A stretch of DNA of 64,000 nt, from the NCBI GenBank assembly GCA_039809385.1, contig JBDHUY010000002.1, positions 64,001 through 128,000 on the forward strand. The letters are read 5' to 3'. This document shows, piece by piece, positions 1-64,000 of this stretch. How positions within the stretch are numbered: the stretch's first letter is position 1; the number at the start of each line of letters is the position of its first letter. Made by a program: the position numbers and the translations under genes. Below the pieces are notes generated by a model. It did no database searches and was not told the origin of the DNA. It saw only the letters and a list, made by a program, of their open reading frames with translations. This stretch comes from Candidatus Altimarinota bacterium. GTDB taxonomy: Bacteria > Patescibacteriota > Gracilibacteria > JBDHUY01.

Positions 1-402
1 TTTGAGGATTTGAAAACCCATGCCTTCGCCTTCTTTGATGACTCCCAGCAGCAGATGTTCTCCTTCCAAGTAGTGATGCCGGAAGGTGAGTTGTTCTTCC
101 TGGGCCAGATCGAATACCCGTTTGGTGCGAGGCGAAAGGTTTGGCTCCGTCTTGAGGATTTTTCCGGTATTAGTGAGATTGTATTTCAAATACTCTTTGA
201 TCCCTTCCAAATTTGTACCAAGACGTTCGAAGATTTTGGACAGAACTTCGTCTTTCAGATCAAGCAATCCGAGCAGAATATACTCGGTGCCGACGATATC
301 AGTGCCGCGCTTTTTTGCTTCGGATTTGGCATAGGCCAGGATCTTTTGGGTATGTTCGGAAAAGTTTTCCGGCAAAGCGGTATTTGTATTGGTTTCCGGC
401 AT
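1..402 (-). CDS. clpC: ATP-dependent Clp protease ATP-binding subunit ClpC/ClpB-like, N-terminal Clp_N domains (runs off window start)
   Basis: Not in the ORF track. Manual minus-strand translation from ATG at 402 gives MPETNTN...FSEHTQKILAYAKSEAKKRGTDIVGTEYILLGLL...LSPRTKRVFDLAQEEQLTFRHHYLEGEHLLLGVIKEGEGMGFQILK, i.e. two Clp_N repeats. Confidence 0.85.
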   Translation of the reverse strand, partial: MPETNTNTALPENFSEHTQKILAYAKSEAKKRGTDIVGTEYILLGLLDLKDEVLSKIFERLGTNLEGIKEYLKYNLTNTGKILKTEPNLSPRTKRVFDLAQEEQLTFRHHYLEGEHLLLGVIKEGEGMGFQILK

Positions 403-598
403 CGTTTTTGTTTTGAGAAAATAAGACTTCAAATAAGTATACTACAAACCTCTCCCAAAAGGAAGCATCTTCATGTAAATGATATGGCTGTTTTTTTATG
501 AATAACTCTCACAATTTATCATTCAATGATATTTCCTTATTGGTTAGGGTAAAATGACAATTTTTCAATTTCAAAACACATTATACAACTATTTTTAG

Positions 599-626
599 TT
601 GACATTTTTTATTTCACACCTATAAT
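599..626 (+). promoter_or_regulatory. sigma70-type promoter TTGACA-N16-TATAAT
   Basis: Exact -35 and -10 hexamers about 120 nt upstream of the ATG at 748. Confidence 0.7.
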
Positions 627-747
627 TTTTTCTCATCTTTAAAAGCATGCTCAAGCAAGATTGATGCAGACTTTTAAGATGGGCGATCTTTGACATCACA
701 TTACATGTAAATGAACCAGAACCCTACACTATACAGGAGAAAAAATC

Positions 748-1974
748 ATGTCCAACCTCAACCTGAATTTACACAACATACTAATCGGCTTCGAGACCTT
801 TATGAGCGAGGAAACGGATAGCGTTATCTTTCCTCAATCAAGAAGAATTCGAAACTCGAAAAACGAAATCGTTTTTCAGACAGCCCAGAGCATCGTTGGG
901 AAAATGTTTGAATATCTCTCAGTAACAGAAGATAAACATTTTCTCCTGAATGCTATCGGTAAAAGTGGGGTTATCATGCCACCGAAACTCATTGGTGCCA
1001 TACTCCAAGAAATTGTGTCTGCACTACGCTTACCCGTATTAATGGTAAAAACACCAAAGAGCAAAACGTCCGATATTAGCATTGAAGGCAACGTTACTGT
1101 GGTTGTCTCAGGAGACCATAGCTCTTACATCAAGCCCAAGATCAATAAATTCAAGAAAAGAAATAAACAGGGAGTCATCATCTTGGATCAAAGTATTGAG
1201 TATCTATCTGAAGAGATGGCAAGGTGGTTGAATGCATTTGATCAATATTGGATCTTTGCATTGAATTACCGAGATTTTACCAGAGCACTTGAGCTTTTCA
1301 GTGGGGATTGGACTCCAAACGATTTCTTCACTGGATTACCTCCAGCGCAAAAGCTGATCCAGAACAGATACTCTCAGTCCCTCTTCCTCTGTCCATTGAG
1401 AGAAATAATAATTCAGGAAGAATGGAAAAACGCTCGCCAGATTCAGGAGCCTTGGGATGTGGTCTGTCTCTGCATGCAAAGATTGGAGCTTCCGTTAATT
1501 AACACGGAGACAAAAGTTGGTATAAACAGACAGGGACAAAACTTTCGTCTTACTCCCTACTGTTCGCCAATTGCCCAAGGATGGTTAGAAGAAGAAATCC
1601 AAAAATTCCAAGAAGAATTTCGCCAATGGAAATCACTCAAAGATTGTATGGAAAAATACAACGTGAGTAAAATGACCATTGATATGCTGATAATAAAGCA
1701 TCGCAAAAAAGAGTTCGATCTAATCAGTATCAATGATCAGTGGTTCCTGTCTCCAGAAATTCACTCTCTAATCGAAGAAGAGGTCTTCAATAACTGTTTG
1801 TTGCTAAATGAATCAGGTTGGATTCCATATCATACGAGATTCAACGATACGTTCTGGGAGACCGACCTAGAAGAGTACGTCAGAGAGACTCCCCAGAACA
1901 TTCGAGTTGGAAAGGCAACATCTCAACAATACAGCTACATACTGTATATCAAAGAAGAAAACATGGTAATGTGA
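748..1974 (+). CDS. hypothetical protein, 408 aa (possible degenerate P-loop domain plus C-terminal HTH)
   Basis: Long ORF with an AGGAG ribosome-binding site, a promoter upstream and a hairpin downstream. No intact family motif. Confidence 0.7.
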   Translation: MSNLNLNLHNILIGFETFMSEETDSVIFPQSRRIRNSKNEIVFQTAQSIVGKMFEYLSVTEDKHFLLNAIGKSGVIMPPKLIGAILQEIVSALRLPVLMVKTPKSKTSDISIEGNVTVVVSGDHSSYIKPKINKFKKRNKQGVIILDQSIEYLSEEMARWLNAFDQYWIFALNYRDFTRALELFSGDWTPNDFFTGLPPAQKLIQNRYSQSLFLCPLREIIIQEEWKNARQIQEPWDVVCLCMQRLELPLINTETKVGINRQGQNFRLTPYCSPIAQGWLEEEIQKFQEEFRQWKSLKDCMEKYNVSKMTIDMLIIKHRKKEFDLISINDQWFLSPEIHSLIEEEVFNNCLLLNESGWIPYHTRFNDTFWETDLEEYVRETPQNIRVGKATSQQYSYILYIKEENMVM

Positions 1975-1991
1975 GTCAACGGTATTAACGA

Positions 1992-2027
1992 AGAGGTGTA
2001 GCTGCAAGTTAGCTATACCTCTCTTTT
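1992..2027 (+). terminator. intrinsic terminator-like hairpin
   Basis: AGAGGTGTAGCT-gcaagtt-AGCTATACCTCT followed by CTTTT, just after the stop at 1974. Confidence 0.5.
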
Positions 2028-2208
2028 CATACGCATAAAAGTTATCAATATGCTCTTTTCTGATTCCAGGCTGCACCTGTAATATCAATGTTTTCAGCAT
2101 AAACATAAGATATCAATGTTCCACATGCAGCCTGGAACAAGATAGGTATATTAACTTTCCACCTGAAAACTGTAACGAGATACTAAATTACCTCTTCCCC
2201 CGGGTTTC

Positions 2209-2892
2209 TTATTTCTTACACGAGGCAATAAATCCCTCGAACAGCCTTTTTGAAAGCGGCATATCGAAGATACACTCCGGGTGCCACTGCACACCCAGGA
2301 AAAAATGGTCCGATGACTCGATCGGCTCAATCATTTCTACGATACCATCGAGGGCCTGCGCAGTCGCGTGGAGCCCTGTGCCGAGTTTGTCGACCGCCTG
2401 ATGGTGAATACTGTTTACTCGATAGACTCCACCCTCCACATAGAAACTGCGCTCTACCGTAATTTCATGAGCGGGCTCGTTTTGGTGAGGATAATCGGCA
2501 TGATTGATAGCAGTCTGGATATGCTGAATGAGCGTTCCGCCCAGAGCAACATTCATGATCTGCATTCCGCGGCAAATCCCGAAAAAAGGTTTTTTGGTCT
2601 CGAGGCATTTATGTACATACTCGATCTCCAATCGATCTTTGGTAGTGTTGGTATCTTTTGAAGCGGTGTTTTCCTGGCCATAGAGGCTCGGATCGATATC
2701 ACTCACTCCGCCGATCAGCAGCACCCCGTCGAGCAGATCGAAATAGTCCGATATCTCAGTGTTGGGTAAAATGATCGGTACTCCACCCGCCGCGGCCACC
2801 GCATCGGTATAGCTGGTGGCAACTTTATCTATAATATCTAAACCTTCCTGATTTTGAGCTGCCAGTAGCCCAATATATGGTTCGTTTCTCAT
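2209..2892 (-). CDS. gamma-glutamyl-gamma-aminobutyrate hydrolase family / peptidase C26 (class I glutamine amidotransferase-like)
   Basis: Motifs DGVLLIGG.SDIDPSLYG, GICRGMQ, VNSIHHQAV, GVQWHPE. Start reassigned to MRNEPYIG at 2892. Confidence 0.9.
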   Translation of the reverse strand: MRNEPYIGLLAAQNQEGLDIIDKVATSYTDAVAAAGGVPIILPNTEISDYFDLLDGVLLIGGVSDIDPSLYGQENTASKDTNTTKDRLEIEYVHKCLETKKPFFGICRGMQIMNVALGGTLIQHIQTAINHADYPHQNEPAHEITVERSFYVEGGVYRVNSIHHQAVDKLGTGLHATAQALDGIVEMIEPIESSDHFFLGVQWHPECIFDMPLSKRLFEGFIASCKK

Positions 2893-2926
2893 AGTTATTG
2901 GATAAAAGAGATATGCTCTGCTTATG

Positions 2927-4735
2927 TTATATATAAGCCGTAATGTTACGTTTAATAAGCATGGTTGTATCTCCTGGATCAAGAGTGATGGTGAACTGAG
3001 TATTATTCCCCAAGCAAACAAGTTTCCACTTTTTTTTGACCCGTTTCTCGACTAAACGATTAAATGGAATGATCACTTTTCCGATCATTTCATTTTTATT
3101 TAAGGTATAACTACTTGCTGGCAATGTACTATTGTCCACTGTTAAATGTGGTACTTCAAATAATTTCATCAATAATGTCATAGTAAAACGCTGTGAATGT
3201 AATTCTTTACTCGTTACCGCAGTTCCAGCTATGAAGATTCTCTCTTGTTGAAAATCCAAAATGATATCAGGTAGTGCCTGTGTTTGAATTGTCCCTGATG
3301 GACCGTAGAAACTACTGATAGTTCCTTTTTCTTTTAAATAAAGCGATATGATTTTATTTTTGAGGTCTTGGTCAATTGTTACTCCTCCTGATTCGAAGCC
3401 ATCTTTCCAACTGGTATATTCTACGCAACTTTGAGAGTATTCTGCTTGCAAATTACCTAGCCGTTTTCTCAGCATATTCCCTGCGATTTCTTTTTTACAA
3501 ATAAATCCCATACATCCGCCTAAAGATATGTCATCAAGCGTGAATACAGCATAATCTTCATACTTGCATATAGATCCGAAACTATTTTTCAATGCTTCGA
3601 CCATCCTCATCATATAGGGCGTCATGGGATTTGCTAAAAAAGTTCCCAAAAGCCTTTGTTTCATGAGTTCGATAAATTGTTGAGTTTCTTTTTCATCATA
3701 ATTATTGAGAAATATGCGATAAAGCTGAATCATTGTTTGCATAGACAAAATATTCTGCGTATCCATAAAACGCTCAAACATGGACTCTTTCGAATCAATA
3801 AATCTTGTATAAAAAGCTGGAAGTCTTTTTACGTTTTTCAGGCGCTTGCCGAATTTACTTCGTAAAATAGTTCTGATTTCTTCGGTAGCGCCGTCATACT
3901 CATGAACTTTCTGTAGTTCCTGTTCTGTAATCACCGGTTTTCCAGAAAATAGAACGCCGAACTCTATTGGCCAGGTAGGCTTGTCCGGTAGATTTGGGAA
4001 GAGATCTTTGAGATCGAATCCCCAAAAATCAATTGCCGGGATATTGGAAAAGTTAAGTGTGCCCGATTTTTTATATTCTAGTGATTCTACCGACTCCGCA
4101 CAGAATGTTACGATAGGATATGACGATGAGACCATTGCCGAAAAAGGGACGACTCCCCACGAATTACCATGTTTAATAATATAATCGATCTGCCGTGATA
4201 ATTTGAAAGTTTCAAGGAAGGCTGATTGCCTCGATTGATAGAGTATCTCGGGAGAATAGAGTTTCCAGTTTTGTGTTTCCTCTGGGCTAATTTGCCCGAA
4301 ATGTAGGTTGCATATGAGACTAAGACATGCAGCAAAGCAACCACGTTGATTCATGCAGTGAGGAAAAGGGACTTCGGTCAGACAATGGATTTTACATCCT
4401 CGTTTTTGCCCCAGTTGATCCCGGTACTTTGTTTCCAGAAAGCACTTCAGGGTATCGAGCTGTCGGATTTCATCTTGTATATTTCCTTCGAAAAACGTTT
4501 CTTGATCGGAAAAGAAACTGATAAGCTTACAAAATTCTATATGAGTATCGTTAGATGGTTCAATGCCCAGATAAATTCTCAATGGAACCTTTTGCTTTAT
4601 GACAATACCTCGAAATCGAAAACTATTAGCCGTCATCCAATCAAACATGAGTGGGGTTGAAACAACCAGACTGCATCTCTCAAAAAAAGAACGGTATGTG
4701 TCAGGGAATGAGCTTTGAAGCTGCGGTGAATTCAT
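2927..4735 (-). CDS. GHMP-kinase-like protein (degenerate motifs) with possible C-terminal winged-helix domain
   Basis: VVSTP...IKQKVPLRIYLGIE resembles GHMP motif I. TEVPFPHCMNQRGCFAACL sits where the PxxxGLGSS motif II is expected. The C-terminal ILDFQQERIFIAG... segment resembles an OmpR-type wHTH. Confidence 0.55.
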   Translation of the reverse strand: MNSPQLQSSFPDTYRSFFERCSLVVSTPLMFDWMTANSFRFRGIVIKQKVPLRIYLGIEPSNDTHIEFCKLISFFSDQETFFEGNIQDEIRQLDTLKCFLETKYRDQLGQKRGCKIHCLTEVPFPHCMNQRGCFAACLSLICNLHFGQISPEETQNWKLYSPEILYQSRQSAFLETFKLSRQIDYIIKHGNSWGVVPFSAMVSSSYPIVTFCAESVESLEYKKSGTLNFSNIPAIDFWGFDLKDLFPNLPDKPTWPIEFGVLFSGKPVITEQELQKVHEYDGATEEIRTILRSKFGKRLKNVKRLPAFYTRFIDSKESMFERFMDTQNILSMQTMIQLYRIFLNNYDEKETQQFIELMKQRLLGTFLANPMTPYMMRMVEALKNSFGSICKYEDYAVFTLDDISLGGCMGFICKKEIAGNMLRKRLGNLQAEYSQSCVEYTSWKDGFESGGVTIDQDLKNKIISLYLKEKGTISSFYGPSGTIQTQALPDIILDFQQERIFIAGTAVTSKELHSQRFTMTLLMKLFEVPHLTVDNSTLPASSYTLNKNEMIGKVIIPFNRLVEKRVKKKWKLVCLGNNTQFTITLDPGDTTMLIKRNITAYI

Positions 4736-4768
4736 AAATATCCAAAAAATTTTTCACAACTTGCCAAA

Positions 4769-5773
4769 TTATAACACAGCTTTCGGAGAAATCTCCTCAA
4801 TTTTGTCCCTGGTAAACACCATGTCGTTTCTAGACAGATTCTTGGCAACACCACTCATAGTTAAGTGATCCCTCAGGTCACGTCGTACGGTGATCTGCCC
4901 TCCAATCGTAAGGATATTGACTTGTTTATAATGGTGAAATTCTTTTTGTCGAAAAATTGTTGCCGCCGTCATGGTACTGCCGGTTCCGCAAGAGGCGGTA
5001 ACATAGTAGATGCCTCGTTCGAAGGTGCAGAGATTGATATCCACGCATTTGTTTGCAGAATCAATGTTGCTGATGGCATACAGATTTAGGTTTACTTCCC
5101 GGGGAAAGAGCAATCGTTCTCGTATGAGCCTGGCTCCTAGGCTGCCGGCAAGGAATTGTAATCGTTCCAAAGATGTTCCGGCACTGATCGCTTGAACCAG
5201 ATGAGGTTCGCCGTCTTTCTCTACGATATCCGGGTTGCAAGTGAATCCCAGAGTCCATCGCCCCAATTCTGCATATCCGGTCAAAAGAATGTCTGTCAGG
5301 GTTGAAGAGCTTTGGGCAAATAACTCTTCTGAAATATATCTGCGTAAATCTTCTTTACGGAATGTGGCCTTGCCCATATGAATCGAAAAATATCCCGGTC
5401 TTTCTTTTTTCAAGGCAAGCAGACCCGAACGGGTGTGTATTTCCAATGTATTGTCGCGAGAAAAAAGCTGAAAATGCTCGTCGAGAAACTGTCCTATGGC
5501 CCGTATCCCATTCCCGCACATAGTCGACCAGGTTCCCGTTTGTCCGTCCGGCGAGACTCCGCGCGGCTCGAATACGTCCATATGAATATTTTTTGAGCTT
5601 GGGTGGCCCGATAAAACTAACATGGAGTCGACCAGGTCTTTCCCGGGCAGTTGTAACAAAAAAAGTGATACTATTTGATAGTCTATCGGTTGGCGATTTT
5701 GATAAAGATCAAGCTCCCATAAAGGAACAATCATAAATCTATTGCCGGTCGCTTCGTAAAAGTAGCTGTTCAT
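4769..5773 (-). CDS. dapF: diaminopimelate epimerase family protein (PLP-independent epimerase/racemase)
   Basis: Motifs YEATGNRFMI, MCGNGIR, GEPHLV, EVNLN, ERG...SCGTGS. Both catalytic Cys are present; substrate unproven. Confidence 0.8.
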   Translation of the reverse strand: MNSYFYEATGNRFMIVPLWELDLYQNRQPIDYQIVSLFLLQLPGKDLVDSMLVLSGHPSSKNIHMDVFEPRGVSPDGQTGTWSTMCGNGIRAIGQFLDEHFQLFSRDNTLEIHTRSGLLALKKERPGYFSIHMGKATFRKEDLRRYISEELFAQSSSTLTDILLTGYAELGRWTLGFTCNPDIVEKDGEPHLVQAISAGTSLERLQFLAGSLGARLIRERLLFPREVNLNLYAISNIDSANKCVDINLCTFERGIYYVTASCGTGSTMTAATIFRQKEFHHYKQVNILTIGGQITVRRDLRDHLTMSGVAKNLSRNDMVFTRDKIEEISPKAVL

Positions 5774-5805
5774 AGTTGTATTGGGAATAAAAAATAAAGG
5801 TAGTT

Positions 5806-6936
5806 TTATGCAGAGAATACGTCTCTATATTTTCCGTTTTCTTCCAGCAACACCGCTTTTACGATCGAGCATTTTTCTGAGTCGAAAAAGATATTTAAAA
5901 TTCTGAACGGTAAGCGGTAAGTCTGAAATTGTTCTGTGAGTTTTTTCAAGGCTTCAGCCAACCCTTTGAAGCGTCCTTGTGCATTTTCTTGTTGAATAAA
6001 ATAATGGAATGCTTGCCTGATGTTTTGACAGAGCTGGGCAGGAGCGGTTTCCTGATTTATTTTTTCCAAGGCAACTTTTTTTGCATTGTTTATTTTTGCC
6101 CTAAGTGATTGCTGCGTTGTGATCAATGTTTCCTGCGGTTTATTTTCTTGTACAAGTTGGGGCAAAATGATCTCGTTTATAAGATCGGTTGAGAATCTCG
6201 CCGCATTTTCAACATGGTTGACCCGCAGCGCCGTAAGCATGACTTGCTGGGTATTCTGTTGTTCCTGAATGAACTCGCTGGGGTGAACGATTACATGAGT
6301 ACCGCTTCCTTTGGAAAGCTGAAATACGCTGTCCAATAACGGGCAGTTGAGCATTCCCGAAGCTTTGCGTAAAAGCGGTTGTTTTCCGCCCCGCAAAACC
6401 AGCTCGCCATTTTCTTTTTGGCGAATCAGACCGCTTTGCTCAAATAATTGCAGCAGGTATCTTCCTCCTTGCAGCATATCCGATTCATTGCGAGTCCGGT
6501 CAAAAGGGAAGGGCATTTGCGATTGAAATTCATGGAACGGTATCCTCTGTTCACTGACGGTGTATTCGTCGTATAGTCCGTGATGCTCAATCTTTGTGCC
6601 TCCTTGTATGAGCATGTTATAGATGCGTAGCAATATGGAATGAATGCCAATTTCATGATCAATATCCCAGTCCCGGTCGGCATATAAAGGTGTTCCTTCC
6701 AGTGTTATTTTCTGTTCTTTGAGCTCGCCGAGATAGCTATGGATTTGCTCCAGGGCTTGTTCATTAGCGGGATTGGCGAGAAATGCCGATTCAACCCTGT
6801 CCCGCAATTCCTGGTTCAAGGATAAAAGATTACTAATAGCTGCACCTACTGATTCTCCTAGGTCTGTGGTGAGAACTGAGGCTGCTTCAGTATGAGTTGT
6901 AAGAGTACGTTCGATTGGTTCGATTGCAGTTTCCAT
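5806..6936 (-). CDS. hypothetical protein, possibly HUP/class I aaRS-like fold
   Basis: Long ORF co-oriented with the dapF-like gene. Motifs LEGTPLYAD, GLYDEY, ESDM, CPLLDSVFQL. Confidence 0.65.
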   Translation of the reverse strand: METAIEPIERTLTTHTEAASVLTTDLGESVGAAISNLLSLNQELRDRVESAFLANPANEQALEQIHSYLGELKEQKITLEGTPLYADRDWDIDHEIGIHSILLRIYNMLIQGGTKIEHHGLYDEYTVSEQRIPFHEFQSQMPFPFDRTRNESDMLQGGRYLLQLFEQSGLIRQKENGELVLRGGKQPLLRKASGMLNCPLLDSVFQLSKGSGTHVIVHPSEFIQEQQNTQQVMLTALRVNHVENAARFSTDLINEIILPQLVQENKPQETLITTQQSLRAKINNAKKVALEKINQETAPAQLCQNIRQAFHYFIQQENAQGRFKGLAEALKKLTEQFQTYRLPFRILNIFFDSEKCSIVKAVLLEENGKYRDVFSA

Positions 6937-7050
6937 GATCAAATAATCAAATAAAAAATAAGGCGTTCCCGTAATAGTCTTTTTCCAATTCGCTGTACAT
7001 TTTTGATAAAGCTTTATATATTTATATCGATATATGTTACATTTATAACA

Positions 7051-7722
7051 ATGTTAAAAATATCTGCCGAAGTAGCGGAGGTCGTGCGGAACAATACTTT
7101 TCTGGAATACGGGTTGCATCACAAACTGCTTAATTTGTCCCAGGTAGCCAGCTTTATCCGACCGTTGGTCGAAGCGCGCGTCAAAAAAGAGGTCAGCAAC
7201 AGCGCGGTACTCATGAGTCTATCTCGTTTGCAACAACTTTTTCAAAAGCAGCAACCGCAGAACGAAGGCTTTTATGTCGATCATATCACGATCCGCGGCA
7301 ATCTCTGTTCGTTTGCCTACGAACGTACTAAAAAGGTCCACCGCACCATCGACCGGGTCTATAACCAGATCCAGCAGCGCGGAGGCTCGATGGTCGTGAA
7401 CGAAGGAATGAGCACGATCAATATTATCGTAGATGCCGATTCGGTCCCCGTTGTCGCAGAAGGAATTCCCGAAAAGCCCAAAAACGTCAAAACGAACCTG
7501 GCCTCTTTGGGAGTACAGTTCGATGAAAAATTCGAGTACTTGCCCGGGTGCTTGGACGGTCTGATGCAGCAAATGAGTTTGCAGCATATCGATGTCTGCG
7601 AGATTTCGTCGACGTATACCGAGTTTGTTTTCTATCTGAACGAAAAAGATATCCCGCTGGCTTTCGATACGATCAGTGGTAGATTTTTGAAGAAACAAGC
7701 CTTTGCCCAAGCAGTAACGTGA
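7051..7722 (+). CDS. ACT-domain / aspartokinase-regulatory-like protein with N-terminal HTH
   Basis: N-terminus ISAEVAEVVRNNTFLEYGL..KLLNLSQVA.FIRP.VE...VSNSAVLMSLSR and C-terminal ACT-like PGCL...IDVCEISSTYTEFVFYL match an archaeal/CPR ACT family. Confidence 0.75.
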   Translation: MLKISAEVAEVVRNNTFLEYGLHHKLLNLSQVASFIRPLVEARVKKEVSNSAVLMSLSRLQQLFQKQQPQNEGFYVDHITIRGNLCSFAYERTKKVHRTIDRVYNQIQQRGGSMVVNEGMSTINIIVDADSVPVVAEGIPEKPKNVKTNLASLGVQFDEKFEYLPGCLDGLMQQMSLQHIDVCEISSTYTEFVFYLNEKDIPLAFDTISGRFLKKQAFAQAVT

Positions 7723-7795
7723 GGCCAATAACCACATTCTTATTTCTCCCGTAGAATGAAAAACCGTTTATTCTGGTCTGTTTTTAGCAAAAATA

Positions 7796-7824
7796 TTGAC
7801 TTTCATGGCTGATTTTCATAGAAT
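7796..7824 (+). promoter_or_regulatory. sigma70 promoter of rpsL (TTGACT-N17-TAGAAT)
   Basis: Near-consensus hexamers with a 17-nt spacer, about 40 nt upstream of rpsL. Confidence 0.65.
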
Positions 7825-7863
7825 AAGACCCGTATTTTTACTGTTTTATTTTCCATTTTTCCA

Positions 7864-8283
7864 GTGCCAACGATCAACCAACTCATCAAGAAACCCCGTA
7901 AGTCCTTAGGCCGTAAAAGTAAATCGCCGGCTCTCCAGACTACTTTTAACAGCCTGAAAAACCGGGTCGTACAATTGCGTAAAGGCAACCCGTTTAAACG
8001 CGGTGTGTGTACTCAGGTGCGTACCATGACTCCCAAAAAACCGAACTCGGCTTTGCGTAAGATCGCCAAAGTACGTCTGACCAACCAGATGGAAGTCAAC
8101 GCGTACATTCCCGGCATCGGTCATAACTTGCAGGAGCACTCGGTGGTCGTTATTCGCGGCGGACGCGTCAAGGATCTTCCGGGTATTCGTTATCATATTG
8201 TGCGCGGTATGCTCGACTGCCAGGGCGTCGCCAACCGCAAACAGGGCCGCAGCCGTTATGGCGCGAAAGTAGGAAAGAAGTAA
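7864..8283 (+). CDS. rpsL: 30S ribosomal protein S12
   Basis: [27 protein letters not shown]; GTG start. Confidence 0.99.
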
Positions 8284-8395
8284 AATGGCTGTCAGCAACC
8301 AGCTATCAGCAGTCAGAAGTTCACAATGAGCAATTATAAATGTTTGTCCCCATACTTCATACATAATACTTTATACTTAATACTTGTTTCCCCTC

Positions 8396-8848
8396 ATGGC
8401 TAAGAAAGCATCCATTATCCCGAGCTACAGCACTCCGCTACAGGAAAAATTCATCCGCTATATCATGCGCGAAGGCAAGATGGTCGTAGCACGCCGTATT
8501 TTTGAAGAAGCACTTCAGATCATTGCCGAAAAAGGAAAAAAAGATGCCTATCACGTCTTTGAAAAAGCTATTGAAAATGCCAGTCCGCTCATCGAAGTAC
8601 GACCCAAGCGCGTCGGAGGAGCCGTCTATCAGGTACCGGTCGAGGTACCGGCGGATAGGCAGCTGTTTATGGCTTGCCGCTGGTTGTTGTCAGGAGCCCG
8701 GAACGGCAAAGGTCAGGATATGGCTCATAAACTGGCGAACGAGATCTTACAGGCTTCGGAAGGAGCAGGAAATGCGGTAAAAAAACGCGACGACGTACAC
8801 AAGATGGCCGAAGCCAATCGTGCTTTCGCTTTCATGGCCCGGTACTAG
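8396..8848 (+). CDS. rpsG: 30S ribosomal protein S7
   Basis: EVRPKRVGGAVYQVPVEV and HKMAEANRAFA. ATG at 8396 preferred as start. Confidence 0.98.
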   Translation: MAKKASIIPSYSTPLQEKFIRYIMREGKMVVARRIFEEALQIIAEKGKKDAYHVFEKAIENASPLIEVRPKRVGGAVYQVPVEVPADRQLFMACRWLLSGARNGKGQDMAHKLANEILQASEGAGNAVKKRDDVHKMAEANRAFAFMARY

Positions 8849-8871
8849 GAAATCTTTTTTTCTTATGTAAA

Positions 8872-8907
8872 AAAAAGAGATATTGGTCAAGACCAGTATC
8901 TCTTTTT
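8872..8907 (+). terminator. intrinsic terminator after rpsG
   Basis: AAAAAGAGATATTGGTC-aa-GACCAGTATCTCTTTTT inverted repeat. Confidence 0.7.
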
Positions 8908-9059
8908 GTATATTCGCTTTGCGGTAGGGTATAATTTTTGTTTTGAATGTGCGAAATACCGTGCTACTGGGATGGGAGATCCCACCAACGCTAACCAGTA
9001 ACGTCTTTGCAAGACAGAAAAGATTGCCACGGTATACCCCGAATTGATATTAGTCGGCT

Positions 9060-10946
9060 TTGCAGTATAGTAGAAGCATGTATATTTTTATCCACAGGAT
9101 GATTGTTTCCTTGTCGTTTCTACATCGGTTGATTCGAGGTATTCTGCTGTTTTTGATCTTTTTTCTGCCGCTCTTTTTCGGACATTTTTTTGATCTGTTC
9201 GGGTTGCCGGGCGACTGGTTTCATACCAATCTGATTTTTACGCTTCCCAAAGAAGTTCTTTTCGTCATCATTGTGGATATAACTGCCATCCTCTTTATCA
9301 TTTCCTGCTGGCTGTATCCTTCGCAAAAAATGATTCTTCCGGGAAGATCTCTTGCGATCCTTCTGTTGAGCTATATCGGAATCGCGGTGATTGCCACCCT
9401 TGTAAGCGATGTGCCGTTCATCAGCTTCGTGGGATCGTATGAGAAAGGGCAGGGACTGGCTATGCTCCTGCACTACGTTCTGTTTTTCGGCCTACTTCTC
9501 AATCTTTTTACCAAAACCGATCGACAACGATTATTCGGTACTGTTACTATTAGCGCGTTGCTGGTCTCTCTCTATGCGGTTTTACAAGGGCTGGGATTCG
9601 ACCCGCTGAATACAGTCTGGAATAGCTCTACTTTAAACGGCCGGGTTTTTTCGACTCTCGGACATCCCAACTATCTGGCATTATGGCTCGTTATTACATT
9701 GCCCCTCTCTTGTGCCTATTTTTTCCAGGTATTCGTTGCCAAAAAAGTTTTCGGTACTCTGGTGGCTTCGTTATCGGTACTGTTCCAAGTACTCGCGCTC
9801 TTGCTGTCTCTTTCCCGGGCGGCAGTCATTGCCCTGCTGCTAGCTGTAGTACTCGTAGCAGCGATCTACTTGTGGTTTCATGCCCGAAAACGCTGGGTGA
9901 TGATCGCTCTTGCTTTGGGAGCACTTCTTACCATAACAGTCTTCTGGAGCGGGGGAGGCGAGGCATTGCGTTTTAACGAAGCCAACAGCAGTTCTATCAA
10001 TAGCCGGCTGATATTGTGGCAGGATACCTGGCGTATGATTTCGGAACGGCCGTGGCTGGGCTATGGTTTGGACACCTATAGCGTTTTTTTCCCGCGTTTC
10101 AAATCCCGGGAATTGTTATATCTGGAAGACTGGTCGCAAAATGCCGACCGGGCCCATAATTTTATTCTCGATACCGCTCAAAGCATCGGGATAGTGGGGC
10201 TTGTAGCTTTTCTCTCCTTGCTCATCTATCTCAGTTTTCTGGGAATACGAGGACTTAAAGACCGCCAATCCAATTCCGGAGCGGCGTTCATTCTGCTCGT
10301 GACCTTCTGGGCATATCTGGGCGCGAATCTGTTTGGATTTTCGCTTCCTGTGCATGATATGTATTTTTGGCTTCTAGTAGGTTTTTTTGTCCTATTAAAC
10401 GATACCTGGAAACAAAAAAGCGTATGGAGATCGGCTCGATATCTCAGTATTCCTCTTATCGTATTGTTGCTAACCTCACTTTGGTTTTATAGCAATGTAC
10501 TGATCGCGGATCAGGCTTTTTTCCGGGCCATCGCCCGAAATGAAAAAGAGCAGCTGGCGGTGGCGGTAGAACATAATCCTTACTTTCCCGTCTATCTACT
10601 CTCCGCAGGCAAAACCGCTGGATCATATCCCCAGAGCATCTTGGATCAGTTAGCATTTATGACCCGTGGAAAAGACTATCGCTCTTTCCTCTTGGAAGCT
10701 GTGTGGTCGGAACGTAACGGAAAGGCAGAAGAAACTCGAAGTATTTTTGAACAACTTACCCGCGATTTTCCCAATGTGCCTGCTATATGGATCGAATGGG
10801 CTGCTTTCGAGAAACGGCAGAATAACTTTATCCTGTGCGCCGATGTCTTGGATCGTTTAATCGAGATTGTCGATCTTCCGTACGTATCTTCGTTTCGTCA
10901 GGTCTATCGCGAACGGGACGCGTGCAAAATAGAATATAGAAGTTAG
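9060..10946 (+). CDS. O-antigen ligase/polymerase (Wzy_C)-family membrane protein with C-terminal TPR-like region
   Basis: Many TM helices and motifs RVFSTLGHPNYLA, SRAA, SRLILWQDTWRMI.ERPWLGYG, DRAHNFILD. The true start may be 9078 or 9099. Confidence 0.9.
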   Translation: MQYSRSMYIFIHRMIVSLSFLHRLIRGILLFLIFFLPLFFGHFFDLFGLPGDWFHTNLIFTLPKEVLFVIIVDITAILFIISCWLYPSQKMILPGRSLAILLLSYIGIAVIATLVSDVPFISFVGSYEKGQGLAMLLHYVLFFGLLLNLFTKTDRQRLFGTVTISALLVSLYAVLQGLGFDPLNTVWNSSTLNGRVFSTLGHPNYLALWLVITLPLSCAYFFQVFVAKKVFGTLVASLSVLFQVLALLLSLSRAAVIALLLAVVLVAAIYLWFHARKRWVMIALALGALLTITVFWSGGGEALRFNEANSSSINSRLILWQDTWRMISERPWLGYGLDTYSVFFPRFKSRELLYLEDWSQNADRAHNFILDTAQSIGIVGLVAFLSLLIYLSFLGIRGLKDRQSNSGAAFILLVTFWAYLGANLFGFSLPVHDMYFWLLVGFFVLLNDTWKQKSVWRSARYLSIPLIVLLLTSLWFYSNVLIADQAFFRAIARNEKEQLAVAVEHNPYFPVYLLSAGKTAGSYPQSILDQLAFMTRGKDYRSFLLEAVWSERNGKAEETRSIFEQLTRDFPNVPAIWIEWAAFEKRQNNFILCADVLDRLIEIVDLPYVSSFRQVYRERDACKIEYRS

Positions 10947-10956
10947 GAGCTAGAAT

Positions 10957-11862
10957 CTAGGATCTTTCGACTTCTTCTAAAAAGTTTCCCAATGTTACCA
11001 TATACTGTTCTGCTTCCTCCACATGGGCCATATGACCGCTGTTTTCAAAAATAACCGCCCGGGAGTTCTCAATTCCGTTCGTAATCGTTTCGATGATCAA
11101 CGGGGTCGCTTCGTCAAAAGCTCCGGCTGTGAGCAAAGCAGGGAGGCGAACTTCGGAAAGCCGGGCTGTAATATCCCAATCCCGCAGCGTGCCGGTGGCA
11201 AAGAACTCGCTAGGACCCCACATGGTATAGTACACCTCGGGATTTTGCATCAATTTTTCAAACGTACGTGTCAGCGATTCCGGCCAGGGATTCATACGAC
11301 AAATGTGTTTCGTATAAAAGACCATCATGGCTTCCTGGTACTCGGGACTCTCGGTGGTTCCGGCGGCCTCGTGGTTGATCAACACAGCTTGTACCTCGGC
11401 CGGCAATTCGGATCTCAAGCGGGTGGCTTCCCGTATCCATAAGGGGATACTGGAGACCGAGCTGGCAAGCGTCAGGCTCTTTATGCCCGTTTTTTTGCTC
11501 AAAAGGTATTCGAGAGCCAGCATCCCACCCCACGAGTGTCCAAAGAGGTGGACATTTTCCATATGGAGCTGTTTCAACAGATTGGAGAGCTCGTCGACAA
11601 ACAGGGAGATCGTCCAGAGCGCGGGATCGTGCGGCTGATCCGAGTTCCCGCAGCCCAGTTGATCGTAAAAAATAACCTGACGGCCTGTGGCCGCAATGGC
11701 TTCGAGCGGTTCCAAATAATCGTGCGGACATCCCGGTCCCCCGTGGAGGCAGACCAAGGGTAATTTTCGTTCGTCGCTTTGTTCGCCGACGATCCGGTAC
11801 CAGGTTTTGTATTCGCGAAAAGAGACAAATCCCTCAGTTGCGGGAAAATCCGGATCGGTCAT
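10957..11862 (-). CDS. proline iminopeptidase-family alpha/beta hydrolase
   Basis: HGGPG, YDQLGCGNSD, GHSWGG nucleophile, SGHMAH. Confidence 0.92.
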   Translation of the reverse strand: MTDPDFPATEGFVSFREYKTWYRIVGEQSDERKLPLVCLHGGPGCPHDYLEPLEAIAATGRQVIFYDQLGCGNSDQPHDPALWTISLFVDELSNLLKQLHMENVHLFGHSWGGMLALEYLLSKKTGIKSLTLASSVSSIPLWIREATRLRSELPAEVQAVLINHEAAGTTESPEYQEAMMVFYTKHICRMNPWPESLTRTFEKLMQNPEVYYTMWGPSEFFATGTLRDWDITARLSEVRLPALLTAGAFDEATPLIIETITNGIENSRAVIFENSGHMAHVEEAEQYMVTLGNFLEEVERS

Positions 11863-12104
11863 AGAAAAAGGTGTTAGAAAACAACCAGGATTATACGCGC
11901 CTCACGGGGCTACTGCAATGTGGCCGTTTGTGTTTAAAAGCCTTCTAGCAGAGATCAAGATTTCATTATATTGATAGACGTTACGATATATTTTTTGTGT
12001 AGGATATAGAAAACCTGAATACACCGGGGATAAACAGTTTTCCGGTTGAAGTTCATACTTTCCGAGCCTACAATAGAAGACGGGTATTTTTTTCTCGTTC
12101 TTTC

Positions 12105-12818
12105 ATGAAAACTGTTCTCCACCCGGCCGCCGGTCGCGGACACGCCGTATACGACTGGCTGGATACCTACCACACCTTCAGTTTTGCCGGCTACTACGAT
12201 CCCGAGCGTGTCAACTTCGGCCTTTTGAGGGTACTGAACGACGACTTGATCCGCGGCGGTACCGGCTTTGACACCCACACACACGACAATATGGAGATAG
12301 TCACTATCCCGCTGACAGGTGGACTGCGACACAAGGACAGTACAGGGAGCGAAGGGGAGACCAAAAGCGGAGAAATACAAGCCATGAGCGCGGGAATCGG
12401 GGTGACGCATTCGGAAATGAATGCTTCCGGAACCGAGGATTGTAATTTTTTGCAAATCTGGATTTTGCCGCAGGAAAAGGATATTTTGCCGCGCTACCAG
12501 CAAAAGTCATTTGACGCTGCCAAACGACAGAATCGCTTCCAGGAAGTGGTTTCTCCCAAGCATGAAAACCCCGATACCCTGTGGATCAACCAGCAGGCTT
12601 ATTTTTCGCTCGCAGATCTGGAAATCGATACCGAGATCTCCTATCATCTGCACATTCCGACTCACGGAGTATATCTGTTTGTCATCGAAGGATCACTGCG
12701 GATCGGTGATAAAGCTCTTACTCGAGGTGACGGAATGGGAATATGGGATATTTCCGACATTACAATCCGGGCGCTTGAGAAAACCAACCTCTTGCTGATG
12801 GAAGTTCCTATGGAATAA
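12105..12818 (+). CDS. pirin family protein (YhhW-like)
   Basis: WLDTYHTFSFAGYYDP, FGLLRVLNDD, HTHDNMEI, MSAGIGVTHSE, FLQIWILP. Confidence 0.95.
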   Translation: MKTVLHPAAGRGHAVYDWLDTYHTFSFAGYYDPERVNFGLLRVLNDDLIRGGTGFDTHTHDNMEIVTIPLTGGLRHKDSTGSEGETKSGEIQAMSAGIGVTHSEMNASGTEDCNFLQIWILPQEKDILPRYQQKSFDAAKRQNRFQEVVSPKHENPDTLWINQQAYFSLADLEIDTEISYHLHIPTHGVYLFVIEGSLRIGDKALTRGDGMGIWDISDITIRALEKTNLLLMEVPME

Positions 12819-13153
12819 GCGGACACCTTCAGTTAATTCTACAGACTGGTCTTAATGATGATAGAAACATTAAATTCCAAAGAATCGAAATACGAAGGAA
12901 TCCACTGTGGCAGGCGAATATCGAATGGTGCAGGTTACTGATTAAATATTCCTCCACCCTTTTCATAAAACGCAGCATATACGCGTTCCAAACTCTAAAA
13001 AATATCTTAAAAATTTGGACAAAATCCCGCGTTGCAAAGAAGTGTCTTCCTTGTATTCTTTCTTTTTTTATTGTAAAATAATATTGACGCAAATTCTGAC
13101 TTTCGACAAAACGACAGAAATAGCAAACATATACCAAAAATACACAACCAAAC

Positions 13154-16100
13154 ATGAGCGAGATTTTCCGGTTCAAGCGTAAGAGTACTACAACTCTGGT
13201 TTTCGTTCTGTACACGCTAAGTGTTCTTTTGGCCGGACCGGCCGCTGTGAGAGCGCAAGCAAACCCAGCCTTGCCGGAAGTCAAACCGCACGTGCCAGCT
13301 GTGGCAGAACCTGCCCAAGATTCTATCGAAAACTTGAACGACAATATTGACAAAAAAGATCTCCCGGTGGAGAAAACCCAAGATGGCCTGGTGATCAAAT
13401 CCCCGGACACGACCGACTCGCTTTTACTGCTACCCAGTCAATCGGAGCGCGATACCGGTGCGAGTGCGCCACTCCCTCTGCATACCAAAGACGAGGCTAT
13501 TGAACGTGCCTATATGTTTTTGCAGCAGCAAAATACATTTGAGACGTTTCCCAAGGACCTTCCGATTTTTTCCACTCAGGACGGAAAAGACTTTTTTGCA
13601 TTTCTGGAGCAAGCCCGCGAAGCGGGTATCCAGCTAGTAACTAGCGAAGTCATCGAGACCCCCGACCGCTACCGGGTCCGTTTCGGTTTGCGCTGGGACG
13701 GTATACGTATCCTGGGGGAAGAACTTGAAGTTATACTCGATAAACCGACCGGTCAGGTAACGGCTGTTTCGGGAAATCTGCACCGTCTGGTGAAAGACGA
13801 TACTCAAAATTTTGTCAATCCGGTAAGGCAGGCCAAATACGATCTGATCATTACGCTCTTGGATGAACACGCGACAACCACAGGCACCTGGGACGATGCG
13901 ATATCGTTAGCCGAGAAGGTATATTATGTTGTTCCGGACAAGGAGGGAGAGATCCGGCAGGGATACCTGTTTGAAGCAGAACTGCTCTATCCTTTTGGGG
14001 TATGGCAGTATTTGCGTGATGCTACTACCGGACGATCGATATGGAAAAAAAATACCACATTACTCCTGAATGAAAATGAAAACAGTTCGGAACAGGTAAC
14101 CGGATCCGGCACGACGATCCCCGAGAACGAGGTGATCACGATCGTTCCGGCTGCTCCGGAAGTGAATTCGGAAACTTCCGATCTTCCCACAAGCGAAAAG
14201 CCCGAAGACTCTTCCCCCGCAAGTGCCATTTCCGATTTCTCGGGACTCGAAGTACAAACGCTCCTTTCGGGTTTTGCGGTATCCGATAAAGATTTGCTTA
14301 ATACGCTCTTGCTGCCTTTGCCGTTCGTTCAGGTTTTTCTAAAAGACAAGTCCGAACCGCTTCAGGCAGGAGCAGATGGTTCCATAGCAGCTCCAGCTTC
14401 GCGTATTCAAACAGTAAAGCTCGATTCCAAGCAAGTACAAATTATTAACGGAATCGATAACAAAATCCCTCAAATTGACTATACGGCTCTGTCAACCGGC
14501 AGCGGTTCTAATCTTCCCGAAAGGATGGATAGTCCGGTTCTGTCGGCTACCAGTTTTGCTCTTGCCGATACAAACGCCTATTACTATGCGCAGCATTATC
14601 TCGACGAGATTTCCCGTATGACGGGAATAACATCCGCAAAGCAGATCCAGCTTTTCGTTAATTCGCGACTTGCCCGTGAAAACGGTCAACATTGTACCGC
14701 TTTCTCTCTGCCCACCCGTTACCAGATACACTTTGGTTCGTCTGAAGGGTGTCCGGGGCTGAGTTCAGATTTAGCTCTTTCTCCCGACGTCATTTATCAT
14801 GAAATGACGCATATTCTGGTCGAAGGATTACATCCTTTCAGCGAAACGACGCCCGAAGTCGATTGGATGCGGGAAGGCATTTCCGACGGAGTAGCGGCTA
14901 TTCTCAACCAGGATCCGCTCATCGGCGAAACGGTTTTTAAAGATCCGTTGCAGATAGATCGTTTTACATCTCAACCTTGTACCGGCTCGTCGGATATTGA
15001 ATGTCCTGACGGGAAGACTACCGATACGCATACGAACAGCCGGTTGATTAGTTCGGCATTGTGGGAGTTGTATCAAAAAATAGGAAGGAGCGAAACCCTG
15101 GCACTGTTGTTCTCAGCTTTGCAGTACGAAACTAACACGCTTGATGCCCTGGTGATTCATTTGTTATTGGAAGATGACAGCCGCAGTCGGGGAGGTGATA
15201 ACGATATGTTAAACGGAACCCCCCATGCTCAACTGATTCTCGAGACTTTCCACGACCGGGGAATAGGGCCGGGATATCTGAAGTGGCGTCAGATTTTGAC
15301 TACGCAACCGGCTATGGCATTGGATGAAAAATGGTGGAAAACCGAATCCGTGTATAGCGAACGATTACATACTATTCTCGACGGACAGCACCCTGAGACG
15401 GCGTTGGTGAAACAGGAAGAAAACTGGGTATTTTCCTCGGCCAAGGATGCCGATCCGGCTTCAGCTGAGGAATCGACGGATGCCGAACCGACCACAACAA
15501 CGGAACCTGCGTCGGAAAATCTCCCGGCAGCAGAACCCGGAAAAACAGCCCTTGAACAGAATCCTGAGGCTATTGCCAGTTTGACCCGCGAACTGGAAGA
15601 ACGTCAAAAAATTCAAACTATCTTTGGCGATACCATGCAGGAGGGGTTTGTATACCAGATAAAAAACGAGCAAATACATTTTATACCCCAGTTCCTTCAA
15701 AACGAAGTAACCGCGGGACAAAAGACAGAAGAGGGCAATCTGGTTTTTGCCGACAATGATCTGGATGTCTTGTATCAATACGATAGTACCAGCCGGCGTT
15801 TGAAAGAAGTACTGGCCATAGAAAAACTTCCGCAGCAAACAGCTGACAGCACACAGCTCACTGTCGCTGGCACAGAGTCAACGATGACCGGGTCTGGAAG
15901 TCTGATCGAAAGTGATCAACTTACCAGTCAGCAAACATCCGGATCGGGGAGTATATTACCAGATTTTGTAGAGAAAAGAGACGACGGGAGCAGAAATTTA
16001 CGCTTTTCCTGGACGGTAGAACGTGATAAGTCTCATTTGATAAAAAGTGGCTCGGAGGTCTTTGTACGGGATGAATTCGGGAACGATCTGCTCAAAATCG

Positions 16101-19100
16101 AAGCCCCCTTTTATCTGGACAAAGACGGACAGCGCCACGATGAGAATATCAGGTGGAATATAGGCGGAGACGAAACGGAAGTCTCAGACCGTCATACACT
16201 GACGCTGGAAATTCTGAATCCCGACCCGGATAGTTTTCCGATTCTGGTCGACCCGACCGTGATCAACGACTGGAGTTTCGTCGATCAGAATGCTTCGAGC
16301 GGTTTGAATTACGATGCTACAAAAGAAGCCCAGTTTCCACAGCTGGTAGATTTCCAGGGAGCTCTATATGCGATTTGGCGCGAGACTAATTCGGCAGGAG
16401 ATTCTCATATCCGTGCGAAACGTTTTAATGGCAACAGCTGGGTATTTGTCGATGGAGGAGGGGGAAACGGGCTGAACTTTGACGTGATCCGTGATGCGCT
16501 TAGCCCTCATGCTGTTGTATTTGGCAATGCTCTTTATGTTACCTGGTGGGAGCAAACTGCCAGTGTATATCAGATCCGGGTAAAAAAATATGACGGAACT
16601 ACTTGGAGTTTTGTCGATGGAGGAGGAGCTACCGGTATTAATCAGAATACGGCACGGAATGCCTACCGTCCCTCTCTGACAGTGTACAACGGCCTTTTAT
16701 ACAATACCTGGTCAGAAGAAAATGCTTCCGCCGTTCTTCAAATCCGCGTCAAAAAATATGATGGTGTCTCTTGGACGACAGCCGATGGTGGCGGCGCTAA
16801 TGGGATCAACCAGGATACGACCAAATCTGCCGAACGCTCTAGTCTAACCGTTTATGGTACGATGCTTTATAATATCTGGATTGAGCCGAATGGTTCGGGA
16901 GTAGATCAGATCCGCGTCAAAAAATATGATGGTGTCTCTTGGACGACAGCCGATGGTGGCGGCGCCAATGGGATCAATCAAGATACCGGACGTAATGTTA
17001 CCTTCGAAAATCCGTTTATGGTTCCGTCCGGGATATATCTTTATGCGACATGGGCTGAACAAAACCCTTCAGGAATATCGCAAATCCGTGTAAAGCAGTA
17101 TGATGGTACATCCTGGATTTCCGTAGATGGAGGAGGCGTAAACGGATTGAATTATGATACGGCCAGAAATGCCGATGGTACAAACCTGCAGCATTTTAAC
17201 AATACCTTGTTTCTAGGATGGAAAGAAACGGATGCCGGGGGGATTGATCATGTTCATGTAAAGCGGTATAGCAGTGGTAGCTGGATATTCGTAGACGGAG
17301 GTGACAGTACAGGTCTCAATATCAGCTCAATCACAAATGCCCGCGAACCAAGAATGGCACTTTTTGGCAACGCGCTCTATTTGGGAGTTGAAGAAGAATC
17401 TTCCTCTTTAGTATATCAGATCCGTGTCAGAAAATATGACGGCAATACCTGGTATCTGGTCGATTCTCCCATATCTTCAGGGACCCAAAATACCGGCTGG
17501 CTCAATCTGACAACATGCAGCAATAATACTGGAACCGGTACTGCCGCCTGGGGAACCACGGCCAATGCTCTTGCCTCGGACAATGCATATAGCAGTGCAA
17601 CGTTGGGAGCAAGCGTTACGTCGAATTATCTGGTATGCACTACGCCGTCGGGAGTTTCCATTCCTTCGGGGGCCGGAATCACGGGGATTGAGGTTAATGT
17701 CGAACGATCGAGTAGTAGCGGCGCAGTCGGGGTCAATATTCTGGACAATGCGGTATATCTCGTCAAAAATAATGTAATTCTCGACAACTTAAACAAAGCG
17801 CAGGCTACAGTCTGGACAACAGGTGATACCGTGATTACTTACGGCAACAGCGCGGATCTTTGGCAAAACACTTGGAAAGTTTCTGATTTTTCAGGCGCTT
17901 TCGGAGTAGCGTTTTCCGCTAAAAATACCGGAACCGTTTCGGCCAACGGCAGAGTTGACCACATTCAGATTCGTATCCACTATACCCAAGATTTTGACAA
18001 AGGGTTAAACAAGGATGCGACCAAAGACGCGTACAATCCCGAATTTGCTACGTATAATAGCGATCTGTACGCAACCTGGTACGAGCACAATGCTTCGAGT
18101 ATCGGGCAGATCCGTCTGGCCCGCTATGATGGCATCCAGTGGACATTTGTTGACGGGAATGGCACAAACGGCTTGAATATTGACGTCAGCAAAGATGCCC
18201 AGTCGCCGCATCTGGCTGTGTATAACGGATTGCTTTATGTAACCTGGAGTGAGGCGGATAGTGTAAGCTCTATCCAACAAATACGTGTCGGAGCTTTTGA
18301 CGGGAGCGGGTGGGAGATCCTGGACGGGGGAGGTGTCACCGGGCTTAATGTTGATGTAAGTTCTCCGGCATATACACCGCGTTTTCAAGTGTACAATGAT
18401 CAAATATTTCTGTTATGGTCGGAACATTTTACCGACACCATAGACGGTCCCGTATATCATATTCGGGCCAAAGCTTCCGACGGTATCGATAACTGGTATC
18501 AGGTCGAGCCGGGAAACGGTATTAATCAGGATAATTTTTATAGCGGTGAATTTCCCCATATGGCAGTGTATAATGACACGCTGTATGCCATATGGACGGA
18601 AAGCAACTTAACGGATAGTATCAAATTGATAGCTAAACAGTATAATAATGATGAAACATGGAGTTTAACCAATGATATAGCCGGATTACAGCAGTCTGGC
18701 GGATATACCTATCCATCCAATCCCGACCTGGCCAGCTATGACGGATACCTCTATGCTATCTGGTCGCAAACGAACGCATCGCTTTCGGCGCAACATATTC
18801 GGGTGAAACGGTATGACGGAACAACCTGGTCGAGTTTTGATACCAGTAACACGTCGGTGGTATATATCGCCGATACTTCAAATAATCGTATACAACGCTG
18901 CCGTCCGAATACGACGTGTACCGTTTACGCTTCAGCCGGTGCCTCTCTGGGGCAGGTCAATGCCCCGCAGGGCGTTGCCGTCTACAATTATGATACCGTG
19001 TATATCGCCGATACCACGAATAATCGTATACAAAAGTGTACCGGATCTACGCCTACCTGTGCCCTTTATGCGGGTGCTGGAACTGCTTTGGGACAAGTAA

Positions 19101-21688
19101 ACGGGCCGGAAGCAATAGCCGTTGATAGTTCAGGAGCTGTGTATATCGCCGATCGGAGTAATAATCGGGTACAACGTTGCACGGGAGCCACCCCAACTTG
19201 TACATTATATGCGGGCAGTGGTACCGCTCTGGGACAGGTAAATCTGCCGGAAGGAATTGCTGTCGATCAAAACGGTGTGGTATACATAGCCGATACCGGA
19301 AATAACCGGGTTCAGCGCTGTACCGCCGCTGCGACGTGTACCCAATATCTGGCAGCCGGTACTTCGTTGGGACAAACCAGCTCCCCAAAAGGAATTGCGA
19401 CAGATAGTAGCGGCAATGTATATGTTTCTGATACAAATATCGCCAATCGTGTTCAGTATTGTACCGCGGCATCGACTTGTACTCTGTATGCCGCTTCCGG
19501 AACAGCGCTGGGAACAGTGAATGCCTCGCAAGGATTAATGGCTGATAATGTAGGTGGTTTGTATATCGCTGATACCGGAAATAACCGGGTTCAATATTGT
19601 ACCGCAGCATCGACTTGTACGCAGTTTGCGGGAGCCGGTACGAGTCCGGGACAGGTGAATAGTCCCCGCGATGTTGACTTTGCGTCCAGCGGGATCAACT
19701 ATGATGTCACCCGCTCCGGGGCAAAACCGCGTTTGGTGGTCTTTGGCGATAAACTGGTGGCTGCCTGGACCGAGCACAACGGCAGTTTTTTCCAGATGCG
19801 TATGAAATACTTTGACGGTACCGCTTGGTACACCGCGGATGACAATACATCCCAAAATTACAGCACCTTGAGGGGCTCAGACAGCCCGGCTCTCGTCGTC
19901 TACAAAAGCTTTGTCTATGCCGGCTGGTATGAAGGTAACGGCACCGCCAATCAGATTCGCGTCAAAAAATATGATGGCAAATCCTGGCTGTCCAGCGATG
20001 GAAACGGTACTACCGGGTTAAATTTCAATACTTCCAATACCCCGGTATCGCCCCAGTTTACCGAGTACAATAATAAACTGTATGCCACCTGGGTAGAAGA
20101 CTCGGGAGGATCGGTTTATCAGGTACGCGTTAAACGCTATGACGGTAACGGAATCTGGACCTTCGTCGATGGAGGAGGCTCGACCGGACTGAATTACAAC
20201 ACTGCCCAATCTGCCTTGGGGGCTAACGGAACAGCCTCCCAGCTGGCAGTATTTAACAATCAGCTTTTTTTGATCTGGAGCGAATTCAATACGACCGGCA
20301 GTGTCAACCAGATCCGTGTCAAAAAATACGACGGTACTTCCTGGACAAATGCCGATAGCGGCACGGTCGGTATCAATCAAAATACCTCGCGGTATGCCTA
20401 TTATCCCCATCTGGCGGTCTATGGGAACGAACTGTATGCCGCATGGTCGGAAGCCGTTACCGCCGGCCCGGCCCAGTATAATATCCGGGTCAAAAAGACC
20501 AGTAACGGTTCGACTTGGACATCGGTAGATGGTGGTGCAGCTACCGGACTCAACAAGGATACGACCAAAGAGGCATTCTATCCGCAGCTAATCGTATTCG
20601 GAGACAAATTGTATTCTATCTGGCAGGAACAAAACGGGACCGGAGTTTGGCAAAGTCGGGTACGTCGCTACGACTCGGGTTCGAGCTGGACATTTGTGGA
20701 CGGGAATGGAGCCAATGGAATCAATACTAATACGGCCTCCGACGCTATCTTCCCGCAACTTGTAGTGTATCAGAATCAAATGTATGCAGCCTGGTCCGAG
20801 TTTAACGCTTCTATCTATCAAGTTCGGGTTAGAAAATACGGTCCCACTGCCAATACGTGGACCACGGTGGATGGCGGAACCACCACGACCGGCTTGAACT
20901 TTGATACCACCAAGAACGCGAATGCTCCACGTATGGCCGTGTTTGACAATCGGCTCTTCATTACTTGGCATGAATCGGCCGGATCGTTTGATCTGGTCCG
21001 TCTCAAATATTTCAACGGTTCGACCTGGTACAACGCCGAAAACGGCTCGACCGGTATTAACTATGATACAACCAGAGATGCCCAACGTCCCAAACTCACC
21101 ATCTTTGGACGGAAACTATACGCTATTTGGCGCGAACACAACGGTACGAATTATCAGGTTAGAGTCAAAGAGCTGACTAACGAAAGTTATATCAATGTTT
21201 CTCTGCCCAGTGATACTATCAATTTCGGGACGCTGACATACAACACACTTTATAACTCGTATAGTACGACACTTCAGGTTGAAACAAATGCTGCTAACGG
21301 TTTTCAAGTCTATGTTTCCGATAACCAAAGCGGAAGCAATTCGGCACTGCAGCGCGGCATGCTCTCGAGTTATATACCCGATTACCCGTCTGCAATTGCT
21401 TCGCCGACCCAGTATAACTCCTGCGCCTCTCCGCCTTGTTACGGACTGGGAATTTGCGTAGTTTCGGCAACCGGAAAAAATACGTCCACCTGGGGCAGCG
21501 GAATTTCTGCATCCGACAGTAACAACAAATACGCTGCCGTACCGCAGGCAGACAGTCTCATCCATAGTGCTCCGGCTGGAACTATCAGCGACGAGGTCGT
21601 GATTGGATACGGGCTAAAACATGCTTTCTCTCAAACACCGGGAGTATACAGCGGTATTATCACATATACGGTCGTAGCGGTTCCGTAA
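13154..21688 (+). CDS. giant secreted protein: M4/M36-like zinc metalloprotease + 21 beta-propeller-type repeats + NHL propeller + C-terminal beta-sandwich
   Basis: Signal peptide ending AVRA. Pro-domain-like region, then DVIYHEMTH...MREGISD...DTHTNS (thermolysin-like). About 56-aa W.FVDG..GLN.D...P.L.VY...LY..W.E...QIRVK.YDG repeats and six VYIADT.NNR NHL repeats. Confidence 0.85.
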   Translation: MSEIFRFKRKSTTTLVFVLYTLSVLLAGPAAVRAQANPALPEVKPHVPAVAEPAQDSIENLNDNIDKKDLPVEKTQDGLVIKSPDTTDSLLLLPSQSERDTGASAPLPLHTKDEAIERAYMFLQQQNTFETFPKDLPIFSTQDGKDFFAFLEQAREAGIQLVTSEVIETPDRYRVRFGLRWDGIRILGEELEVILDKPTGQVTAVSGNLHRLVKDDTQNFVNPVRQAKYDLIITLLDEHATTTGTWDDAISLAEKVYYVVPDKEGEIRQGYLFEAELLYPFGVWQYLRDATTGRSIWKKNTTLLLNENENSSEQVTGSGTTIPENEVITIVPAAPEVNSETSDLPTSEKPEDSSPASAISDFSGLEVQTLLSGFAVSDKDLLNTLLLPLPFVQVFLKDKSEPLQAGADGSIAAPASRIQTVKLDSKQVQIINGIDNKIPQIDYTALSTGSGSNLPERMDSPVLSATSFALADTNAYYYAQHYLDEISRMTGITSAKQIQLFVNSRLARENGQHCTAFSLPTRYQIHFGSSEGCPGLSSDLALSPDVIYHEMTHILVEGLHPFSETTPEVDWMREGISDGVAAILNQDPLIGETVFKDPLQIDRFTSQPCTGSSDIECPDGKTTDTHTNSRLISSALWELYQKIGRSETLALLFSALQYETNTLDALVIHLLLEDDSRSRGGDNDMLNGTPHAQLILETFHDRGIGPGYLKWRQILTTQPAMALDEKWWKTESVYSERLHTILDGQHPETALVKQEENWVFSSAKDADPASAEESTDAEPTTTTEPASENLPAAEPGKTALEQNPEAIASLTRELEERQKIQTIFGDTMQEGFVYQIKNEQIHFIPQFLQNEVTAGQKTEEGNLVFADNDLDVLYQYDSTSRRLKEVLAIEKLPQQTADSTQLTVAGTESTMTGSGSLIESDQLTSQQTSGSGSILPDFVEKRDDGSRNLRFSWTVERDKSHLIKSGSEVFVRDEFGNDLLKIEAPFYLDKDGQRHDENIRWNIGGDETEVSDRHTLTLEILNPDPDSFPILVDPTVINDWSFVDQNASSGLNYDATKEAQFPQLVDFQGALYAIWRETNSAGDSHIRAKRFNGNSWVFVDGGGGNGLNFDVIRDALSPHAVVFGNALYVTWWEQTASVYQIRVKKYDGTTWSFVDGGGATGINQNTARNAYRPSLTVYNGLLYNTWSEENASAVLQIRVKKYDGVSWTTADGGGANGINQDTTKSAERSSLTVYGTMLYNIWIEPNGSGVDQIRVKKYDGVSWTTADGGGANGINQDTGRNVTFENPFMVPSGIYLYATWAEQNPSGISQIRVKQYDGTSWISVDGGGVNGLNYDTARNADGTNLQHFNNTLFLGWKETDAGGIDHVHVKRYSSGSWIFVDGGDSTGLNISSITNAREPRMALFGNALYLGVEEESSSLVYQIRVRKYDGNTWYLVDSPISSGTQNTGWLNLTTCSNNTGTGTAAWGTTANALASDNAYSSATLGASVTSNYLVCTTPSGVSIPSGAGITGIEVNVERSSSSGAVGVNILDNAVYLVKNNVILDNLNKAQATVWTTGDTVITYGNSADLWQNTWKVSDFSGAFGVAFSAKNTGTVSANGRVDHIQIRIHYTQDFDKGLNKDATKDAYNPEFATYNSDLYATWYEHNASSIGQIRLARYDGIQWTFVDGNGTNGLNIDVSKDAQSPHLAVYNGLLYVTWSEADSVSSIQQIRVGAFDGSGWEILDGGGVTGLNVDVSSPAYTPRFQVYNDQIFLLWSEHFTDTIDGPVYHIRAKASDGIDNWYQVEPGNGINQDNFYSGEFPHMAVYNDTLYAIWTESNLTDSIKLIAKQYNNDETWSLTNDIAGLQQSGGYTYPSNPDLASYDGYLYAIWSQTNASLSAQHIRVKRYDGTTWSSFDTSNTSVVYIADTSNNRIQRCRPNTTCTVYASAGASLGQVNAPQGVAVYNYDTVYIADTTNNRIQKCTGSTPTCALYAGAGTALGQVNGPEAIAVDSSGAVYIADRSNNRVQRCTGATPTCTLYAGSGTALGQVNLPEGIAVDQNGVVYIADTGNNRVQRCTAAATCTQYLAAGTSLGQTSSPKGIATDSSGNVYVSDTNIANRVQYCTAASTCTLYAASGTALGTVNASQGLMADNVGGLYIADTGNNRVQYCTAASTCTQFAGAGTSPGQVNSPRDVDFASSGINYDVTRSGAKPRLVVFGDKLVAAWTEHNGSFFQMRMKYFDGTAWYTADDNTSQNYSTLRGSDSPALVVYKSFVYAGWYEGNGTANQIRVKKYDGKSWLSSDGNGTTGLNFNTSNTPVSPQFTEYNNKLYATWVEDSGGSVYQVRVKRYDGNGIWTFVDGGGSTGLNYNTAQSALGANGTASQLAVFNNQLFLIWSEFNTTGSVNQIRVKKYDGTSWTNADSGTVGINQNTSRYAYYPHLAVYGNELYAAWSEAVTAGPAQYNIRVKKTSNGSTWTSVDGGAATGLNKDTTKEAFYPQLIVFGDKLYSIWQEQNGTGVWQSRVRRYDSGSSWTFVDGNGANGINTNTASDAIFPQLVVYQNQMYAAWSEFNASIYQVRVRKYGPTANTWTTVDGGTTTTGLNFDTTKNANAPRMAVFDNRLFITWHESAGSFDLVRLKYFNGSTWYNAENGSTGINYDTTRDAQRPKLTIFGRKLYAIWREHNGTNYQVRVKELTNESYINVSLPSDTINFGTLTYNTLYNSYSTTLQVETNAANGFQVYVSDNQSGSNSALQRGMLSSYIPDYPSAIASPTQYNSCASPPCYGLGICVVSATGKNTSTWGSGISASDSNNKYAAVPQADSLIHSAPAGTISDEVVIGYGLKHAFSQTPGVYSGIITYTVVAVP

Positions 21689-21779
21689 GTCGGAAAGAAG
21701 ATTTGGAAAATACCCGAATAGAGGAGATGATATATTCCTGAAGCTAGGTTGTTGGGCATATTTTAAAAGCGTCAAGCCT

Positions 21780-21809
21780 TTGACCGGAAGAGGTTTTTTA
21801 TTGTATAAT
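21780..21809 (+). promoter_or_regulatory. putative promoter of pilus operon (TTGACC-N18-TATAAT)
   Basis: Near-consensus hexamers ending 23 nt upstream of the pilB ATG. Confidence 0.45.
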
Positions 21810-21832
21810 GATCAGACCACAAATAAAAACAC

Positions 21833-23104
21833 ATGACTGAAAATACTAGCGCACCGACCGCTACGGCACAAGCCACTACAGGCGGATCGGCCCAAAATTC
21901 GGCTTTGGGGCGTTTGCAAGCCTCGAATATCAATATTATCGAAGTCATCGACGATATGTTTCGGACAGCTGTGGAGATGAATGCTTCCGATATTCATATC
22001 GAACCGTGGGAAACCAGTATCGTGATCCGTTTTCGGGTCGACGGGAAATTCGCCCAATATAAAAAGCTTGATGGGAGTGTCAAACAACAATTTGTCACAC
22101 GTATAAAAATACTTTCCGGTCTCAAAATCGACGAAAATCGTCTTCCTCAGGACGGCAAAGCTTCATTTCCGGCCAAAGATCAGACCGTAGATCTGCGCGT
22201 CTCAATTTTACCGGTAGTATTCGGCGAGAAGATCGTTATCCGTATTTTGAAAAAATCACAAAAAAAATTGAGTATCAAAGATCTGGGAATCATGGGGACG
22301 TCTTTAGAAAAAGTAGAGCGGGCTCTACACAAAACCTACGGTATTATTCTGGCAACCGGACCGACCGGTAGCGGAAAAAGTACGACACTTTATACCCTCC
22401 TGGGAACCTATGACGTTGCCCAGCACAACATCTCGACGCTGGAAGATCCGGTCGAATATTCGATGCAGGGAGTCAATCAAAGCCAGATACATGCTGATAT
22501 CGGGTTCGACTTCTCGGACGGACTGCGTTCGCTTGTACGTCAGGATCCGGACATCATTATGGTAGGAGAAGTTCGCGACAAAAAAACCGCCCAATTGGCG
22601 ATCGAATCGGCCCTGACTGGACATCTGGTATTTTCTACACTGCATACGAACGATGCCGCTACCACAGTACAACGTCTGGTCGATATGGGAGTTGAACCGT
22701 TTTTGATTACATCATCGATTCAATTGGTAATCGCACAGCGTTTAGTACGTAAAGTATGTCCCTTCTGTCGAGTACCCATCCGTCTGGACGGCTCGATAAA
22801 AACCCAGGTCACGCTCCAAATCGGTAATATGGTTGATAAAGATGTCGATCAGATTGCTTTTTTCAAGGCGAAAGGCTGTCCGCAGTGTAACAATCTCGGT
22901 TTTAAAGGACGTATCGGTATTTACGAGGTACTCGAAATAACCCCACCGATTCAGACGCTGGTGCTTAAGGAAGGCGTAGACAGCAATACGATCAAAGAAG
23001 AAGCACTCAAAGAAGGAATGACTACCTTGCTGCAGGATGGACTGGTAAAGGCTGCTTTGGGACTTACTACCGTCGAAGAGGTCTTCCGAGTAGTTGGAGT
23101 ATAG
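21833..23104 (+). CDS. pilB: type IV pilus/T2SS assembly ATPase PilB/GspE
   Basis: ASDIHIEP, RLPQDG, GPTGSGKST, EDPVEY, RQDPDIIMVGEVRD, TGHLVFSTLHTND, CPFC...CPQC zinc motif. Confidence 0.95.
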   Translation: MTENTSAPTATAQATTGGSAQNSALGRLQASNINIIEVIDDMFRTAVEMNASDIHIEPWETSIVIRFRVDGKFAQYKKLDGSVKQQFVTRIKILSGLKIDENRLPQDGKASFPAKDQTVDLRVSILPVVFGEKIVIRILKKSQKKLSIKDLGIMGTSLEKVERALHKTYGIILATGPTGSGKSTTLYTLLGTYDVAQHNISTLEDPVEYSMQGVNQSQIHADIGFDFSDGLRSLVRQDPDIIMVGEVRDKKTAQLAIESALTGHLVFSTLHTNDAATTVQRLVDMGVEPFLITSSIQLVIAQRLVRKVCPFCRVPIRLDGSIKTQVTLQIGNMVDKDVDQIAFFKAKGCPQCNNLGFKGRIGIYEVLEITPPIQTLVLKEGVDSNTIKEEALKEGMTTLLQDGLVKAALGLTTVEEVFRVVGV

Positions 23105-23227
23105 ATAGAATTTTCATCCATGTTTATCCGTAACGTTTGAGATTCTTCGCTTCGCTATCGCTCAGCTCAAAATGACTTGTCCCTAATACTCGATACCCCA
23201 TACTTTATACTAGATACTCATCTCACA

Positions 23228-26200
23228 ATGTCCGACCAACCAGCCAATAACGATCATCCCACGACCGAGCAGAAACTTTCCCAGCTCAACGATGCCGTAC
23301 TGGTAAGCCAGTTCAAGGATTTTATGAATCGTAAAAAGTATGAAGAATTGATCAAGAGTTATGAGACCCTGATCCTGGATCATCCGGACCATAAACCGTC
23401 CAAACAGATTTCGGGATTATACGAAAAAGCCAAAGGAAAACTGGAAGAAGCTTTGATGAAAAGCTGGTTCGAGAGTGCCAGTAAGAATATCGGAAAATAT
23501 AAAAACGACCCCGGCGCGGTGCAGTCGATCGACGAAGCAATCTACTGGGTCAAAGCTTTTTTCAAACGCAAGCAATATCGTAAAGCTATTAGAGGCGCCA
23601 AAGAGATCCTCAGTATCGACCCCGGTCACCGTGAAATAAAAGATTTGCTGGAACAGGCTCTCTATCTCTATGACAAACAGGAGCATACCTTCAAAGGCGA
23701 ATTCGATTACGAAAAACAGAAACAGATCGAAGAACAAGAACATGCTTGGAGCACACTCGAGAAACTGAAGTTCGAGATGACCAACGCGCTCGATCTGGAA
23801 AAATATAAACGGGCCGAAAAACTGGCTGACAAAGTTCTGGCGCTGGAACCTTCCGACGAAGATGCGCTCAATGTGAAACACCAGCTGGAACGGGTCAAGA
23901 ATGCAAAAAGCGGCAGCAAAAAACAGGTAGATCTCTCTGGCATGAGCAAGCTCAAAAGAAGCCTCGATATTTACCGTTTGAAACTTGAAAAAGCCAAAGC
24001 CAGCATTATCAAGACCATTTTTTCCCGATTGCGGGAAAGTGAAAGCGAAAAACTGAAACGTAAAGCACTGGAGCTGGTCAAAGAAAAGAAAGAGGATAAC
24101 GTACTGGCCCAAAAGTTGCAGAAAAATATCATTCCACAGATCGATAAATATACGCTGCCGGGATTTGACGTGTGGGGCGATACGTTGCAGTCGGAACGCA
24201 TCGGCGGCGACAGTTTCGGATTTATCCAGAGAGATGCCGAAAATATTCTCTTTTATATCGGCGATGCTTCCGGTCACGGGATCCAGGCTTCGCTGTTTTC
24301 GTCGCGAGTTAACTTGATTTTACGGGAATGTGCCCGCGAAGGTTTGGGATTGCGCGACACCGCCGTACGGCTTAATCAGCGAGTCTTTGAAGAGAAAGTC
24401 AAAGAAAAAGACAAAGATTTCATGACGATGATTCTGTTCAACTGGAATCTGAAAACCAAGACCCTCTCTTTCGTCGGAGCCGGTCACGAGTATATCATTC
24501 ATTATAAGCACAGCGAACAAAAGATCGATCTGATTCCGGCCAAAGGGATTGCCATCGGTATGATCGAAAAAGCCGAGCCGTTATTAACAGAAAAACAGAT
24601 CAAGATCGGCGATCAAGATATCATCGGTCTCTTTACCGACGGGGTCATCGAAGCCGTGATGAAGCAAAATGAAAAAGAGCTTTTCGGTATCAACCGACTC
24701 AATGACCTGCTCGTAAAAAATCTGGGGGCCAAAAACAGCAGAGAGCTCTACAGCAGCATCGTGCGCAGTGTCGGCGAACAAACCGTGCAAAGAGACGACG
24801 TTACGCTCCTGGTTTTACGTCGTGACGAGCATACCGATTTGATTTTCGAAGATGATCTGAAGGGAATCGAATCGATCGACCTCAATACGCTCAAAAATCT
24901 TTCACGCGGAGAAGTCGAAAAGTCGATTCAGGAAATTTCGCGCGAAAACAAAGTCAAACACCTGCTGTTAGAACTGAATAACCTGCTGCAGCGCGGAGAA
25001 TTCCAGATGATCGTTAACCGGTGTACCGAAGCGATCGTGAAAGACGAAGTTTATAACAAAGAGATTAACAATTTTTTACGCAAAGCCAAAAAATATCAGG
25101 TACAACAACGCGAAAAAGAGCGTCGCGATCAGATCGAGGCGATTTATCGTCTGGCCCGCGACGAATTCAAAGCCGGTGAGTCCATGAAAGCGAAAATGAG
25201 CCTGCTAAAAATCATGAAGCTCGACGAAAAAAATCTGAAGATCAAAACATTATTCAAACGGGTCGAAAAGGCGGTAATAAAATACGGTCCCCGGCATTTG
25301 CATAAGAAAAAGCAGAATGTCTGGCTCGATAACCTCGTTCGAAAAATAAATCTGGCGCTCAGTCCGGCCAACAAAAAAGACAATGTCGATTTCATCGTAC
25401 GTCTTTCAAATCTGGTCAATTCCGGAATCAAAGTGAAAGAATCCTTATTGATCCTTATCAAACAGGCCAAAAAAGATAGTCTGAAGATCATGTATGCCAA
25501 AATGATCGAAAATCTGGAGAAAGGGTTCCTGCTTTCCTTTTCTATGGCGCTGTATCCCCGGGTATTCACTTCACTGCAAACCAATCTGGTGCGTGCCGGC
25601 GAGGAAAGCGGTAACTTGGGACCGATCCTGGATGACCTTAGCCATCAATTGATCGAAGAACGCGATCTGAAAAGAAAAATCAAGGGGGCGCTTATTTATC
25701 CCGGCTTCATTATCTCGTTCAGTATTGCGCTGGTCGTGGGGATGATGCTCGGAGTAGTTCCCCAGCTTGCTCAAGCCTACAATGATGCCAAACTTACGTT
25801 ACCTGTTCCGACCCAGGTGATCATTGCGATAAGCAATTTTATTCGAGATTTTTGGTATGTTCTCGTCATCCTGGGCGTGGGCGGAGTTATCGGCATGATC
25901 TCTTTCGGCCGAACCTTACCCGGGAAACTGTTTTTCGATCAGGTTAAGATTAAAATACCGATTTTTAAAGATTTGACCCGTAAATCCAACGTGTTTCTGT
26001 TCGGCAACAGTCTGTCGATGCTGGTAGACAGCGGTATTCTGCTCCTGGATGCCATGAGCATTACGTCGGATGTGGTGCAGAATATTTACTATAAACGAGA
26101 AATCGTACGGGTCAGAAACGATGTAGTCAACGGAAAGGCCTTGTCTTCCGCACTTGGAATCGATGCTTTGAGCGACAAGACCAAAAAAGAGAACGAGTAT

Positions 26201-26434
26201 TTTCCGCTGGAAGTCCCGCAGATGGTACAAGTAGGCGAGAGCACCGGTCAGATTACAAAAATGCTCCGTCAAGTAGCCGAAAACTATCAGAGAGAATTGA
26301 AGGATTTTGCCAAAAACTTTTCGACCATTATCGAGCCTGTGCTAATTGTCTTTATCGGTGTCATGGTCGGAGTATTGCTTGTTTCGATCATGTTACCCTT
26401 CTTTGAATTCGGCAAAGTCATCAAGAATCAATAA
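23228..26434 (+). CDS. pilC: fusion protein: TPR-like repeats + PP2C/SpoIIE phosphatase + type IV pilus platform PilC/GspF
   Basis: PP2C motifs IGGDSF, IGDASGHG, GAGHE, FTDGVIEA, RDDVT. T2SSF motifs NLVNSGI, AGEESGNL, KIKGALIYP, MVQVGESTG, IIEPVLIVFIG. One uninterrupted frame. Confidence 0.9.
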   Translation: MSDQPANNDHPTTEQKLSQLNDAVLVSQFKDFMNRKKYEELIKSYETLILDHPDHKPSKQISGLYEKAKGKLEEALMKSWFESASKNIGKYKNDPGAVQSIDEAIYWVKAFFKRKQYRKAIRGAKEILSIDPGHREIKDLLEQALYLYDKQEHTFKGEFDYEKQKQIEEQEHAWSTLEKLKFEMTNALDLEKYKRAEKLADKVLALEPSDEDALNVKHQLERVKNAKSGSKKQVDLSGMSKLKRSLDIYRLKLEKAKASIIKTIFSRLRESESEKLKRKALELVKEKKEDNVLAQKLQKNIIPQIDKYTLPGFDVWGDTLQSERIGGDSFGFIQRDAENILFYIGDASGHGIQASLFSSRVNLILRECAREGLGLRDTAVRLNQRVFEEKVKEKDKDFMTMILFNWNLKTKTLSFVGAGHEYIIHYKHSEQKIDLIPAKGIAIGMIEKAEPLLTEKQIKIGDQDIIGLFTDGVIEAVMKQNEKELFGINRLNDLLVKNLGAKNSRELYSSIVRSVGEQTVQRDDVTLLVLRRDEHTDLIFEDDLKGIESIDLNTLKNLSRGEVEKSIQEISRENKVKHLLLELNNLLQRGEFQMIVNRCTEAIVKDEVYNKEINNFLRKAKKYQVQQREKERRDQIEAIYRLARDEFKAGESMKAKMSLLKIMKLDEKNLKIKTLFKRVEKAVIKYGPRHLHKKKQNVWLDNLVRKINLALSPANKKDNVDFIVRLSNLVNSGIKVKESLLILIKQAKKDSLKIMYAKMIENLEKGFLLSFSMALYPRVFTSLQTNLVRAGEESGNLGPILDDLSHQLIEERDLKRKIKGALIYPGFIISFSIALVVGMMLGVVPQLAQAYNDAKLTLPVPTQVIIAISNFIRDFWYVLVILGVGGVIGMISFGRTLPGKLFFDQVKIKIPIFKDLTRKSNVFLFGNSLSMLVDSGILLLDAMSITSDVVQNIYYKREIVRVRNDVVNGKALSSALGIDALSDKTKKENEYFPLEVPQMVQVGESTGQITKMLRQVAENYQRELKDFAKNFSTIIEPVLIVFIGVMVGVLLVSIMLPFFEFGKVIKNQ

Positions 26435-26487
26435 CCCACGAAAAATTTTTACGTAAATATCCGATCCACGTACCTAAATATTTTTTT

Positions 26488-27696
26488 ATGAAGATCAACC
26501 TGGACGCTTTGAAGGAACAATTTCAACCGACACCTCCTGCCGGCGGTAATCCTGCCTCCGTTACGTCAGGATCTCAGTCGCAGGGAAGCGGAAACGATCC
26601 TGTCGCGAATTCATCCGCAGGGGCAAAAGCTACTATTGGCAGTGTTCCGGCTGGCAACGACAAACCTGAGATAGCGCCTTCCGCGGCTTCGTCAAGTACA
26701 CCCCTACCTTCACCTGTTTCTAACAATACCCCTGCGCTTAAGGAAGAAGAAGACACCCCGCCCAAGGTAGTGCTAAAAAGTACTGCATCCGAAAGTAACT
26801 CTGCTACTGAAAAAAATAGCAGCCCCGAGGCGACGCCGATCAAGATGATTTCTCTCAATAGCAAAAACACACCAGCCAAAGCTACCGGGGTAAAGCTTTT
26901 GTCGGTCGAACAAATGAAACAACAGAAAAAAGAACAGGAAGAACGGAAAAAAAATGTCCAAGTCGCGCCGGTCGACAAAAAAACGACCCTGGAAGTTGTT
27001 ATGGAGGAAGAACCGCTTCTGTTCGGGAACCTGAGCTCCACATCTCATCAGAAATGGCACAAAGAGAAGGAAAAATTCCGTAACTATCAAAGCAAGAAAA
27101 GAAAGCAAGCTGTCAAAATGGTAACGCCCGCCATAGGACTCTTTGCTTTGGCGTTAATTCTTTGGCCCGTTGGCAATAATTTTATCGCTTCTCTGTCGGG
27201 TACCACTTCTCAACAAAACACAAACGGAGTACCCATCAATGGAAATTCTTATCAAGTCACTCAAACCAACGATAACGCGCTACATGCCTCGGCCAATCAG
27301 AATAGCACCAATACGAATGAAAATCACTCGCTCAACAAAAATGCCAACACGCTTGCGCAGACCAATAGAAATAATAATCCGGTGACACCACAAAAATTCG
27401 TGACGAGTGTACAGAATGTTGCTCCTCAAATTTCGACTCAGAATGTGGAGGATCTGGAAAAGGCTTTTTCCAATCAAAGGACATTGACCGTTTTTGAAGC
27501 GGTGAAAGCCAGTATGGAGACTTTCAACATTCCCAGTCTGATTCCGCGGAATAAATTCAGTCCAAAGGATCGTTATGTTGTAAAATTTTCTCTCAAAAAC
27601 GGTATCGTCGCTCAGGAAGAAGATCTGTATAAAATTCTGGACGATGATACGCTTCACGATATCGAAGCCACGATGGTGCGGTATGTGACGAAATAA
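26488..27696 (+). CDS. hypothetical single-pass membrane protein with low-complexity regions
   Basis: ORF inside the pilus operon. One TM helix (AIGLFALALILWPV) and S/P/N-rich linkers. Confidence 0.75.
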   Translation: MKINLDALKEQFQPTPPAGGNPASVTSGSQSQGSGNDPVANSSAGAKATIGSVPAGNDKPEIAPSAASSSTPLPSPVSNNTPALKEEEDTPPKVVLKSTASESNSATEKNSSPEATPIKMISLNSKNTPAKATGVKLLSVEQMKQQKKEQEERKKNVQVAPVDKKTTLEVVMEEEPLLFGNLSSTSHQKWHKEKEKFRNYQSKKRKQAVKMVTPAIGLFALALILWPVGNNFIASLSGTTSQQNTNGVPINGNSYQVTQTNDNALHASANQNSTNTNENHSLNKNANTLAQTNRNNNPVTPQKFVTSVQNVAPQISTQNVEDLEKAFSNQRTLTVFEAVKASMETFNIPSLIPRNKFSPKDRYVVKFSLKNGIVAQEEDLYKILDDDTLHDIEATMVRYVTK

Positions 27697-27862
27697 AGAC
27701 GGGAGAACGGAGAGGTGAGTTCTCAAAGGCTTGCAGTTAACAACAAACAGATCCAAAAAGCCTCCTTGGGTTTTACTACAAAAACAAGAATCAATAAGAA
27801 TTATACCTTTAAAAAGCACTCTACTCTCACTCTGAACTTTGCATTTTTAACTTTTCATTCGT

Positions 27863-29221
27863 ATGCCCGATCCTATTGTTCTGACCCCAGTGGTTCCAAA
27901 AGAAGAAATAGCGTTTTCCGAAGCAAATTCTGTTGTCGCCGAGGCATCGTCAAACGAATCGCCCGAAGAATCGTTGGTAGAAGAATCCGTAACGGACGAT
28001 GCGCCACAAAACGACTCTCAGGCAGAGAATTCGTCGCCGCAAACTCAAGAAAATACTTCTAACGATTCCTCGTCCGTGCAAGAACAGGAACCGGCAGACA
28101 AGACAGCAGTGATCGAAACTCACATGGAGAATATCGTCACAAGCGAGGGTACGAAAGATTACGGAAAAATTTTGCGACGATTGCTGCAGGTGATGATCGA
28201 CAACTCGGTTTCGGATATGTTCGTGACCGTTGGAGTCCATCCGATTATCCGCGTCTATGGTGATCTGGTAGCATTGAGCGAAGGCTTGGATATTCTAACA
28301 CCCGACGATACTGAGGGCATCGTCCACGAGCTGTTGGCTACCGAGGAACGACGCGAAAAGTTTAAAATCCTGAAAGAACTGGACTTCTCGTTTGCCGTAG
28401 GAGACGAACGTTTCCGTGTGAACGTATTCCGTCAAAAAGGCTATGCTTCGGCCGCGGTTCGCTATTTGCCGGCCAAGATGTATTCGATCGATTCGCTCGG
28501 TCTTCCCGAGATTTTTCGCGAAGTAACTACGCGCAGCAGCGGAGTCATTCTCGTCGCTGGACCGACCGGTTCGGGTAAATCGACGACACTTTCGGCTATG
28601 ATCGACGAGATTAACAGCAATTATAAAAAACACATTATTACCATCGAAGACCCGATCGAATATGTTCACAAGCATAAGAAATGTATCATCGAACAACGCG
28701 AAGTGGGGGAGGATACCGAGAGTTTTTCCAAAGCTCTGCGCTCTGCGTTACGCGAAAATCCGGACGTCGTGCTGGTAGGGGAAATGCGTGATCTGGAAAG
28801 TATTCGCAACACCCTTACCCTGGCCGAAACCGGACATCTGGTCTTTGCCACTATCCATTCGCGGTCGTCGGCACAGTGCATTACCAAAATCGTCGACAGT
28901 TTTCCAGCGGAACAGCAGAACCAAGTGCGTCTGCAACTGGCGGAAGCCGTTGTAGCTATCTTTAACCAGCGTCTGCTCAGAAATGTGGGCGGGAACGGCT
29001 ATGTTCTGGTAACCGAGGTAATGATCGCCAATAACGCCATCCGCAATCTGATCCGCGAAAATAAAATATTCCAGGTAAACAGCAGCATCCAGATGGGACA
29101 AGCTGACGGAATGCATTTATTGGAAGACGATATTGTTCGCGTCATCCGGGAAGGACGGGTTACCAAAGAAGAAGGCGTGAAACACGCGAATGATCCTACG
29201 GCCATCCTACGCGCAGTTTAA
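27863..29221 (+). CDS. pilT: type IV pilus retraction ATPase PilT
   Basis: RFRVNVFRQ, GPTGSGKST, EDPIEY, LRENPDVVLVGEMRD, ETGHLVFATIH, AIRNLIRE motif; acidic N-terminal extension. Confidence 0.95.
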   Translation: MPDPIVLTPVVPKEEIAFSEANSVVAEASSNESPEESLVEESVTDDAPQNDSQAENSSPQTQENTSNDSSSVQEQEPADKTAVIETHMENIVTSEGTKDYGKILRRLLQVMIDNSVSDMFVTVGVHPIIRVYGDLVALSEGLDILTPDDTEGIVHELLATEERREKFKILKELDFSFAVGDERFRVNVFRQKGYASAAVRYLPAKMYSIDSLGLPEIFREVTTRSSGVILVAGPTGSGKSTTLSAMIDEINSNYKKHIITIEDPIEYVHKHKKCIIEQREVGEDTESFSKALRSALRENPDVVLVGEMRDLESIRNTLTLAETGHLVFATIHSRSSAQCITKIVDSFPAEQQNQVRLQLAEAVVAIFNQRLLRNVGGNGYVLVTEVMIANNAIRNLIRENKIFQVNSSIQMGQADGMHLLEDDIVRVIREGRVTKEEGVKHANDPTAILRAV

Positions 29222-29342
29222 ACATATACTTTTTACATCGTTACACGCTTTCCAGTCTTTACGAGTCAATGGCGTAAACTCAAAGTTCAAATGTCAAAAT
29301 AAACTCAAAAGCTTATACTGAAAGAAAAGAAAGCATCAACGT

Positions 29343-29963
29343 ATGAATCAAAGCATTTTCTCGTTCAACGAAAAACAGCGCAAATTGATCCAGGCGATGA
29401 ACGTTCCGGATATGATCGAGCTCTTTTCGCTTACCAATCAAAATGTAGGCGATTTTTTGTACGCTATGCATCGTGAGCCAAAAGAAGTATATATTTCCAG
29501 TGCAGCCTTTGAACTATCCCATTTTAGTTATGATATTGTCGTTCGAATTGAAAAGCGCCTGCTATCGCATAAAGCCGACGGTCGATGGGTTCCGCTGGGA
29601 GAGAATTATCGTATTTTAGGCATATACCTCAGCGAGCACCTGGGCAAAGACCCGTTTCTCTTTCTCAAAAAACCGGAAATAAAAAAACCGAAACTGACTA
29701 TGATCGATATATTCTTCGAAATGAGTCTTTCGCAACTGGGTCAGACAGCCGTAACGGATTTACTGCAAGCCGAAGTCTTGCCTCCGGTGAAACAACGCAT
29801 GCTCAAAAAAACACTGGAACGCTCCCAAGCAGAAAGAAGTTATACTGTCAGTGAAATTTTTACTAAAATGCCGCTTTCCCGTGTCGGGAATCTGAAAGTA
29901 TCGCAATTTTTCGGTGCCGAAGTTTTTCCTGCCAAAAAATCTCCCCGGATACGAAAAAAGTAG
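29343..29963 (+). CDS. hypothetical protein
   Basis: 206-aa ORF co-oriented between pilT and the pilin, with an internal duplication (IDIFFEMSLSQLG / SEIFTKMPLSRVG). Confidence 0.6.
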   Translation: MNQSIFSFNEKQRKLIQAMNVPDMIELFSLTNQNVGDFLYAMHREPKEVYISSAAFELSHFSYDIVVRIEKRLLSHKADGRWVPLGENYRILGIYLSEHLGKDPFLFLKKPEIKKPKLTMIDIFFEMSLSQLGQTAVTDLLQAEVLPPVKQRMLKKTLERSQAERSYTVSEIFTKMPLSRVGNLKVSQFFGAEVFPAKKSPRIRKK

Positions 29964-30547
29964 AATTTCAATGCCTTTCAAATTCAGCTACCAAAAGAAA
30001 TCACAATATTAAAAAACAAGACGGATCAATATTGTAACGGATGCTGGATAAGCCTCCATGACCGTAGAGGAGTAAAGGGATATATACTTTCGGACAGCCT
30101 TAGAAAAACGGATGCGTCCAGTTCGTTGTGTCATTCGATCTTTTTTGAAGGTCACATAAAATATTATAAAAACATATATTGAAATTCTGTCATTTTTTTG
30201 TTACTATGAAAGTGAGCTAGTATTCGTGAGCTCGACTTTCGGGGACGTGGCATCGAACGGACGATCCGTTCATGGATACATTCTTGGATACACGCTTGCC
30301 AGGAGGAGAATTTCCACGGGATACATCCCGAAAGAAAAACCAATACACAAGGTCTTTGAAAAATAGGCGAACAAGGAAGAAAGGAGTCGGGAGAGGGGAG
30401 TTCAGAGAGCAAAGATCATCCGTATTCATATCTGCCGAATCTCTATAAAGCGTAAAGAGTTAGAAAAACTCCTTGCCTGACAGTTCATCCATCATTCTTT
30501 GTTCGAAAGATGTGTTTCTTTATATTTTTTGAAAACGAAAAACAAAC

Positions 30548-31144
30548 ATGGAAAATGCCATTAAAAAGGCTCACGCCGGTTTTACTCTGGTTGAGCTGAT
30601 CGTCGTAATTGCGATCGTTGCCATTCTCTCGACCATAGGGTTCGTATCGTATAACGGATATATCGCCAGTTCCCGCGACACAGTCCGCAAATCCGACCTC
30701 GGTGAAGCGACCGGTGCCATCACCGCATTTATAGCCAGTCAACAGAGAGCTCCTCGTTGTAAGGGCGGAGCCGCAGTATGTTACTTCGCAAAAGATACGG
30801 GAATAGATGCCGCTAAAAAACTGGGGACAGATGCCAATATGCCCGGAATCGAAGATGCCGACTGGGATAAGCTCAATATCAAGAAAACTCCGGAAGATCC
30901 CAAGAAAGCCTACTATGTCTTTGCTAACGGAGCCGGTGACAAATTTGCCGTCTTCGCCACTCTGGAAGAAAACAATAAAGCTTCTTCTTATGTGACCGGT
31001 TCCGACGATTTCTCGACCAGTCTGGGTGGTATTACTGTGAACGGTTTCCCGGTAGATGCAAACGGAGCTATCCAAACCGGAGGCGCCCCCGTAGCTATAG
31101 CCAAGAATGGCGATACCGCAGCAGTTCCATATAAGTTCCCATAG
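30548..31144 (+). CDS. type IV pilin (prepilin-type N-terminal cleavage/methylation)
   Basis: KKAHAG|FTLVELIVVIAIVAILSTIGF...SRDTVRKSDL. Confidence 0.95.
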   Translation: MENAIKKAHAGFTLVELIVVIAIVAILSTIGFVSYNGYIASSRDTVRKSDLGEATGAITAFIASQQRAPRCKGGAAVCYFAKDTGIDAAKKLGTDANMPGIEDADWDKLNIKKTPEDPKKAYYVFANGAGDKFAVFATLEENNKASSYVTGSDDFSTSLGGITVNGFPVDANGAIQTGGAPVAIAKNGDTAAVPYKFP

Positions 31145-31160
31145 TCGATCCCGGATAACA

Positions 31161-31199
31161 ATACAAAAAAACCCCGCTTCTTACGGGTTTTTTTTGTAT
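31161..31199 (+). terminator. intrinsic terminator after pilin
   Basis: ATACAAAAAAACCCCG-cttctta-CGGGTTTTTTTTGTAT imperfect inverted repeat with T-tract. Confidence 0.75.
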
Positions 31200-31496
31200 A
31201 TATGCCAAAATACCGTCTCTCTTTCCGGCTTCTACTCCTCTTTTTCCAGTGTGGGTTCCCGCAACCAATCACGTGTAAGTGATCGGAAATAATAAGGATC
31301 CCCTAAGTACAATGATCGAGGTAGCGACAGATGAGATTACGTGTATTTGAGCTACTCAGAATCTAGTACGAATACAAATTGTGTTCAATATTTTTATACA
31401 CGAACCGCTTGCATAAAAAGATAAACATTACGTGATAATGTAACCTATTCTCCAAGCGTTGGGACAAAGGGGAATTTAATAAGGATATTGTCTATT

Positions 31497-31775
31497 CTAA
31501 GGCCTATGATATGATTTCCTGTCTCGTATTTGCCCTTCACGCGTATGGATCAAAAGTTCCGTCCTTTGATTTCTAGCAAGATTTCTTCCGTATGCTATCG
31601 CCTCTTTTTGATGAGTAAATATTCTCGTAACTTTAGAGCTGTCGGCTCTCTTTACAGCCCATTGTCCATCTTTCGGGATAACATGCTGATTTTGAGCAGC
31701 TAAGCGCGCTGCTTTAATATAGGCAGCAACCTGTTCATTAGATTTGCCTGAAACTTTAAATTTAATTCTATCCAT
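31497..31775 (-). CDS. DUF2188 family protein
   Basis: HVIPKDGQWAVKRADS...FTHQKEAIAYGRNLARNQRTELLIHTREGQIRDRKSY. Confidence 0.85.
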   Translation of the reverse strand: MDRIKFKVSGKSNEQVAAYIKAARLAAQNQHVIPKDGQWAVKRADSSKVTRIFTHQKEAIAYGRNLARNQRTELLIHTREGQIRDRKSYHRP

Positions 31776-31776
31776 T

Positions 31777-32379
31777 TTATAAAACCAATTTGATAATTTC
31801 TTTCTGAGTATATTGGATACTTCTGAGGTAATCAAACTTTTCCGGTCTGCTTACAAAAGTCTTTTCAATAAAATCCATTGTATCACTATTCGTATTAAAC
31901 ATACTTTCGATTATTCTCACATTCACCGTGGGATAATAAGAAAAAATTTCAAGAATGGTGTGTCTAGATTCGCTATGAGTTCTATAAAAATGCGTTTGAT
32001 TGAACTTCCTTTCTCTGCCCAGAAAAACGAGAAAAGCTTTTCGAAGATCTCGCGGAAGTATAAAGTGAATATCCAATTGACGATTACAAGCTAATACATG
32101 ATCTATTTTGATACATGCTCCTTTAAATGTTGGTAAAGTTCCATCAAAGAATATGCCATAAGCATGTATTTTGACATATTGAGAAAGGTATTCGGTTTTT
32201 CCTGATGCACTTCCGCCAGCCAAAACTAGAACTGGCGCAGGAATTATTTCAACTGCAGTTTTAAACCACTTATCGGCAAGTTTTGCGGATTCAGTATGAA
32301 ACTTTTCTGCCTTGTCAGGAGTATAGCTTGGGAAAAAAGTTTTAATTTCATCCGGAGAAATGATAAGAGGGGAAGCCAT
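31777..32379 (-). CDS. zeta-toxin-like P-loop kinase
   Basis: LAGGSASGKT Walker A, IISPDEIK, FFDGTL and RER elements typical of zeta/AAA_33 kinases. Confidence 0.65.
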   Translation of the reverse strand: MASPLIISPDEIKTFFPSYTPDKAEKFHTESAKLADKWFKTAVEIIPAPVLVLAGGSASGKTEYLSQYVKIHAYGIFFDGTLPTFKGACIKIDHVLACNRQLDIHFILPRDLRKAFLVFLGRERKFNQTHFYRTHSESRHTILEIFSYYPTVNVRIIESMFNTNSDTMDFIEKTFVSRPEKFDYLRSIQYTQKEIIKLVL

Positions 32380-32402
32380 AAATTATTATTGAGGGAACAT
32401 TT

Positions 32403-33311
32403 CTACTTATGGTACTTATCGTGTACTTCTTTCAGTTTCTGATTCGTCACATGCGTATAAATCTGAGTGGTCGTAATGCTGGCATGTCCCAGCATTTCCT
32501 GTACCGAGCGGATGTCGGCCCCGGCAAACAAGAGCTGGGTGGCAAAGGTATGCCGGATCGTGTGCGGGGTGACTTTTTTTACTAATCCTGCCATGCGTGC
32601 CGCAGAACGCACGATTGTTTCAACACTGACGGTACTCAGGCGGGTACCTTTGTCTGAAACCGCATCATTTTTTCTTTTCTTGAAATTGATAAATATGGCC
32701 GGAGATAGGTCTTTTCGCTCGTTCATATATTTTTCCAGCCAGGTCCTGGCGCGCTCGGACAAAAACACGATCCGGGTCTTACGACCTTTCCCGCGCACCA
32801 TAAATTCGCCGGTTTTCAGGTTCACCTGATCCCGATTGAGCGACACGATCTCGCTCACGCGCAATCCGGTACTATAGAGCATTTCGATCAAAGCGCGGTT
32901 GCGTAACCCGGTCAGCTGGTCAGTATCGATACTCTCCAGCATTGTTTCCAGCTCTTCGCGTGTAAGAAAAGACACCTCTCGATCTTCCTGTTTCATGAGA
33001 TCGATCTTTTCCGGAGCCAGTACCTGGTAGTCCTGCCTGGTCAGATATTTGAAAAAAGCCCGTAAGGCGATCAGATGATAGTTTTGGGTTTTTCGACTGA
33101 GCGTGCGTCCGTTCTTGTCTTCATGGCGATTGAGGTGGAGGCGGAATTTGGCTACAGTATTCAAATCGATCGTTTCGATAGCGGTTTGAGTCCCGGCAAA
33201 CTGTTCGAACCGCCGGAGATAGTGACGGTAATTGATCACCGTTTTTAGAGACTGATTTTTAGCGATTTCGGCATGTTCCAGAAATGCCAGGATTGCGTCG
33301 CGTAATATCAT
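32403..33311 (-). CDS. tyrosine recombinase XerC/XerD family
   Basis: RNRALIEMLYSTGLRVSE, GKGRKTR, TPHTIRHTFAT, VQEMLGHASITTTQIYTHV. Start reassigned to MILRDA at 33311. Confidence 0.95.
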   Translation of the reverse strand: MILRDAILAFLEHAEIAKNQSLKTVINYRHYLRRFEQFAGTQTAIETIDLNTVAKFRLHLNRHEDKNGRTLSRKTQNYHLIALRAFFKYLTRQDYQVLAPEKIDLMKQEDREVSFLTREELETMLESIDTDQLTGLRNRALIEMLYSTGLRVSEIVSLNRDQVNLKTGEFMVRGKGRKTRIVFLSERARTWLEKYMNERKDLSPAIFINFKKRKNDAVSDKGTRLSTVSVETIVRSAARMAGLVKKVTPHTIRHTFATQLLFAGADIRSVQEMLGHASITTTQIYTHVTNQKLKEVHDKYHK

Positions 33312-33405
33312 AAGACGGACAAAAAGATGAAAAGTATGTTCTCTTATGGCATAAACCATACTATATTTCAGACTTTCTCTCAATCGTTCGTTCTTGCACG
33401 TACTG

Positions 33406-34287
33406 TCATATACGATTATCCCACGAAAACGAGCAGTGAGTTTGATCATCGCAAACCGCTTCTATCGTGCCGAATTGATCGGTCCGGTAGCTTTGGATAT
33501 CGTGTTCCTCGAATCGGTCCAGAATTTCGGTATTGGGATGTTTAAATTTGTTATTTTTGCCGACAGAGATCGTCGCAAACTTTGGGTTCGCGTTATATAA
33601 CAACAAGTTACTGCTGGAAGTTTTGCTGCCGTGATGTCCGGCTTTCAGTATCAGACTTTGAATATCGTACCCCTGATAGAGGAGTGCCTGCTCGAGCGGT
33701 TCTTCCATGTCCCCGGTAAATAAGACGTGGGTATCTCCATACAAAAGCCGAAAAACGACCGACGTATCGTTGATCATATCGTCCCGCACTTTCCGATTCT
33801 CCAAACTGCGTACCGGCGCCAGAATATCCAAATACAGACCCGGCTCGATTTCTATATCCCGCCCGGCCCGCGCGATCAATATGCGGCTTTTAGCGGCTAA
33901 CTGTTTGAATCGTGCATAGGCTTTAGTATCGCTTTCGACCCCGCTATACAGTACCATGGGGATCTCGTACCGTTCCATAACAGATATCAGCCCTTCCACG
34001 TGATCGGCATGCGGATGCGTGAGTACGACCATATCGATTCGAGAGCGAAAGAAACCCAGTTTTTCGGGAAGTACTTGTAAAATCCCGTCCCCCGGTCCTC
34101 CGTCTACCAGAATGTATTTTCCCCGGGGTGTCTGAATGAGCGTGGCGTCGCCCTGTCCGATATTGAGAAAGTAGAGATGCAACCGTCCGTCGGGCAGTGT
34201 AAACTCGAATACGAGAAATAGTATGAGCAGCAGGGAAGCCAGCACGTACGGGATCAACCAACGACGGGGGAGAAATGAGAGTTTCAT
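33406..34287 (-). CDS. ComEC/Rec2-like metallo-beta-lactamase domain protein
   Basis: IGQGDA, LVDGGP, THPHADHVEG, NDTSVV, FTGDME, KAGHHGSKTSS, HPN, RTDQFG. Confidence 0.92.
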   Translation of the reverse strand: MKLSFLPRRWLIPYVLASLLLILFLVFEFTLPDGRLHLYFLNIGQGDATLIQTPRGKYILVDGGPGDGILQVLPEKLGFFRSRIDMVVLTHPHADHVEGLISVMERYEIPMVLYSGVESDTKAYARFKQLAAKSRILIARAGRDIEIEPGLYLDILAPVRSLENRKVRDDMINDTSVVFRLLYGDTHVLFTGDMEEPLEQALLYQGYDIQSLILKAGHHGSKTSSSNLLLYNANPKFATISVGKNNKFKHPNTEILDRFEEHDIQSYRTDQFGTIEAVCDDQTHCSFSWDNRI

Positions 34288-34410
34288 TTTCTTTTTAACA
34301 TATGGAAAAAAGATATCTGTGCGATGATCAGATTATCAGGAAGATATAAACGAATTCTTATATTTGAAGAAAAAGAGTGTTTATTGTCTTCAAAAAGACA
34401 AAACATCAAT

Positions 34411-34445
34411 AAAAAAGACGGAAAATCATAATGTTCCGTCTTTTT
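34411..34445 (-). terminator. terminator-like hairpin downstream of FN3 protein
   Basis: AAAAAGACGGAA-N10-TTCCGTCTTTTT. Confidence 0.55.
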
Positions 34446-34475
34446 CCTGTAACTTGCAAAAGAAAAGAGTGTGTA

Positions 34476-35702
34476 TTATTTAACTTTTTCTTTGCGTCTC
34501 AGAATGTACCCGGCGCCAAAAAGACTCATGATACCGAAGGCGGCCAGAGCAGCGGGACCGCTTTTGGGAAGTTCCACCATTTTGATAACGCCGGCACTTT
34601 CTTTGCCGGTAGCATCCTTAGTTGTAATTTTAAAGAAGTATTTGCCCCCTACCAAATTTTTGATCTCATAGGTCGTAACGCTCGGAGCCAGACTGGCGAT
34701 CTGGGAAAATACGTTGCCGTCTAAACTTTTGTATACCACCTGGGAGACGATATTCTGGACATTCTGAGGCAGATTCCAAGTAAGTGTAACATTATACGTT
34801 GAGGCGACACGTTCAAATTTTGCTACGAGGTTCGTGATATCCTGCGCAGTAGGCAGACTGTTGGACGCAGAAGTAGTAATCGTAGTAGTGACCCCTTTGC
34901 TCTCGCTACCGTTTTGGTCACGGGTCACAAGCTTAAACGCATATGAAGTGGTCGGCAAATAGCTGGTCATGGTATAGGAGCTGGATGTTCCTAAATGTCT
35001 CCCGCTATCATAGGTTGTACCGTTATCTTTTGATGTATAGAGCATCTGGTCGATAACTGCGGAAGAGCTATTTGGTTTCCAGGAAAAATTCAATGTATTG
35101 TTATTCTCGGTAACGGTGAAATCGCTCACTTCGGCTGTATTGCTACCAGTGGTGGGATTTCCGGTGGAACTGTTGGCGTTATCAACGGTACTGTTGGTAT
35201 TGGCAGCCGGGAGGGCGGAATTGGCATTTCCCGTATTCGAATTTCCGCTGCCGGAGGAACTGCCGGTAGTCGGCGAACCGCCAGTTTGAGGTGTGGCGCT
35301 GGATTCGGGACTGAAATACTCACTTTCGTTGCCGGCCGCATCCAGAGCGGTAAGAGCAAAATAGTATTTGGTGCCATTAGTCAAACCGTCTATGGTGGCC
35401 TGCGTTACGTTGTCTACTTTTTTAAACGTATCGTATTCTTTGCGATCGCTACTATTACTATTCTGCTGCTCAGCCAACGAAGTAGTACCGTAATACAACT
35501 TATAGCCGGTAGTCCCGACATTATCCGAAGCAGGTTCCCATTGCAGGGTTACCTGACCGTTGCCGCTGCTGACGACCGTAGGAGCTTCCTCCAAATCGGC
35601 AGGCGGAGTCGTGTCACTGGTCTGGGCTAATCCGGCGGGAGTACCCAAAAGCAAAAAGGGGAGAGCCAGCAGAACCAATAAAGAGCGATTTGTTTTTCTC
35701 AT
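34476..35702 (-). CDS. fibronectin type III domain surface protein with C-terminal LPxTG-like anchor
   Basis: Signal peptide (..AGLA|Q) and three FN3-like domains (GLTNGTKYYFALTA.DAAGNES). The C-terminus is LPKSGP + hydrophobic helix + RRKEK. Confidence 0.85.
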   Translation of the reverse strand: MRKTNRSLLVLLALPFLLLGTPAGLAQTSDTTPPADLEEAPTVVSSGNGQVTLQWEPASDNVGTTGYKLYYGTTSLAEQQNSNSSDRKEYDTFKKVDNVTQATIDGLTNGTKYYFALTALDAAGNESEYFSPESSATPQTGGSPTTGSSSGSGNSNTGNANSALPAANTNSTVDNANSSTGNPTTGSNTAEVSDFTVTENNNTLNFSWKPNSSSAVIDQMLYTSKDNGTTYDSGRHLGTSSSYTMTSYLPTTSYAFKLVTRDQNGSESKGVTTTITTSASNSLPTAQDITNLVAKFERVASTYNVTLTWNLPQNVQNIVSQVVYKSLDGNVFSQIASLAPSVTTYEIKNLVGGKYFFKITTKDATGKESAGVIKMVELPKSGPAALAAFGIMSLFGAGYILRRKEKVK

Positions 35703-35852
35703 GATCCTTGTGTATTTATTTGATAAAATATGTATTTGTCCTATCACTATACCCGATTTCATCCAAAAAAACAATATCAGCCCGGAACTTTTTTGTAATC
35801 CGGATGGCAACAATGTATAGTAGCAGTATCTGTTTTTTTAAACCATACTGTA

Positions 35853-36596
35853 ATGAAGGTTGCTGTTTCTAGCTTTTACTTGTGTGTACTTCTTGTCATC
35901 CCCACGGCCTGTGGTAACAGCTCATTCCCCGAAAACATAAATAAGAACGCGGCTTCTGCGAATATCACCCTGAACCAAGAAACAAGATCATTTTGTGCTG
36001 CCTTATCGGAAAAAAACATTACCGAAGCAGGTATTGCTAAGCCACATATAGTGGCTGCCGATGAAATAAACAACTCGGTATTTATAGAAGAATGTCAGTA
36101 CAGTGAAGAAGCCCCCATCTGTTATTACTTTAACCTCGATAGGTTAGACCAACTTATAGCAAGAAAGTACTTCCGGTACGCATTTCTGAAGCCCTACATG
36201 AATGCGTCTACGATTTTGGCTATTATTCTGAGTCAACAAGAGTGTGGTACCGCAAATTTAGCTCATTTATTGAATACGGGTGACACCAAGGTACTCCCCG
36301 ATCTTCTGAAAAAAGCCGAATTTGGCTTTGATCTGGGGCTGGATCATCATACAAATATTGGTGTTTTTGGTATCATTAACTTTAAACTGTCTTGGTCAGA
36401 TCAATTAACCTATCATACGATTGCATCTTTAAAAAAACATGGCGCTACTTGCCAGGAGGACATTCCGGTTGAAAAACATGAGTCGGAGTGCCGGATTTGG
36501 ATGTTTCAACGGATAAATCTCGCTGAATTCCTGGATTTTATGAAAAATTTAACGGATGCTGAGCTGCCTGCCGCAATATGGGATACGGGAGATTGA
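35853..36596 (+). CDS. hypothetical lipoprotein
   Basis: Lipobox-like VIPTAC after a hydrophobic stretch. Confidence 0.6.
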   Translation: MKVAVSSFYLCVLLVIPTACGNSSFPENINKNAASANITLNQETRSFCAALSEKNITEAGIAKPHIVAADEINNSVFIEECQYSEEAPICYYFNLDRLDQLIARKYFRYAFLKPYMNASTILAIILSQQECGTANLAHLLNTGDTKVLPDLLKKAEFGFDLGLDHHTNIGVFGIINFKLSWSDQLTYHTIASLKKHGATCQEDIPVEKHESECRIWMFQRINLAEFLDFMKNLTDAELPAAIWDTGD

Positions 36597-36781
36597 ACGT
36601 TGTGGCATTTTCCCGACCGCCCCCGAATAGTAATAAAATATTAATACTTAGCCCCAAGCTCCAATCATTGGCCCTGGTTATCGATGTGCCGGTTATGGTT
36701 GATATTTTTCAATCGATGTTTGAAATCATTTGGGATCAAGCTCAACCGTGATTGATTGTTTGTATACTGCTATCTCAGAAC

Positions 36782-36809
36782 ACTTTGTACAAGATACATT
36801 GTACAAAGT
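36782..36809. repeat. perfect 11-bp inverted repeat between convergent genes
   Basis: ACTTTGTACAA-gataca-TTGTACAAAGT. Confidence 0.6.
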
Positions 36810-36877
36810 AAAAGACAAAGAAGGACTGAATCCTTCCCCATACTGTATACGTAATACTTTATTCTAAATACACTGCC

Positions 36878-37549
36878 TTATCGATAAAAACACGGCCGAC
36901 AAACCCCGGTATCGACATCGCACGATCCCGGAACCGTACCGGGTAAAAACTGGGTACCGTCGAAATTCCGGCAGGCGCAGTCTTCATCTTTCGTGCACGC
37001 CGGTTTTTTACCATCTGTAGCATTCTCATTAGACGCTGCCGGCATAGCAACTTGCTCAGTAAACGTTTTTCCGGCAGGAGTTTTACATTGACGCGGATAG
37101 CTTTCCATGACCGGATTTCCGGCTGCAACACAATCGTCAAACGAAAGAATATTCTCGGCGCTGTTCTTCACACAAACACCGTACTCGTCGGTTGTCGTGG
37201 GAGTTTCTCTACAAAATAACCCGTTGGCGCATTGTATCTTGGCAATACCTCCGCAGTTTTGTCCTTCTTGAGCCGCTGCGGGAGCTTTTACGCAAACCCC
37301 TCCGGCATCGGGATAATTTCCGTCATATTGACAAACAAGTCCGGTATCACAGATAAAACCCGCGATACCTCCACACATCTCCCCTGCATGTTTTACTCTG
37401 GAAAAAGTAGAGGCATTCGTATTAGTAACCTGACTATTTAGATTTAGATTGGATTGACTGTTCGCGTTACTATTTACATTGACCGTGTTCGTAGGCGTGC
37501 AGCCGGCAACAATGAGAAGCATACCGGCCAGAAACATGTTTTTTTTCAT
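36878..37549 (-). CDS. Cys-rich lipoprotein (CGGIA repeats; SFxDC..AGNPVMESYPRQC module)
   Basis: Lipobox IVAGC and two GxxCGGIA..C..GL.C repeats. Confidence 0.8.
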   Translation of the reverse strand: MKKNMFLAGMLLIVAGCTPTNTVNVNSNANSQSNLNLNSQVTNTNASTFSRVKHAGEMCGGIAGFICDTGLVCQYDGNYPDAGGVCVKAPAAAQEGQNCGGIAKIQCANGLFCRETPTTTDEYGVCVKNSAENILSFDDCVAAGNPVMESYPRQCKTPAGKTFTEQVAMPAASNENATDGKKPACTKDEDCACRNFDGTQFLPGTVPGSCDVDTGVCRPCFYR

Positions 37550-37607
37550 ATACAAAGGTGACGATATATAGGACATCATTTACTATAATGCCGTTTCTAT
37601 CATATTC

Positions 37608-38108
37608 TTACAAATTATTCGTTTTTTCGGCTTTGAACTTCGAGACAATATCGAATAAAACGATCCCGACAGCAACGCTGACATTCAGCGATTCCTTGAT
37701 TCCGTGCATCGGAATGCTGACTTTGTCATCGCAGAGTTCTAGAATTTCCCGGGAAATCCCGCTAATCTCGTTCCCGAAAACGAGACAAATCGGAAAAACA
37801 GGCGTAAATCGGGTATACGGCACTGTATCGGATCCCGTATCGACGGCGACTAAGCGCACTCCCCTCTCTCGAAGCGTCGTTAACGTATTGACCGGATCGT
37901 GCGTATGTTCAAACGGTACGGTATGTTCGGCTCCCAGAGCAGTTTTACTGATCTCTTTATGCGGAGGAAACGGAGTGTATTCAGACAAAAGAAGCTTTTC
38001 AACGTTGGCGGCGTCGCAGGTGCGAAAACAAGATCCTACGTTGTAAAAACTGCGAATTCTGTCCAGAAAAACATAGACCGGGTAACGATCCTTTTTCAGC
38101 TCCTTCAT
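37608..38108 (-). CDS. TrmH/SpoU family RNA methyltransferase
   Basis: NVGSCFRT, KTALGAE, VFGNEISG, IPMHGIKESLNVSVA. Confidence 0.93.
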   Translation of the reverse strand: MKELKKDRYPVYVFLDRIRSFYNVGSCFRTCDAANVEKLLLSEYTPFPPHKEISKTALGAEHTVPFEHTHDPVNTLTTLRERGVRLVAVDTGSDTVPYTRFTPVFPICLVFGNEISGISREILELCDDKVSIPMHGIKESLNVSVAVGIVLFDIVSKFKAEKTNNL

Positions 38109-38114
38109 ACGGTT

Positions 38115-39248
38115 CTATATATTTTTTAAAAGTTCTTCGACTTTGTCGGTTGTTTCCCACGAGAACGACTGCTCTGGTCGACCGAAATGCCCGTATGCAG
38201 CGGTTTTCGTATAGATAGGGCGCAAAAGTTGCAGGTGTTCGATAATGCCGCGGGGGGTTAACGGAAAAATAGTCGGAATCAGGGCCGCTATGTTTTCGTC
38301 GGGGATTTTTCCGGTTCCGGCAGTGTTTGCATATACAGCCACCGGATCGGCAATTCCGATCGCATAAGCAAGATGAATTTCGCATCGCGCGGCCAAGCCG
38401 GCCGCCACAATATTTTTGGCAATATAGCGAGCCATATAAGCGGCGCTGCGGTCGACTTTGGTCGGGTCTTTTCCGGAGAAAGCTCCACCACCCGAGGCGA
38501 CATAACCACCGTAGCTATCGACGATGATCTTTCTTCCGGTCATTCCTGCGTCCCCTACCGGCCCGCCGATTACGAAACGTCCGGTCGGATTAATATGAAA
38601 AGTAGTCCCCGTATCAAGATATTGGCCGATAGTTGGCTTGACAATAGTGTCCAGGACATCCCGGCGAATCTGTTCCTGCTCGACATGATCGGCATGCTGT
38701 AAGGAGGCAACAACCGTATCGACTCTTTTGGGGCGGCCGTTTTCATACTGGACAGTAATTTGCGTTTTCCCGTCGGGGCGTAAATACGGTAACAATTGCT
38801 GTTTCCGTACGGTTGCGGCACGCAAAGCCAGTTTATGTGCCAGCATGATCGGAAGCGGCATCAGCTCCGGCGTTTCGTCGCAGGCAAAACCGACCATGAG
38901 ACCCTGGTCGCCGGCTCCGCCGGTATCTACTCCCAGAGCGATATCCGGGCTTTGTTTATTAATAGCATTGAGGATAGCGCAGGTACGGGACTCGAATCCG
39001 TAGTCCGGTTCGGTATACCCGATATTTTTGATTGTTTCGCGAGCAAGTTCGTTGATATCGACGTAAGCGTCGGTTGTTATCTCTCCGCCGATCAGGACAA
39101 GTCCGGTACCGACAAACGTCTCGCAGGCGACGCGGGCACCGGGATCTTTTTCGAGAATAGCGTCCAGAACGGCATCCGATATCTGATCGCAGATTTTATC
39201 AGGGTGTCCTTCCAGAACCGACTCGGAGGTGAAAAGGTGAGAAGACAT
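38115..39248 (-). CDS. metK: S-adenosylmethionine synthetase
   Basis: [59 protein letters not shown]. Start at MSSHLF. Confidence 0.98.
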
Positions 39249-39285
39249 GGAGGGAGAAGTAAAAAAAGTGTTTTTGCAGTTAACA

Positions 39286-41484
39286 TCATCCAGTTGAAGC
39301 TTGTTTCTTCTTAGGCGATCTCCTGAAATTGGTTCTATGTTCCAAAGCCCTGTCAAGATCAGTACTATAAATTCTGCGTCCAAGTTCATAGTACAGTTCA
39401 AGATTGTCTGCAGGGTTTCCATGAATGCCAAACAGAGTTCCCAGTTGCTTTAGGCCAAATTGTTTATTACCTATTATCGGAAATTTTAATTTTTTAATTT
39501 CAGTGGCAGGTATATTCACCCAGTGTTCAGGAGTGAGCATCGATTTAACTATATTTGCGAGATTTTGAGGCAGGAGAATCTCTTTGATGGTTGAATTTGC
39601 TTTGCCTATCTCTTCATATCCATATATTTTTTCGCCAAGTATGATATGAATTCCATGGTTACCGCATGGATCTCCTGAAATACCAAAGAGTATGGCAATT
39701 TTTGCAAGAGACTTTTCTCTTCTGTTCATCTTTATTCTGATCGCATACTTTTCTTTGGCGGTCAGAAGTATCCACGTTATCGGATCATACCAATCCTGAA
39801 TCTCTTTTTTCCATAGGTCGGCATAAGAATCTACAATTCCTGTAAACTCGGCTTCCCCAAATATTCTTTTTCCCAGTCTATGAAAGTCGTCTTCGTTATC
39901 ACGGGGATTCCCTGCAATATGCAACAAGCTGGCGATTTGCGCTAGTGTCTTAGATTCATTTTTAATAGAGATCTTAAATTCCCTTTTCTCTTCAGCGTTC
40001 ATCTCTAGCCAATCCAGAACAGAATAACTTTCTTTCACAGCTTCGATCCATACTTGAGCATCTTTGCGATTCTCTTTCGCTGCAAGCAGCTCTGCTACTA
40101 ATACGTTCCCATAGATTTTTTGACTAAGAGCTACAAAGATATTCCAGTCATCGCGCGCATTGCCGGATACTCCCAATAAGTCAGCTATGGCAAATATTGT
40201 TAAGGAGTCCTCCTCGCACTGAATAATGAGACTTTTTCTGCTATACGTTGATAATGCCAGCCAGTCCTCACAGGAAAACCTTTTTTTGACAGCTTCAATG
40301 CATTTCTGTTTAGTAGTTTCAAGTATTGTCTCGATTGTATTTTCTGAGAAAATATGCTTGGAGAGTAAGATGAAACAATCATAATCCTCAACCGGATCTC
40401 CGGGAATATCAAATATGGTAGCAAGCGCGTGCAATCCTTTCTGAGTATCTCCGTACACCACTTTAAGTTTTTTTCTTTCTTTGTTTCCCAGTTTTAGCCA
40501 CTTCTCTGGTTTATGTAACTGGCAGATACTATTTCTCCATTTTTCTTTTCTGCTGCGGAGTGCCTGTTCTACAGCTTCTTCGCCAAAGATCTTTTTGCCA
40601 ATTTGAATAATTACCTTGGCTGACAGCCTTGGATCAGATTTAATACCAAGCAGGTTTTCAATATTTTCTATCGTTATGCCCTCTATGTTCAGCTCGCGAG
40701 CTTTTTTAGGCATGAGCTCTATCCAGGTGTCAGGGGTATATCTTCCTACAAAAATACGTTTTAATTCATCTGTATTGGATATTGTGGGGGAAGATGGATC
40801 CTCAGGTAGGTTCTTCTTTTGTAATAATTCCATGACCTGACTTCTCCATTCTTCCGCATTATCATTCCACCGCACAGCATCTACGCTGGGATGCATTCTC
40901 AATTGATCTTTTGTCATCATTATATAGGTCTTGGGATCTGAGCCATCAATAATAAATGTGCGATTATGCTCTTCGTCACAAACAAAAATCATTTTATGCA
41001 AAACCGGAATGACAATGATCCGATAACTTGCTGACCTGACCATCTCGGGACGATTGGTGCCTTCAATCATCTGACATTCTGATAAACGGACGCCCAAATC
41101 GCCGCTTATAATGTCAAGAAGCATCTGCGTCCGGGGAATACCCCCGGGATATTCAAAACCACCACTACCGCGTTGTATTATTCTTCCCGTGTTCGGTGGT
41201 ACGATCACATCATTAATTTGTTGGTACGGAATTTGCTTAGAAAAACCTGGCGATTCCTTTTGAATGGCTGATTCTACTCGCATCTTTATATCTAATCTGA
41301 CTCCGCTACGAAATTTTTCTACATCAAATCCCAAAATAGAGCCTATCTCTTGTAAGCCTAGTCGTGAAGCTGGGATAATGTCTGATAAAATTTCTTCGAT
41401 TCTTTCAATATCCAAATCTGGATCACGCAGCATCTTTGCGACGTTTTTAAGTTTTTCTCTGTCATTATCGTAATATTCAATCAT
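39286..41484 (-). CDS. hypothetical protein with six ~80-aa repeats (HTH-like)
   Basis: Repeat W..L...E....I......L..IA.(L/I)(F/L)GI.G(D/N)P.......LG..I(F/Y)G occurs six times. Confidence 0.75.
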
Positions 41485-41532
41485 ATTTACACAAAATTAC
41501 AAAGAACGTACCGGCACTGGCATATTATTATT

Positions 41533-43641
41533 CTATTTCGTTTTCATTTCAAATACTCCGTCCCAGTCTGCTCCAAGCGGGTTTTTATTGAAGTATTCAC
41601 AACGTTCGATATAGGTCTTGGAAGGTCCATCCTCCGGATAGCCCGTTAAAATTTCCTGAAAGACAGCTCTGGCCAGATCCCATTTCTGCTCATGGTAGAG
41701 GTTAAAACCTTTTTGGAACAAGTCCAGTTTTTTGCGTTCCTTATCGCTCAGTTTCCCTTTTTCACAAAGAAGTTCGAAAATAGCCACTGGCTCGCGCTTT
41801 CCCTTTACCCGAATGATGTCCAGTTTCCGGAATTCAAAACGGTCTTTCGTTTTTTCGTAGGTGTTCTCACTCGCCATAATATACGTATGATACTGTTTGT
41901 TTACTCCTTCCAGACGGGAGGCGAGATTTACGTGGTCACCGATAACCGTATAATTAAACCGGATATGTGAGCCAACATTCCCAACGATAACCTCTCCCGT
42001 ATTGAGACCGACCCGCATAAACAACTCTATATTCAGCTCTTCCCGAAAACGGGCCCGGATTTTCTCCATCTCTCGTTGCATGGTGAGGGCCGTAACGCAT
42101 GCATGGTAAGCATGGTCAAGATCTTCCAAAGGAGCTCCCCAGAAAGCCATAATGGCATCTCCCACATATTTATCCAGCGTTCCGCCCTGCTCAAAAACAA
42201 TATTCGTCATCTGAGTCAGATACTGGTTCAGCATAGACACCAGTTCTTCGGGAGGCATCTTTTCTGACAGCGAGGTAAAGCCTTGGATATCCGAGAAAAG
42301 AATGGTTATTTCTTTGCGACTTCCACCGAGTTTGAGAATCTCGGGATCCTTCATGATCTGATCGACCAGTGCCGAGGATACGTACCTGGAAAATGCCTGC
42401 TTGATATATCGTTTTCGACTCGATTCTACGACATACTTATAAATGATCGAAATAATATAGGTTAGCAAGTAGCTGAGCGGAATATAGAACATGCTCACCA
42501 GAATACCGTTCTCAAATGCCAAGATCGAGCTGACGATAAATAGAAAGGTTCCCAGAATAAGCACAATGCTGCTTACCCAGATCGGCGCAAAGATAAACAA
42601 TGCCGTAGAACACAGTATAACGATCGCAATCGACAATAGCTGTTTATTCGGGTTCTGGGGTTCCAGGAAACGACCGCTTAGAAGCGTTTGAATGGTATTG
42701 GCATGAATCTCAACCCCGGGCATCTCCACTCCGCGGGAAACAGGCGTGTATTCGACGTCGTGTAACCCCGTAGCTCCCATTTCTCCGATCAGAACGATTT
42801 TATTTTTTACCATCCCGGGATCGAAATTATTATTGTACACATCGACAAACGACAATCTGGAAAAACTGAACGGCGGACCGAAAAAATTTACATACATTGA
42901 GCCGTGATCGGCCAAAGGAACTTTGATCGGGGCGAAGGAACGACTTAAATCGAATGGCAGCCTGATACGGTTTTGGGTCACCATATAGCGGTTACCTTCC
43001 ATGGGAGCAGCGTCTTTGGATTCGTTTGGTTCGTCCAGAAATTTTTTTGCCAACGACACATCGAAAGATTCGAAAATTCTGCCGGTATGCTCTATAAAAA
43101 CGAACATGCGGCGCGCAATATTATCGGGGTCGATGGGCACATTGATAGGAGCTATTTTACTCCAATCGTTGCCGAAAAAGTTTTCGCGCGGGAGAATGAA
43201 ATTATTATGATCAAAGTCGTATTTACTCGCCAAAATAATATTGTCGCTGTTTTTAACAACCTCGGCCAATTGATCGTCGGCCGCGCGATTTTGAGAGTCG
43301 TCCAGAAACAATACGTCGACGCCGATGGCAATCGCTCCGGCATTTTGCAGATTTTTGAGAGTTTGGGCATGAAAATCTCGCGTCCATTCCTGCCAGCGGC
43401 CCAGGCCGCCTTCTTCTTTACCCTGCAAGCTCTTTTCATCAATAGCTACAATTAGGATGTCTTTCGAAGTTTGATTTTCACTTGTATAGAGATTATCGGT
43501 CAACCGGTAGTTCCACGAATAGAGAAAACCGCTCTGGATTATGCCATAAAAAAGGCCAAAGTTAATGATGGCAATAAGAAAAATAGCGATGAGCCGTCGC
43601 TCGAACAAACGTGCTATTTTTTTCTTTTTCAGAAATTTCAT
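41533..43641 (-). CDS. CHASE2-domain class III adenylate/guanylate cyclase
   Basis: ILIVAIDEKSL, MPGVEIHAN, three TM helices, ILFSDIQGFTSLSE, DKYVGDAIMAFWGAP, YTVIGDHVNLASRLEG, VKGK. Confidence 0.95.
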   Translation of the reverse strand: MKFLKKKKIARLFERRLIAIFLIAIINFGLFYGIIQSGFLYSWNYRLTDNLYTSENQTSKDILIVAIDEKSLQGKEEGGLGRWQEWTRDFHAQTLKNLQNAGAIAIGVDVLFLDDSQNRAADDQLAEVVKNSDNIILASKYDFDHNNFILPRENFFGNDWSKIAPINVPIDPDNIARRMFVFIEHTGRIFESFDVSLAKKFLDEPNESKDAAPMEGNRYMVTQNRIRLPFDLSRSFAPIKVPLADHGSMYVNFFGPPFSFSRLSFVDVYNNNFDPGMVKNKIVLIGEMGATGLHDVEYTPVSRGVEMPGVEIHANTIQTLLSGRFLEPQNPNKQLLSIAIVILCSTALFIFAPIWVSSIVLILGTFLFIVSSILAFENGILVSMFYIPLSYLLTYIISIIYKYVVESSRKRYIKQAFSRYVSSALVDQIMKDPEILKLGGSRKEITILFSDIQGFTSLSEKMPPEELVSMLNQYLTQMTNIVFEQGGTLDKYVGDAIMAFWGAPLEDLDHAYHACVTALTMQREMEKIRARFREELNIELFMRVGLNTGEVIVGNVGSHIRFNYTVIGDHVNLASRLEGVNKQYHTYIMASENTYEKTKDRFEFRKLDIIRVKGKREPVAIFELLCEKGKLSDKERKKLDLFQKGFNLYHEQKWDLARAVFQEILTGYPEDGPSKTYIERCEYFNKNPLGADWDGVFEMKTK

Positions 43642-43688
43642 GGATCCGTAAAGTTGAAAGCGAAAATAATTATGGAAGAATTAATACC

Positions 43689-43715
43689 AGAAAAGAGGGC
43701 ATAACCCTCTTTTCT
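43689..43715 (-). terminator. hairpin between FecR and cyclase genes
   Basis: AGAAAAGAGGG-cataa-CCCTCTTTTCT, an 11-bp perfect stem. Confidence 0.55.
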
Positions 43716-43732
43716 ATGACAAGCTCCAGTGG

Positions 43733-45655
43733 TCAGAATCCGGTCAAGCTGTTTACAATACTTCGAAGCGCTCCAATTTTTCCTTCGATACTGGAACGCT
43801 GGCCTTTCAGACCGGTTCCTACTGGACCGGTCAATTGTCCCGGATCAAGTCCCTCTATTTGGTTGATAACCGAATTCAACTCTTTTTCCAGATCGGCAAT
43901 GGCCGACTGAAGCACCGATTTGCACGAAGCGGCTTTGGCGCTGACCGAACTCTTCAAGGCTGCTTTATTGGCAACAGAGAGAGATGTTCCTTGCGACAAT
44001 ATTCCATTAAGTTGTGAAGCCAGCGAGGCGCTCTCACACGAAAGACCCGCAGCCTGTCCTTGGAGTTTATTCAACAGAGCCGCCTCGTCCACCGGAGGCT
44101 TGGTATTGGCGTTGGGAGGGGTTCTGCGGTTGACATTGGTATTCGGTCGCACGTTGGCGTTTCGGTTCGAAGTCGTATTGTTATTGTTGAGATTTTCGTT
44201 CGCATTGTCATTACTATTTTCATTCGTATTTGAATTGTCATTTGCGTTTCCGTTGATATTTCCATTCGTATTGTCATTTGCGTTCCCTATGGTGCACTGA
44301 AATTCCGTCGGTACGCTTACACCCAGTTGAGCCAATTTCTTTGAAATACGCTGCAAGATACGACATTCATAGGTTTTCAAGCCTTGAGTTGCCAATTTAG
44401 CGAGTAATTCGTTGTATTGCTGCAGAAGTTGCTCAAGTTGCTGAGCCGACTGGCCATTCTCGAGACCGTCGCTCATCAAAAAGAAGTTGCGTGTTCGTAG
44501 TACTGCTTCCAAAGCTTCCCGGTCGTCTCCGGAGGCATCCAAAGCCAGTGTCTCGAAAAGATCGGTCAGAGTTTTTTCTTCTCCGAAAAGAATTCTGGTA
44601 TATTTAAGCCACAAGAGGTTCAGGGCTTTTATTTTTGCTTCCATACTATCTACAAAACCGCTATCGGAAATGCCGTTTAGCACATCATTGAGTTTGACAA
44701 GTGTATTCTGGTACAGACTGACTTCGTTACTCCCCTTCCCGGTATCGCCTTCGGTATAAGCAATGATGCCGGCATACAGATGCTGTTTTGCCAGAAAAAA
44801 CAGGATTTGCGCTTTTTCCTGAGGATCTGTTGTACTGTCGGCAGCTTGCTGTGTCTTGAAACTTTGTAAAGAATCGTCGTTCTTGCCCAGATCGGATTTT
44901 ATCTGATCGAGCAATTCTTTTTTTAGCTCCCGATCATATGTGTCGTCCTGGGATTCGTTTTCGGTAACCCATTCACTCTCCAGATACTTTGGATCAATCT
45001 CTTCGACAATAGGCCCACTCTGCGAAGCGTTGACGTTGTCATTTTCATTTCCGTTACAATTCTCTTGAAGGGTTACTTGTTCACCATCTACCACATCCAC
45101 ATCTTGATTCGGCAAATTGACCGCATGTTCGAAGACGTGCATCGTGACGTTACACCCCTGTCGTTCAAAATCGAAGACCGTTCCGCGTATACCGGCTACG
45201 ACATTGCCCGACTGCATCGAATAAGAGGCCTTGTCATTCACAATATTCATAGCCTTATTCCAGACTTTTCCGTTAAATAGGTTATATTTGATATCGCTGT
45301 TGGTAGGATCGTTTTTGTCGATAGTGAGTTCGGTAATCTGAATCTCGCTTCCGGGAGCCAGACGGGTCACCGAGTCGTCAGGCCAGGTGATGATTGCCTC
45401 TCCGGCAGGATCAGTTTTCACAGAATCCCCCTGTGCCAGCGTGATTTTGCCCGAGACCGGTTTATAATCGGCGTCATTTGTTCCTTTGAGAGATACGGTA
45501 TCTTTTTTTACCTCCAGAGAAGTCTCTTGTACGAAAGCCGCAAAAGTGACATCCTTATTCACTTTTACCGAAGCATATAGATACCAGATAACTGCGGCGG
45601 CGATAATAATCACCCCCAGAACAATCCCGGCGGTAATTTGTAGTTTTTTACTCAT
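43733..45655 (-). CDS. FecR-domain membrane-anchored protein
   Basis: N-terminal TM, GDSVKT...ITWPDDSVTRLAPGSEI...VAGIRGTVF, and an N-rich linker. Confidence 0.85.
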   Translation of the reverse strand: MSKKLQITAGIVLGVIIIAAAVIWYLYASVKVNKDVTFAAFVQETSLEVKKDTVSLKGTNDADYKPVSGKITLAQGDSVKTDPAGEAIITWPDDSVTRLAPGSEIQITELTIDKNDPTNSDIKYNLFNGKVWNKAMNIVNDKASYSMQSGNVVAGIRGTVFDFERQGCNVTMHVFEHAVNLPNQDVDVVDGEQVTLQENCNGNENDNVNASQSGPIVEEIDPKYLESEWVTENESQDDTYDRELKKELLDQIKSDLGKNDDSLQSFKTQQAADSTTDPQEKAQILFFLAKQHLYAGIIAYTEGDTGKGSNEVSLYQNTLVKLNDVLNGISDSGFVDSMEAKIKALNLLWLKYTRILFGEEKTLTDLFETLALDASGDDREALEAVLRTRNFFLMSDGLENGQSAQQLEQLLQQYNELLAKLATQGLKTYECRILQRISKKLAQLGVSVPTEFQCTIGNANDNTNGNINGNANDNSNTNENSNDNANENLNNNNTTSNRNANVRPNTNVNRRTPPNANTKPPVDEAALLNKLQGQAAGLSCESASLASQLNGILSQGTSLSVANKAALKSSVSAKAASCKSVLQSAIADLEKELNSVINQIEGLDPGQLTGPVGTGLKGQRSSIEGKIGALRSIVNSLTGF

Positions 45656-45736
45656 AGATTGACAAAGGAAATAGAAATAGAAAATAGTACAATCAAGTGT
45701 ACTATTCTTTGAAAGAAAGTCAAAAAAAGGCGCCAA

Positions 45737-45982
45737 CTAGTCACCGTCATCTTCACGGTTTTTTCGACCTTTCCACTTTTGAATCCATGACTGGAGCATC
45801 TGCAGGGGGATCTTTACGAATTCTTCCACTCGTCCGGCCAGATTGTCGGCGCGCTGCGTTATTTTTTCGACATTGCGCATCACTTGAGAGATTTGCCACA
45901 AAAAGATCGCAAGCATAACGGCGATCAAAAAGATCGCGAAGGCCAGAATAAGATACAAAAGATCCAACGAGGTAAGTTGCAT
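45737..45982 (-). CDS. small membrane protein (DUF948-like)
   Basis: One TM helix followed by a coiled coil. Confidence 0.6.
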   Translation of the reverse strand: MQLTSLDLLYLILAFAIFLIAVMLAIFLWQISQVMRNVEKITQRADNLAGRVEEFVKIPLQMLQSWIQKWKGRKNREDDGD

Positions 45983-46128
45983 GATCGATTTTTTAAAAAA
46001 TGAAAAAATATCTGCTGTTACTATAAAGCCTTGTCCTTCCAAAGACAATATTTCGTATGGTATACCTCTGAATACTATGTTGCAAATCTTGTTTTTTTTG
46101 CTATTGTATCACTGTTTACTTTTCGTCT

Positions 46129-46797
46129 ATGCCGTATTATCCGCGCCGAAAAAACAACGGGAACGATCTGGCTAAAAAGATCGGGTATCTCCTCAAGAAT
46201 TTGCGTTTTTACCATAAACTTGAGGGGATAGGCATCCTGATAACGTTAATCGGACTTTTCCTGCCATGGATCAGTTACGACGCCGAAAAAAGTACCAACG
46301 GCTTTCAAAACGTTGGGTATCTTATCGGCTGGATTATTCTGATAGTTATCGGCGTTTTAGCTTTACTTCTGATTCTGCGTCTATTTGATCGTAAACCTCC
46401 GAAAATACCGATAAAAGAATATACGCTTATATTTATGTCGGGGGCACAGATCGTATTGCTCTCGTGCATAGCGTTTTCCATTTATAGTTCTTTTTTTCAC
46501 GTTACCGCCAGCTATGAAACCCGCTTCGGCATCGGGATAACCCTTTTTGGAGGCGTAGTGGTCGCTTTCGCTGGATATCTGGCCTGGAAAGAAGAACAGG
46601 AAGAAAATAGTAAAAAGACCTTCCTGCATCTGCCGGACGATGAAGAAACGGTACACGATCTGGAACGGTATCTACAAAAAACCAAGCAGGAACACAAGCT
46701 TTTATCGGTTGAAGATGAAGCCATACAATCGGGGAGAGAATCGCATACTCAAAGCGACAACCGCAAAGAACCGCCGAATCTGAGTATGTTCGGATAG
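46129..46797 (+). CDS. hypothetical membrane protein (4 TM)
   Basis: LFLPW motif, four hydrophobic helices and an acidic tail. Confidence 0.75.
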   Translation: MPYYPRRKNNGNDLAKKIGYLLKNLRFYHKLEGIGILITLIGLFLPWISYDAEKSTNGFQNVGYLIGWIILIVIGVLALLLILRLFDRKPPKIPIKEYTLIFMSGAQIVLLSCIAFSIYSSFFHVTASYETRFGIGITLFGGVVVAFAGYLAWKEEQEENSKKTFLHLPDDEETVHDLERYLQKTKQEHKLLSVEDEAIQSGRESHTQSDNRKEPPNLSMFG

Positions 46798-46938
46798 GAC
46801 GGTATTATAGAGCAACACCGTTGCTTTGGGGTTGTATTTATTGTATTTTTCCCAGGATACACAGAATAATATAGCTTTCTTTCATCCTAATCTCTGTCCC
46901 TCTGCGGGGTTTCTATTTTTATTACTCAACAGTACACT

Positions 46939-47469
46939 ATGCTCAGGCTCGTGGCAGACATACTTTTATTCGGCACCCTTATCGGTACGATTCTGCTTCT
47001 TCTGACAGCTTTGGCCGGACTTTTTTTGCGTGTTCCTTTCGTTCCGTCCGACCGTCGGGCAGTACGCGCTCTGGACAATCTCGATCTATCTGCCACTAAA
47101 AACATCGTCGATCTGGGTTCGGGCAGCGGAACGGTGTTGTTCGCATTGAGAAAAAAATACGAACACATTCCTCTTACCGGGTACGAACTAGCGATCCTTC
47201 CCTACTTGTATGCCTGCGTGAAAAATTCTCTACGGAAAAGCCGGATCGATTTTAAATTAAAAAATTTCTTTTGGGACGATCTGACCGGCTATGACACGGT
47301 CTTTTGCTATCTCATGCCGGAAACCTTGGAAAAAGTGATCAAGAAACTGCAATCTTATGACAAGCGTTTTACACTCATCAGTAACGCGTTTTGTAGCAAT
47401 ATTGTCAAACCGGAACAGGAAATCCCGATCCAGGGATCGAAAACAAAGATCTTTGTGTACAAATTGTAA
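46939..47469 (+). CDS. class I SAM-dependent methyltransferase, membrane-anchored
   Basis: VPFVPS, VDLGSGSG, GYE, VFCYL, ISNAF. Confidence 0.85.
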   Translation: MLRLVADILLFGTLIGTILLLLTALAGLFLRVPFVPSDRRAVRALDNLDLSATKNIVDLGSGSGTVLFALRKKYEHIPLTGYELAILPYLYACVKNSLRKSRIDFKLKNFFWDDLTGYDTVFCYLMPETLEKVIKKLQSYDKRFTLISNAFCSNIVKPEQEIPIQGSKTKIFVYKL

Positions 47470-47477
47470 AAATATGT

Positions 47478-47515
47478 TTCCTGTAGAGACGCAATGCGTT
47501 GCGTCTCTACAGGAA
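47478..47515. repeat. REP-like perfect palindrome (GTAG-type)
   Basis: TTCCTGTAGAGACGCAA-tgcg-TTGCGTCTCTACAGGAA, 17-bp arms between convergent genes. Confidence 0.75.
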
Positions 47516-47520
47516 TAAAT

Positions 47521-47928
47521 CTATGCCTCCTTCTTGGCATCAAATTTCAAAGAACAGGAATTGATACAATAGCGAAGTCCGGTTTTGTCTTCCGGGCCGT
47601 CGTTAAAAACATGTCCAAGATGTGCGCCGCAGCTCTGACACATGACTTCGGTACGTTTCATGCCAAGAGAACTATCGTCCGCTTCTTCGATGTTTTTAGA
47701 ATCGGCTGGAGCATAGAAACTGGGCCAGCCCGTCCCGGAATCAAATTTTGTATCTGAAGTGAATAGTTCGGCATTGCAAACGGCGCAGCGATACATTCCC
47801 TTATCATGGTTATCCCAATAGGCTCCGGTAAAGGGATGTTCGGTCCCTTTTTCCTGGGTAACATGGTACTGCTCGTCGGTAAGCATCTTCTTCAGCTCCT
47901 CAGGACTTTTCTGAAAGGTTCTGGCCAT
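47521..47928 (-). CDS. msrB: peptide-methionine (R)-S-oxide reductase
   Basis: [35 protein letters not shown]. Confidence 0.98.
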
Positions 47929-48238
47929 AAAAATAGAATAAGAATATAAATCTGAAATAAGTATAAAAGATATGGGCTACTTTTCCAGTGATATGCGTCA
48001 CATGCCAAGCCCCCTTCGCTTTTCATATACTCCCTATATGCTGCCGGAAAGATTTATTTCTTATCTATGAGTAAGCTTTTCAGAGCCTTGAGACACCTAT
48101 ACTATTCTCGTTACTATGTAGTAGGAGTTTTATTCCTAAATTTTTTCTTAACTTCGATAAAAATTGTTCTATTTTCTTGCTGCACTAAAACAGGGTCACT
48201 ATACTTTGATCAGATAATTTCGAATAAATGGAACTGAT

Positions 48239-48856
48239 ATGAAAACAGCTGCTACATTACAGAGTATATCAGATCTTCTGGAACATACCATTGTTCCTCA
48301 TCTACAGCGTATCGATGCAAAGTTAATGGAGCACGACCGACGGTTTGATGCAATCGAAAAAAGGTTAGATCAGCATGATAAGCGTTTTGAGAGAATTGAA
48401 AAAAGATTGGATGAACATGACCGGCGCTTTGATCAACTTGAGAAAAGGTTGGATGAACATGACCGGCACTTTGATCAACTTGAAAAAAAATTAGACGGGC
48501 ACGGTAAACAGTTTGTCCTTTTGAATAAACAATTAAAGGAAGTAAGAGAGAATCAGGACACTCTGGAGTTTTTACTACGTGATACTCATGCCCGGATGAT
48601 CCGTGTCGAACAAGATGTGTCCGGATTGAAAGACGAACTTTTTTCTTTGAAAGACTGGGTGACGGGTCGCATAACCATCCTGGAAGACGAACTGAAACTG
48701 GTAGTAGCTCGATTGGCCGATCTGCATGACAAGCTGGAAGGCTTTACTGTACAGGATTATCGCGAAACGAGACACCGCGTCTATGGGTTATCGTTGCGGT
48801 TAGATGTACTTCAAAATGAGGTAAAAGCGCTGAAAGCTAAAAAAGCCGAGGACTAG
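48239..48856 (+). CDS. coiled-coil protein with 14-aa tandem repeats
   Basis: Repeats of EHDRRFDQLEKRLD type. Confidence 0.8.
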   Translation: MKTAATLQSISDLLEHTIVPHLQRIDAKLMEHDRRFDAIEKRLDQHDKRFERIEKRLDEHDRRFDQLEKRLDEHDRHFDQLEKKLDGHGKQFVLLNKQLKEVRENQDTLEFLLRDTHARMIRVEQDVSGLKDELFSLKDWVTGRITILEDELKLVVARLADLHDKLEGFTVQDYRETRHRVYGLSLRLDVLQNEVKALKAKKAED

Positions 48857-49074
48857 AAGTCTTGCATATGTCGAACAGTTTTTTGAATGCGCACATCGGC
48901 TTCCAGGATCTTTTTTTGTTTGCGCTGATCTTCTTCCTGCAGAAGCGTATAGAGCGTTTCGAGCTGATCCGAGGATAATGAAGATAGACGCTCTAGTAAA
49001 GTCTGCTTGGCTTCAGGGTTCAAAGAAGATTGGTACAGTAGTTTGGCAAATCGAATAGAAATATCGGTTTTCAT
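48853..49074 (-). CDS. small helical hypothetical protein
   Basis: Directly downstream of the 1191-aa gene and similar to the 52931..53248 product. Confidence 0.65.
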   Translation of the reverse strand: MKTDISIRFAKLLYQSSLNPEAKQTLLERLSSLSSDQLETLYTLLQEEDQRKQKKILEADVRIQKTVRHMQDF

Positions 49075-49092
49075 GGAAAGCAACGTAAAAAG

Positions 49093-52000
49093 TTATTGAA
49101 CAGGCGGTGCAGGCGCAGCCGGAAGAGGGGTGGGAAGTTCGGGATCGGCCTGAATCTGTAGAGACGGATCGAGCTCGTGGGCCGGCTGGTCTTTGGTGTC
49201 GAAAAAATATTCCACGCCGGTCTTTGCCAAAGCCAATGCGTCAACCGCAATAGTACCCGTAACGGCCATTCCGGAGATTTTTTGAGCCTTAGCTAAGTAA
49301 TCTTTGATTTTTGCAAAACCTCCAATATCTTTGGCGAGTGAAACAATGCGAGGAAAAACACCTTCGGCCGCCCGGATGATCTTTTCTGATTTTACACCGG
49401 CTCTCACCAGAGTTTCCCCAAGATTAAAAGCGGCATATCCGGCTACACCGCCAGCACCGGCAGCGGGACTGGTAGCTACACCAAAAAATGTCGACAGTGT
49501 GTCCGTTGCCAAACTATAGGTACCAAATGCGACTCGCGACCAGCGGCTCCATCCCTCGACCTGTTTCCCTGTGACAATTTCTTGTCCTGTAATGACGGTG
49601 TACCAGTCGGATACACCGAAAGGGCTCATGACATCCAGAATAACTTGTAATACATCCAATCCAACTTCTTGAATGATAGATCCCAATTCTTTGACTACTT
49701 TATCCTCCTTTGATTCTTTATTGATATTATATAAATCGAAAGCAACCGTAGCGGCACCTAATACAAGCGCCATTTTACCGCGACCTTTCATTTCGCGCAT
49801 CAGGGCCTTCACCCCTTTGCCTTTGGCCAGGTCTTCAGACAAAACTTGCTGGAATAATTTCTTCTCATCGGCAGTCATGCCGGACACGCTGCGATTGAGT
49901 GATGTAACCGAGCTATTCATGCGGTTACGAATAGATTTCAACTCATCGGAGACCTCTTTCTCAAATATTTTTATCTGATCTAGCGTTGCTCCGTTCGATA
50001 CTATGCGCGTTCTTTCCAACAAAGCTTTTTCCAGGAATATATCGGCTTCCTGGGAAGCGTTTTTTAACGCATTGATCCGCTCCTGCATCGGGAGCCGTTC
50101 AAACGCGTCGGTATCGTGCAAAGTTGAGGAGAGAGATGTTTTCATGGTCTGATAGTCCCGTCCTAATCGACCGGAAGCTCGCAGCTCCTGATCACTCATT
50201 TCCCGCAACATATCATCGGTAATCTCCGCCTGGGTAATGTTGGGGTTGCCGGTATGAGCTTTGGCCTTATCCAGAAGATCGGGGTCGGTTTTCAATCGCT
50301 CCATGTGGTTTTGAACGAGTCTTTTCTCGGTATCGCTAAGAACCTGCGATCCGGGCAAGTTGCTCTGCAAGACGTTCGTCGCTTTGAAGGAATCATCGTT
50401 CAAAGCTTTGGCGAACTCTTGGTCTTTTAATACATCATTTATATTGGTTTTGGCCCAGTTTTTGTATTTTGCCAACTCTTGTTCAAGTGCGGGACTGGGA
50501 GAAAGTTTGTAAGCTTCTTGTAATGACCTTGTACGGGCAGAGATAAAGTTCTTGGCGTATTTCATCTTGAGAAGCTTAAGATCATCCAATGAATAGGCCG
50601 ATGTAGCGTAATTCTTTAGTTTTCCGGCCTTCGTCGTCTCTGCTTCAAGATCTTTCCAGCGAGCATTGAATTTTTCATACTGATTTCTATAATGCTGAGC
50701 CAGATCTTCATAGCCCTGCAAGCGCACTTTGGGATTGCTGAACTTTGCCTGCATCCAGGCGTACGAATCTTGTGGGACTCTGTAGGCACGTTCGGCCATC
50801 CGGATATTGCCTTTCACAAACTCGATGGGGAAGATAAGTCCTTTCCCTACTCCTTTTACCAAAGCTTTCGGTAACGATTCCCCTGCCCTGAGCGCTTTGC
50901 TGCCATCTTTGAGACTGTAATACATAATAAACGGAGCCGTATTGGCTACAGCAACCCCAGCCAGTGCGGTATAACCGTACTCCTGCCCGTCGGTACGCAA
51001 TTGAAGTACATCGCTGATGGTATTGGTAAGTGCGCTCCAGGTGGTAAGGTACAAGGCTTTTACGCCGTCAAATAAGACGACGGTTCCTCCCTGTATGGCG
51101 ATATAAAGACCATCTTCCTCGCAAGCTTCGATCAGATCGGCAGAAAACTCGAACGGATGTTCGGCGATACTGCCGGGCCCGTACGGATATTTTTCGGACA
51201 GTTTTTTAAAACCAGGCTTATCTCCTATCACATTTTTAACGTCACTCCACATATCTTTGCCCATTTGGATATATGGATCCAGTGATTTGAAAACGAAAAG
51301 AGACACGAATTCGGTACTGAGAATATCCTGGGGGATCTCTTCCTTTTTGATCTTCCCGTCCTGATACAGACAGTAGAGTGAAAATATACCCAGCCCAAAC
51401 AGAAACGACTCGGTTTTACATTTTCGTAATAGCAGATACAAGACTCCGGCTTTGGCGCCGGTTTTGGCGATATCGGCAACTTGTCCGGTGACTTCCTGAC
51501 TCGTAAAACCTTCTTTGAGCATATGCATCAGCAGAGTTACTACATTCAGGCTCTCGATATCTTCGCGGGTCGGTACCATGCTCCCGAGCAGCGGAATTTG
51601 CTTGATATCTTCGTAGAATTTACCGGTTTTATCGACGAGATAGCTTTTACTGTTCTGTAAGAATCCGTTCAGCGCTTCTACCAAGGTTCCGTCCTGTAAG
51701 AGAGTGGTGATCTCTTTCCCTATGCCGGTCAAAAATTCCTGGCCGTTAATAACTTTCAGTGTTTCCTGCAGTTCTTTCGGGAAAAAATCGTCGGCTACTG
51801 GGACCGTAATTCCCAGAATCTTGAGCCCGCAATAGACTCCGAAAGCCACGGCAGTATATTTTACACCCTTTCCTGCCACACCGACGGCTTTCTTCCCAAG
51901 CGATGCGGCCAGAAAAGGAGCATCCAATAACTTTTTGCCGATCATGTAGAGCATCACTCCCCCACCAGCAATCCCGGCGGTATTGACGATACCCTTGAGT

Positions 52001-52668
52001 ACTGGCGGGAATGCGAAACCGGGCACTTCTTTGCCTGCCAGGGCAGTACCTACTTTGTCTTCACCCAGTTCTTTTACGACCGTATCGAGGTCTTCCGGTT
52101 TGATGTGATTGAGAACCTCGGCATCGACTCCGACTTTCCCCAACACACCGGCCAATTCGGTTTTACTCGCTTCAAACGATGTTTTGAAACCATCGCTTTT
52201 GATAATTTCTGAACCGGTTTCTTTCAAATCCGCAACGGAGGTGGGTACGGCATCCAGTGTACCGGTGAGTTTTCCCACCCGCTCGGCTGCCGCTTCGACG
52301 CCTAATACTCCCATGGTCGAGCCCAAGATCCATTTCCCCAGATCGTCGGCATAATCCCCAAATATATCGGTAAATCCCAAATATTCGGCCTGGACATATT
52401 CCCATAACAGATTGGTCTTAGCTTCTTTATCAGCTTTGTTTGAAGACATAATGACGCCTGCTGTTTCCATAAACGTCAACTTCAGCGAATCGGCTTTCTG
52501 TTTGACGAGTTCGCCTAGCGTCATGGAGGCTTCGGAGCCGTTTTGAAGTTTCTCGTATTCTTCCTGAACTTTGACCGGATCCAGTACGTTTTTGGCTTCG
52601 ACCAGTTTTTCAGTTTTTTCTTTGAAAGATTTTCCTTTTTCGACGATGGAAGTAATGGGGTTGGACAT
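49093..52668 (-). CDS. large membrane-active protein with pre-toxin TG (PT-TG)-like domain
   Basis: Several Gly/Ala-rich hydrophobic helices. LDVMSPFGVSDWYTVITGQEIVTGKQVEGWSR resembles the PT-TG consensus. Confidence 0.7.
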   Translation of the reverse strand: MSNPITSIVEKGKSFKEKTEKLVEAKNVLDPVKVQEEYEKLQNGSEASMTLGELVKQKADSLKLTFMETAGVIMSSNKADKEAKTNLLWEYVQAEYLGFTDIFGDYADDLGKWILGSTMGVLGVEAAAERVGKLTGTLDAVPTSVADLKETGSEIIKSDGFKTSFEASKTELAGVLGKVGVDAEVLNHIKPEDLDTVVKELGEDKVGTALAGKEVPGFAFPPVLKGIVNTAGIAGGGVMLYMIGKKLLDAPFLAASLGKKAVGVAGKGVKYTAVAFGVYCGLKILGITVPVADDFFPKELQETLKVINGQEFLTGIGKEITTLLQDGTLVEALNGFLQNSKSYLVDKTGKFYEDIKQIPLLGSMVPTREDIESLNVVTLLMHMLKEGFTSQEVTGQVADIAKTGAKAGVLYLLLRKCKTESFLFGLGIFSLYCLYQDGKIKKEEIPQDILSTEFVSLFVFKSLDPYIQMGKDMWSDVKNVIGDKPGFKKLSEKYPYGPGSIAEHPFEFSADLIEACEEDGLYIAIQGGTVVLFDGVKALYLTTWSALTNTISDVLQLRTDGQEYGYTALAGVAVANTAPFIMYYSLKDGSKALRAGESLPKALVKGVGKGLIFPIEFVKGNIRMAERAYRVPQDSYAWMQAKFSNPKVRLQGYEDLAQHYRNQYEKFNARWKDLEAETTKAGKLKNYATSAYSLDDLKLLKMKYAKNFISARTRSLQEAYKLSPSPALEQELAKYKNWAKTNINDVLKDQEFAKALNDDSFKATNVLQSNLPGSQVLSDTEKRLVQNHMERLKTDPDLLDKAKAHTGNPNITQAEITDDMLREMSDQELRASGRLGRDYQTMKTSLSSTLHDTDAFERLPMQERINALKNASQEADIFLEKALLERTRIVSNGATLDQIKIFEKEVSDELKSIRNRMNSSVTSLNRSVSGMTADEKKLFQQVLSEDLAKGKGVKALMREMKGRGKMALVLGAATVAFDLYNINKESKEDKVVKELGSIIQEVGLDVLQVILDVMSPFGVSDWYTVITGQEIVTGKQVEGWSRWSRVAFGTYSLATDTLSTFFGVATSPAAGAGGVAGYAAFNLGETLVRAGVKSEKIIRAAEGVFPRIVSLAKDIGGFAKIKDYLAKAQKISGMAVTGTIAVDALALAKTGVEYFFDTKDQPAHELDPSLQIQADPELPTPLPAAPAPPVQ

Positions 52669-52930
52669 GGGAAAAGGAGAATTACAAATTATTAATTATG
52701 GAATTATTAATGATTTTCAAGTTCAAATGACAAAGCTCAAATTTCAAAATAAACCCGAAATCCAAATATACAATGGTACATGAAGATCGAATACTGAAAC
52801 ATGTGCGATAGAAACTTATGGAAATTTGTAGAAATTTATAGAGATTCATTGTTTTCGTTTCAACTTTTGACATTTGAGCTTTGAAATTATTTTGTCATTT
52901 GGATTTTGAACTTTGACATTCTTGTCTATG

Positions 52931-53248
52931 TTATCTTCCCCCGGCTACTTGCTTGAACTTTTCCATCATCTCCTGTTCGACGACTTTTTGACGGATCAGT
53001 TCTCCCAAAGTTCGCAGGTTTTCGCGAATCAGCGTATCTTTCAGATCAAGCAGAATGTCATATCCCAGTATAGGTAAAGGTTTCACATAGAGCTCTTTTT
53101 TAGATTCGGAGAGGAAGAGCGAATGCCGGATGATTTTTTCCAAAAACTCGCGCATCTCTTCTTTTTTCTTCCGGTCGGTGGTGTCGTACTTTACCGCCTC
53201 GGAGAGCACGGAAATGGTTTGGCGGATGGTTCCTTTGGCGATAGACAT
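52931..53248 (-). CDS. small helical hypothetical protein
   Basis: 105-aa ORF upstream of the PT-TG gene. Confidence 0.7.
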   Translation of the reverse strand: MSIAKGTIRQTISVLSEAVKYDTTDRKKKEEMREFLEKIIRHSLFLSESKKELYVKPLPILGYDILLDLKDTLIRENLRTLGELIRQKVVEQEMMEKFKQVAGGR

Positions 53249-53620
53249 GGGGAAGAAGTTAGTATTTAGTATGGGGTATTATGTATTAGGTATAGGGCAG
53301 GCCAGACTAGGTTGTCATGCCGGCTTGTGCGTGACTTGCTGCAATTGGTCATCCTGGCTTGTCCAGGATCCGGGTAGGGGTTGGACAAGCGTGAATGGGA
53401 ATAGTGTTCGCTGTATTGCCTTGTTAGGATGCGTACTTTTTAGATACCGCTTATGAGAAGATATATCTGAACTGTAGAACGAGGCTGGGACCATTGAGAA
53501 AAGGTATAATGTGCCAATAAAGCTTTCTATCAAGCTACGAGAGTCTAAGGATTCCCCACGCCACGAGGGCGGGGCAGGCGGGCAGGCCAGAATAATAGAT
53601 ACTGTGCTTTACTAACGCTC

Positions 53621-56098
53621 TTAAACCTTCACGAATGCAGCATTTTCTCCTTCGATGGTAATCTGTGATTCTCCCTTAGACATCTTTGTCAAATTGGAGT
53701 CAAAGACTTCTTTTTTTATCTGTGGTTTTTTATCAATCTTTTGATCACCGAAAAGCGGAACACTCACATTTCCCTGAACATGCAGCATGAGTGATCCGTC
53801 ATTCTGAAAAGTTATTTCGGTAATACTTAGGGCACTGCCCAAAGCCTGTAATTGATACGTATTGTTATTCATCGTTAATTTCGAATCACTAAAATTGAAA
53901 ATTCCGACCCGTGACGTCCCCTCAAGAGATACCGCAAATTTTATAGTCCCCGAATTAAACGTCTTTCCTTTCAAACTGTCGAGAGTAACAGCATCCGATA
54001 ACGCCTTGATCTGTTCTCGTTCGCCTGCCGTAGCTTCGTGGTAAATCCAGGAGTTACCGGTTTTTTCGGCGACAAAATAATTCTCGGCAGGTTTTTTGCG
54101 GTGGGCTATAAAGCGGTTCTCGTCCCATTTGCGGTGATCCCATTCGTCATTCATGACCGTCCATTCGTTTTTATCGTATCCGGGTGGAAACTCGCTCGGG
54201 TTCGTTTTTATTTGTAAGTGGGCCAAAATTTCGGTTTCGACTTTGGCGGCATCGAGTTTTTCGACCGGTTTCTCCTTGCTTTCAAGACGGAAGTAATCAG
54301 TAGTGGTGCCGGTAACGCGCCTGGCGTACAACATATTGTTGTGAAAAGAATATTGATACGGTTTGTTGGCGACATTCATCCAGGCAGCATGTTGCTGGGA
54401 CTCCCGGGTCTTCAGGTCGGTAAGTTCATCATTACTGAGAAACGCTTCTTTCTGCAACAGATCGTTTTGCAGCTTTTCGACAGTAAAGTCATTGAGCGAG
54501 GCATACGATATCGCATCGCCTTCTTTTTTGGCAGCCAGCGAGGTGGATTGCACGGTCAGCGGATTTAGTTCCTGGATATTCAAACTTCTGTCGGTTGCAT
54601 CGCTTTTGATCCAAACTTTAAATTGACGCTCTCCCAGCCGAAACAAGAGATTGAAGTATCCGTTTTCCTCGCGAATATTGTTCGCTACGTCTTTATAATT
54701 GAGATGGCCCTGGAGTTTGGCGGCAACGTCTTCGAACAAAAATTCATAGACTTTCTTTTGGGCATCGTTGAGCTTCTCGGCCTCTATCGCCTTACCGGGC
54801 AATTTATCGGCATCCGGCAAGGTTGCATCGAACTTATCGTCCCCCGGGTCGGCTCCGCCGGTCTCTTTATCCAGTCCGAACATTTTAAAAATGCTTTTGA
54901 ACATGGCGCCGATGAACGGGAGTTCTACCAGCGTTTTACGCAAGTCAGCCGGAATCATATTGTTTAACCACGATTTTCCCACGGCAAACACATTTTTTAT
55001 ATCACCGATAAACCCGCGAATCTTGCCCTTGAAATCAGTATTCTCGACCACCTGGTTTTCGCTTTTATCTCCTTCACGCGTCGTTTTTATGACGGGATTG
55101 GGTATGTCAGTGTTGGTTTTGGCTAAAAAAGCATCCAGGCTTTTTCGATCGCGATCATCCTGGACCGTTTTGTCGAGGCGATAGTAATGCGTCGCTTCTT
55201 CACCGTGTTCGTCGTGAACCATGCCGAATACATGGCGCAATTCATGCTGGAGCGTTCTGGCAATATTCTTCGAATCTTGGTTGATATAAATACGACTCGT
55301 TCCATTTTTTTCGGTAACCGTCATGCCGTCAAAGGCTTCTTGTTCTCCATTTTTGAAAAGGTTTTTACCTTGAGGATCGTTTCGGTCTGGCGGCGCCATA
55401 AAAACTGTAACCCGGGCATTCTCGTTTGCTTCGGGCTGCATGATAGCTTCAAAGCGATGTTCTCCCCGCTTTGTTTGTCCGAAAGAAAAAGTCGAAATAT
55501 CCGGGTCTGTGAGCAAGGATTGTAAGCTTTGAGCCGAAGGATCTAACTGGTATTGAACTCCATACACAAATTGCAAGGTAGCATCGTTCCGCTGTCGTAC
55601 GTCAAAAGTATCAAACTGAATGATTTCTTTGGAAACTCCTCGTACACCGAGTGCATAATAACGCCCCTGAGAATCGATACCGTCGATAATCGGTAAGTTA
55701 TTGCGCAAAAAAGCCAGATCCTGGGAAGTCAGATCCAGCTGGAAGGTATTTTTAAACAGCGCGATCAGACTGGTATCGATGATTTGTTGACGTTCTTGCG
55801 GCGACTGAATGCCTTTCAACTTTTCACGCAATTCGGTTTTATACAAAGATTCGATTTCGAGTTTCTGCTGATTGACAAGTTCCTGTTCGACTTGATCTCG
55901 GGATGCCTGTAAGGTAATCGATTGTTTGAGACTTTGAAGTTCGTTTTTCTCAAGGGTAATAACCTGCGCTTTTTCCTGTTCTTTCAAGTCGGTCACTTCT
56001 TGGCGAAAACGCTGATAAATCTCCTTCAAGGCTTGCTTGGGAGCTGTCGTTTGGGCGACCACTTCAGATAATGACTGGGTTTCGGGTTGGGGGGACAT
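53621..56098 (-). CDS. large protein with zincin metallopeptidase motif
   Basis: LQHELRHVFGMVH (HExxHxxGxxH); no signal peptide. Confidence 0.75.
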   Translation of the reverse strand: MSPQPETQSLSEVVAQTTAPKQALKEIYQRFRQEVTDLKEQEKAQVITLEKNELQSLKQSITLQASRDQVEQELVNQQKLEIESLYKTELREKLKGIQSPQERQQIIDTSLIALFKNTFQLDLTSQDLAFLRNNLPIIDGIDSQGRYYALGVRGVSKEIIQFDTFDVRQRNDATLQFVYGVQYQLDPSAQSLQSLLTDPDISTFSFGQTKRGEHRFEAIMQPEANENARVTVFMAPPDRNDPQGKNLFKNGEQEAFDGMTVTEKNGTSRIYINQDSKNIARTLQHELRHVFGMVHDEHGEEATHYYRLDKTVQDDRDRKSLDAFLAKTNTDIPNPVIKTTREGDKSENQVVENTDFKGKIRGFIGDIKNVFAVGKSWLNNMIPADLRKTLVELPFIGAMFKSIFKMFGLDKETGGADPGDDKFDATLPDADKLPGKAIEAEKLNDAQKKVYEFLFEDVAAKLQGHLNYKDVANNIREENGYFNLLFRLGERQFKVWIKSDATDRSLNIQELNPLTVQSTSLAAKKEGDAISYASLNDFTVEKLQNDLLQKEAFLSNDELTDLKTRESQQHAAWMNVANKPYQYSFHNNMLYARRVTGTTTDYFRLESKEKPVEKLDAAKVETEILAHLQIKTNPSEFPPGYDKNEWTVMNDEWDHRKWDENRFIAHRKKPAENYFVAEKTGNSWIYHEATAGEREQIKALSDAVTLDSLKGKTFNSGTIKFAVSLEGTSRVGIFNFSDSKLTMNNNTYQLQALGSALSITEITFQNDGSLMLHVQGNVSVPLFGDQKIDKKPQIKKEVFDSNLTKMSKGESQITIEGENAAFVKV

Positions 56099-56122
56099 GA
56101 TTCGTAAAAGAAAGTTTAACGA

Positions 56123-56995
56123 TTATGCAGCGATTTGATCGGATTTCGCATCAATACGGGTCACATAATTTCGAGTTTCTTCCCGTAAATGAGGATGAAG
56201 CTGGGCATAGGTTTGGGGACGATAGGTACGGATCTTTGCAGCGACTCCATTATGCCCATTGTTATAGCCTGCCAGAGCAAACTTCCAGCGTTCGTCTTCG
56301 GAAGGGGTAATGCCGACAATGCGCAAAGCATTATCGGTCGTATCTTTGACGATCTCTTTCAAATAAAACATGCCCAGCGCAATATTCAATTCGGGATTTG
56401 TGTGCAGAGGATTGCGGGATCTATCACCGGAAAAAAAATCCTGAGGATTGACCGTACCAAACTTTGCTCTCAAATCAGCTGGAAGTTTGGAAAAACATTC
56501 TTTGGCGGTTGCCGGAAGTAACTGACACAGCCCACGGGCATTGGAGCTGCTTACCGCATCGGTGCGAAAGCGGGATTCCTGCCATGCCAACGCCACTGCT
56601 GTTGGAAGAGGAATCCCGAATCTACCGGCGTATTCTTTAAACCACGGCGCATATTTCTCGGGAAGCGTTTCGGAACGAACATCATTGAAATCCCGCTTCA
56701 CCTCTTGTTTGACTTGTTTTTTTTGCTCAGGAGAGAGAGTCGTCTCTTTATCCACTGTTCCCAGTAATTCATTCAGGCTGTCTTCGGAAAATAACTTCTC
56801 AAAGTCCAGTTCATCGCCGGAAAGAACTTTGCCTAAAAAAGCCACCATGATACTCAAAACAGCCGCACCAGACGAATCGGATTTATCGACGTCTTCTTTG
56901 AGGTTTTGCAGTTTTCCTTCGATAAACTGCTGGACCGGCTTAAACGGATTCTTATCGCTCGGTTTCAGCGTTTCTGCGGGATTTTCGACCGACAT
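56123..56995 (-). CDS. lytic transglycosylase (SLT domain)
   Basis: AWQESRF, ARGLCQLLPATA, NIALGMFYL, AGYNNG, ETRNYV. Start at MSVENP. Confidence 0.9.
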   Translation of the reverse strand: MSVENPAETLKPSDKNPFKPVQQFIEGKLQNLKEDVDKSDSSGAAVLSIMVAFLGKVLSGDELDFEKLFSEDSLNELLGTVDKETTLSPEQKKQVKQEVKRDFNDVRSETLPEKYAPWFKEYAGRFGIPLPTAVALAWQESRFRTDAVSSSNARGLCQLLPATAKECFSKLPADLRAKFGTVNPQDFFSGDRSRNPLHTNPELNIALGMFYLKEIVKDTTDNALRIVGITPSEDERWKFALAGYNNGHNGVAAKIRTYRPQTYAQLHPHLREETRNYVTRIDAKSDQIAA

Positions 56996-57546
56996 GATTT
57001 TTTGTTTTATAAAGATAGCTTTTATTCTTTTCATTATACCAAAAAAAGGGCTTGAGTAAAAGCGGTTTTCGAGGAAGATAAAAAGGTGCGTTTTCACACG
57101 AAGCAAAGTGGCAATAGGTCTTAGAACGATATGGTTGTCTGTCACGTTTGCAGTTCTGGCTTGTCCAGAATCCGGAAATGCGTAGGTCATATCAAACCCC
57201 CTTAGTGACGCATACTTCCAAATACAATGAACACCGCACTCGTTCACCACTGCCAAAACCGTAACCGGATTCCGGGCAAGCCGGAATGACGCGAGACAAA
57301 GTTAATTTAACCTTCTCCTCCGACCTCCTAGCCCTCAGTTCAGTGCATGCTTATCAGGGGGAACAAAGCATATATACCGGAGGGCAAGTCTTTGAATTCT
57401 CTGCATTCTGAACTTTCGACTAAGGACTAGGTACTTTGTGCTCTTGCCTTTAGATGACCGTTCTTTTCCCGGGCAGACACGTGGGTCTACCCCAACAGGG
57501 TCTGCGGCTACGGTTTTCCCCAATTCATCATTCATAATTCTGCCTC

Positions 57547-58839
57547 CTATCCCCGGTAGGGCGCCGGCTTCGCGATCCAGGTCACTGGACACGGTTTTTT
57601 ATCGCCGACTTGCTCATGTGAAAGGTTGTATGTTTTGATATTACCAACCTTATTGGCTCCGGGACAACTGGCGATACTGGCCAGACCGGTCGATTCATCC
57701 TCCCAGCCCAGAAAAATGCCGCTGTGATTACCCTTGGCATCAGAACTGTTCTGATTGTTGAGAAAGATCCAGTCGCCGGGTTGCAGCCGACCTCCCCGCA
57801 AATCTTGTACCGAAGGACAGTGATCGCGCGGACAGCCATACCTTCCCGAATAGCCCAGATTACGAAAGACCTCACGATGGGTGAAGCCGGCCGCCTTATA
57901 CACTTTATCAGCCCAATCCCAGCAGTGAGCGCCTCGGAAATTCTCTTTACCCGCCAGACTTTTTGCAGCCAACACGATCTTTTGACCATATTCGGAAGTC
58001 GATTCTAAACTTCTGCGTAGTTCTTCATCGGTAAAGAGGTTCGTACTGGCAAGTGCGGTTTCGTTCAAGCCGGAAGCCCGAAGCTCTTCAAGAAATTTAC
58101 GATCGGCTTCGTTTTCGGCATCCTGATCGTAGAGAGTATAATTGAGATTTTTGGACGCATCGCTACTACGAAACTTCTGTTCAAACGATTGATCTACGTT
58201 GCCAAAAGTTACCATATCTCCGGTAAATATCGGAATATACCCTTGTTTATCGTAAAAGCCGCGATTGGTTTGATTTTGCCCCTTGAGACCCAATCTTCTC
58301 TCACTCGTACGGACTTTGGTACGACTTTTAGCTTTCTCTTGAAGACGGTTCAGTTCTTTAGATGAAAGCGTGTTATCTTCGTCTACATCATAGGTATCGG
58401 GCAATGAAACGCTGATCTGTCGGATGGAAGGAGGCAAAAAGTCGGCGGCGCCGATCTCTTTTTCGGCCGTGTAATGGCCCATAAAATCGATTTTTATGCT
58501 CTTTGTGGCGTCAGGATTTTTGTAAAACTCCTGCATTTGTTCAAAACCGTTCTTCTGAGAATTTCCCTTCTGATCTACCAACTCGGCATACAGATAGAGC
58601 AAGGTTCCTTCGTGGCGGTCTTCGAGTCGTATTAGCTGGTCGGCGCTCAAGTTAAGCTCTTTCACGATATCGCGATTGCCTTTTTTAATCTGATCATGAA
58701 GCTTATCTATGACCCCTTCGTCATATTTCTGCACGATTTCTTGTTTGAGGGCAGTCAGAGCTTCGGAGGGGACAACTGTTTCCTTGCTATTCGCCGGTTT
58801 CTTCACTTCGGAAACCGCCGAGGGTGTTTCTGGAGACAT
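57547..58839 (-). CDS. NlpC/P60/CHAP-like cell-wall hydrolase with unknown N-terminal domain
   Basis: HCWDWADKVY (catalytic Cys), LQPGDWIF, HSGIF (catalytic His). Confidence 0.75.
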   Translation of the reverse strand: MSPETPSAVSEVKKPANSKETVVPSEALTALKQEIVQKYDEGVIDKLHDQIKKGNRDIVKELNLSADQLIRLEDRHEGTLLYLYAELVDQKGNSQKNGFEQMQEFYKNPDATKSIKIDFMGHYTAEKEIGAADFLPPSIRQISVSLPDTYDVDEDNTLSSKELNRLQEKAKSRTKVRTSERRLGLKGQNQTNRGFYDKQGYIPIFTGDMVTFGNVDQSFEQKFRSSDASKNLNYTLYDQDAENEADRKFLEELRASGLNETALASTNLFTDEELRRSLESTSEYGQKIVLAAKSLAGKENFRGAHCWDWADKVYKAAGFTHREVFRNLGYSGRYGCPRDHCPSVQDLRGGRLQPGDWIFLNNQNSSDAKGNHSGIFLGWEDESTGLASIASCPGANKVGNIKTYNLSHEQVGDKKPCPVTWIAKPAPYRG

Positions 58840-58933
58840 AGGCACGAAATCATAAAACAAAAGATGTCTCCTCAGTATATCACAAAAAGTCGTTCAAGAC
58901 CAACTATGGCAACGATTATGAAAGGCCATTTCT

Positions 58934-59734
58934 TTACGACAGATTCCATATTTTTTCCGCGGGCAATTTTATATTCTCCGGGCTGATGAGGTCCAGATGT
59001 AAATGGATACCGCTCGGGCCATGAACATGTCCCGTATTGCCCATAACTCCTATAGGATCGCCCCGATTGACACTATCTCCAACATTGAGCTTTGCCAAAA
59101 TACTATCTTCGGCCAAGTGTTTATATATAGTCTTATAGCCATTACCATGGTCAATCTCTACCAAATTGACCGGTCCGCCTTTGACTCCGCCTTTTTTCAA
59201 ACGCGTAACCCTACCCGAATGCATGGCAACAATAACAGGAGTTTTATCAGATTTGGTAGAGACAATATCGCAGCCGGCATGTACGTCGGGCCCGGTTTTT
59301 CGATCGCGATGGTCATGATAGGTGCTTGTTACACCAGCCGAAGAAGGAGATTGTCCTTGTACTGGCCATATGAAATTGTGACGTAAAAAATCTTTGATTT
59401 CCGGCGATATCTTGCCATCGCCTACGGCATACCGTTTTACTTCGGTGACGATCGCATCGGGACTGTTTAAAGGTACAGAAGAAGTATCCGGTGGTGATTT
59501 CTTTTCGTCGCCAAATCCAAAAATAGACGCGATTCTGTTAAGAAAAAGAAGGAGCGGATTCTTCGCATTTTCGGGATTGGAACTTCCCTGTTTCAGATTC
59601 TCCACATGTTCTTGTCCGATCAGTGGAGTCAAGATCATAAAGAGCAGTCCGGTAAGAGCATTGTGGGTTGAATTTGTCACCTCTTTGCGTTTTTCCGAAG
59701 TTGTTTCAGGCGTCGGATTATCTTTTTCGGGCAT
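58934..59734 (-). CDS. M23 family metallopeptidase
   Basis: WPV, HAGCD, VEIDHGNGYKTIYKHL, IGVMGNTG, HLH. Start at MPEKDN. Confidence 0.92.
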   Translation of the reverse strand: MPEKDNPTPETTSEKRKEVTNSTHNALTGLLFMILTPLIGQEHVENLKQGSSNPENAKNPLLLFLNRIASIFGFGDEKKSPPDTSSVPLNSPDAIVTEVKRYAVGDGKISPEIKDFLRHNFIWPVQGQSPSSAGVTSTYHDHRDRKTGPDVHAGCDIVSTKSDKTPVIVAMHSGRVTRLKKGGVKGGPVNLVEIDHGNGYKTIYKHLAEDSILAKLNVGDSVNRGDPIGVMGNTGHVHGPSGIHLHLDLISPENIKLPAEKIWNLS

Positions 59735-60046
59735 GGAAAAAAGTAAGTATCGTTTTAGTATAACGGAAAATACTTCTTTTTTGAAGAAGATCGAGGAAAA
59801 ATGGAACATTTCTTACTAACTAAAATACAAGAAACGCTCAGTCGAAATACGGATTCGACAGCCAAAAATACAATCGTGGTGTCATTGAACCCAGTGAACA
59901 TGCCATGAATATCACCGGATCCTAGTCAGGCCTGGATGACGGATTATGGTAGTATTTTCCAGCCTCATGAAGTGTAACCATCGTTATCAAATGGTGAAGT
60001 TCTAGTTAAGACCTGCATGATGGTCTCCCTCCCAACTTTTAACTTC

Positions 60047-63000
60047 TCACGGCGCCACTAACTGGACATTTAGCTTCTTCAGATATTCTTCGATCCCGGG
60101 AGGGGTATCGGAAACGACACGGGCATCGTAATTTACCTGAACGCTGGAGATATTTTTATCGACTGAAGGATCGCCGACATAGGTACGTACTTCCAATAAT
60201 TTATTTTCACCGATCAGCGAACCGTTAATCGTGAGTTGTTTGGCAACTTTGTCGCCGGTAAATGCGTGTCCCTCTCCATCAATGATAAATATACCGTTCA
60301 TCTGGGATACTTTTTCGCCGATATAGAAATCGCCTTTAGCAATAATCCCGAACGAGGCCAAGCGTCCCTGACTATTGCGTGTTGAGGCATACCGGATATC
60401 GCTCAGGATTCTGACATTCCCGTTCACGATAATCGTAGATCGTTCACTCAATCGTTCGTTTTCGCCAAGATCGATTGTCAGGTCTCCGTTCACCGTATAA
60501 ATCCGGGCATTATCAGGACGTTTTCCTAGCATTTCAAAGTCGGACTCGCTCGTAACCGTATTGGTAAAAGATGTTCCGGTGTTGCGGGTAATATTGGTAA
60601 CCGTATCGCTGACATTCGATGCCAGTTTGGTAGTATCGAATCCCAGATATTGGCCTACGGAGCTTAGGTAGGTCGAAACACGATCGATTGCTTGTCCGGG
60701 AGAAATGATCAGACCGGCTATATTGCGGGCGCTGGTGAGATCCGTACCACCGCTCAGGGCATTGCTCGCCGAGGAGAACATCAGGGCCAGATTTTGAACG
60801 TTGACCGATTCGATACCATCGGGACCTCCGACAAAGAGATTTCCCAGATTTCCGGTGGTCAGAACCGGCTTTGAAACCGTTACATTCGCATAATCGTTAT
60901 TCGTTTGTGTCCGGACTTCATTGGTAATATTGATAAAATCGGTATTGGCTCCCAAGGCGTGACCTTCGAACGTAGTGCGGGCAACGCCTTCATAGGTGAA
61001 AACGATTTGTTCTCCCGGATCCAGATTGGCAACGGTGAAAGAAGGAGTAGTCTGTACAGACGAATCAGTAGGATTGGCAACATTGAAACCCGGATGGTAG
61101 GCAAAACAACCGCTGGTTAAAGAACCGTTGACCAGCGCGGAGCCATTGTTTTCACTGATACAGATCTGATCGGGATATTCGATATATCCTTCAGTGCTGA
61201 ACGCATCTTCGACTCCTTGAACCGGATCGTTATTCCGGAATTTTTTCTTCTGGTAAATATAATCCCGTATTTCAATCGGGATCACTTGTTTCCCAGGGAT
61301 GCTGGTACCGGAAAGATTGGATTTATTTGAAATAACCAGACGGTATTGTACACGCTGATTGTCGCCGGCAATAGCCCGGTCGACGGTTTTTTCGACACAA
61401 CCGCAAGCTTGACATATTTTATTCTGTAAACAATCGTTCAACACATTACAGGACCCTTCCATATTGCCATCGGGGCTACAGGAATCGGCGATACGGTCGC
61501 CGTTGCTATCGTTACAGCGGTTCTGAAACACCGATCGCAAACGACAATCTGCGCTGCAACCGTTTCCATCGTCTCGTGTATTGCCGTCGTCGCATTCTTC
61601 CATCTGTCCCTGACTGTTGGGACGTTGCAATCTGCCATCGCCGCAGCGGGTCACCGGACCGCACTGGGAATCGAACTGCGCATTGTCCTGACAGGAGCCG
61701 AAGCTGGAAAAACAACGCCTACCGGTCTGGCGTTCACACTCGGACTGGGAGGTATACTGGTTGCTGCTACACTGCTGGTTTTGGGTACAGTAGTAATAGG
61801 TTTGGGTAAACGGCCGACAATCACTATTAAACGTACACTCGTTCGAACCGGAACCGCTTACCGTCACGCATTGTTCATTGCGACATTCGCGATGCGACTG
61901 TTGGAACTGGCAGTCGGAATTGAATGTACACGAATTCGATCCCGGTCCGCTAATCGTCACACATTGCTCATTGCGACATTCGCGGTGCGATTGCTGAATC
62001 TGGCAATCGCTATTAAACGTACATAGATTAGAACCGGCGCCACTGACCGTGACACACTGTTCATTACGACATTCGCGATGTGATTGTTGTATCTGACAAT
62101 CATTATTGGAAAGACACAGGTTGGCTCCCGCCCCGCTGACCGAAACGCATTGCTGGTTCCGGCATTCCAGATGAGATTGCGTAACCTGGCAGTCGCTGTT
62201 AAACGTACATTGATTACTTCCGGGGCCGTTGACGGTGACACATTGCTGATTTTGACATTCGCGATGGGTCTGGATTTGACAGTCATTATTGGAAGCGCAT
62301 TGATTGGTGCCGGGACCGTTGACGGTAACGCATTGCTGGTTCTGACACTCTCGATGCGTCTGCGGCGCGCAATCGCTGCTGGAAGCACATTGGTTGGTTC
62401 CGGGGCCGTTTACTATGACGCATTGTTGGTTGACGCATTCTTTATGCGTTTGTATCTGACAGTCGCTACTGGTGGCACATTGATTTGTACCCGGACCGTT
62501 TACCAGGACACACTGCTGATTCACACATTCTTTGTGGGTTTGAGGAGTACAATCTCCATCGAATAAACATAAGTTTGATCCTGCGCCATTGACGACCACA
62601 CATTGATAGTTGATACATTCTTTATGGGTCTGAGGAACACAGTCGCCGTCAAAAGCACATTGATTGGAGCCGGGACCGTTACGGACAACGCACTGATAGT
62701 TAACGCATTCTTTATGGGTTTGAGTCTGACAATCCTGGGTAAAAGTGGAGCACGATGGACCGGTGCCATTGGTAGCACACTGGTCAAACGTTCCATCATA
62801 GTTACTGTCCAAGCACTTTTTCTGAGGGGCCGGACAATCTTGAACCGAGGAACAACTGGGTCCGGTTCCGTTGACGCTACATTGATCGAAGGTTCCATCG
62901 TAATTGCTGTCCAAACACTTCTTCTGCTGGATCGGACAATCGTTGACGCTATTACACGAAGGTCCCGTACCATTGGTCGAACACTGATCAAAAGTTCCGT

Positions 63001-64000
63001 CATAATTGCTGTCAAGACACTTTTTCTGCGGAGTCGGGCAATCCTGGACCGAAGAACAACTGGGCCCGGTTCCGTTCACGCTACACTGATCGAAGGTTCC
63101 ATCGTAATTGCTGTCCAAACACTTCTTCTGCTGGATCGGACAGTCATTGACGCTATTACAGGAAGGTCCAGTTCCGTTGGTCGAGCAGGCATCGAATACC
63201 CCGTCATAGTTGCTATCAAAGCATTTCTTTTGAGGTGGCTGCGGACATTGAGAAAGATTATCGCAGGTTTGAGGCAGATTTCCGTTTACCTGACAAGCAT
63301 CAGCGTAGCCGTCACCATTATTATCATGACAGCGCTTCGGAGGTGGGAGGCATTCATTCACATTGTTACATAGTGGTCCGGTTCCACCTGTTGCACACTG
63401 ATCAAAGGCACCATCATAGTTGCTATCAAGGCACCTCTTCTGGGGTGGCTGGGGACATTGGGAAACGTTCTCACATGTTTGAGGAAGGTTTCCATTTACC
63501 TGACAGGCATCAGCGTAACCGTCACCGTTATTGTCGTGACACCGTTTCGGCGGCGCCGGACATTCGGACGGAGCATTCTGGAGACAGGTGGATTGATTAT
63601 TATAACAACTCTTGCCGGGATTAGCCGATTCACAGGCAGCTTTATCCGGATAAGATTGGGCAGTGAGAGGACAAGAATTACTAGTTTGACAGATGTAGAA
63701 TTGTTTCGGCTGGGGAGAAGTTACTGTATCCGTATAGTCGTTCGAAAGAGAAGCATTAAATCCGCAGTTTGAGGTATAGGTTCGTGAACAGGAAAACGAA
63801 GTAGATCCTGATACTCCGGCCGCAGCCGAAAAATCAGCCCTTACATCGAAACTCCCACTAGTTAATGTTCCCGTAAATGTCTGCGAGGTGCAACCGTTGC
63901 CGGAACACGCAATGCCCGAAGATTTAGAAGTAGTGACAGTAATCGAGTAATTTATTGGACAAGTACATGCAGCAGGGTAAATTACGCCACAACCGTGGGA
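60047..64000 (-). CDS. large Cys-rich repeat surface protein (5' end outside window)
   Basis: Manual check shows the frame stays open from 63361 to 64000 with no stop. It has ~33-aa KCLDSNYDGTFDQC repeats, ~30-aa H(K/R)EC.NQQCV.V.G.G.N.C...DC repeats, a CGDG..EECDDGN myxococcal-type Cys repeat and a DUF11-like KTVD segment. Confidence 0.85.
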   Translation of the reverse strand, partial: SHGCGVIYPAACTCPINYSITVTTSKSSGIACSGNGCTSQTFTGTLTSGSFDVRADFSAAAGVSGSTSFSCSRTYTSNCGFNASLSNDYTDTVTSPQPKQFYICQTSNSCPLTAQSYPDKAACESANPGKSCYNNQSTCLQNAPSECPAPPKRCHDNNGDGYADACQVNGNLPQTCENVSQCPQPPQKRCLDSNYDGAFDQCATGGTGPLCNNVNECLPPPKRCHDNNGDGYADACQVNGNLPQTCDNLSQCPQPPQKKCFDSNYDGVFDACSTNGTGPSCNSVNDCPIQQKKCLDSNYDGTFDQCSVNGTGPSCSSVQDCPTPQKKCLDSNYDGTFDQCSTNGTGPSCNSVNDCPIQQKKCLDSNYDGTFDQCSVNGTGPSCSSVQDCPAPQKKCLDSNYDGTFDQCATNGTGPSCSTFTQDCQTQTHKECVNYQCVVRNGPGSNQCAFDGDCVPQTHKECINYQCVVVNGAGSNLCLFDGDCTPQTHKECVNQQCVLVNGPGTNQCATSSDCQIQTHKECVNQQCVIVNGPGTNQCASSSDCAPQTHRECQNQQCVTVNGPGTNQCASNNDCQIQTHRECQNQQCVTVNGPGSNQCTFNSDCQVTQSHLECRNQQCVSVSGAGANLCLSNNDCQIQQSHRECRNEQCVTVSGAGSNLCTFNSDCQIQQSHRECRNEQCVTISGPGSNSCTFNSDCQFQQSHRECRNEQCVTVSGSGSNECTFNSDCRPFTQTYYYCTQNQQCSSNQYTSQSECERQTGRRCFSSFGSCQDNAQFDSQCGPVTRCGDGRLQRPNSQGQMEECDDGNTRDDGNGCSADCRLRSVFQNRCNDSNGDRIADSCSPDGNMEGSCNVLNDCLQNKICQACGCVEKTVDRAIAGDNQRVQYRLVISNKSNLSGTSIPGKQVIPIEIRDYIYQKKKFRNNDPVQGVEDAFSTEGYIEYPDQICISENNGSALVNGSLTSGCFAYHPGFNVANPTDSSVQTTPSFTVANLDPGEQIVFTYEGVARTTFEGHALGANTDFINITNEVRTQTNNDYANVTVSKPVLTTGNLGNLFVGGPDGIESVNVQNLALMFSSASNALSGGTDLTSARNIAGLIISPGQAIDRVSTYLSSVGQYLGFDTTKLASNVSDTVTNITRNTGTSFTNTVTSESDFEMLGKRPDNARIYTVNGDLTIDLGENERLSERSTIIVNGNVRILSDIRYASTRNSQGRLASFGIIAKGDFYIGEKVSQMNGIFIIDGEGHAFTGDKVAKQLTINGSLIGENKLLEVRTYVGDPSVDKNISSVQVNYDARVVSDTPPGIEEYLKKLNVQLVAP

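Follow-up and report, generated by a model that had tools for sequence, protein, structure and literature searches.

The window analysed here is a stretch of 64,000 nucleotides from a Candidatus Altimarinota bacterium, and it carries a gene cassette in which a PP2C-type phosphatase domain and a PilC platform protein are encoded as one polypeptide, together with PilB, PilT and N_methyl pilin genes (Table 1). The PilB is short: its match to the PilB model TIGR02538 spans model positions 176-561 out of 564. The first-pass annotation had placed the fused gene between pilB and pilT; pilB does adjoin it upstream, whereas a 402-aa ORF intervenes before pilT. Sequence searches against Pfam, NCBIfam, and the PDB gave no match for this 402-aa protein, which is also unlike the 331-aa gene at the corresponding place in a related locus (L001). 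PilT scores 426.8 bits against the pilT_fam cut-off of 319.1 over its residues 104-445, which are preceded by an extension of about 103 residues that is acidic and Ser/Thr-rich in composition, and the pilin-like protein has a hydrophobic N-terminus (residues 5-39). These neighbours, the short PilB 5' of the fused gene and PilT and the pilin 3' of it, mark the fused PilC as part of a dedicated type IV pilus machine. The 33-nt element ahead of the fused gene has a second genomic copy with 3 mismatches (C14:52454-52486), 8 nt before the start of the L17 gene (rplQ), and the same stretch is found in further contigs of the sequencing runs X1 and X2. Promoter-like and terminator-like sites were no commoner than in shuffled sequence; one site of this type, matching at 11 of 12 positions, lies 5' of pilB (21780-21809).

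Table 1. Features of the pilus cassette and fused gene (window positions; residues of the fused protein unless stated otherwise), and partner-switch genes of the same genome
Feature	Position	Strand	Size or residues	Basis or remark
Short PilB/GspE-type assembly ATPase without N-terminal domains	21833..23104	+	423 aa	Pfam T2SSE, E 1.5e-124
33-nt element	23186..23218	+	33 nt	Ends 10 nt 5' of the fused-gene start codon
Fused PP2C-PilC gene	23228..26434	+	1068 aa	ORF, Pfam, NCBIfam, homologues, AlphaFold2 model
N-terminal TPR-like helical repeat domain	23279..23908	+	18-227	AlphaFold2; TPR_14 below cut-off
Basic helical, coiled-coil-like linker	23939..24157	+	238-310	AlphaFold2, composition
PP2C (SpoIIE/RsbU-type) catalytic domain	24158..24832	+	311-535	Pfam, invariant residues, Foldseek
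Second helical domain	24941..25297	+	572-690	pLDDT about 80
PilC/GspF platform part	25316..26434	+	697-1068	Two T2SSF repeats, three hydrophobic segments
Protein with one hydrophobic segment (about its residues 207-236) and low-complexity N-terminal half	26488..27696	+	402 aa	Hydropathy
PilT retraction ATPase	27863..29221	+	452 aa	TIGR01420 pilT_fam
Pilin-like protein with N-terminal methylation motif	30548..31144	+	198 aa	Pfam N_methyl, E 4.5e-8
RsbW-like kinase fused to STAS			269 aa	Same genome as fused gene
STAS-only protein			143 aa	Same genome as fused gene
STAS-X protein			403 aa	Same genome as fused gene

The open frame of the fused gene runs from 23177 to 26434 on the forward strand without an internal stop, and translation from the ATG at 23228, whose Met is common to the aligned homologues, gives the single uninterrupted ORF of about 1068 aa that had been read from the sequence at first pass. 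The domain order is a TPR-like helical domain, a coiled-coil linker, an RsbU/SpoIIE-type PP2C domain, a second helical domain, and a complete PilC. Separate PP2C and PilC genes occur in a related family, and a mis-assembly, missed stop, or frameshift could in principle have joined two such genes; we regard this as vanishingly improbable. Sequencing data had been proposed as the check on the junction, and a single contig of run X2 crosses positions 24825-26017, from the end of the PP2C domain through the linker into PilC, with zero differences. In run X1, positions 24122-26500 are covered by three contigs whose mutual overlaps are just 23 and 26 bases; the source sample of the fused gene is possibly among these two runs. 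We also found 17 fused full-length homologues (1003-1121 aa, 25-77% identity) in other assemblies, and the linker is conserved in frame among homologues. The fused gene is genuine and no assembly artefact, because contigs from public runs bridge the junction and fused homologues recur in different assemblies. One RNA library (run X11) contributed two 151-nt contigs within the gene, which do not demonstrate transcription.

The PP2C domain matches the Pfam SpoIIE family (PF07228) over residues 338-532 with an E-value of 1.9e-34 (119.8 bits, cut-off 25). All of the motifs listed in the first-pass annotation are in place: GGD at 326-328, GDASGHG at 345-351, TDG at 470-472, and DD at 523-524. In an alignment of 16 homologues with 25-77% identity to the fused protein, the residues D328, D346, H350, D471, G472, D523, and D524 never vary, and the Asp positions align with the SpoIIE motifs of the B. 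subtilis structures 5mqh and 3t91. We take D328, D346, D471, D523, and D524 to be the metal ligands of the PP2C catalytic centre. A full-length AlphaFold2 model had a pTM of 0.39 and was interpreted per domain, leaving interdomain packing aside; pLDDT is about 80-89 over residues 311-535, which form the alpha-beta-beta-alpha fold of PP2C phosphatases. In Foldseek, the best-fitting solved PP2C domain is that of SiaA (6k4e, TM 0.81, rmsd 3.0), and RsbX (3w40) reaches TM 0.80; RssB, Rv1364c, and SpoIIE also match (E <=1e-9), and PppA (6jkv) stands at rank 24. PP2C-like domains can serve as adaptors, and RssB has such a role. Structures of Pseudomonas aeruginosa RssB rank with the best fold matches, and Pfam showed no PilM gene in the cassette; one could therefore imagine the domain as a structural adaptor of the pilus base without any dephosphorylating role, for example in place of the missing PilB N-domains or of PilM. 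We consider this quite improbable, given that the metal-binding Asp residues and the adjoining Gly and His are invariant in 16 sequences, down to 25% identity, and that the catalytic residues, including the metal-binding Asp, are retained in a split-form PP2C protein as well (read under code 25). From the sequence we infer that the domain is an active phosphatase.

The catalytic domain is flanked by helical regions. Residues 18-227 and 572-690 are all-helical repeats in the AlphaFold2 model, with pLDDT mostly 70-89 in the N-terminal domain and below 50 at residues 84-98. The earlier assignment of TPR-like repeats stands as far as the helical repeats are concerned, but the TPR_14 match of 21.1 bits lies below the Pfam cut-off of 23.5; matches of the N-terminal domain to TPR clusters in the Atlas (top 0.79) are a lead only. 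The linker (residues 238-310) is modelled as low-confidence helices in the monomer and has a K+R fraction of 0.29, and the stretch N-terminal to the catalytic domain is strongly conserved in 8 close homologues. In split forms the second helical domain is part of the phosphatase protein: in G022 the split-form PP2C protein has 664 aa, matches fused residues 295-651, and ends 18 residues later, and P0195 terminates at the same place. These protein ends put the fusion point near residue 669/670, close to nucleotide 25235.

The C-terminal part is a complete two-domain PilC, as the first-pass annotation had recognised. Pfam T2SSF (PF00482) matches in two stretches (E 1.9e-46, 157.6 bits, cut-off 25.2), and residues 708-1064 match about positions 57-400 of the roughly 401 in the NCBIfam GspF/PilC models (60-400 of 401 for GspF). 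The equivalog cut-offs are not reached (256.8 vs 424 for GspF; 225.9 and 189.3 vs 700 for the PilC models), and this part is a divergent superfamily member, no equivalog of a named PilC. Three hydrophobic segments occupy the canonical places (about 818-851, 864-897, and 1029-1065), where the model has long helices, and Foldseek ranks the PilC chain from the Myxococcus pilus machine model (3jc8) first. PilC proteins have an N-in topology. Because no hydrophobic segment precedes residue 800 and PilC is N-in, the first ~800 residues are predicted to be cytoplasmic. Intact catalytic motifs and a complete PilC are thus present in one protein, and the homologues conserve them together, which bears out the proposed physical coupling of phosphatase and platform; the mechanosensory output or extension/retraction switch suggested along with it is hypothetical.

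The arrangement is no one-off. In the sister family of G022, which uses a recoded TGA, PP2C and PilC are separate genes: the PP2C orthologue is present in 41/41 genomes, the PilC orthologue in 40/41, and in 38/41 pilC follows immediately after the PP2C gene on the same strand. The pair is retained over at least 29 genera of this family, plus several fused lineages. Quick trees of PilC and of PP2C, with SH-aLRT support only, recover identical three subclades. The gene order PilB, PP2C, PilC is common to the fused-gene locus and three related loci (L001, L031, and L032), each from a different genome, in all three of which a short PilB gene (396-416 aa) stands directly upstream of the fused or split gene, and PilT lies downstream in three of the four loci, the exception being L031. 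The fused PilC is an additional paralogue alongside ordinary PilC genes. Class-wide, SpoIIE family matches occur in 203/401 genomes, and the fused genes score below the best 150 of 348 matches. A class-wide search with the linker only (residues 536-720) recovered 6/401 genomes and missed G013 and G022, known carriers of the pair, and is too insensitive for counting carriers; a profile of 16 sequences, with about 8000 word-sharing candidates scored, added only P0194 and P0195 and missed known members. The arrangement makes up a clade that includes both fused and split adjacent-gene forms, and the PP2C-PilC association is old and selected. The sole named database record of the fused protein reads "hypothetical protein", and no described example of a PP2C-PilC fusion turned up in the article texts searched, in line with the earlier remark that no characterised example was known. 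The arrangement is conserved and so far undescribed.

The genome also encodes partners of the kind the first-pass annotation had proposed to look for: besides a fusion of an RsbW-like kinase with STAS, there are a STAS-only and a STAS-X protein. A Hanks-type kinase, the other kind of partner considered, was not found (no Pkinase match in the 95% complete genome). Ser77, the counterpart of the SpoIIAA phospho-Ser, is invariant in 13 STAS sequences. The STAS and kinase genes lie on contigs C3 and C10 and the fused gene on C2, so they share no single locus. In at least five relatives (G011, G028, G014, G019, and G033), a STAS gene adjoins a SpoIIE gene, and in three of these five an RsbW-STAS frame adjoins it as well. 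STAS is present in 4/4 genomes known for the PP2C-PilC pair (G000, G001, G013, and G022), and in G001 (same family, 86% complete), which has RsbW and STAS genes, the PilC-fused PP2C is the sole SpoIIE match. Besides the fused gene, the genome has one HAMP-PP2C (HAMP-SpoIIE); with 210 bits it comes nearest to the fused phosphatase domain once the fused and split forms are set aside, ahead of SpoIIE proteins from other lineages at 140 bits or less. Of the six Sigma70_r2 matches, one is the primary sigma factor and five are short and ECF-like; none is an obvious SigB/SigF type. A complex prediction of PP2C residues 280-540 with the STAS protein, run without controls, scored 0.10 against a mark of 0.32 and speaks neither for nor against binding.

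Where substrates are known, enzymes of the SpoIIE Pfam family act on STAS domains. In the reading that we favour, and to which we give about an even chance of being right, an active phosphatase at the pilus base dephosphorylates phospho-STAS and couples the pilus machine to a partner switch; its substrate, signalling direction, and output are inferred from sequence and gene content. A cytoplasmic RsbU/SpoIIE-type PP2C serine phosphatase module would be covalently tethered to PilC, and because this PilC is that of a dedicated pilus machine, the enzyme would sit at the pilus base, on its cytoplasmic side. Its most likely substrate would be the phospho-serine of small STAS-domain proteins, which the RsbW-like kinase would phosphorylate to make up the partner switch. 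With the tether, STAS dephosphorylation would occur at, or depend on, the pilus machine, and pilus activity and the phospho-switch would therefore be coupled. We prefer a direction in which the phosphatase is gated by the state of the machine, which it would sense via PilC or via a partner docked on the TPR/coiled-coil module; the freed STAS protein would then relay the signal onward. Several points weigh against this reading: the STAS and kinase genes lie outside the pilus locus, no SigB/SigF-type sigma factor is evident, the HAMP-SpoIIE could be the genome's only STAS phosphatase, and PilC, which is C-terminal to a phosphatase with its own N-terminal regulatory-type module, may be a mere anchor and not a sensor, which weakens the proposed direction of gating. 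A reading in which PilC itself is the sensor has, in our view, a small but real chance: its conformational cycle, triggered by PilB/PilT engagement or pilin passage, would drive the fused PP2C via the conserved helical domain, and extension, retraction, or load at host-cell contact would lead directly to STAS dephosphorylation.

RsbU-type enzymes receive input through N-terminal modules, and the fused protein has such a module. Signals might accordingly enter through the TPR/coiled-coil module with the pilus as the output, the tethered phosphatase acting locally on pilus parts (PilB, PilT, or the 402-aa membrane protein) or on a STAS protein that goes on to bind the ATPases, and switching the machine between extension and retraction. 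The enzyme is placed on PilC, between PilB and PilT; another regulator may be needed because the cassette PilB has no N-terminal regulatory domains; PilT has a Ser/Thr-rich acidic N-terminal tail, and the 402-aa neighbour a long low-complexity N-terminal half. Yet no Hanks-type Ser/Thr kinase was found to phosphorylate motor parts, neither the PilT tail nor the 402-aa gene is conserved in L001 or L032, and STAS domains are what the family is known to act on. We consider local control of the motor unlikely, though worth keeping in mind.

Several known systems resemble the fused protein in part. As in RsbU, RsbP, and SpoIIE of Bacillus subtilis, the fused protein has a Pfam SpoIIE domain whose metal-binding Asp align with 5mqh and 3t91, an N-terminal regulatory-type module and helical linker ahead of the catalytic domain, and STAS and RsbW-type kinase genes in its genome; unlike them, it continues with a helical domain and a polytopic PilC, and its gene lies outside any STAS/kinase operon in a genome with no SigB/SigF-type sigma factor seen. 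SiaA of the P. aeruginosa SiaABCD system provides the best-fitting solved PP2C domain and is reported to be a membrane-held PP2C with a partner-switch output other than a sigma factor. SiaA is described as anchored by its own membrane segments, where here the pilus platform protein would serve, and its output as a diguanylate cyclase of the same operon, whereas the genome of the fused gene has a single unlinked GAF-GGDEF gene. In Nostoc punctiforme, type IV pilus motility is genetically linked to HmpU-HmpW-HmpV, a partner switch of PP2C, kinase, and STAS protein in which the STAS protein is the output and acts on an undefined effector (PMC6495340), and the RsbU-like slr2031 of Synechocystis is counted among pilus regulation genes (PMC7076178). 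These are separate soluble proteins, and the available portions of both sources report no PilC fusion or adjacency. Like canonical PilC/GspF, the fused protein has two T2SSF repeats and three hydrophobic segments and is encoded beside PilB with PilT further downstream; unlike it, it bears a ~670-residue cytoplasmic extension containing an enzyme, falls below the GspF/PilC equivalog cut-offs, and is an extra paralogue. In the PppA-PpkA threonine phosphorylation pathway of P. aeruginosa type VI secretion, the PP2C phosphatase PppA controls a cell-envelope nanomachine post-translationally, and the pathway needs an FHA protein as well as a Hanks kinase. PppA is similarly a PP2C linked to an envelope nanomachine and is among the fold matches, but it is unfused to its machine, and its Hanks kinase has no Pkinase counterpart found here.

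The finding touches on two matters: the way in which type IV pilus machines signal their activity to the cell, and the switching between extension and retraction. To our knowledge, the known links from pilus to cell are indirect, through chemosensory-like systems, c-di-GMP, and separate cyanobacterial partner switches. A signalling enzyme joined to the platform protein, or encoded adjacent to it throughout a related family, is a concrete molecular link, and the sequence defines candidates for its study: a soluble fragment, three STAS substrates, and one kinase. If PilC itself proved to be the sensor, the fusion would be the first case of a type IV pilus motor with an enzyme-coupled readout, and the switch that starts the attachment programme in host-dependent candidate-phyla-radiation bacteria. 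Type IV pili are thought to be central to how these bacteria associate with other organisms (PMC6744442), so the PP2C-PilC module may have a bearing on how this large, uncultured group recognises its hosts.

The gene fused from a SpoIIE-type PP2C phosphatase module and the pilus platform protein PilC lies in an open frame at window positions 23177-26434 (+), where the ATG at 23228 begins a stop-free reading of 1,068 aa with a start methionine common to the aligned homologues. The Pfam matches are a SpoIIE-type PP2C domain spanning residues 338-532 (119.8 bits, cut-off 25) and two T2SSF repeats within the C-terminal 360 residues (157.6 bits, cut-off 25.2), and residues 708-1064 cover almost the full length of the NCBIfam GspF and PilC models, with scores below the equivalog cut-offs. 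This bears out the first-pass annotation in its description of one in-frame ORF of about 1,068 aa with all four PP2C aspartate motifs and a complete two-domain T2SSF/PilC. Its TPR-like repeats stand as helical repeats in the AlphaFold2 model, but the Pfam TPR_14 match is under cut-off, and the TPR clusters are Atlas matches (best 0.79) that serve as a lead only.

Features of the fused protein, its pilus locus, and related loci
Feature	Position or locus	Basis or remark
GGD motif	residues 326-328	sequence
GDASGHG motif	residues 345-351	sequence
TDG motif	residues 470-472	sequence
DD motif	residues 523-524	sequence
Helical repeats	residues 18-227	AlphaFold2, mostly 70-89, dip below 50 at 84-98
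Basic helices	residues 228-310	AlphaFold2, low confidence
PP2C fold	residues 311-535	AlphaFold2, pLDDT about 80-89
Flexible stretch	residues 543-570	AlphaFold2, low confidence
Helical domain, again helical repeats	residues 572-690	AlphaFold2, pLDDT about 80
PilC	residues 697-1068	AlphaFold2, pLDDT about 80-88
pilB	window 21833-23104	directly upstream of fused gene
pilT	window 27863-29221	downstream of fused gene, past 402-aa ORF
Short PilB, 412 aa	G022	first in split locus
PP2C-domain protein, 664 aa	G022	second in split locus, TAA stop
PilC, 406 aa	G022	third in split locus, start four bases past TAA
PilT	G022	last in split locus
PP2C-less extended PilCs	L033:3083-6031 (-), L034:8450-10780 (+), P0047, P0048-P0051, P0062, P0063, P0102	

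The full-length AlphaFold2 model (mean pLDDT 75.5) was used for separate domains only, and because its pTM is 0.39, inter-domain packing was left uninterpreted. The first-ranked Foldseek hit was the PilC chain of the Myxococcus pilus machine model 3jc8, followed by the PP2C domains of RssB, Rv1364c, SiaA (TM 0.81), RsbX (TM 0.80), and SpoIIE, and the catalytic domain can be aligned by sequence to the structures of B. subtilis SpoIIE and P. aeruginosa RssB. PilC has an N-in topology, and hydrophobic segments occur only at about residues 818-851, 864-897, and 1029-1065, so everything before them is expected to be cytoplasmic.

The window stretch was found in contigs from public activated-sludge and wastewater runs. 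A single contig of run X2 covers 24825-26017 with no differences, a stretch that begins where the PP2C domain ends, takes in the linker, and reaches into PilC; three contigs of run X1 cover 24122-26500 with mutual overlaps of only 23 and 26 bases. Since these runs may contain the window's own source sample, independent assemblies are the stronger argument. A word-based search of 5.8 billion clusters returned eight fused proteins of 1,003-1,068 aa (40-100% identity). HMMER was run exhaustively over 1.84 billion representatives and the best 150 were considered, of which the 24 that are at least 499 aa long and lie outside three close relatives were scanned with Pfam: eight are further full-length proteins (1,043-1,121 aa) with SpoIIE and T2SSF, one is a 700-aa fragment with both, one is a 1,190-aa protein with TPR and T2SSF and without SpoIIE, and 14 have T2SSF alone. 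A profile search added one fused protein (P0194), which brings the full-length fused sequences to at least 17. The sole named record is a "hypothetical protein" of Candidatus Peregrinibacteria bacterium, and the single match among genome contigs is titled "uncultured Candidatus Peribacteria bacterium". The fusion is real and conserved; that it is an artefact has, given the independent assemblies and bridging contigs, virtually no probability.

Residues D328, D346, H350, D471, G472, D523, and D524 are invariant across 16 fused proteins whose identity to the window's protein is no more than 25-77%, which argues for a working enzyme, as predicted from sequence, rather than a relic, and makes a PP2C domain kept as a scaffold without catalysis very improbable. 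In a quick tree of the PilC part (42 rows, SH-aLRT support only), all 17 fused proteins fall into one clade (support 93), together with the PilC of a split form and three further PilCs, two of about 406-410 aa and one of 720 aa; the stand-alone PilC of the window's genome is far from it. A quick PP2C-domain tree (32 rows) returns the same three subclades, which indicates that the two parts travelled together, and places all other SpoIIE domains, the HAMP-SpoIIE of the window's genome among them, beyond a branch supported at 94.

G022, in whose genetic code TGA is a sense codon, has the split form, with PP2C and PilC encoded by separate genes. Its PP2C protein aligns to window residues 295-651, which makes the post-catalytic helical domain part of the phosphatase module and puts the fusion point near residue 669; a second split-form PP2C protein (P0195, 45% identical) has the same end point. 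The P0195 record (733 aa) has W at positions of conserved Gly in the G022 orthologue read with code 25 (L032:9955-11949 (-)), including the catalytic GDATGHG motif, and was apparently translated with TGA read as Trp where Gly was meant. Among 41 genomes of the G022 family (29 genera), all have the PP2C orthologue and 40 a PilC orthologue, one having no PilC above threshold; going by coordinates, 38 of the genomes have the PP2C gene immediately 5' of pilC and co-oriented with it, and two have the genes on different contigs. Fused frames were found in three of 41 genomes sampled class-wide (the window's, G001 of the same family, and G013), and the split form in G022.

The fused gene had been placed between pilB and pilT, which is correct for both flanks, but a 402-aa ORF intervenes before pilT. 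Its product has a single hydrophobic segment, is of low complexity in its N-terminal half, and gave no family match in Pfam, NCBIfam, or PDB sequence searches. PilT is extended at its N-terminus by an acidic, Ser/Thr-rich tail of about 103 residues (window 27863-28171 (+)); L001 and L032, two other loci with PP2C-PilC, share neither the tail nor the 402-aa gene. In all four loci read, a short PilB (396-423 aa), lacking about 175 positions at the start of the PilB model, lies 5' of the fused or split gene. The window's genome (1.87 Mb, 26 contigs) encodes three PilB-like and two PilT-like ATPases and an ordinary second PilC (381 aa) on another contig, adjoining PilN, PilO, and a pilin; with ordinary PilC genes also present in G001 and G022, the PP2C-linked platform is an extra paralogue with its own ATPases.

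A 33-nt AT-rich element (window 23186-23218) ends 10 nt 5' of the fused-gene start and has a second copy with three mismatches elsewhere in the genome, at C14:52454-52486, just after rpoA, where rplQ (L17) starts 8 nt further on; the fused gene and rplQ may have this leader or promoter element in common. The pilus cassette is directly preceded by a giant 2,844-aa ORF with NHL repeats (window 13154-21688 (+)), which may encode a surface protein, and closely followed by two ORFs (window 31777-33449 (-)), a 348-aa tyrosine recombinase of the phage integrase family and a neighbouring short ORF whose zeta-toxin-like match is weak. Other PilCs of the class have long N-terminal extensions and no PP2C (about 500-1,190 aa in total, one with strong TPR matches) and adjoin long PilB genes; these sequences suggest that elaborating PilC at its N-terminus is a broader tendency of the class.

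Partner genes had been suggested for the phosphatase. Only two proteins of the window's genome match the SpoIIE family, namely the fusion and a 527-aa HAMP-SpoIIE. There is one clear RsbW-like kinase, fused to STAS (269 aa) and followed by a STAS-only protein (143 aa); the two genes together occupy C3:41681-42939 (L016:3681-4939). A third STAS protein (403 aa) is encoded at C10:52823-54034 (L018:6823-8034). Thirteen STAS sequences from the class all carry a Ser in the conserved INSK motif. The RsbW and STAS partners are thus present; for a Ser/Thr kinase, no Pkinase match was found in the 95% complete genome, which leaves the RsbW-like kinase as the only evident source of phospho-Ser substrates. 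Direct action of the phosphatase on pilus motor parts, with no Hanks kinase found, is therefore unlikely. We hold, with middling confidence, that the fused protein would be an active partner-switch phosphatase anchored at the pilus base and acting on phospho-STAS.

The fused-PP2C profile scores 210 bits against the genome's own HAMP-SpoIIE and at most 140 against SpoIIE proteins of other lineages. Among relatives, a STAS gene adjoins a SpoIIE gene in G011, G028, G014, G019, and G033, the first three of which also have an RsbW-STAS frame beside them. The PilC-fused domain is the sole SpoIIE match in G001 (86% complete), where RsbW and STAS genes are present. A STAS query matched in 29 of 41 genomes, and 11 of the 12 without a match also lack a SpoIIE-type match. 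The pair of RsbW-STAS and STAS-only genes is kept in many relatives, often with a roughly 400-aa SpoIIE gene as neighbour, and in the window's genome PilN, PilO, the ordinary PilC, and the pilin lie about 9 kb downstream of it. In the 403-aa protein, a STAS domain 50% identical to the STAS-only protein precedes about 290 residues of Pro/Val/Ala-rich low complexity.

RsbU-type enzymes usually take input via an N-terminal domain and a helical linker. Because the fused module has both, PilC may serve as the anchor and the enzyme act at the pilus, with input arriving through these N-terminal parts; alternatively, PilC could gate the phosphatase via the conserved helical domain. As to the output of the switch, no SigB/SigF-type sigma factor is evident in the window's genome, which encodes one GAF-GGDEF protein from an unlinked gene.

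As the first-pass annotation had supposed, the portions of the literature covered that pair PilC/T2SSF with SpoIIE, PP2C, or RsbU yielded no description or characterised example of such a fusion, and a phosphatase goes unmentioned in the covered parts of four papers that touch on Peregrinibacteria and type IV pili (PMC6744442, PMC4736985, PMC8080830, and PMC11452946). Going by the parts of the sources covered, the nearest functional precedents would be the Nostoc Hmp partner switch, which is required for pilus-driven hormogonium motility and has a STAS protein as output (PMC6495340), the RsbU-like slr2031 of Synechocystis, counted among pilus regulation genes (PMC7076178), and the SiaABCD module; unlike the fused protein, all are described there as separate from the pilus machine. 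For each of these two well-known families, the combination is new. The arrangement is likely to surprise a pilus specialist and, in organisms that are uncultured, defines a set of proteins for testing crosstalk between the pilus machine and a phospho-switch.

Follow-up and report, generated by a model that had tools for sequence, protein, structure and literature searches.

The gene cluster described here is, in our view, best understood as a chromosomal, lineage-specific set of lytic enzymes of native composition which might act on the envelope of a partner cell, partly via a type IV secretion system (T4SS); we favour this reading tentatively and with less than even confidence. Host attack, as suggested by the first-pass annotation, appears plausible as judged from the sequence. 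The cluster lies in a window of 64,000 nucleotides, i.e. the whole stretch of DNA analysed, from a sludge-derived Candidatus Peribacteria genome of 1.87 Mb (95% complete), and its relatives belong to Candidatus Peribacteria, in line with the taxonomic guess made beforehand. The seven co-oriented genes reported previously are all present as minus-strand ORFs, listed here in order of transcription together with the upstream neighbour and one spacer:

60047..64000, on to ~64114 past the window end, minus strand: upstream neighbour, Cys-rich repeat protein (1355 aa)
58934..59734, minus strand: M23 metallopeptidase gene (266 aa from the MPEK start)
57547..58839, minus strand: NlpC/P60-like hydrolase gene (430 aa)
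56123..56995, minus strand: SLT-type lytic transglycosylase gene (290 aa from the MSVEN start)
53621..56098, minus strand: metzincin-like (zincin) gene (825 aa, orphan)
52931..53248, minus strand: gene of a small 105-aa protein (ORF adjoining the PT-TG gene)
52669..52930, no strand: spacer between the small 105-aa gene and the PT-TG gene (262 bp)
49093..52668, minus strand: PT-TG protein gene (1191 aa)
48853..49074, minus strand: gene of a small 73-aa hydrophilic protein, immediately 3' of the PT-TG gene

With 11 genes, the co-oriented run exceeds the extent first reported and continues ~8 kb past the window end. Intergenic gaps of 551, 372 and 262 bp occur within the cluster, which is likely to consist of at least three transcription units; these would comprise M23 and NlpC-like, SLT and metzincin-like, and finally the 105-aa, PT-TG and 73-aa proteins. 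A promoter-like site (57060-57033) is located just 5' of the SLT gene. The 262-bp spacer is made of short inverted and dispersed repeats, has seventeen short matches elsewhere in the genome and constitutes the point of assembly breaks and of 97-123 bp skips among sludge contigs. A pilus locus is found in the same window, 17 kb from the cluster. The previous description as an island did not hold in the sense of transferred DNA: the GC content of the cluster (0.458) equals that of the genome (0.457) within 0.001, its tetranucleotide distance falls into the 42nd percentile of 301 windows, no tRNA is located at the cluster and searches for phage or plasmid kin were negative.

The assignments of the M23 endopeptidase and of the SLT enzyme were confirmed by profiles and by motifs readable in the translations. 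The M23 protein exceeds the cut-off of PF01551 (E 3.5e-16, 59.6 bits versus 28.7) over aa 176-274 of the 291-aa form, which results from an alternative start at the first ATG (59809), and carries both the HxxxD and the HxH motif intact; these zinc-binding motifs define the M23 family. Its N-terminal ~150 aa are unique and hydrophilic and include a hydrophobic stretch of 15 residues (aa 26-40); matches to the housekeeping M23 genes of relatives are confined to aa 151-252, the catalytic part. The SLT protein likewise exceeds its cut-off (PF01464, E 2.2e-18, 66.3 bits versus 21.3) and displays the catalytic Glu-Ser motif; the sequence would fit either a transglycosylase or a muramidase. It is the sole SLT found in this genome, whose wall-hydrolase inventory further contains two M23 genes, two Amidase_3 genes and one CHAP match below cut-off, whereas Pfam NLPC_P60 (PF00877) has no match genome-wide.

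The NlpC/P60-like call was upheld by the predicted papain-like fold and a conserved Cys/His pair but not by a sequence profile, as neither Pfam nor NCBIfam gave a match; among PDB sequences only a weak match to 7cfl (E 0.0074) was recorded. For the AF2 model (pLDDT 72.1), NlpC/P60- and CHAP-type hydrolases account for nearly all of the best VIA-align matches (Z 6.8-8.9, aa ~280-430), and Foldseek gave probabilities of 0.89-0.99 at E values of at least 0.02 (8er5_B: 0.99, E 0.03). The protein is built of a conserved N-terminal module (aa ~60-240) and a C-terminal NlpC/P60-like papain-fold domain (aa ~280-430) and lacks a hydrophobic segment (maximum KD19 0.66). The N-terminal module is common to eight aligned members of the family, of which six carry the NlpC/P60-like domain, the catalytic Cys and His being kept in all six, and two a Pfam-passing SLT domain instead. 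Effector or lysin families are built in this modular way.

The 825-aa protein contains the sequence HELRHVFGMVH near aa 285-295, which conforms to HExxHxxGxxH, and its profile matches are sub-threshold; the zincin assignment is one at the level of the motif. Four of the five sub-threshold Pfam rows are metzincins (Astacin, E 0.023; three Reprolysin families, E 0.059-0.13), all at aa 257-322, and a lead to Peptidase_M85 from the protein atlas stayed, at a score of 0.77, short of the relevant level. The protein has no hydrophobic segment, and a word-indexed search of 5.8 billion clustered proteins returned just itself.

The 1191-aa protein is almost all-helical with several weakly hydrophobic, Gly-rich segments. 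Its PT-TG motif (aa 1018-1047) scores 16.9 bits, under the cut-off of 23.5, but the motif is carried by the family, of which 21 of 37 members match the profile (best E 4.6e-8; 24.0 bits for the homologue in genome G006). PT-TG marks secreted antagonistic proteins according to a survey (PMC13483458), whose main text contains no occurrence of Patescibacteria. The family of the 1191-aa protein counts 60 representatives at E <= 1e-3 among 1.84 billion sequences, and the AF2 model (pLDDT 64.4) matched no PDB fold at E <= 0.001 and no toxin fold. Polymorphic toxins with PT-TG, such as T6SS VgrG, T7SS LXG/WXG and CDI proteins, share with it the position of the motif near the C-terminus, the large signal-less polypeptide and the small flanking genes (PMC13483458). 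In contrast to them, the cluster protein has no known trafficking domain, its conserved C-terminal ~350 aa, including the region behind PT-TG, form the best-conserved stretch of the family, and a conserved small downstream ORF as candidate immunity gene is absent at all five other loci. The latter two features set the protein apart from a typical polymorphic toxin; a distant family member (P0033) has a different C-terminus. The 105-aa protein, which has no Pfam match, possesses a 45% identical homologue in the same-family genome G001 (contig C83), flanked there by an SLT gene on one side and the large gene on the other. For the 73-aa protein neither a family match nor relatives nor a hydrophobic segment were found, and no counterpart of its gene is conserved downstream of the large gene at the five other loci.

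Conservation was traced in 41 relatives and in 201 genomes of the class. The genes are accessory and fast-evolving, and their patchy spread is more in keeping with a role in interaction than in core wall growth: the zincin gene is present in 1/201 genomes, the PT-TG gene in 5/41 (all five loci in Candidatus Peribacteria), the NlpC-like gene in 20/201 and the SLT gene in 15/41. Synteny, a check proposed earlier, is partial; SLT, 105-aa and PT-TG genes recur together in G001, the sole other same-family genome, while the remainder of the cluster is not conserved. The 1392-aa neighbour protein occurs in two of the 41 relatives, once as a weak, stop-containing match. No RNA run was found to contain the locus.

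According to Kyte-Doolittle windows, an N-terminal hydrophobic core is absent from all seven proteins and from 8/8 NlpC-like and 14/15 PT-TG family members. The adjacent 1355-aa Cys-rich protein, in contrast, starts with a classic signal peptide (KD10 2.7 in the signal core versus at most 1.3 in the NlpC-like family) and serves as an internal control indicating that the organism uses ordinary Sec signals. The claim that signals are lacking therefore stands for classical signal peptides, but M23 and SLT carry possible signal anchors, namely the aforementioned 15-residue stretch and a marginal hydrophobic helix of 19 residues (aa 42-60, KD 1.64). Since this helix follows a hydrophilic leader in each case, both may be ordinary Sec-inserted, membrane-anchored enzymes. 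Each of the four enzymes has 3-4 prolines in residues 2-20, compared to at least three in 7.6% of 1210 background ORFs, a criterion set after seeing the data, with crude first-ATG calls as background starts and non-independent kin; similarly proline-rich N-termini are also found on cytoplasmic proteins, the VirB4-like ATPase and a RecA-like ORF.

Export by a T4P/T2SS-like machine, as suggested previously, is the weaker candidate, because T2SS cargo crosses first by Sec or Tat. The genome encodes a VirB4-like ATPase (P-loop_TraG, E 6e-26) on contig C14, conserved across the class (39/41 relatives), and has four VirD4-like matches (T4SS-DNA_transf), one of them clearly over the cut-off. On these grounds a T4SS would be likelier than the pilus as export route. 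No T4SS partner genes were recognised beside the virB4-like gene on C14, and TrbL/VirB6 was not found in the genome. The T4SS of Patescibacteria is described as the Gram-positive (MPF-FATA) class (PMC12102498; 10.1101/2024.02.15.580431), and dispersal of its genes as common in this group (PMC12102498). In a cultured Patescibacterium T4SS genes are reported to be essential for epibiotic growth, as are peptidase and lysozyme genes beside its virB4 (PMC12102498).

Consistent with these data we propose the following tentative scenario. The site of action of the enzymes would be extracytoplasmic, where the bacterium makes contact with another cell. M23 and SLT might be inserted by ordinary Sec or YidC via their short hydrophobic helices and remain anchored with the N-terminus inside, whereas the NlpC-like, metzincin-like and PT-TG proteins would, for want of an N-terminal helix, need a Sec-independent route, for which the class-wide VirB4/VirD4-type apparatus, resembling Gram-positive conjugation systems, is a better candidate than the pilus. 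Jointly, the hydrolases could cleave cross-links, stem peptides and glycan strands of the partner's wall, while the weakly hydrophobic, Gly-rich PT-TG protein might act on the membrane, with the 105-aa protein as its putative partner.

Two established delivery systems offer parallels to this scenario. The X-Tfe effectors of the bacteria-killing T4SS of Xanthomonadales are likewise described as signal-less peptidoglycan hydrolases, delivered by VirD4 into a neighbouring bacterium. They have an XVIPCD recognition domain at the C-terminus and are paired with cognate immunity genes, whereas the cluster proteins share no common C-terminus apparent by eye and no immunity-like partner was identified. 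The large, helical, signal-less PT-TG protein with small genes up- and downstream also resembles T7SS LXG toxins and their small, helical Lap partners. However, the genome contains no EssC-type multi-FtsK ATPase (one FtsK_SpoIIIE match over cut-off, in a 778-aa ORF) and no WXG100 over cut-off (best E 0.095), and Pfam scans of the window proteins and of the PT-TG family gave no LXG match.

An alternative that we consider doubtful, albeit worth serious attention, is a "space-making" set which would act on the cell's own wall: split PrgK-like hydrolases might open it for the T4SS or the type IV pilus, or serve in division, the other genes being unrelated. PrgK of pCF10 combines LytM, SLT and CHAP domains behind an intracellular N-terminal part and one transmembrane helix, and it and the VirB1-like hydrolases of MPF-FATA systems represent the same LytM/M23, SLT and CHAP/NlpC-P60 folds as found here; this membrane-anchored topology is usual for wall hydrolases of Gram-positive T4SS (10.1101/2024.02.15.580431). 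A short hydrophobic helix behind a hydrophilic leader, with no cleaved signal, is also the arrangement of M23 and SLT, and the nearby pilus locus and the native composition would suit this explanation as well. In addition, the VirB1-like hydrolases of Patescibacteria, whose T4SS belongs to the same class, sometimes contain M23 and mostly do not adjoin virB4 (PMC12102498). However, the cluster consists of three separate genes rather than one protein, its M23 motifs are intact while the LytM domain of PrgK is described as degenerate, its NlpC-like enzyme lacks any anchor, and the hydrophobic stretches of M23 and SLT are short and marginal. The genes reside on a different contig than virB4, and the near-universal VirB4 (39/41) contrasts with the patchy SLT (15/41) and NlpC-like (20/201) genes, which implies that the machine manages without those enzymes in most searched genomes and that they are not obligatory assembly factors of the T4SS or of growth. 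Moreover, the second M23 of the genome, a housekeeping type with a clear membrane helix, and the two Amidase_3 genes are already available, and this reading offers no explanation for the metzincin-like and PT-TG proteins.

Less probable, in our estimation, is the absence of any common system, i.e. a run of fast-evolving genes kept by chance, co-oriented by replication-strand bias, with the NlpC-like and PT-TG proteins residing in the cytoplasm or membrane and serving purposes other than attack, such as wall-fragment turnover or envelope organisation. The earlier idea of a single effector set was not sustained, given the several likely transcription units here and the isolated position of both genes among housekeeping genes in other Peribacteria: the NlpC-like gene resides in a pyrimidine operon or beside recA and purL-type genes (six loci), and the PT-TG gene alone among gatB, recG and tyrS-type genes (five loci). 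Large spacers with repeat elements and a hairpin divide the cluster, promoter-like sites are not enriched (15 observed versus 18.5 +/- 3.9 in shuffles), many PT-TG proteins have no toxin domain and possibly other functions according to PMC13483458, and the PT-TG model matched no toxin fold. On the other hand, three of the ~seven wall-hydrolase genes of the genome, representing three different peptidoglycan-cutting folds, are packed into 3.7 kb of 1.87 Mb, for which a rough, inferred rather than computed estimate gives a chance below 1e-3. The trio of SLT, 105-aa and PT-TG genes is repeated in a second genome, and in genome G007 NlpC-type and SLT-type members of the module family are tandem neighbours, echoing the NlpC-SLT adjacency of the studied cluster. 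Finally, we know of no cytoplasmic polymer substrate for the SLT and NlpC/P60 folds.

A remnant of a prophage lysis/tail module or of a conjugative element appears highly improbable: M23 and SLT match PHROG endolysin, tail-lysin and tape-measure families at the domain level, the NlpC-like model resembles phage CHAP lysins in BFVD (none at E <= 0.001) and phages typically have signal-less lysins, modular like the cluster enzymes in joining a non-catalytic module to NlpC/P60, CHAP, SLT or M23, but the eight other proteins scanned (five from the cluster, three neighbours) have no PHROG match, the module family resides in chromosomal housekeeping contexts in several genomes, composition is native without tRNA, PT-TG relatives are absent from IMG/VR contigs, SLT recovered only one plasmid and two phage records as weak partial matches, and no capsid, tail, terminase, relaxase or adjacent integrase was detected among the 44 window ORFs, the only integrase-family gene of the window (32403-33449) being 15 kb off. 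The Pfam scan of these ORFs also bore out the earlier statement that phage structural, T6SS and T7SS families are absent from the window, and a prophage lysis/tail module, named beforehand as a finding that would speak against host attack, was not seen around the cluster.

Beyond the preferred reading of a cluster directed at a partner's envelope, a more far-reaching and distinctly unlikely proposal may be formulated. Peribacteria might hold a lineage-specific class of Sec-independent envelope-breaching proteins, consisting of modular hydrolases, in which one N-terminal module bears an NlpC/P60-like or an SLT domain, and a PT-TG membrane-active giant, exported by the repurposed, relaxase-less T4SS of the phylum to open wall and membrane of the host; here they would form a 23-kb arsenal together with M23, SLT, a giant adhesin-like protein and two protease-like proteins. 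In such a proposal, Pro/Glu/Lys-rich hydrophilic N-termini would be the mark shared by both families.

All seven minus-strand open reading frames placed by the first-pass annotation at 48853-59734 are present and are kept open by translation table 11. The source genome comprises 1.87 Mb in 26 contigs (95% complete). The co-oriented run is longer than first noted and ends at lepA on the opposite strand.

Genes of the cluster in transcription order, followed by the co-oriented genes upstream of it
58934-59734, minus strand, M23 peptidase
57547-58839, minus strand, NlpC/P60-like protein
56123-56995, minus strand, SLT transglycosylase
53621-56098, minus strand, 825-aa protein with a metzincin motif (zincin)
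52931-53248, minus strand, 105-aa protein
49093-52668, minus strand, 1191-aa protein (PT-TG protein)
48853-49074, minus strand, 73-aa protein
60047-64000 and beyond (G000:C2:124047-128114 in source-genome coordinates), co-oriented, 1355-aa Cys-rich secreted protein
G000:C2:128356-136156, just outside the window, co-oriented, three further genes (1392, 694 and 430 aa)

The 1355-aa protein consists of two kinds of Cys-rich repeats of ca. 40 residues each and a non-repetitive C-terminal half, has no Pfam match and could be an adhesin. The 1392-aa protein is an orphan with two hydrophobic segments, the 694-aa protein an orphan of no family, and the 430-aa protein carries trypsin-like His/Asp/Ser motifs with a sub-threshold Trypsin_2 match (E 0.029).

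Within the cluster, tightly packed gene pairs are set apart by spacers of 551 bp (NlpC-like/SLT), 372 bp (zincin/105-aa) and 262 bp (105-aa/PT-TG). The SLT gene is preceded by a promoter-like site (57060-57033) whose -10 element is of the extended type, a G+C-rich hairpin lies behind the zincin stop codon, and short repeats, with 17 further occurrences in the genome, make up the 262-bp spacer. On the basis of the long spacers, the promoter-like site, the hairpin and the repeat-built spacer we infer at least three transcription units. All three spacers (52669-52930, 53249-53620 and 56996-57546) contain sequences of 20-43 nt repeated elsewhere in the genome, those in 52669-52930 being inverted. 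Sludge contigs are 99% identical across the cluster, and their breaks, or skips of 97-123 bp, fall exactly in the spacers, which together with the repeats points to a small repetitive element, dispersed in the genome and variable among strains; no junction devoid of the cluster was seen in these contigs. The DNA runs containing the locus are activated-sludge runs of one study with small shares elsewhere, and no RNA run was among the sequencing runs listed. Cluster start codons are not preceded by a Shine-Dalgarno-like purine run (59735-59760, 53249-53275 and 52669-52695 of the window); pyrimidine-rich runs ending in CC(C) stand ahead of several of them.

The M23 and SLT assignments held, as both proteins score above the Pfam curated cut-offs and their catalytic motifs are legible in the translations. 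For the NlpC/P60-like protein neither profile searches nor a PDB sequence search with the family profile gave a match, but the predicted fold and the retention of Cys and His in six of six NlpC-type family members argue for the assignment. In the AF2 model (pLDDT 72.1, built from the eight-sequence family alignment) the C-terminal 150 residues resemble wall hydrolases of the NlpC/P60 and CHAP types (highest VIA-align Z 8.9); Foldseek probabilities reach 0.99 at E >= 0.02, and the viral predicted structures of BFVD returned CHAP lysins, none at E <= 0.001. A word-indexed homologue search retrieved only the protein itself and one 241-aa fragment. The claimed zincin protease has the motif HELRHVFGMVH and four metzincin profile rows at the same place, all sub-threshold, so that its identity is suggestive and no more. 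Its word-indexed search returned only itself, its protein atlas score (0.77, Peptidase_M85) is under the level that counts, and the single row of a PDB sequence search (E 0.87) is meaningless. Except for a second M23, tblastn revealed no paralogues of the cluster proteins in their own genome.

Members of the NlpC-like family have in common a conserved N-terminal module (residues about 60-240 here) that matches no known family. Of the eight aligned members, six have it fused to an NlpC/P60-like domain and two to an SLT domain that passes Pfam. In one relative (G007) an NlpC-type and an SLT-type member are tandem neighbours. Effector and lysin families are built in this way, with exchangeable domains on one invariant module. 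An HMM search found no second copy of the module in this genome; the fold search of the full model barely probed it, C-terminal-domain matches filling the list.

The absence of Sec/Tat signals claimed in the first-pass annotation stood, with two caveats. Hydropathy windows detected no N-terminal hydrophobic core in any of the seven proteins, a lack that carries weight because the adjacent upstream 1355-aa protein starts with a textbook signal peptide and the second M23 of the genome has a clear membrane helix. Likewise, all eight NlpC-like family members are devoid of a hydrophobic segment, and N-termini are hydrophilic in 14 of 15 PT-TG family members. However, the M23 peptidase has a 15-residue hydrophobic stretch (aa 26-40) and the SLT a marginal one of 19 residues (aa 42-60), and for Gram-positive T4SS wall hydrolases the accessible part of 10.1101/2024.02.15.580431 describes a single helix behind a hydrophilic leader as the normal topology. 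By this likeness, two of the four enzymes may therefore be exported quite conventionally. The four enzymes and the NlpC-like and PT-TG families also have Pro-rich, hydrophobic-poor N-termini compared with 1210 crude background ORFs; since this criterion was set after seeing the data, the relatives do not count as independent and the feature also occurs on cytoplasmic proteins, we regard it as a lead only.

The 1191-aa protein itself scores below the PT-TG cut-off, whereas 21 of 37 scanned members of its family match the domain (best E 4.6e-8). With E <= 1e-3 as the limit, the family numbers 60 representatives out of 1.84 billion, and all five relatives' loci are from Candidatus Peribacteria records. 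Word-indexed and PDB sequence searches with the protein were empty, and its atlas score (0.82, unnamed clusters) is under the level that counts. The AF2 model (pLDDT 64.4) is nearly all helix; its fold search brought up no match with E <= 0.001, the rows being helical repeats of a generic kind (TM not above 0.12). Weakly hydrophobic Gly-rich segments recur across the family near residues 235, 276, 540-585 and 1055-1140. A predicted complex of the 105-aa protein with PT-TG residues 1-300 scored 0.26 and 0.01, where the mark to reach is 0.32.

As export route, a T4P/T2SS-like machine had been proposed, and a pilus locus is indeed present at 21.8-31.1 kb of the window. To our knowledge, export of signal-less cargo by T2SS/T4P-type machines is not an established route, and the genomic data point to a T4SS as the likelier candidate.

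Pilus set of the window
21833-23104, PilB-like ATPase
23177-26434, 1085-aa fusion of a SpoIIE-type phosphatase and a PilC-like platform protein
27863-29221, second T2SSE ATPase
30548-31144, pilin with N-methylation motif

The phosphatase/platform fusion is unusual, and a 2844-aa NHL-repeat protein is encoded directly upstream of the set (13154-31144 in total). A VirB4/TraC-like ATPase gene (G000:C14:44061-46265) has counterparts, 44-74% identical, in 39 of the 41 relatives; no recognised partners adjoin it, and two genes of 533 and 400 aa without assigned family and then mraW follow on its 3' side. Four VirD4-like matches, one clearly above cut-off, are large membrane P-loop proteins scattered over contigs C7, C4, C21 and C11; TrbL/VirB6 was not found in the genome. 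This pattern agrees with the Patescibacteria survey PMC12102498, whose accessible text describes a distinct, mostly relaxase-less, Gram-positive-type T4SS across the phylum. Its components are reported as scattered in Gracilibacteria, VirD4 homologues as abundant and located apart from virB4, and some of the VirB1-like hydrolases as bearing M23. The survey also cites the finding that a cultured Saccharimonadia strain requires its T4SS genes, and a peptidase and a lysozyme encoded beside virB4, for growth as an epibiont. A T7SS is not supported by the gene content, with one FtsK match above cut-off (778-aa ORF) and no WXG100 in the genome.

Judged by their distribution, the cluster genes are accessory: the zincin occurs in one and the NlpC-like family in 20 of 201 class genomes, SLT (single copy here) and the PT-TG family in 15 and five of 41 genomes, respectively, and the N-terminal 150 aa of the M23 peptidase are unique. 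Nor is the cluster one conserved unit. Five other Peribacteria have the PT-TG gene on its own amid translation and repair genes, and the NlpC-like gene lies within a pyrimidine operon or near recA in six listed neighbourhoods. Across 16 loci of PT-TG or NlpC-like homologues, tblastn (E <= 1e-3) detected no other cluster protein, with one exception, the small protein in G001. G001, the only further genome of the source genome's family, is also the only one in which an SLT gene, a 45%-identical homologue of the 105-aa protein and the large gene lie together. In three loci of one family (L046, L047 and L049 in G049, G175 and G060) the signal-less NlpC-like gene is flanked by likely pyrE-like and pyrF-like genes, as judged by N-terminal sequences, an odd site for a wall hydrolase.

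Tentatively, we consider the cluster enzymes to be directed outward. This reading is favoured by the accessory, fast-evolving nature of the genes, by three complementary wall-cutting folds clustered, by estimate, much more tightly than chance would give, by the lack of signals, by the modular build of one hydrolase family, by a conserved non-Sec machine in the genome and by the PT-TG marker, tied in the accessible text of PMC13483458 to T6SS, T7SS and CDI antagonism. Against it, the gene set is not conserved, M23 and SLT possibly have ordinary anchors, and the PT-TG C-terminus is conserved rather than polymorphic and without a conserved immunity gene. The strongest rival, which we rate as somewhat less likely, is that the enzymes open the cell's own wall, as does PrgK of pCF10 with LytM, SLT and CHAP domains behind one membrane helix (10.1101/2024.02.15.580431, as far as accessible). 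In PrgK the three domains form one protein, whereas here M23, SLT and NlpC-like domains are encoded by separate genes, a "split PrgK". This rival is weakened to some degree by the absence of SLT and of the NlpC-like family from the majority of genomes that keep VirB4. That the genes belong to no common system, as the scattered homologues might imply, appears improbable given the estimated clustering. A mobile remnant is very improbable, and the first label, "island", does not hold in the sense of transferred DNA: the GC content (0.458 versus 0.457 for the genome) and tetranucleotide distance (42nd percentile of 301 windows) are native, the window contains no tRNA, the 44 window ORFs scanned include no phage, plasmid or secretion-structure families, and no noteworthy phage or plasmid relatives were found.

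Both wall-hydrolase effectors and T4SS wall hydrolases are known already. New are the Peribacteria setting, the N-terminal module common to two hydrolase types, the gathering into one cluster, and a PT-TG family with conserved C-terminus, seen here in Peribacteria only. Our literature searches brought up neither such a cluster nor PT-TG proteins in Peregrinibacteria/Peribacteria, and the accessible PT-TG survey text (PMC13483458) never mentions Patescibacteria; supplements of PMC12102498 and PMC13483458 may list such genes. The findings bear on the means by which CPR/Patescibacteria epibionts gain access to host cells or draw on them. We know of no cargo of the widespread Patescibacteria type IV secretion apparatus, for which signal-less wall hydrolases, the module shared by two hydrolase types and the Peribacteria-restricted PT-TG protein are now concrete candidates. 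If the own-wall reading were true, the cluster would show that T4SS wall hydrolases of this phylum can occur as a "split PrgK".

A possible second wall-hydrolase neighbourhood is found at G000:C16:12360-18619, where an Amidase_3 gene lies 6 kb from a sub-cut-off CHAP match in a 1158-aa ORF. Finally, the 73-aa gene overlaps by 4 bp at its end with a convergent gene (48239-48856, plus strand) for a 205-aa coiled-coil protein, which repeats an "EKRLD-HD-RF" unit and has generic coiled-coil family matches only.
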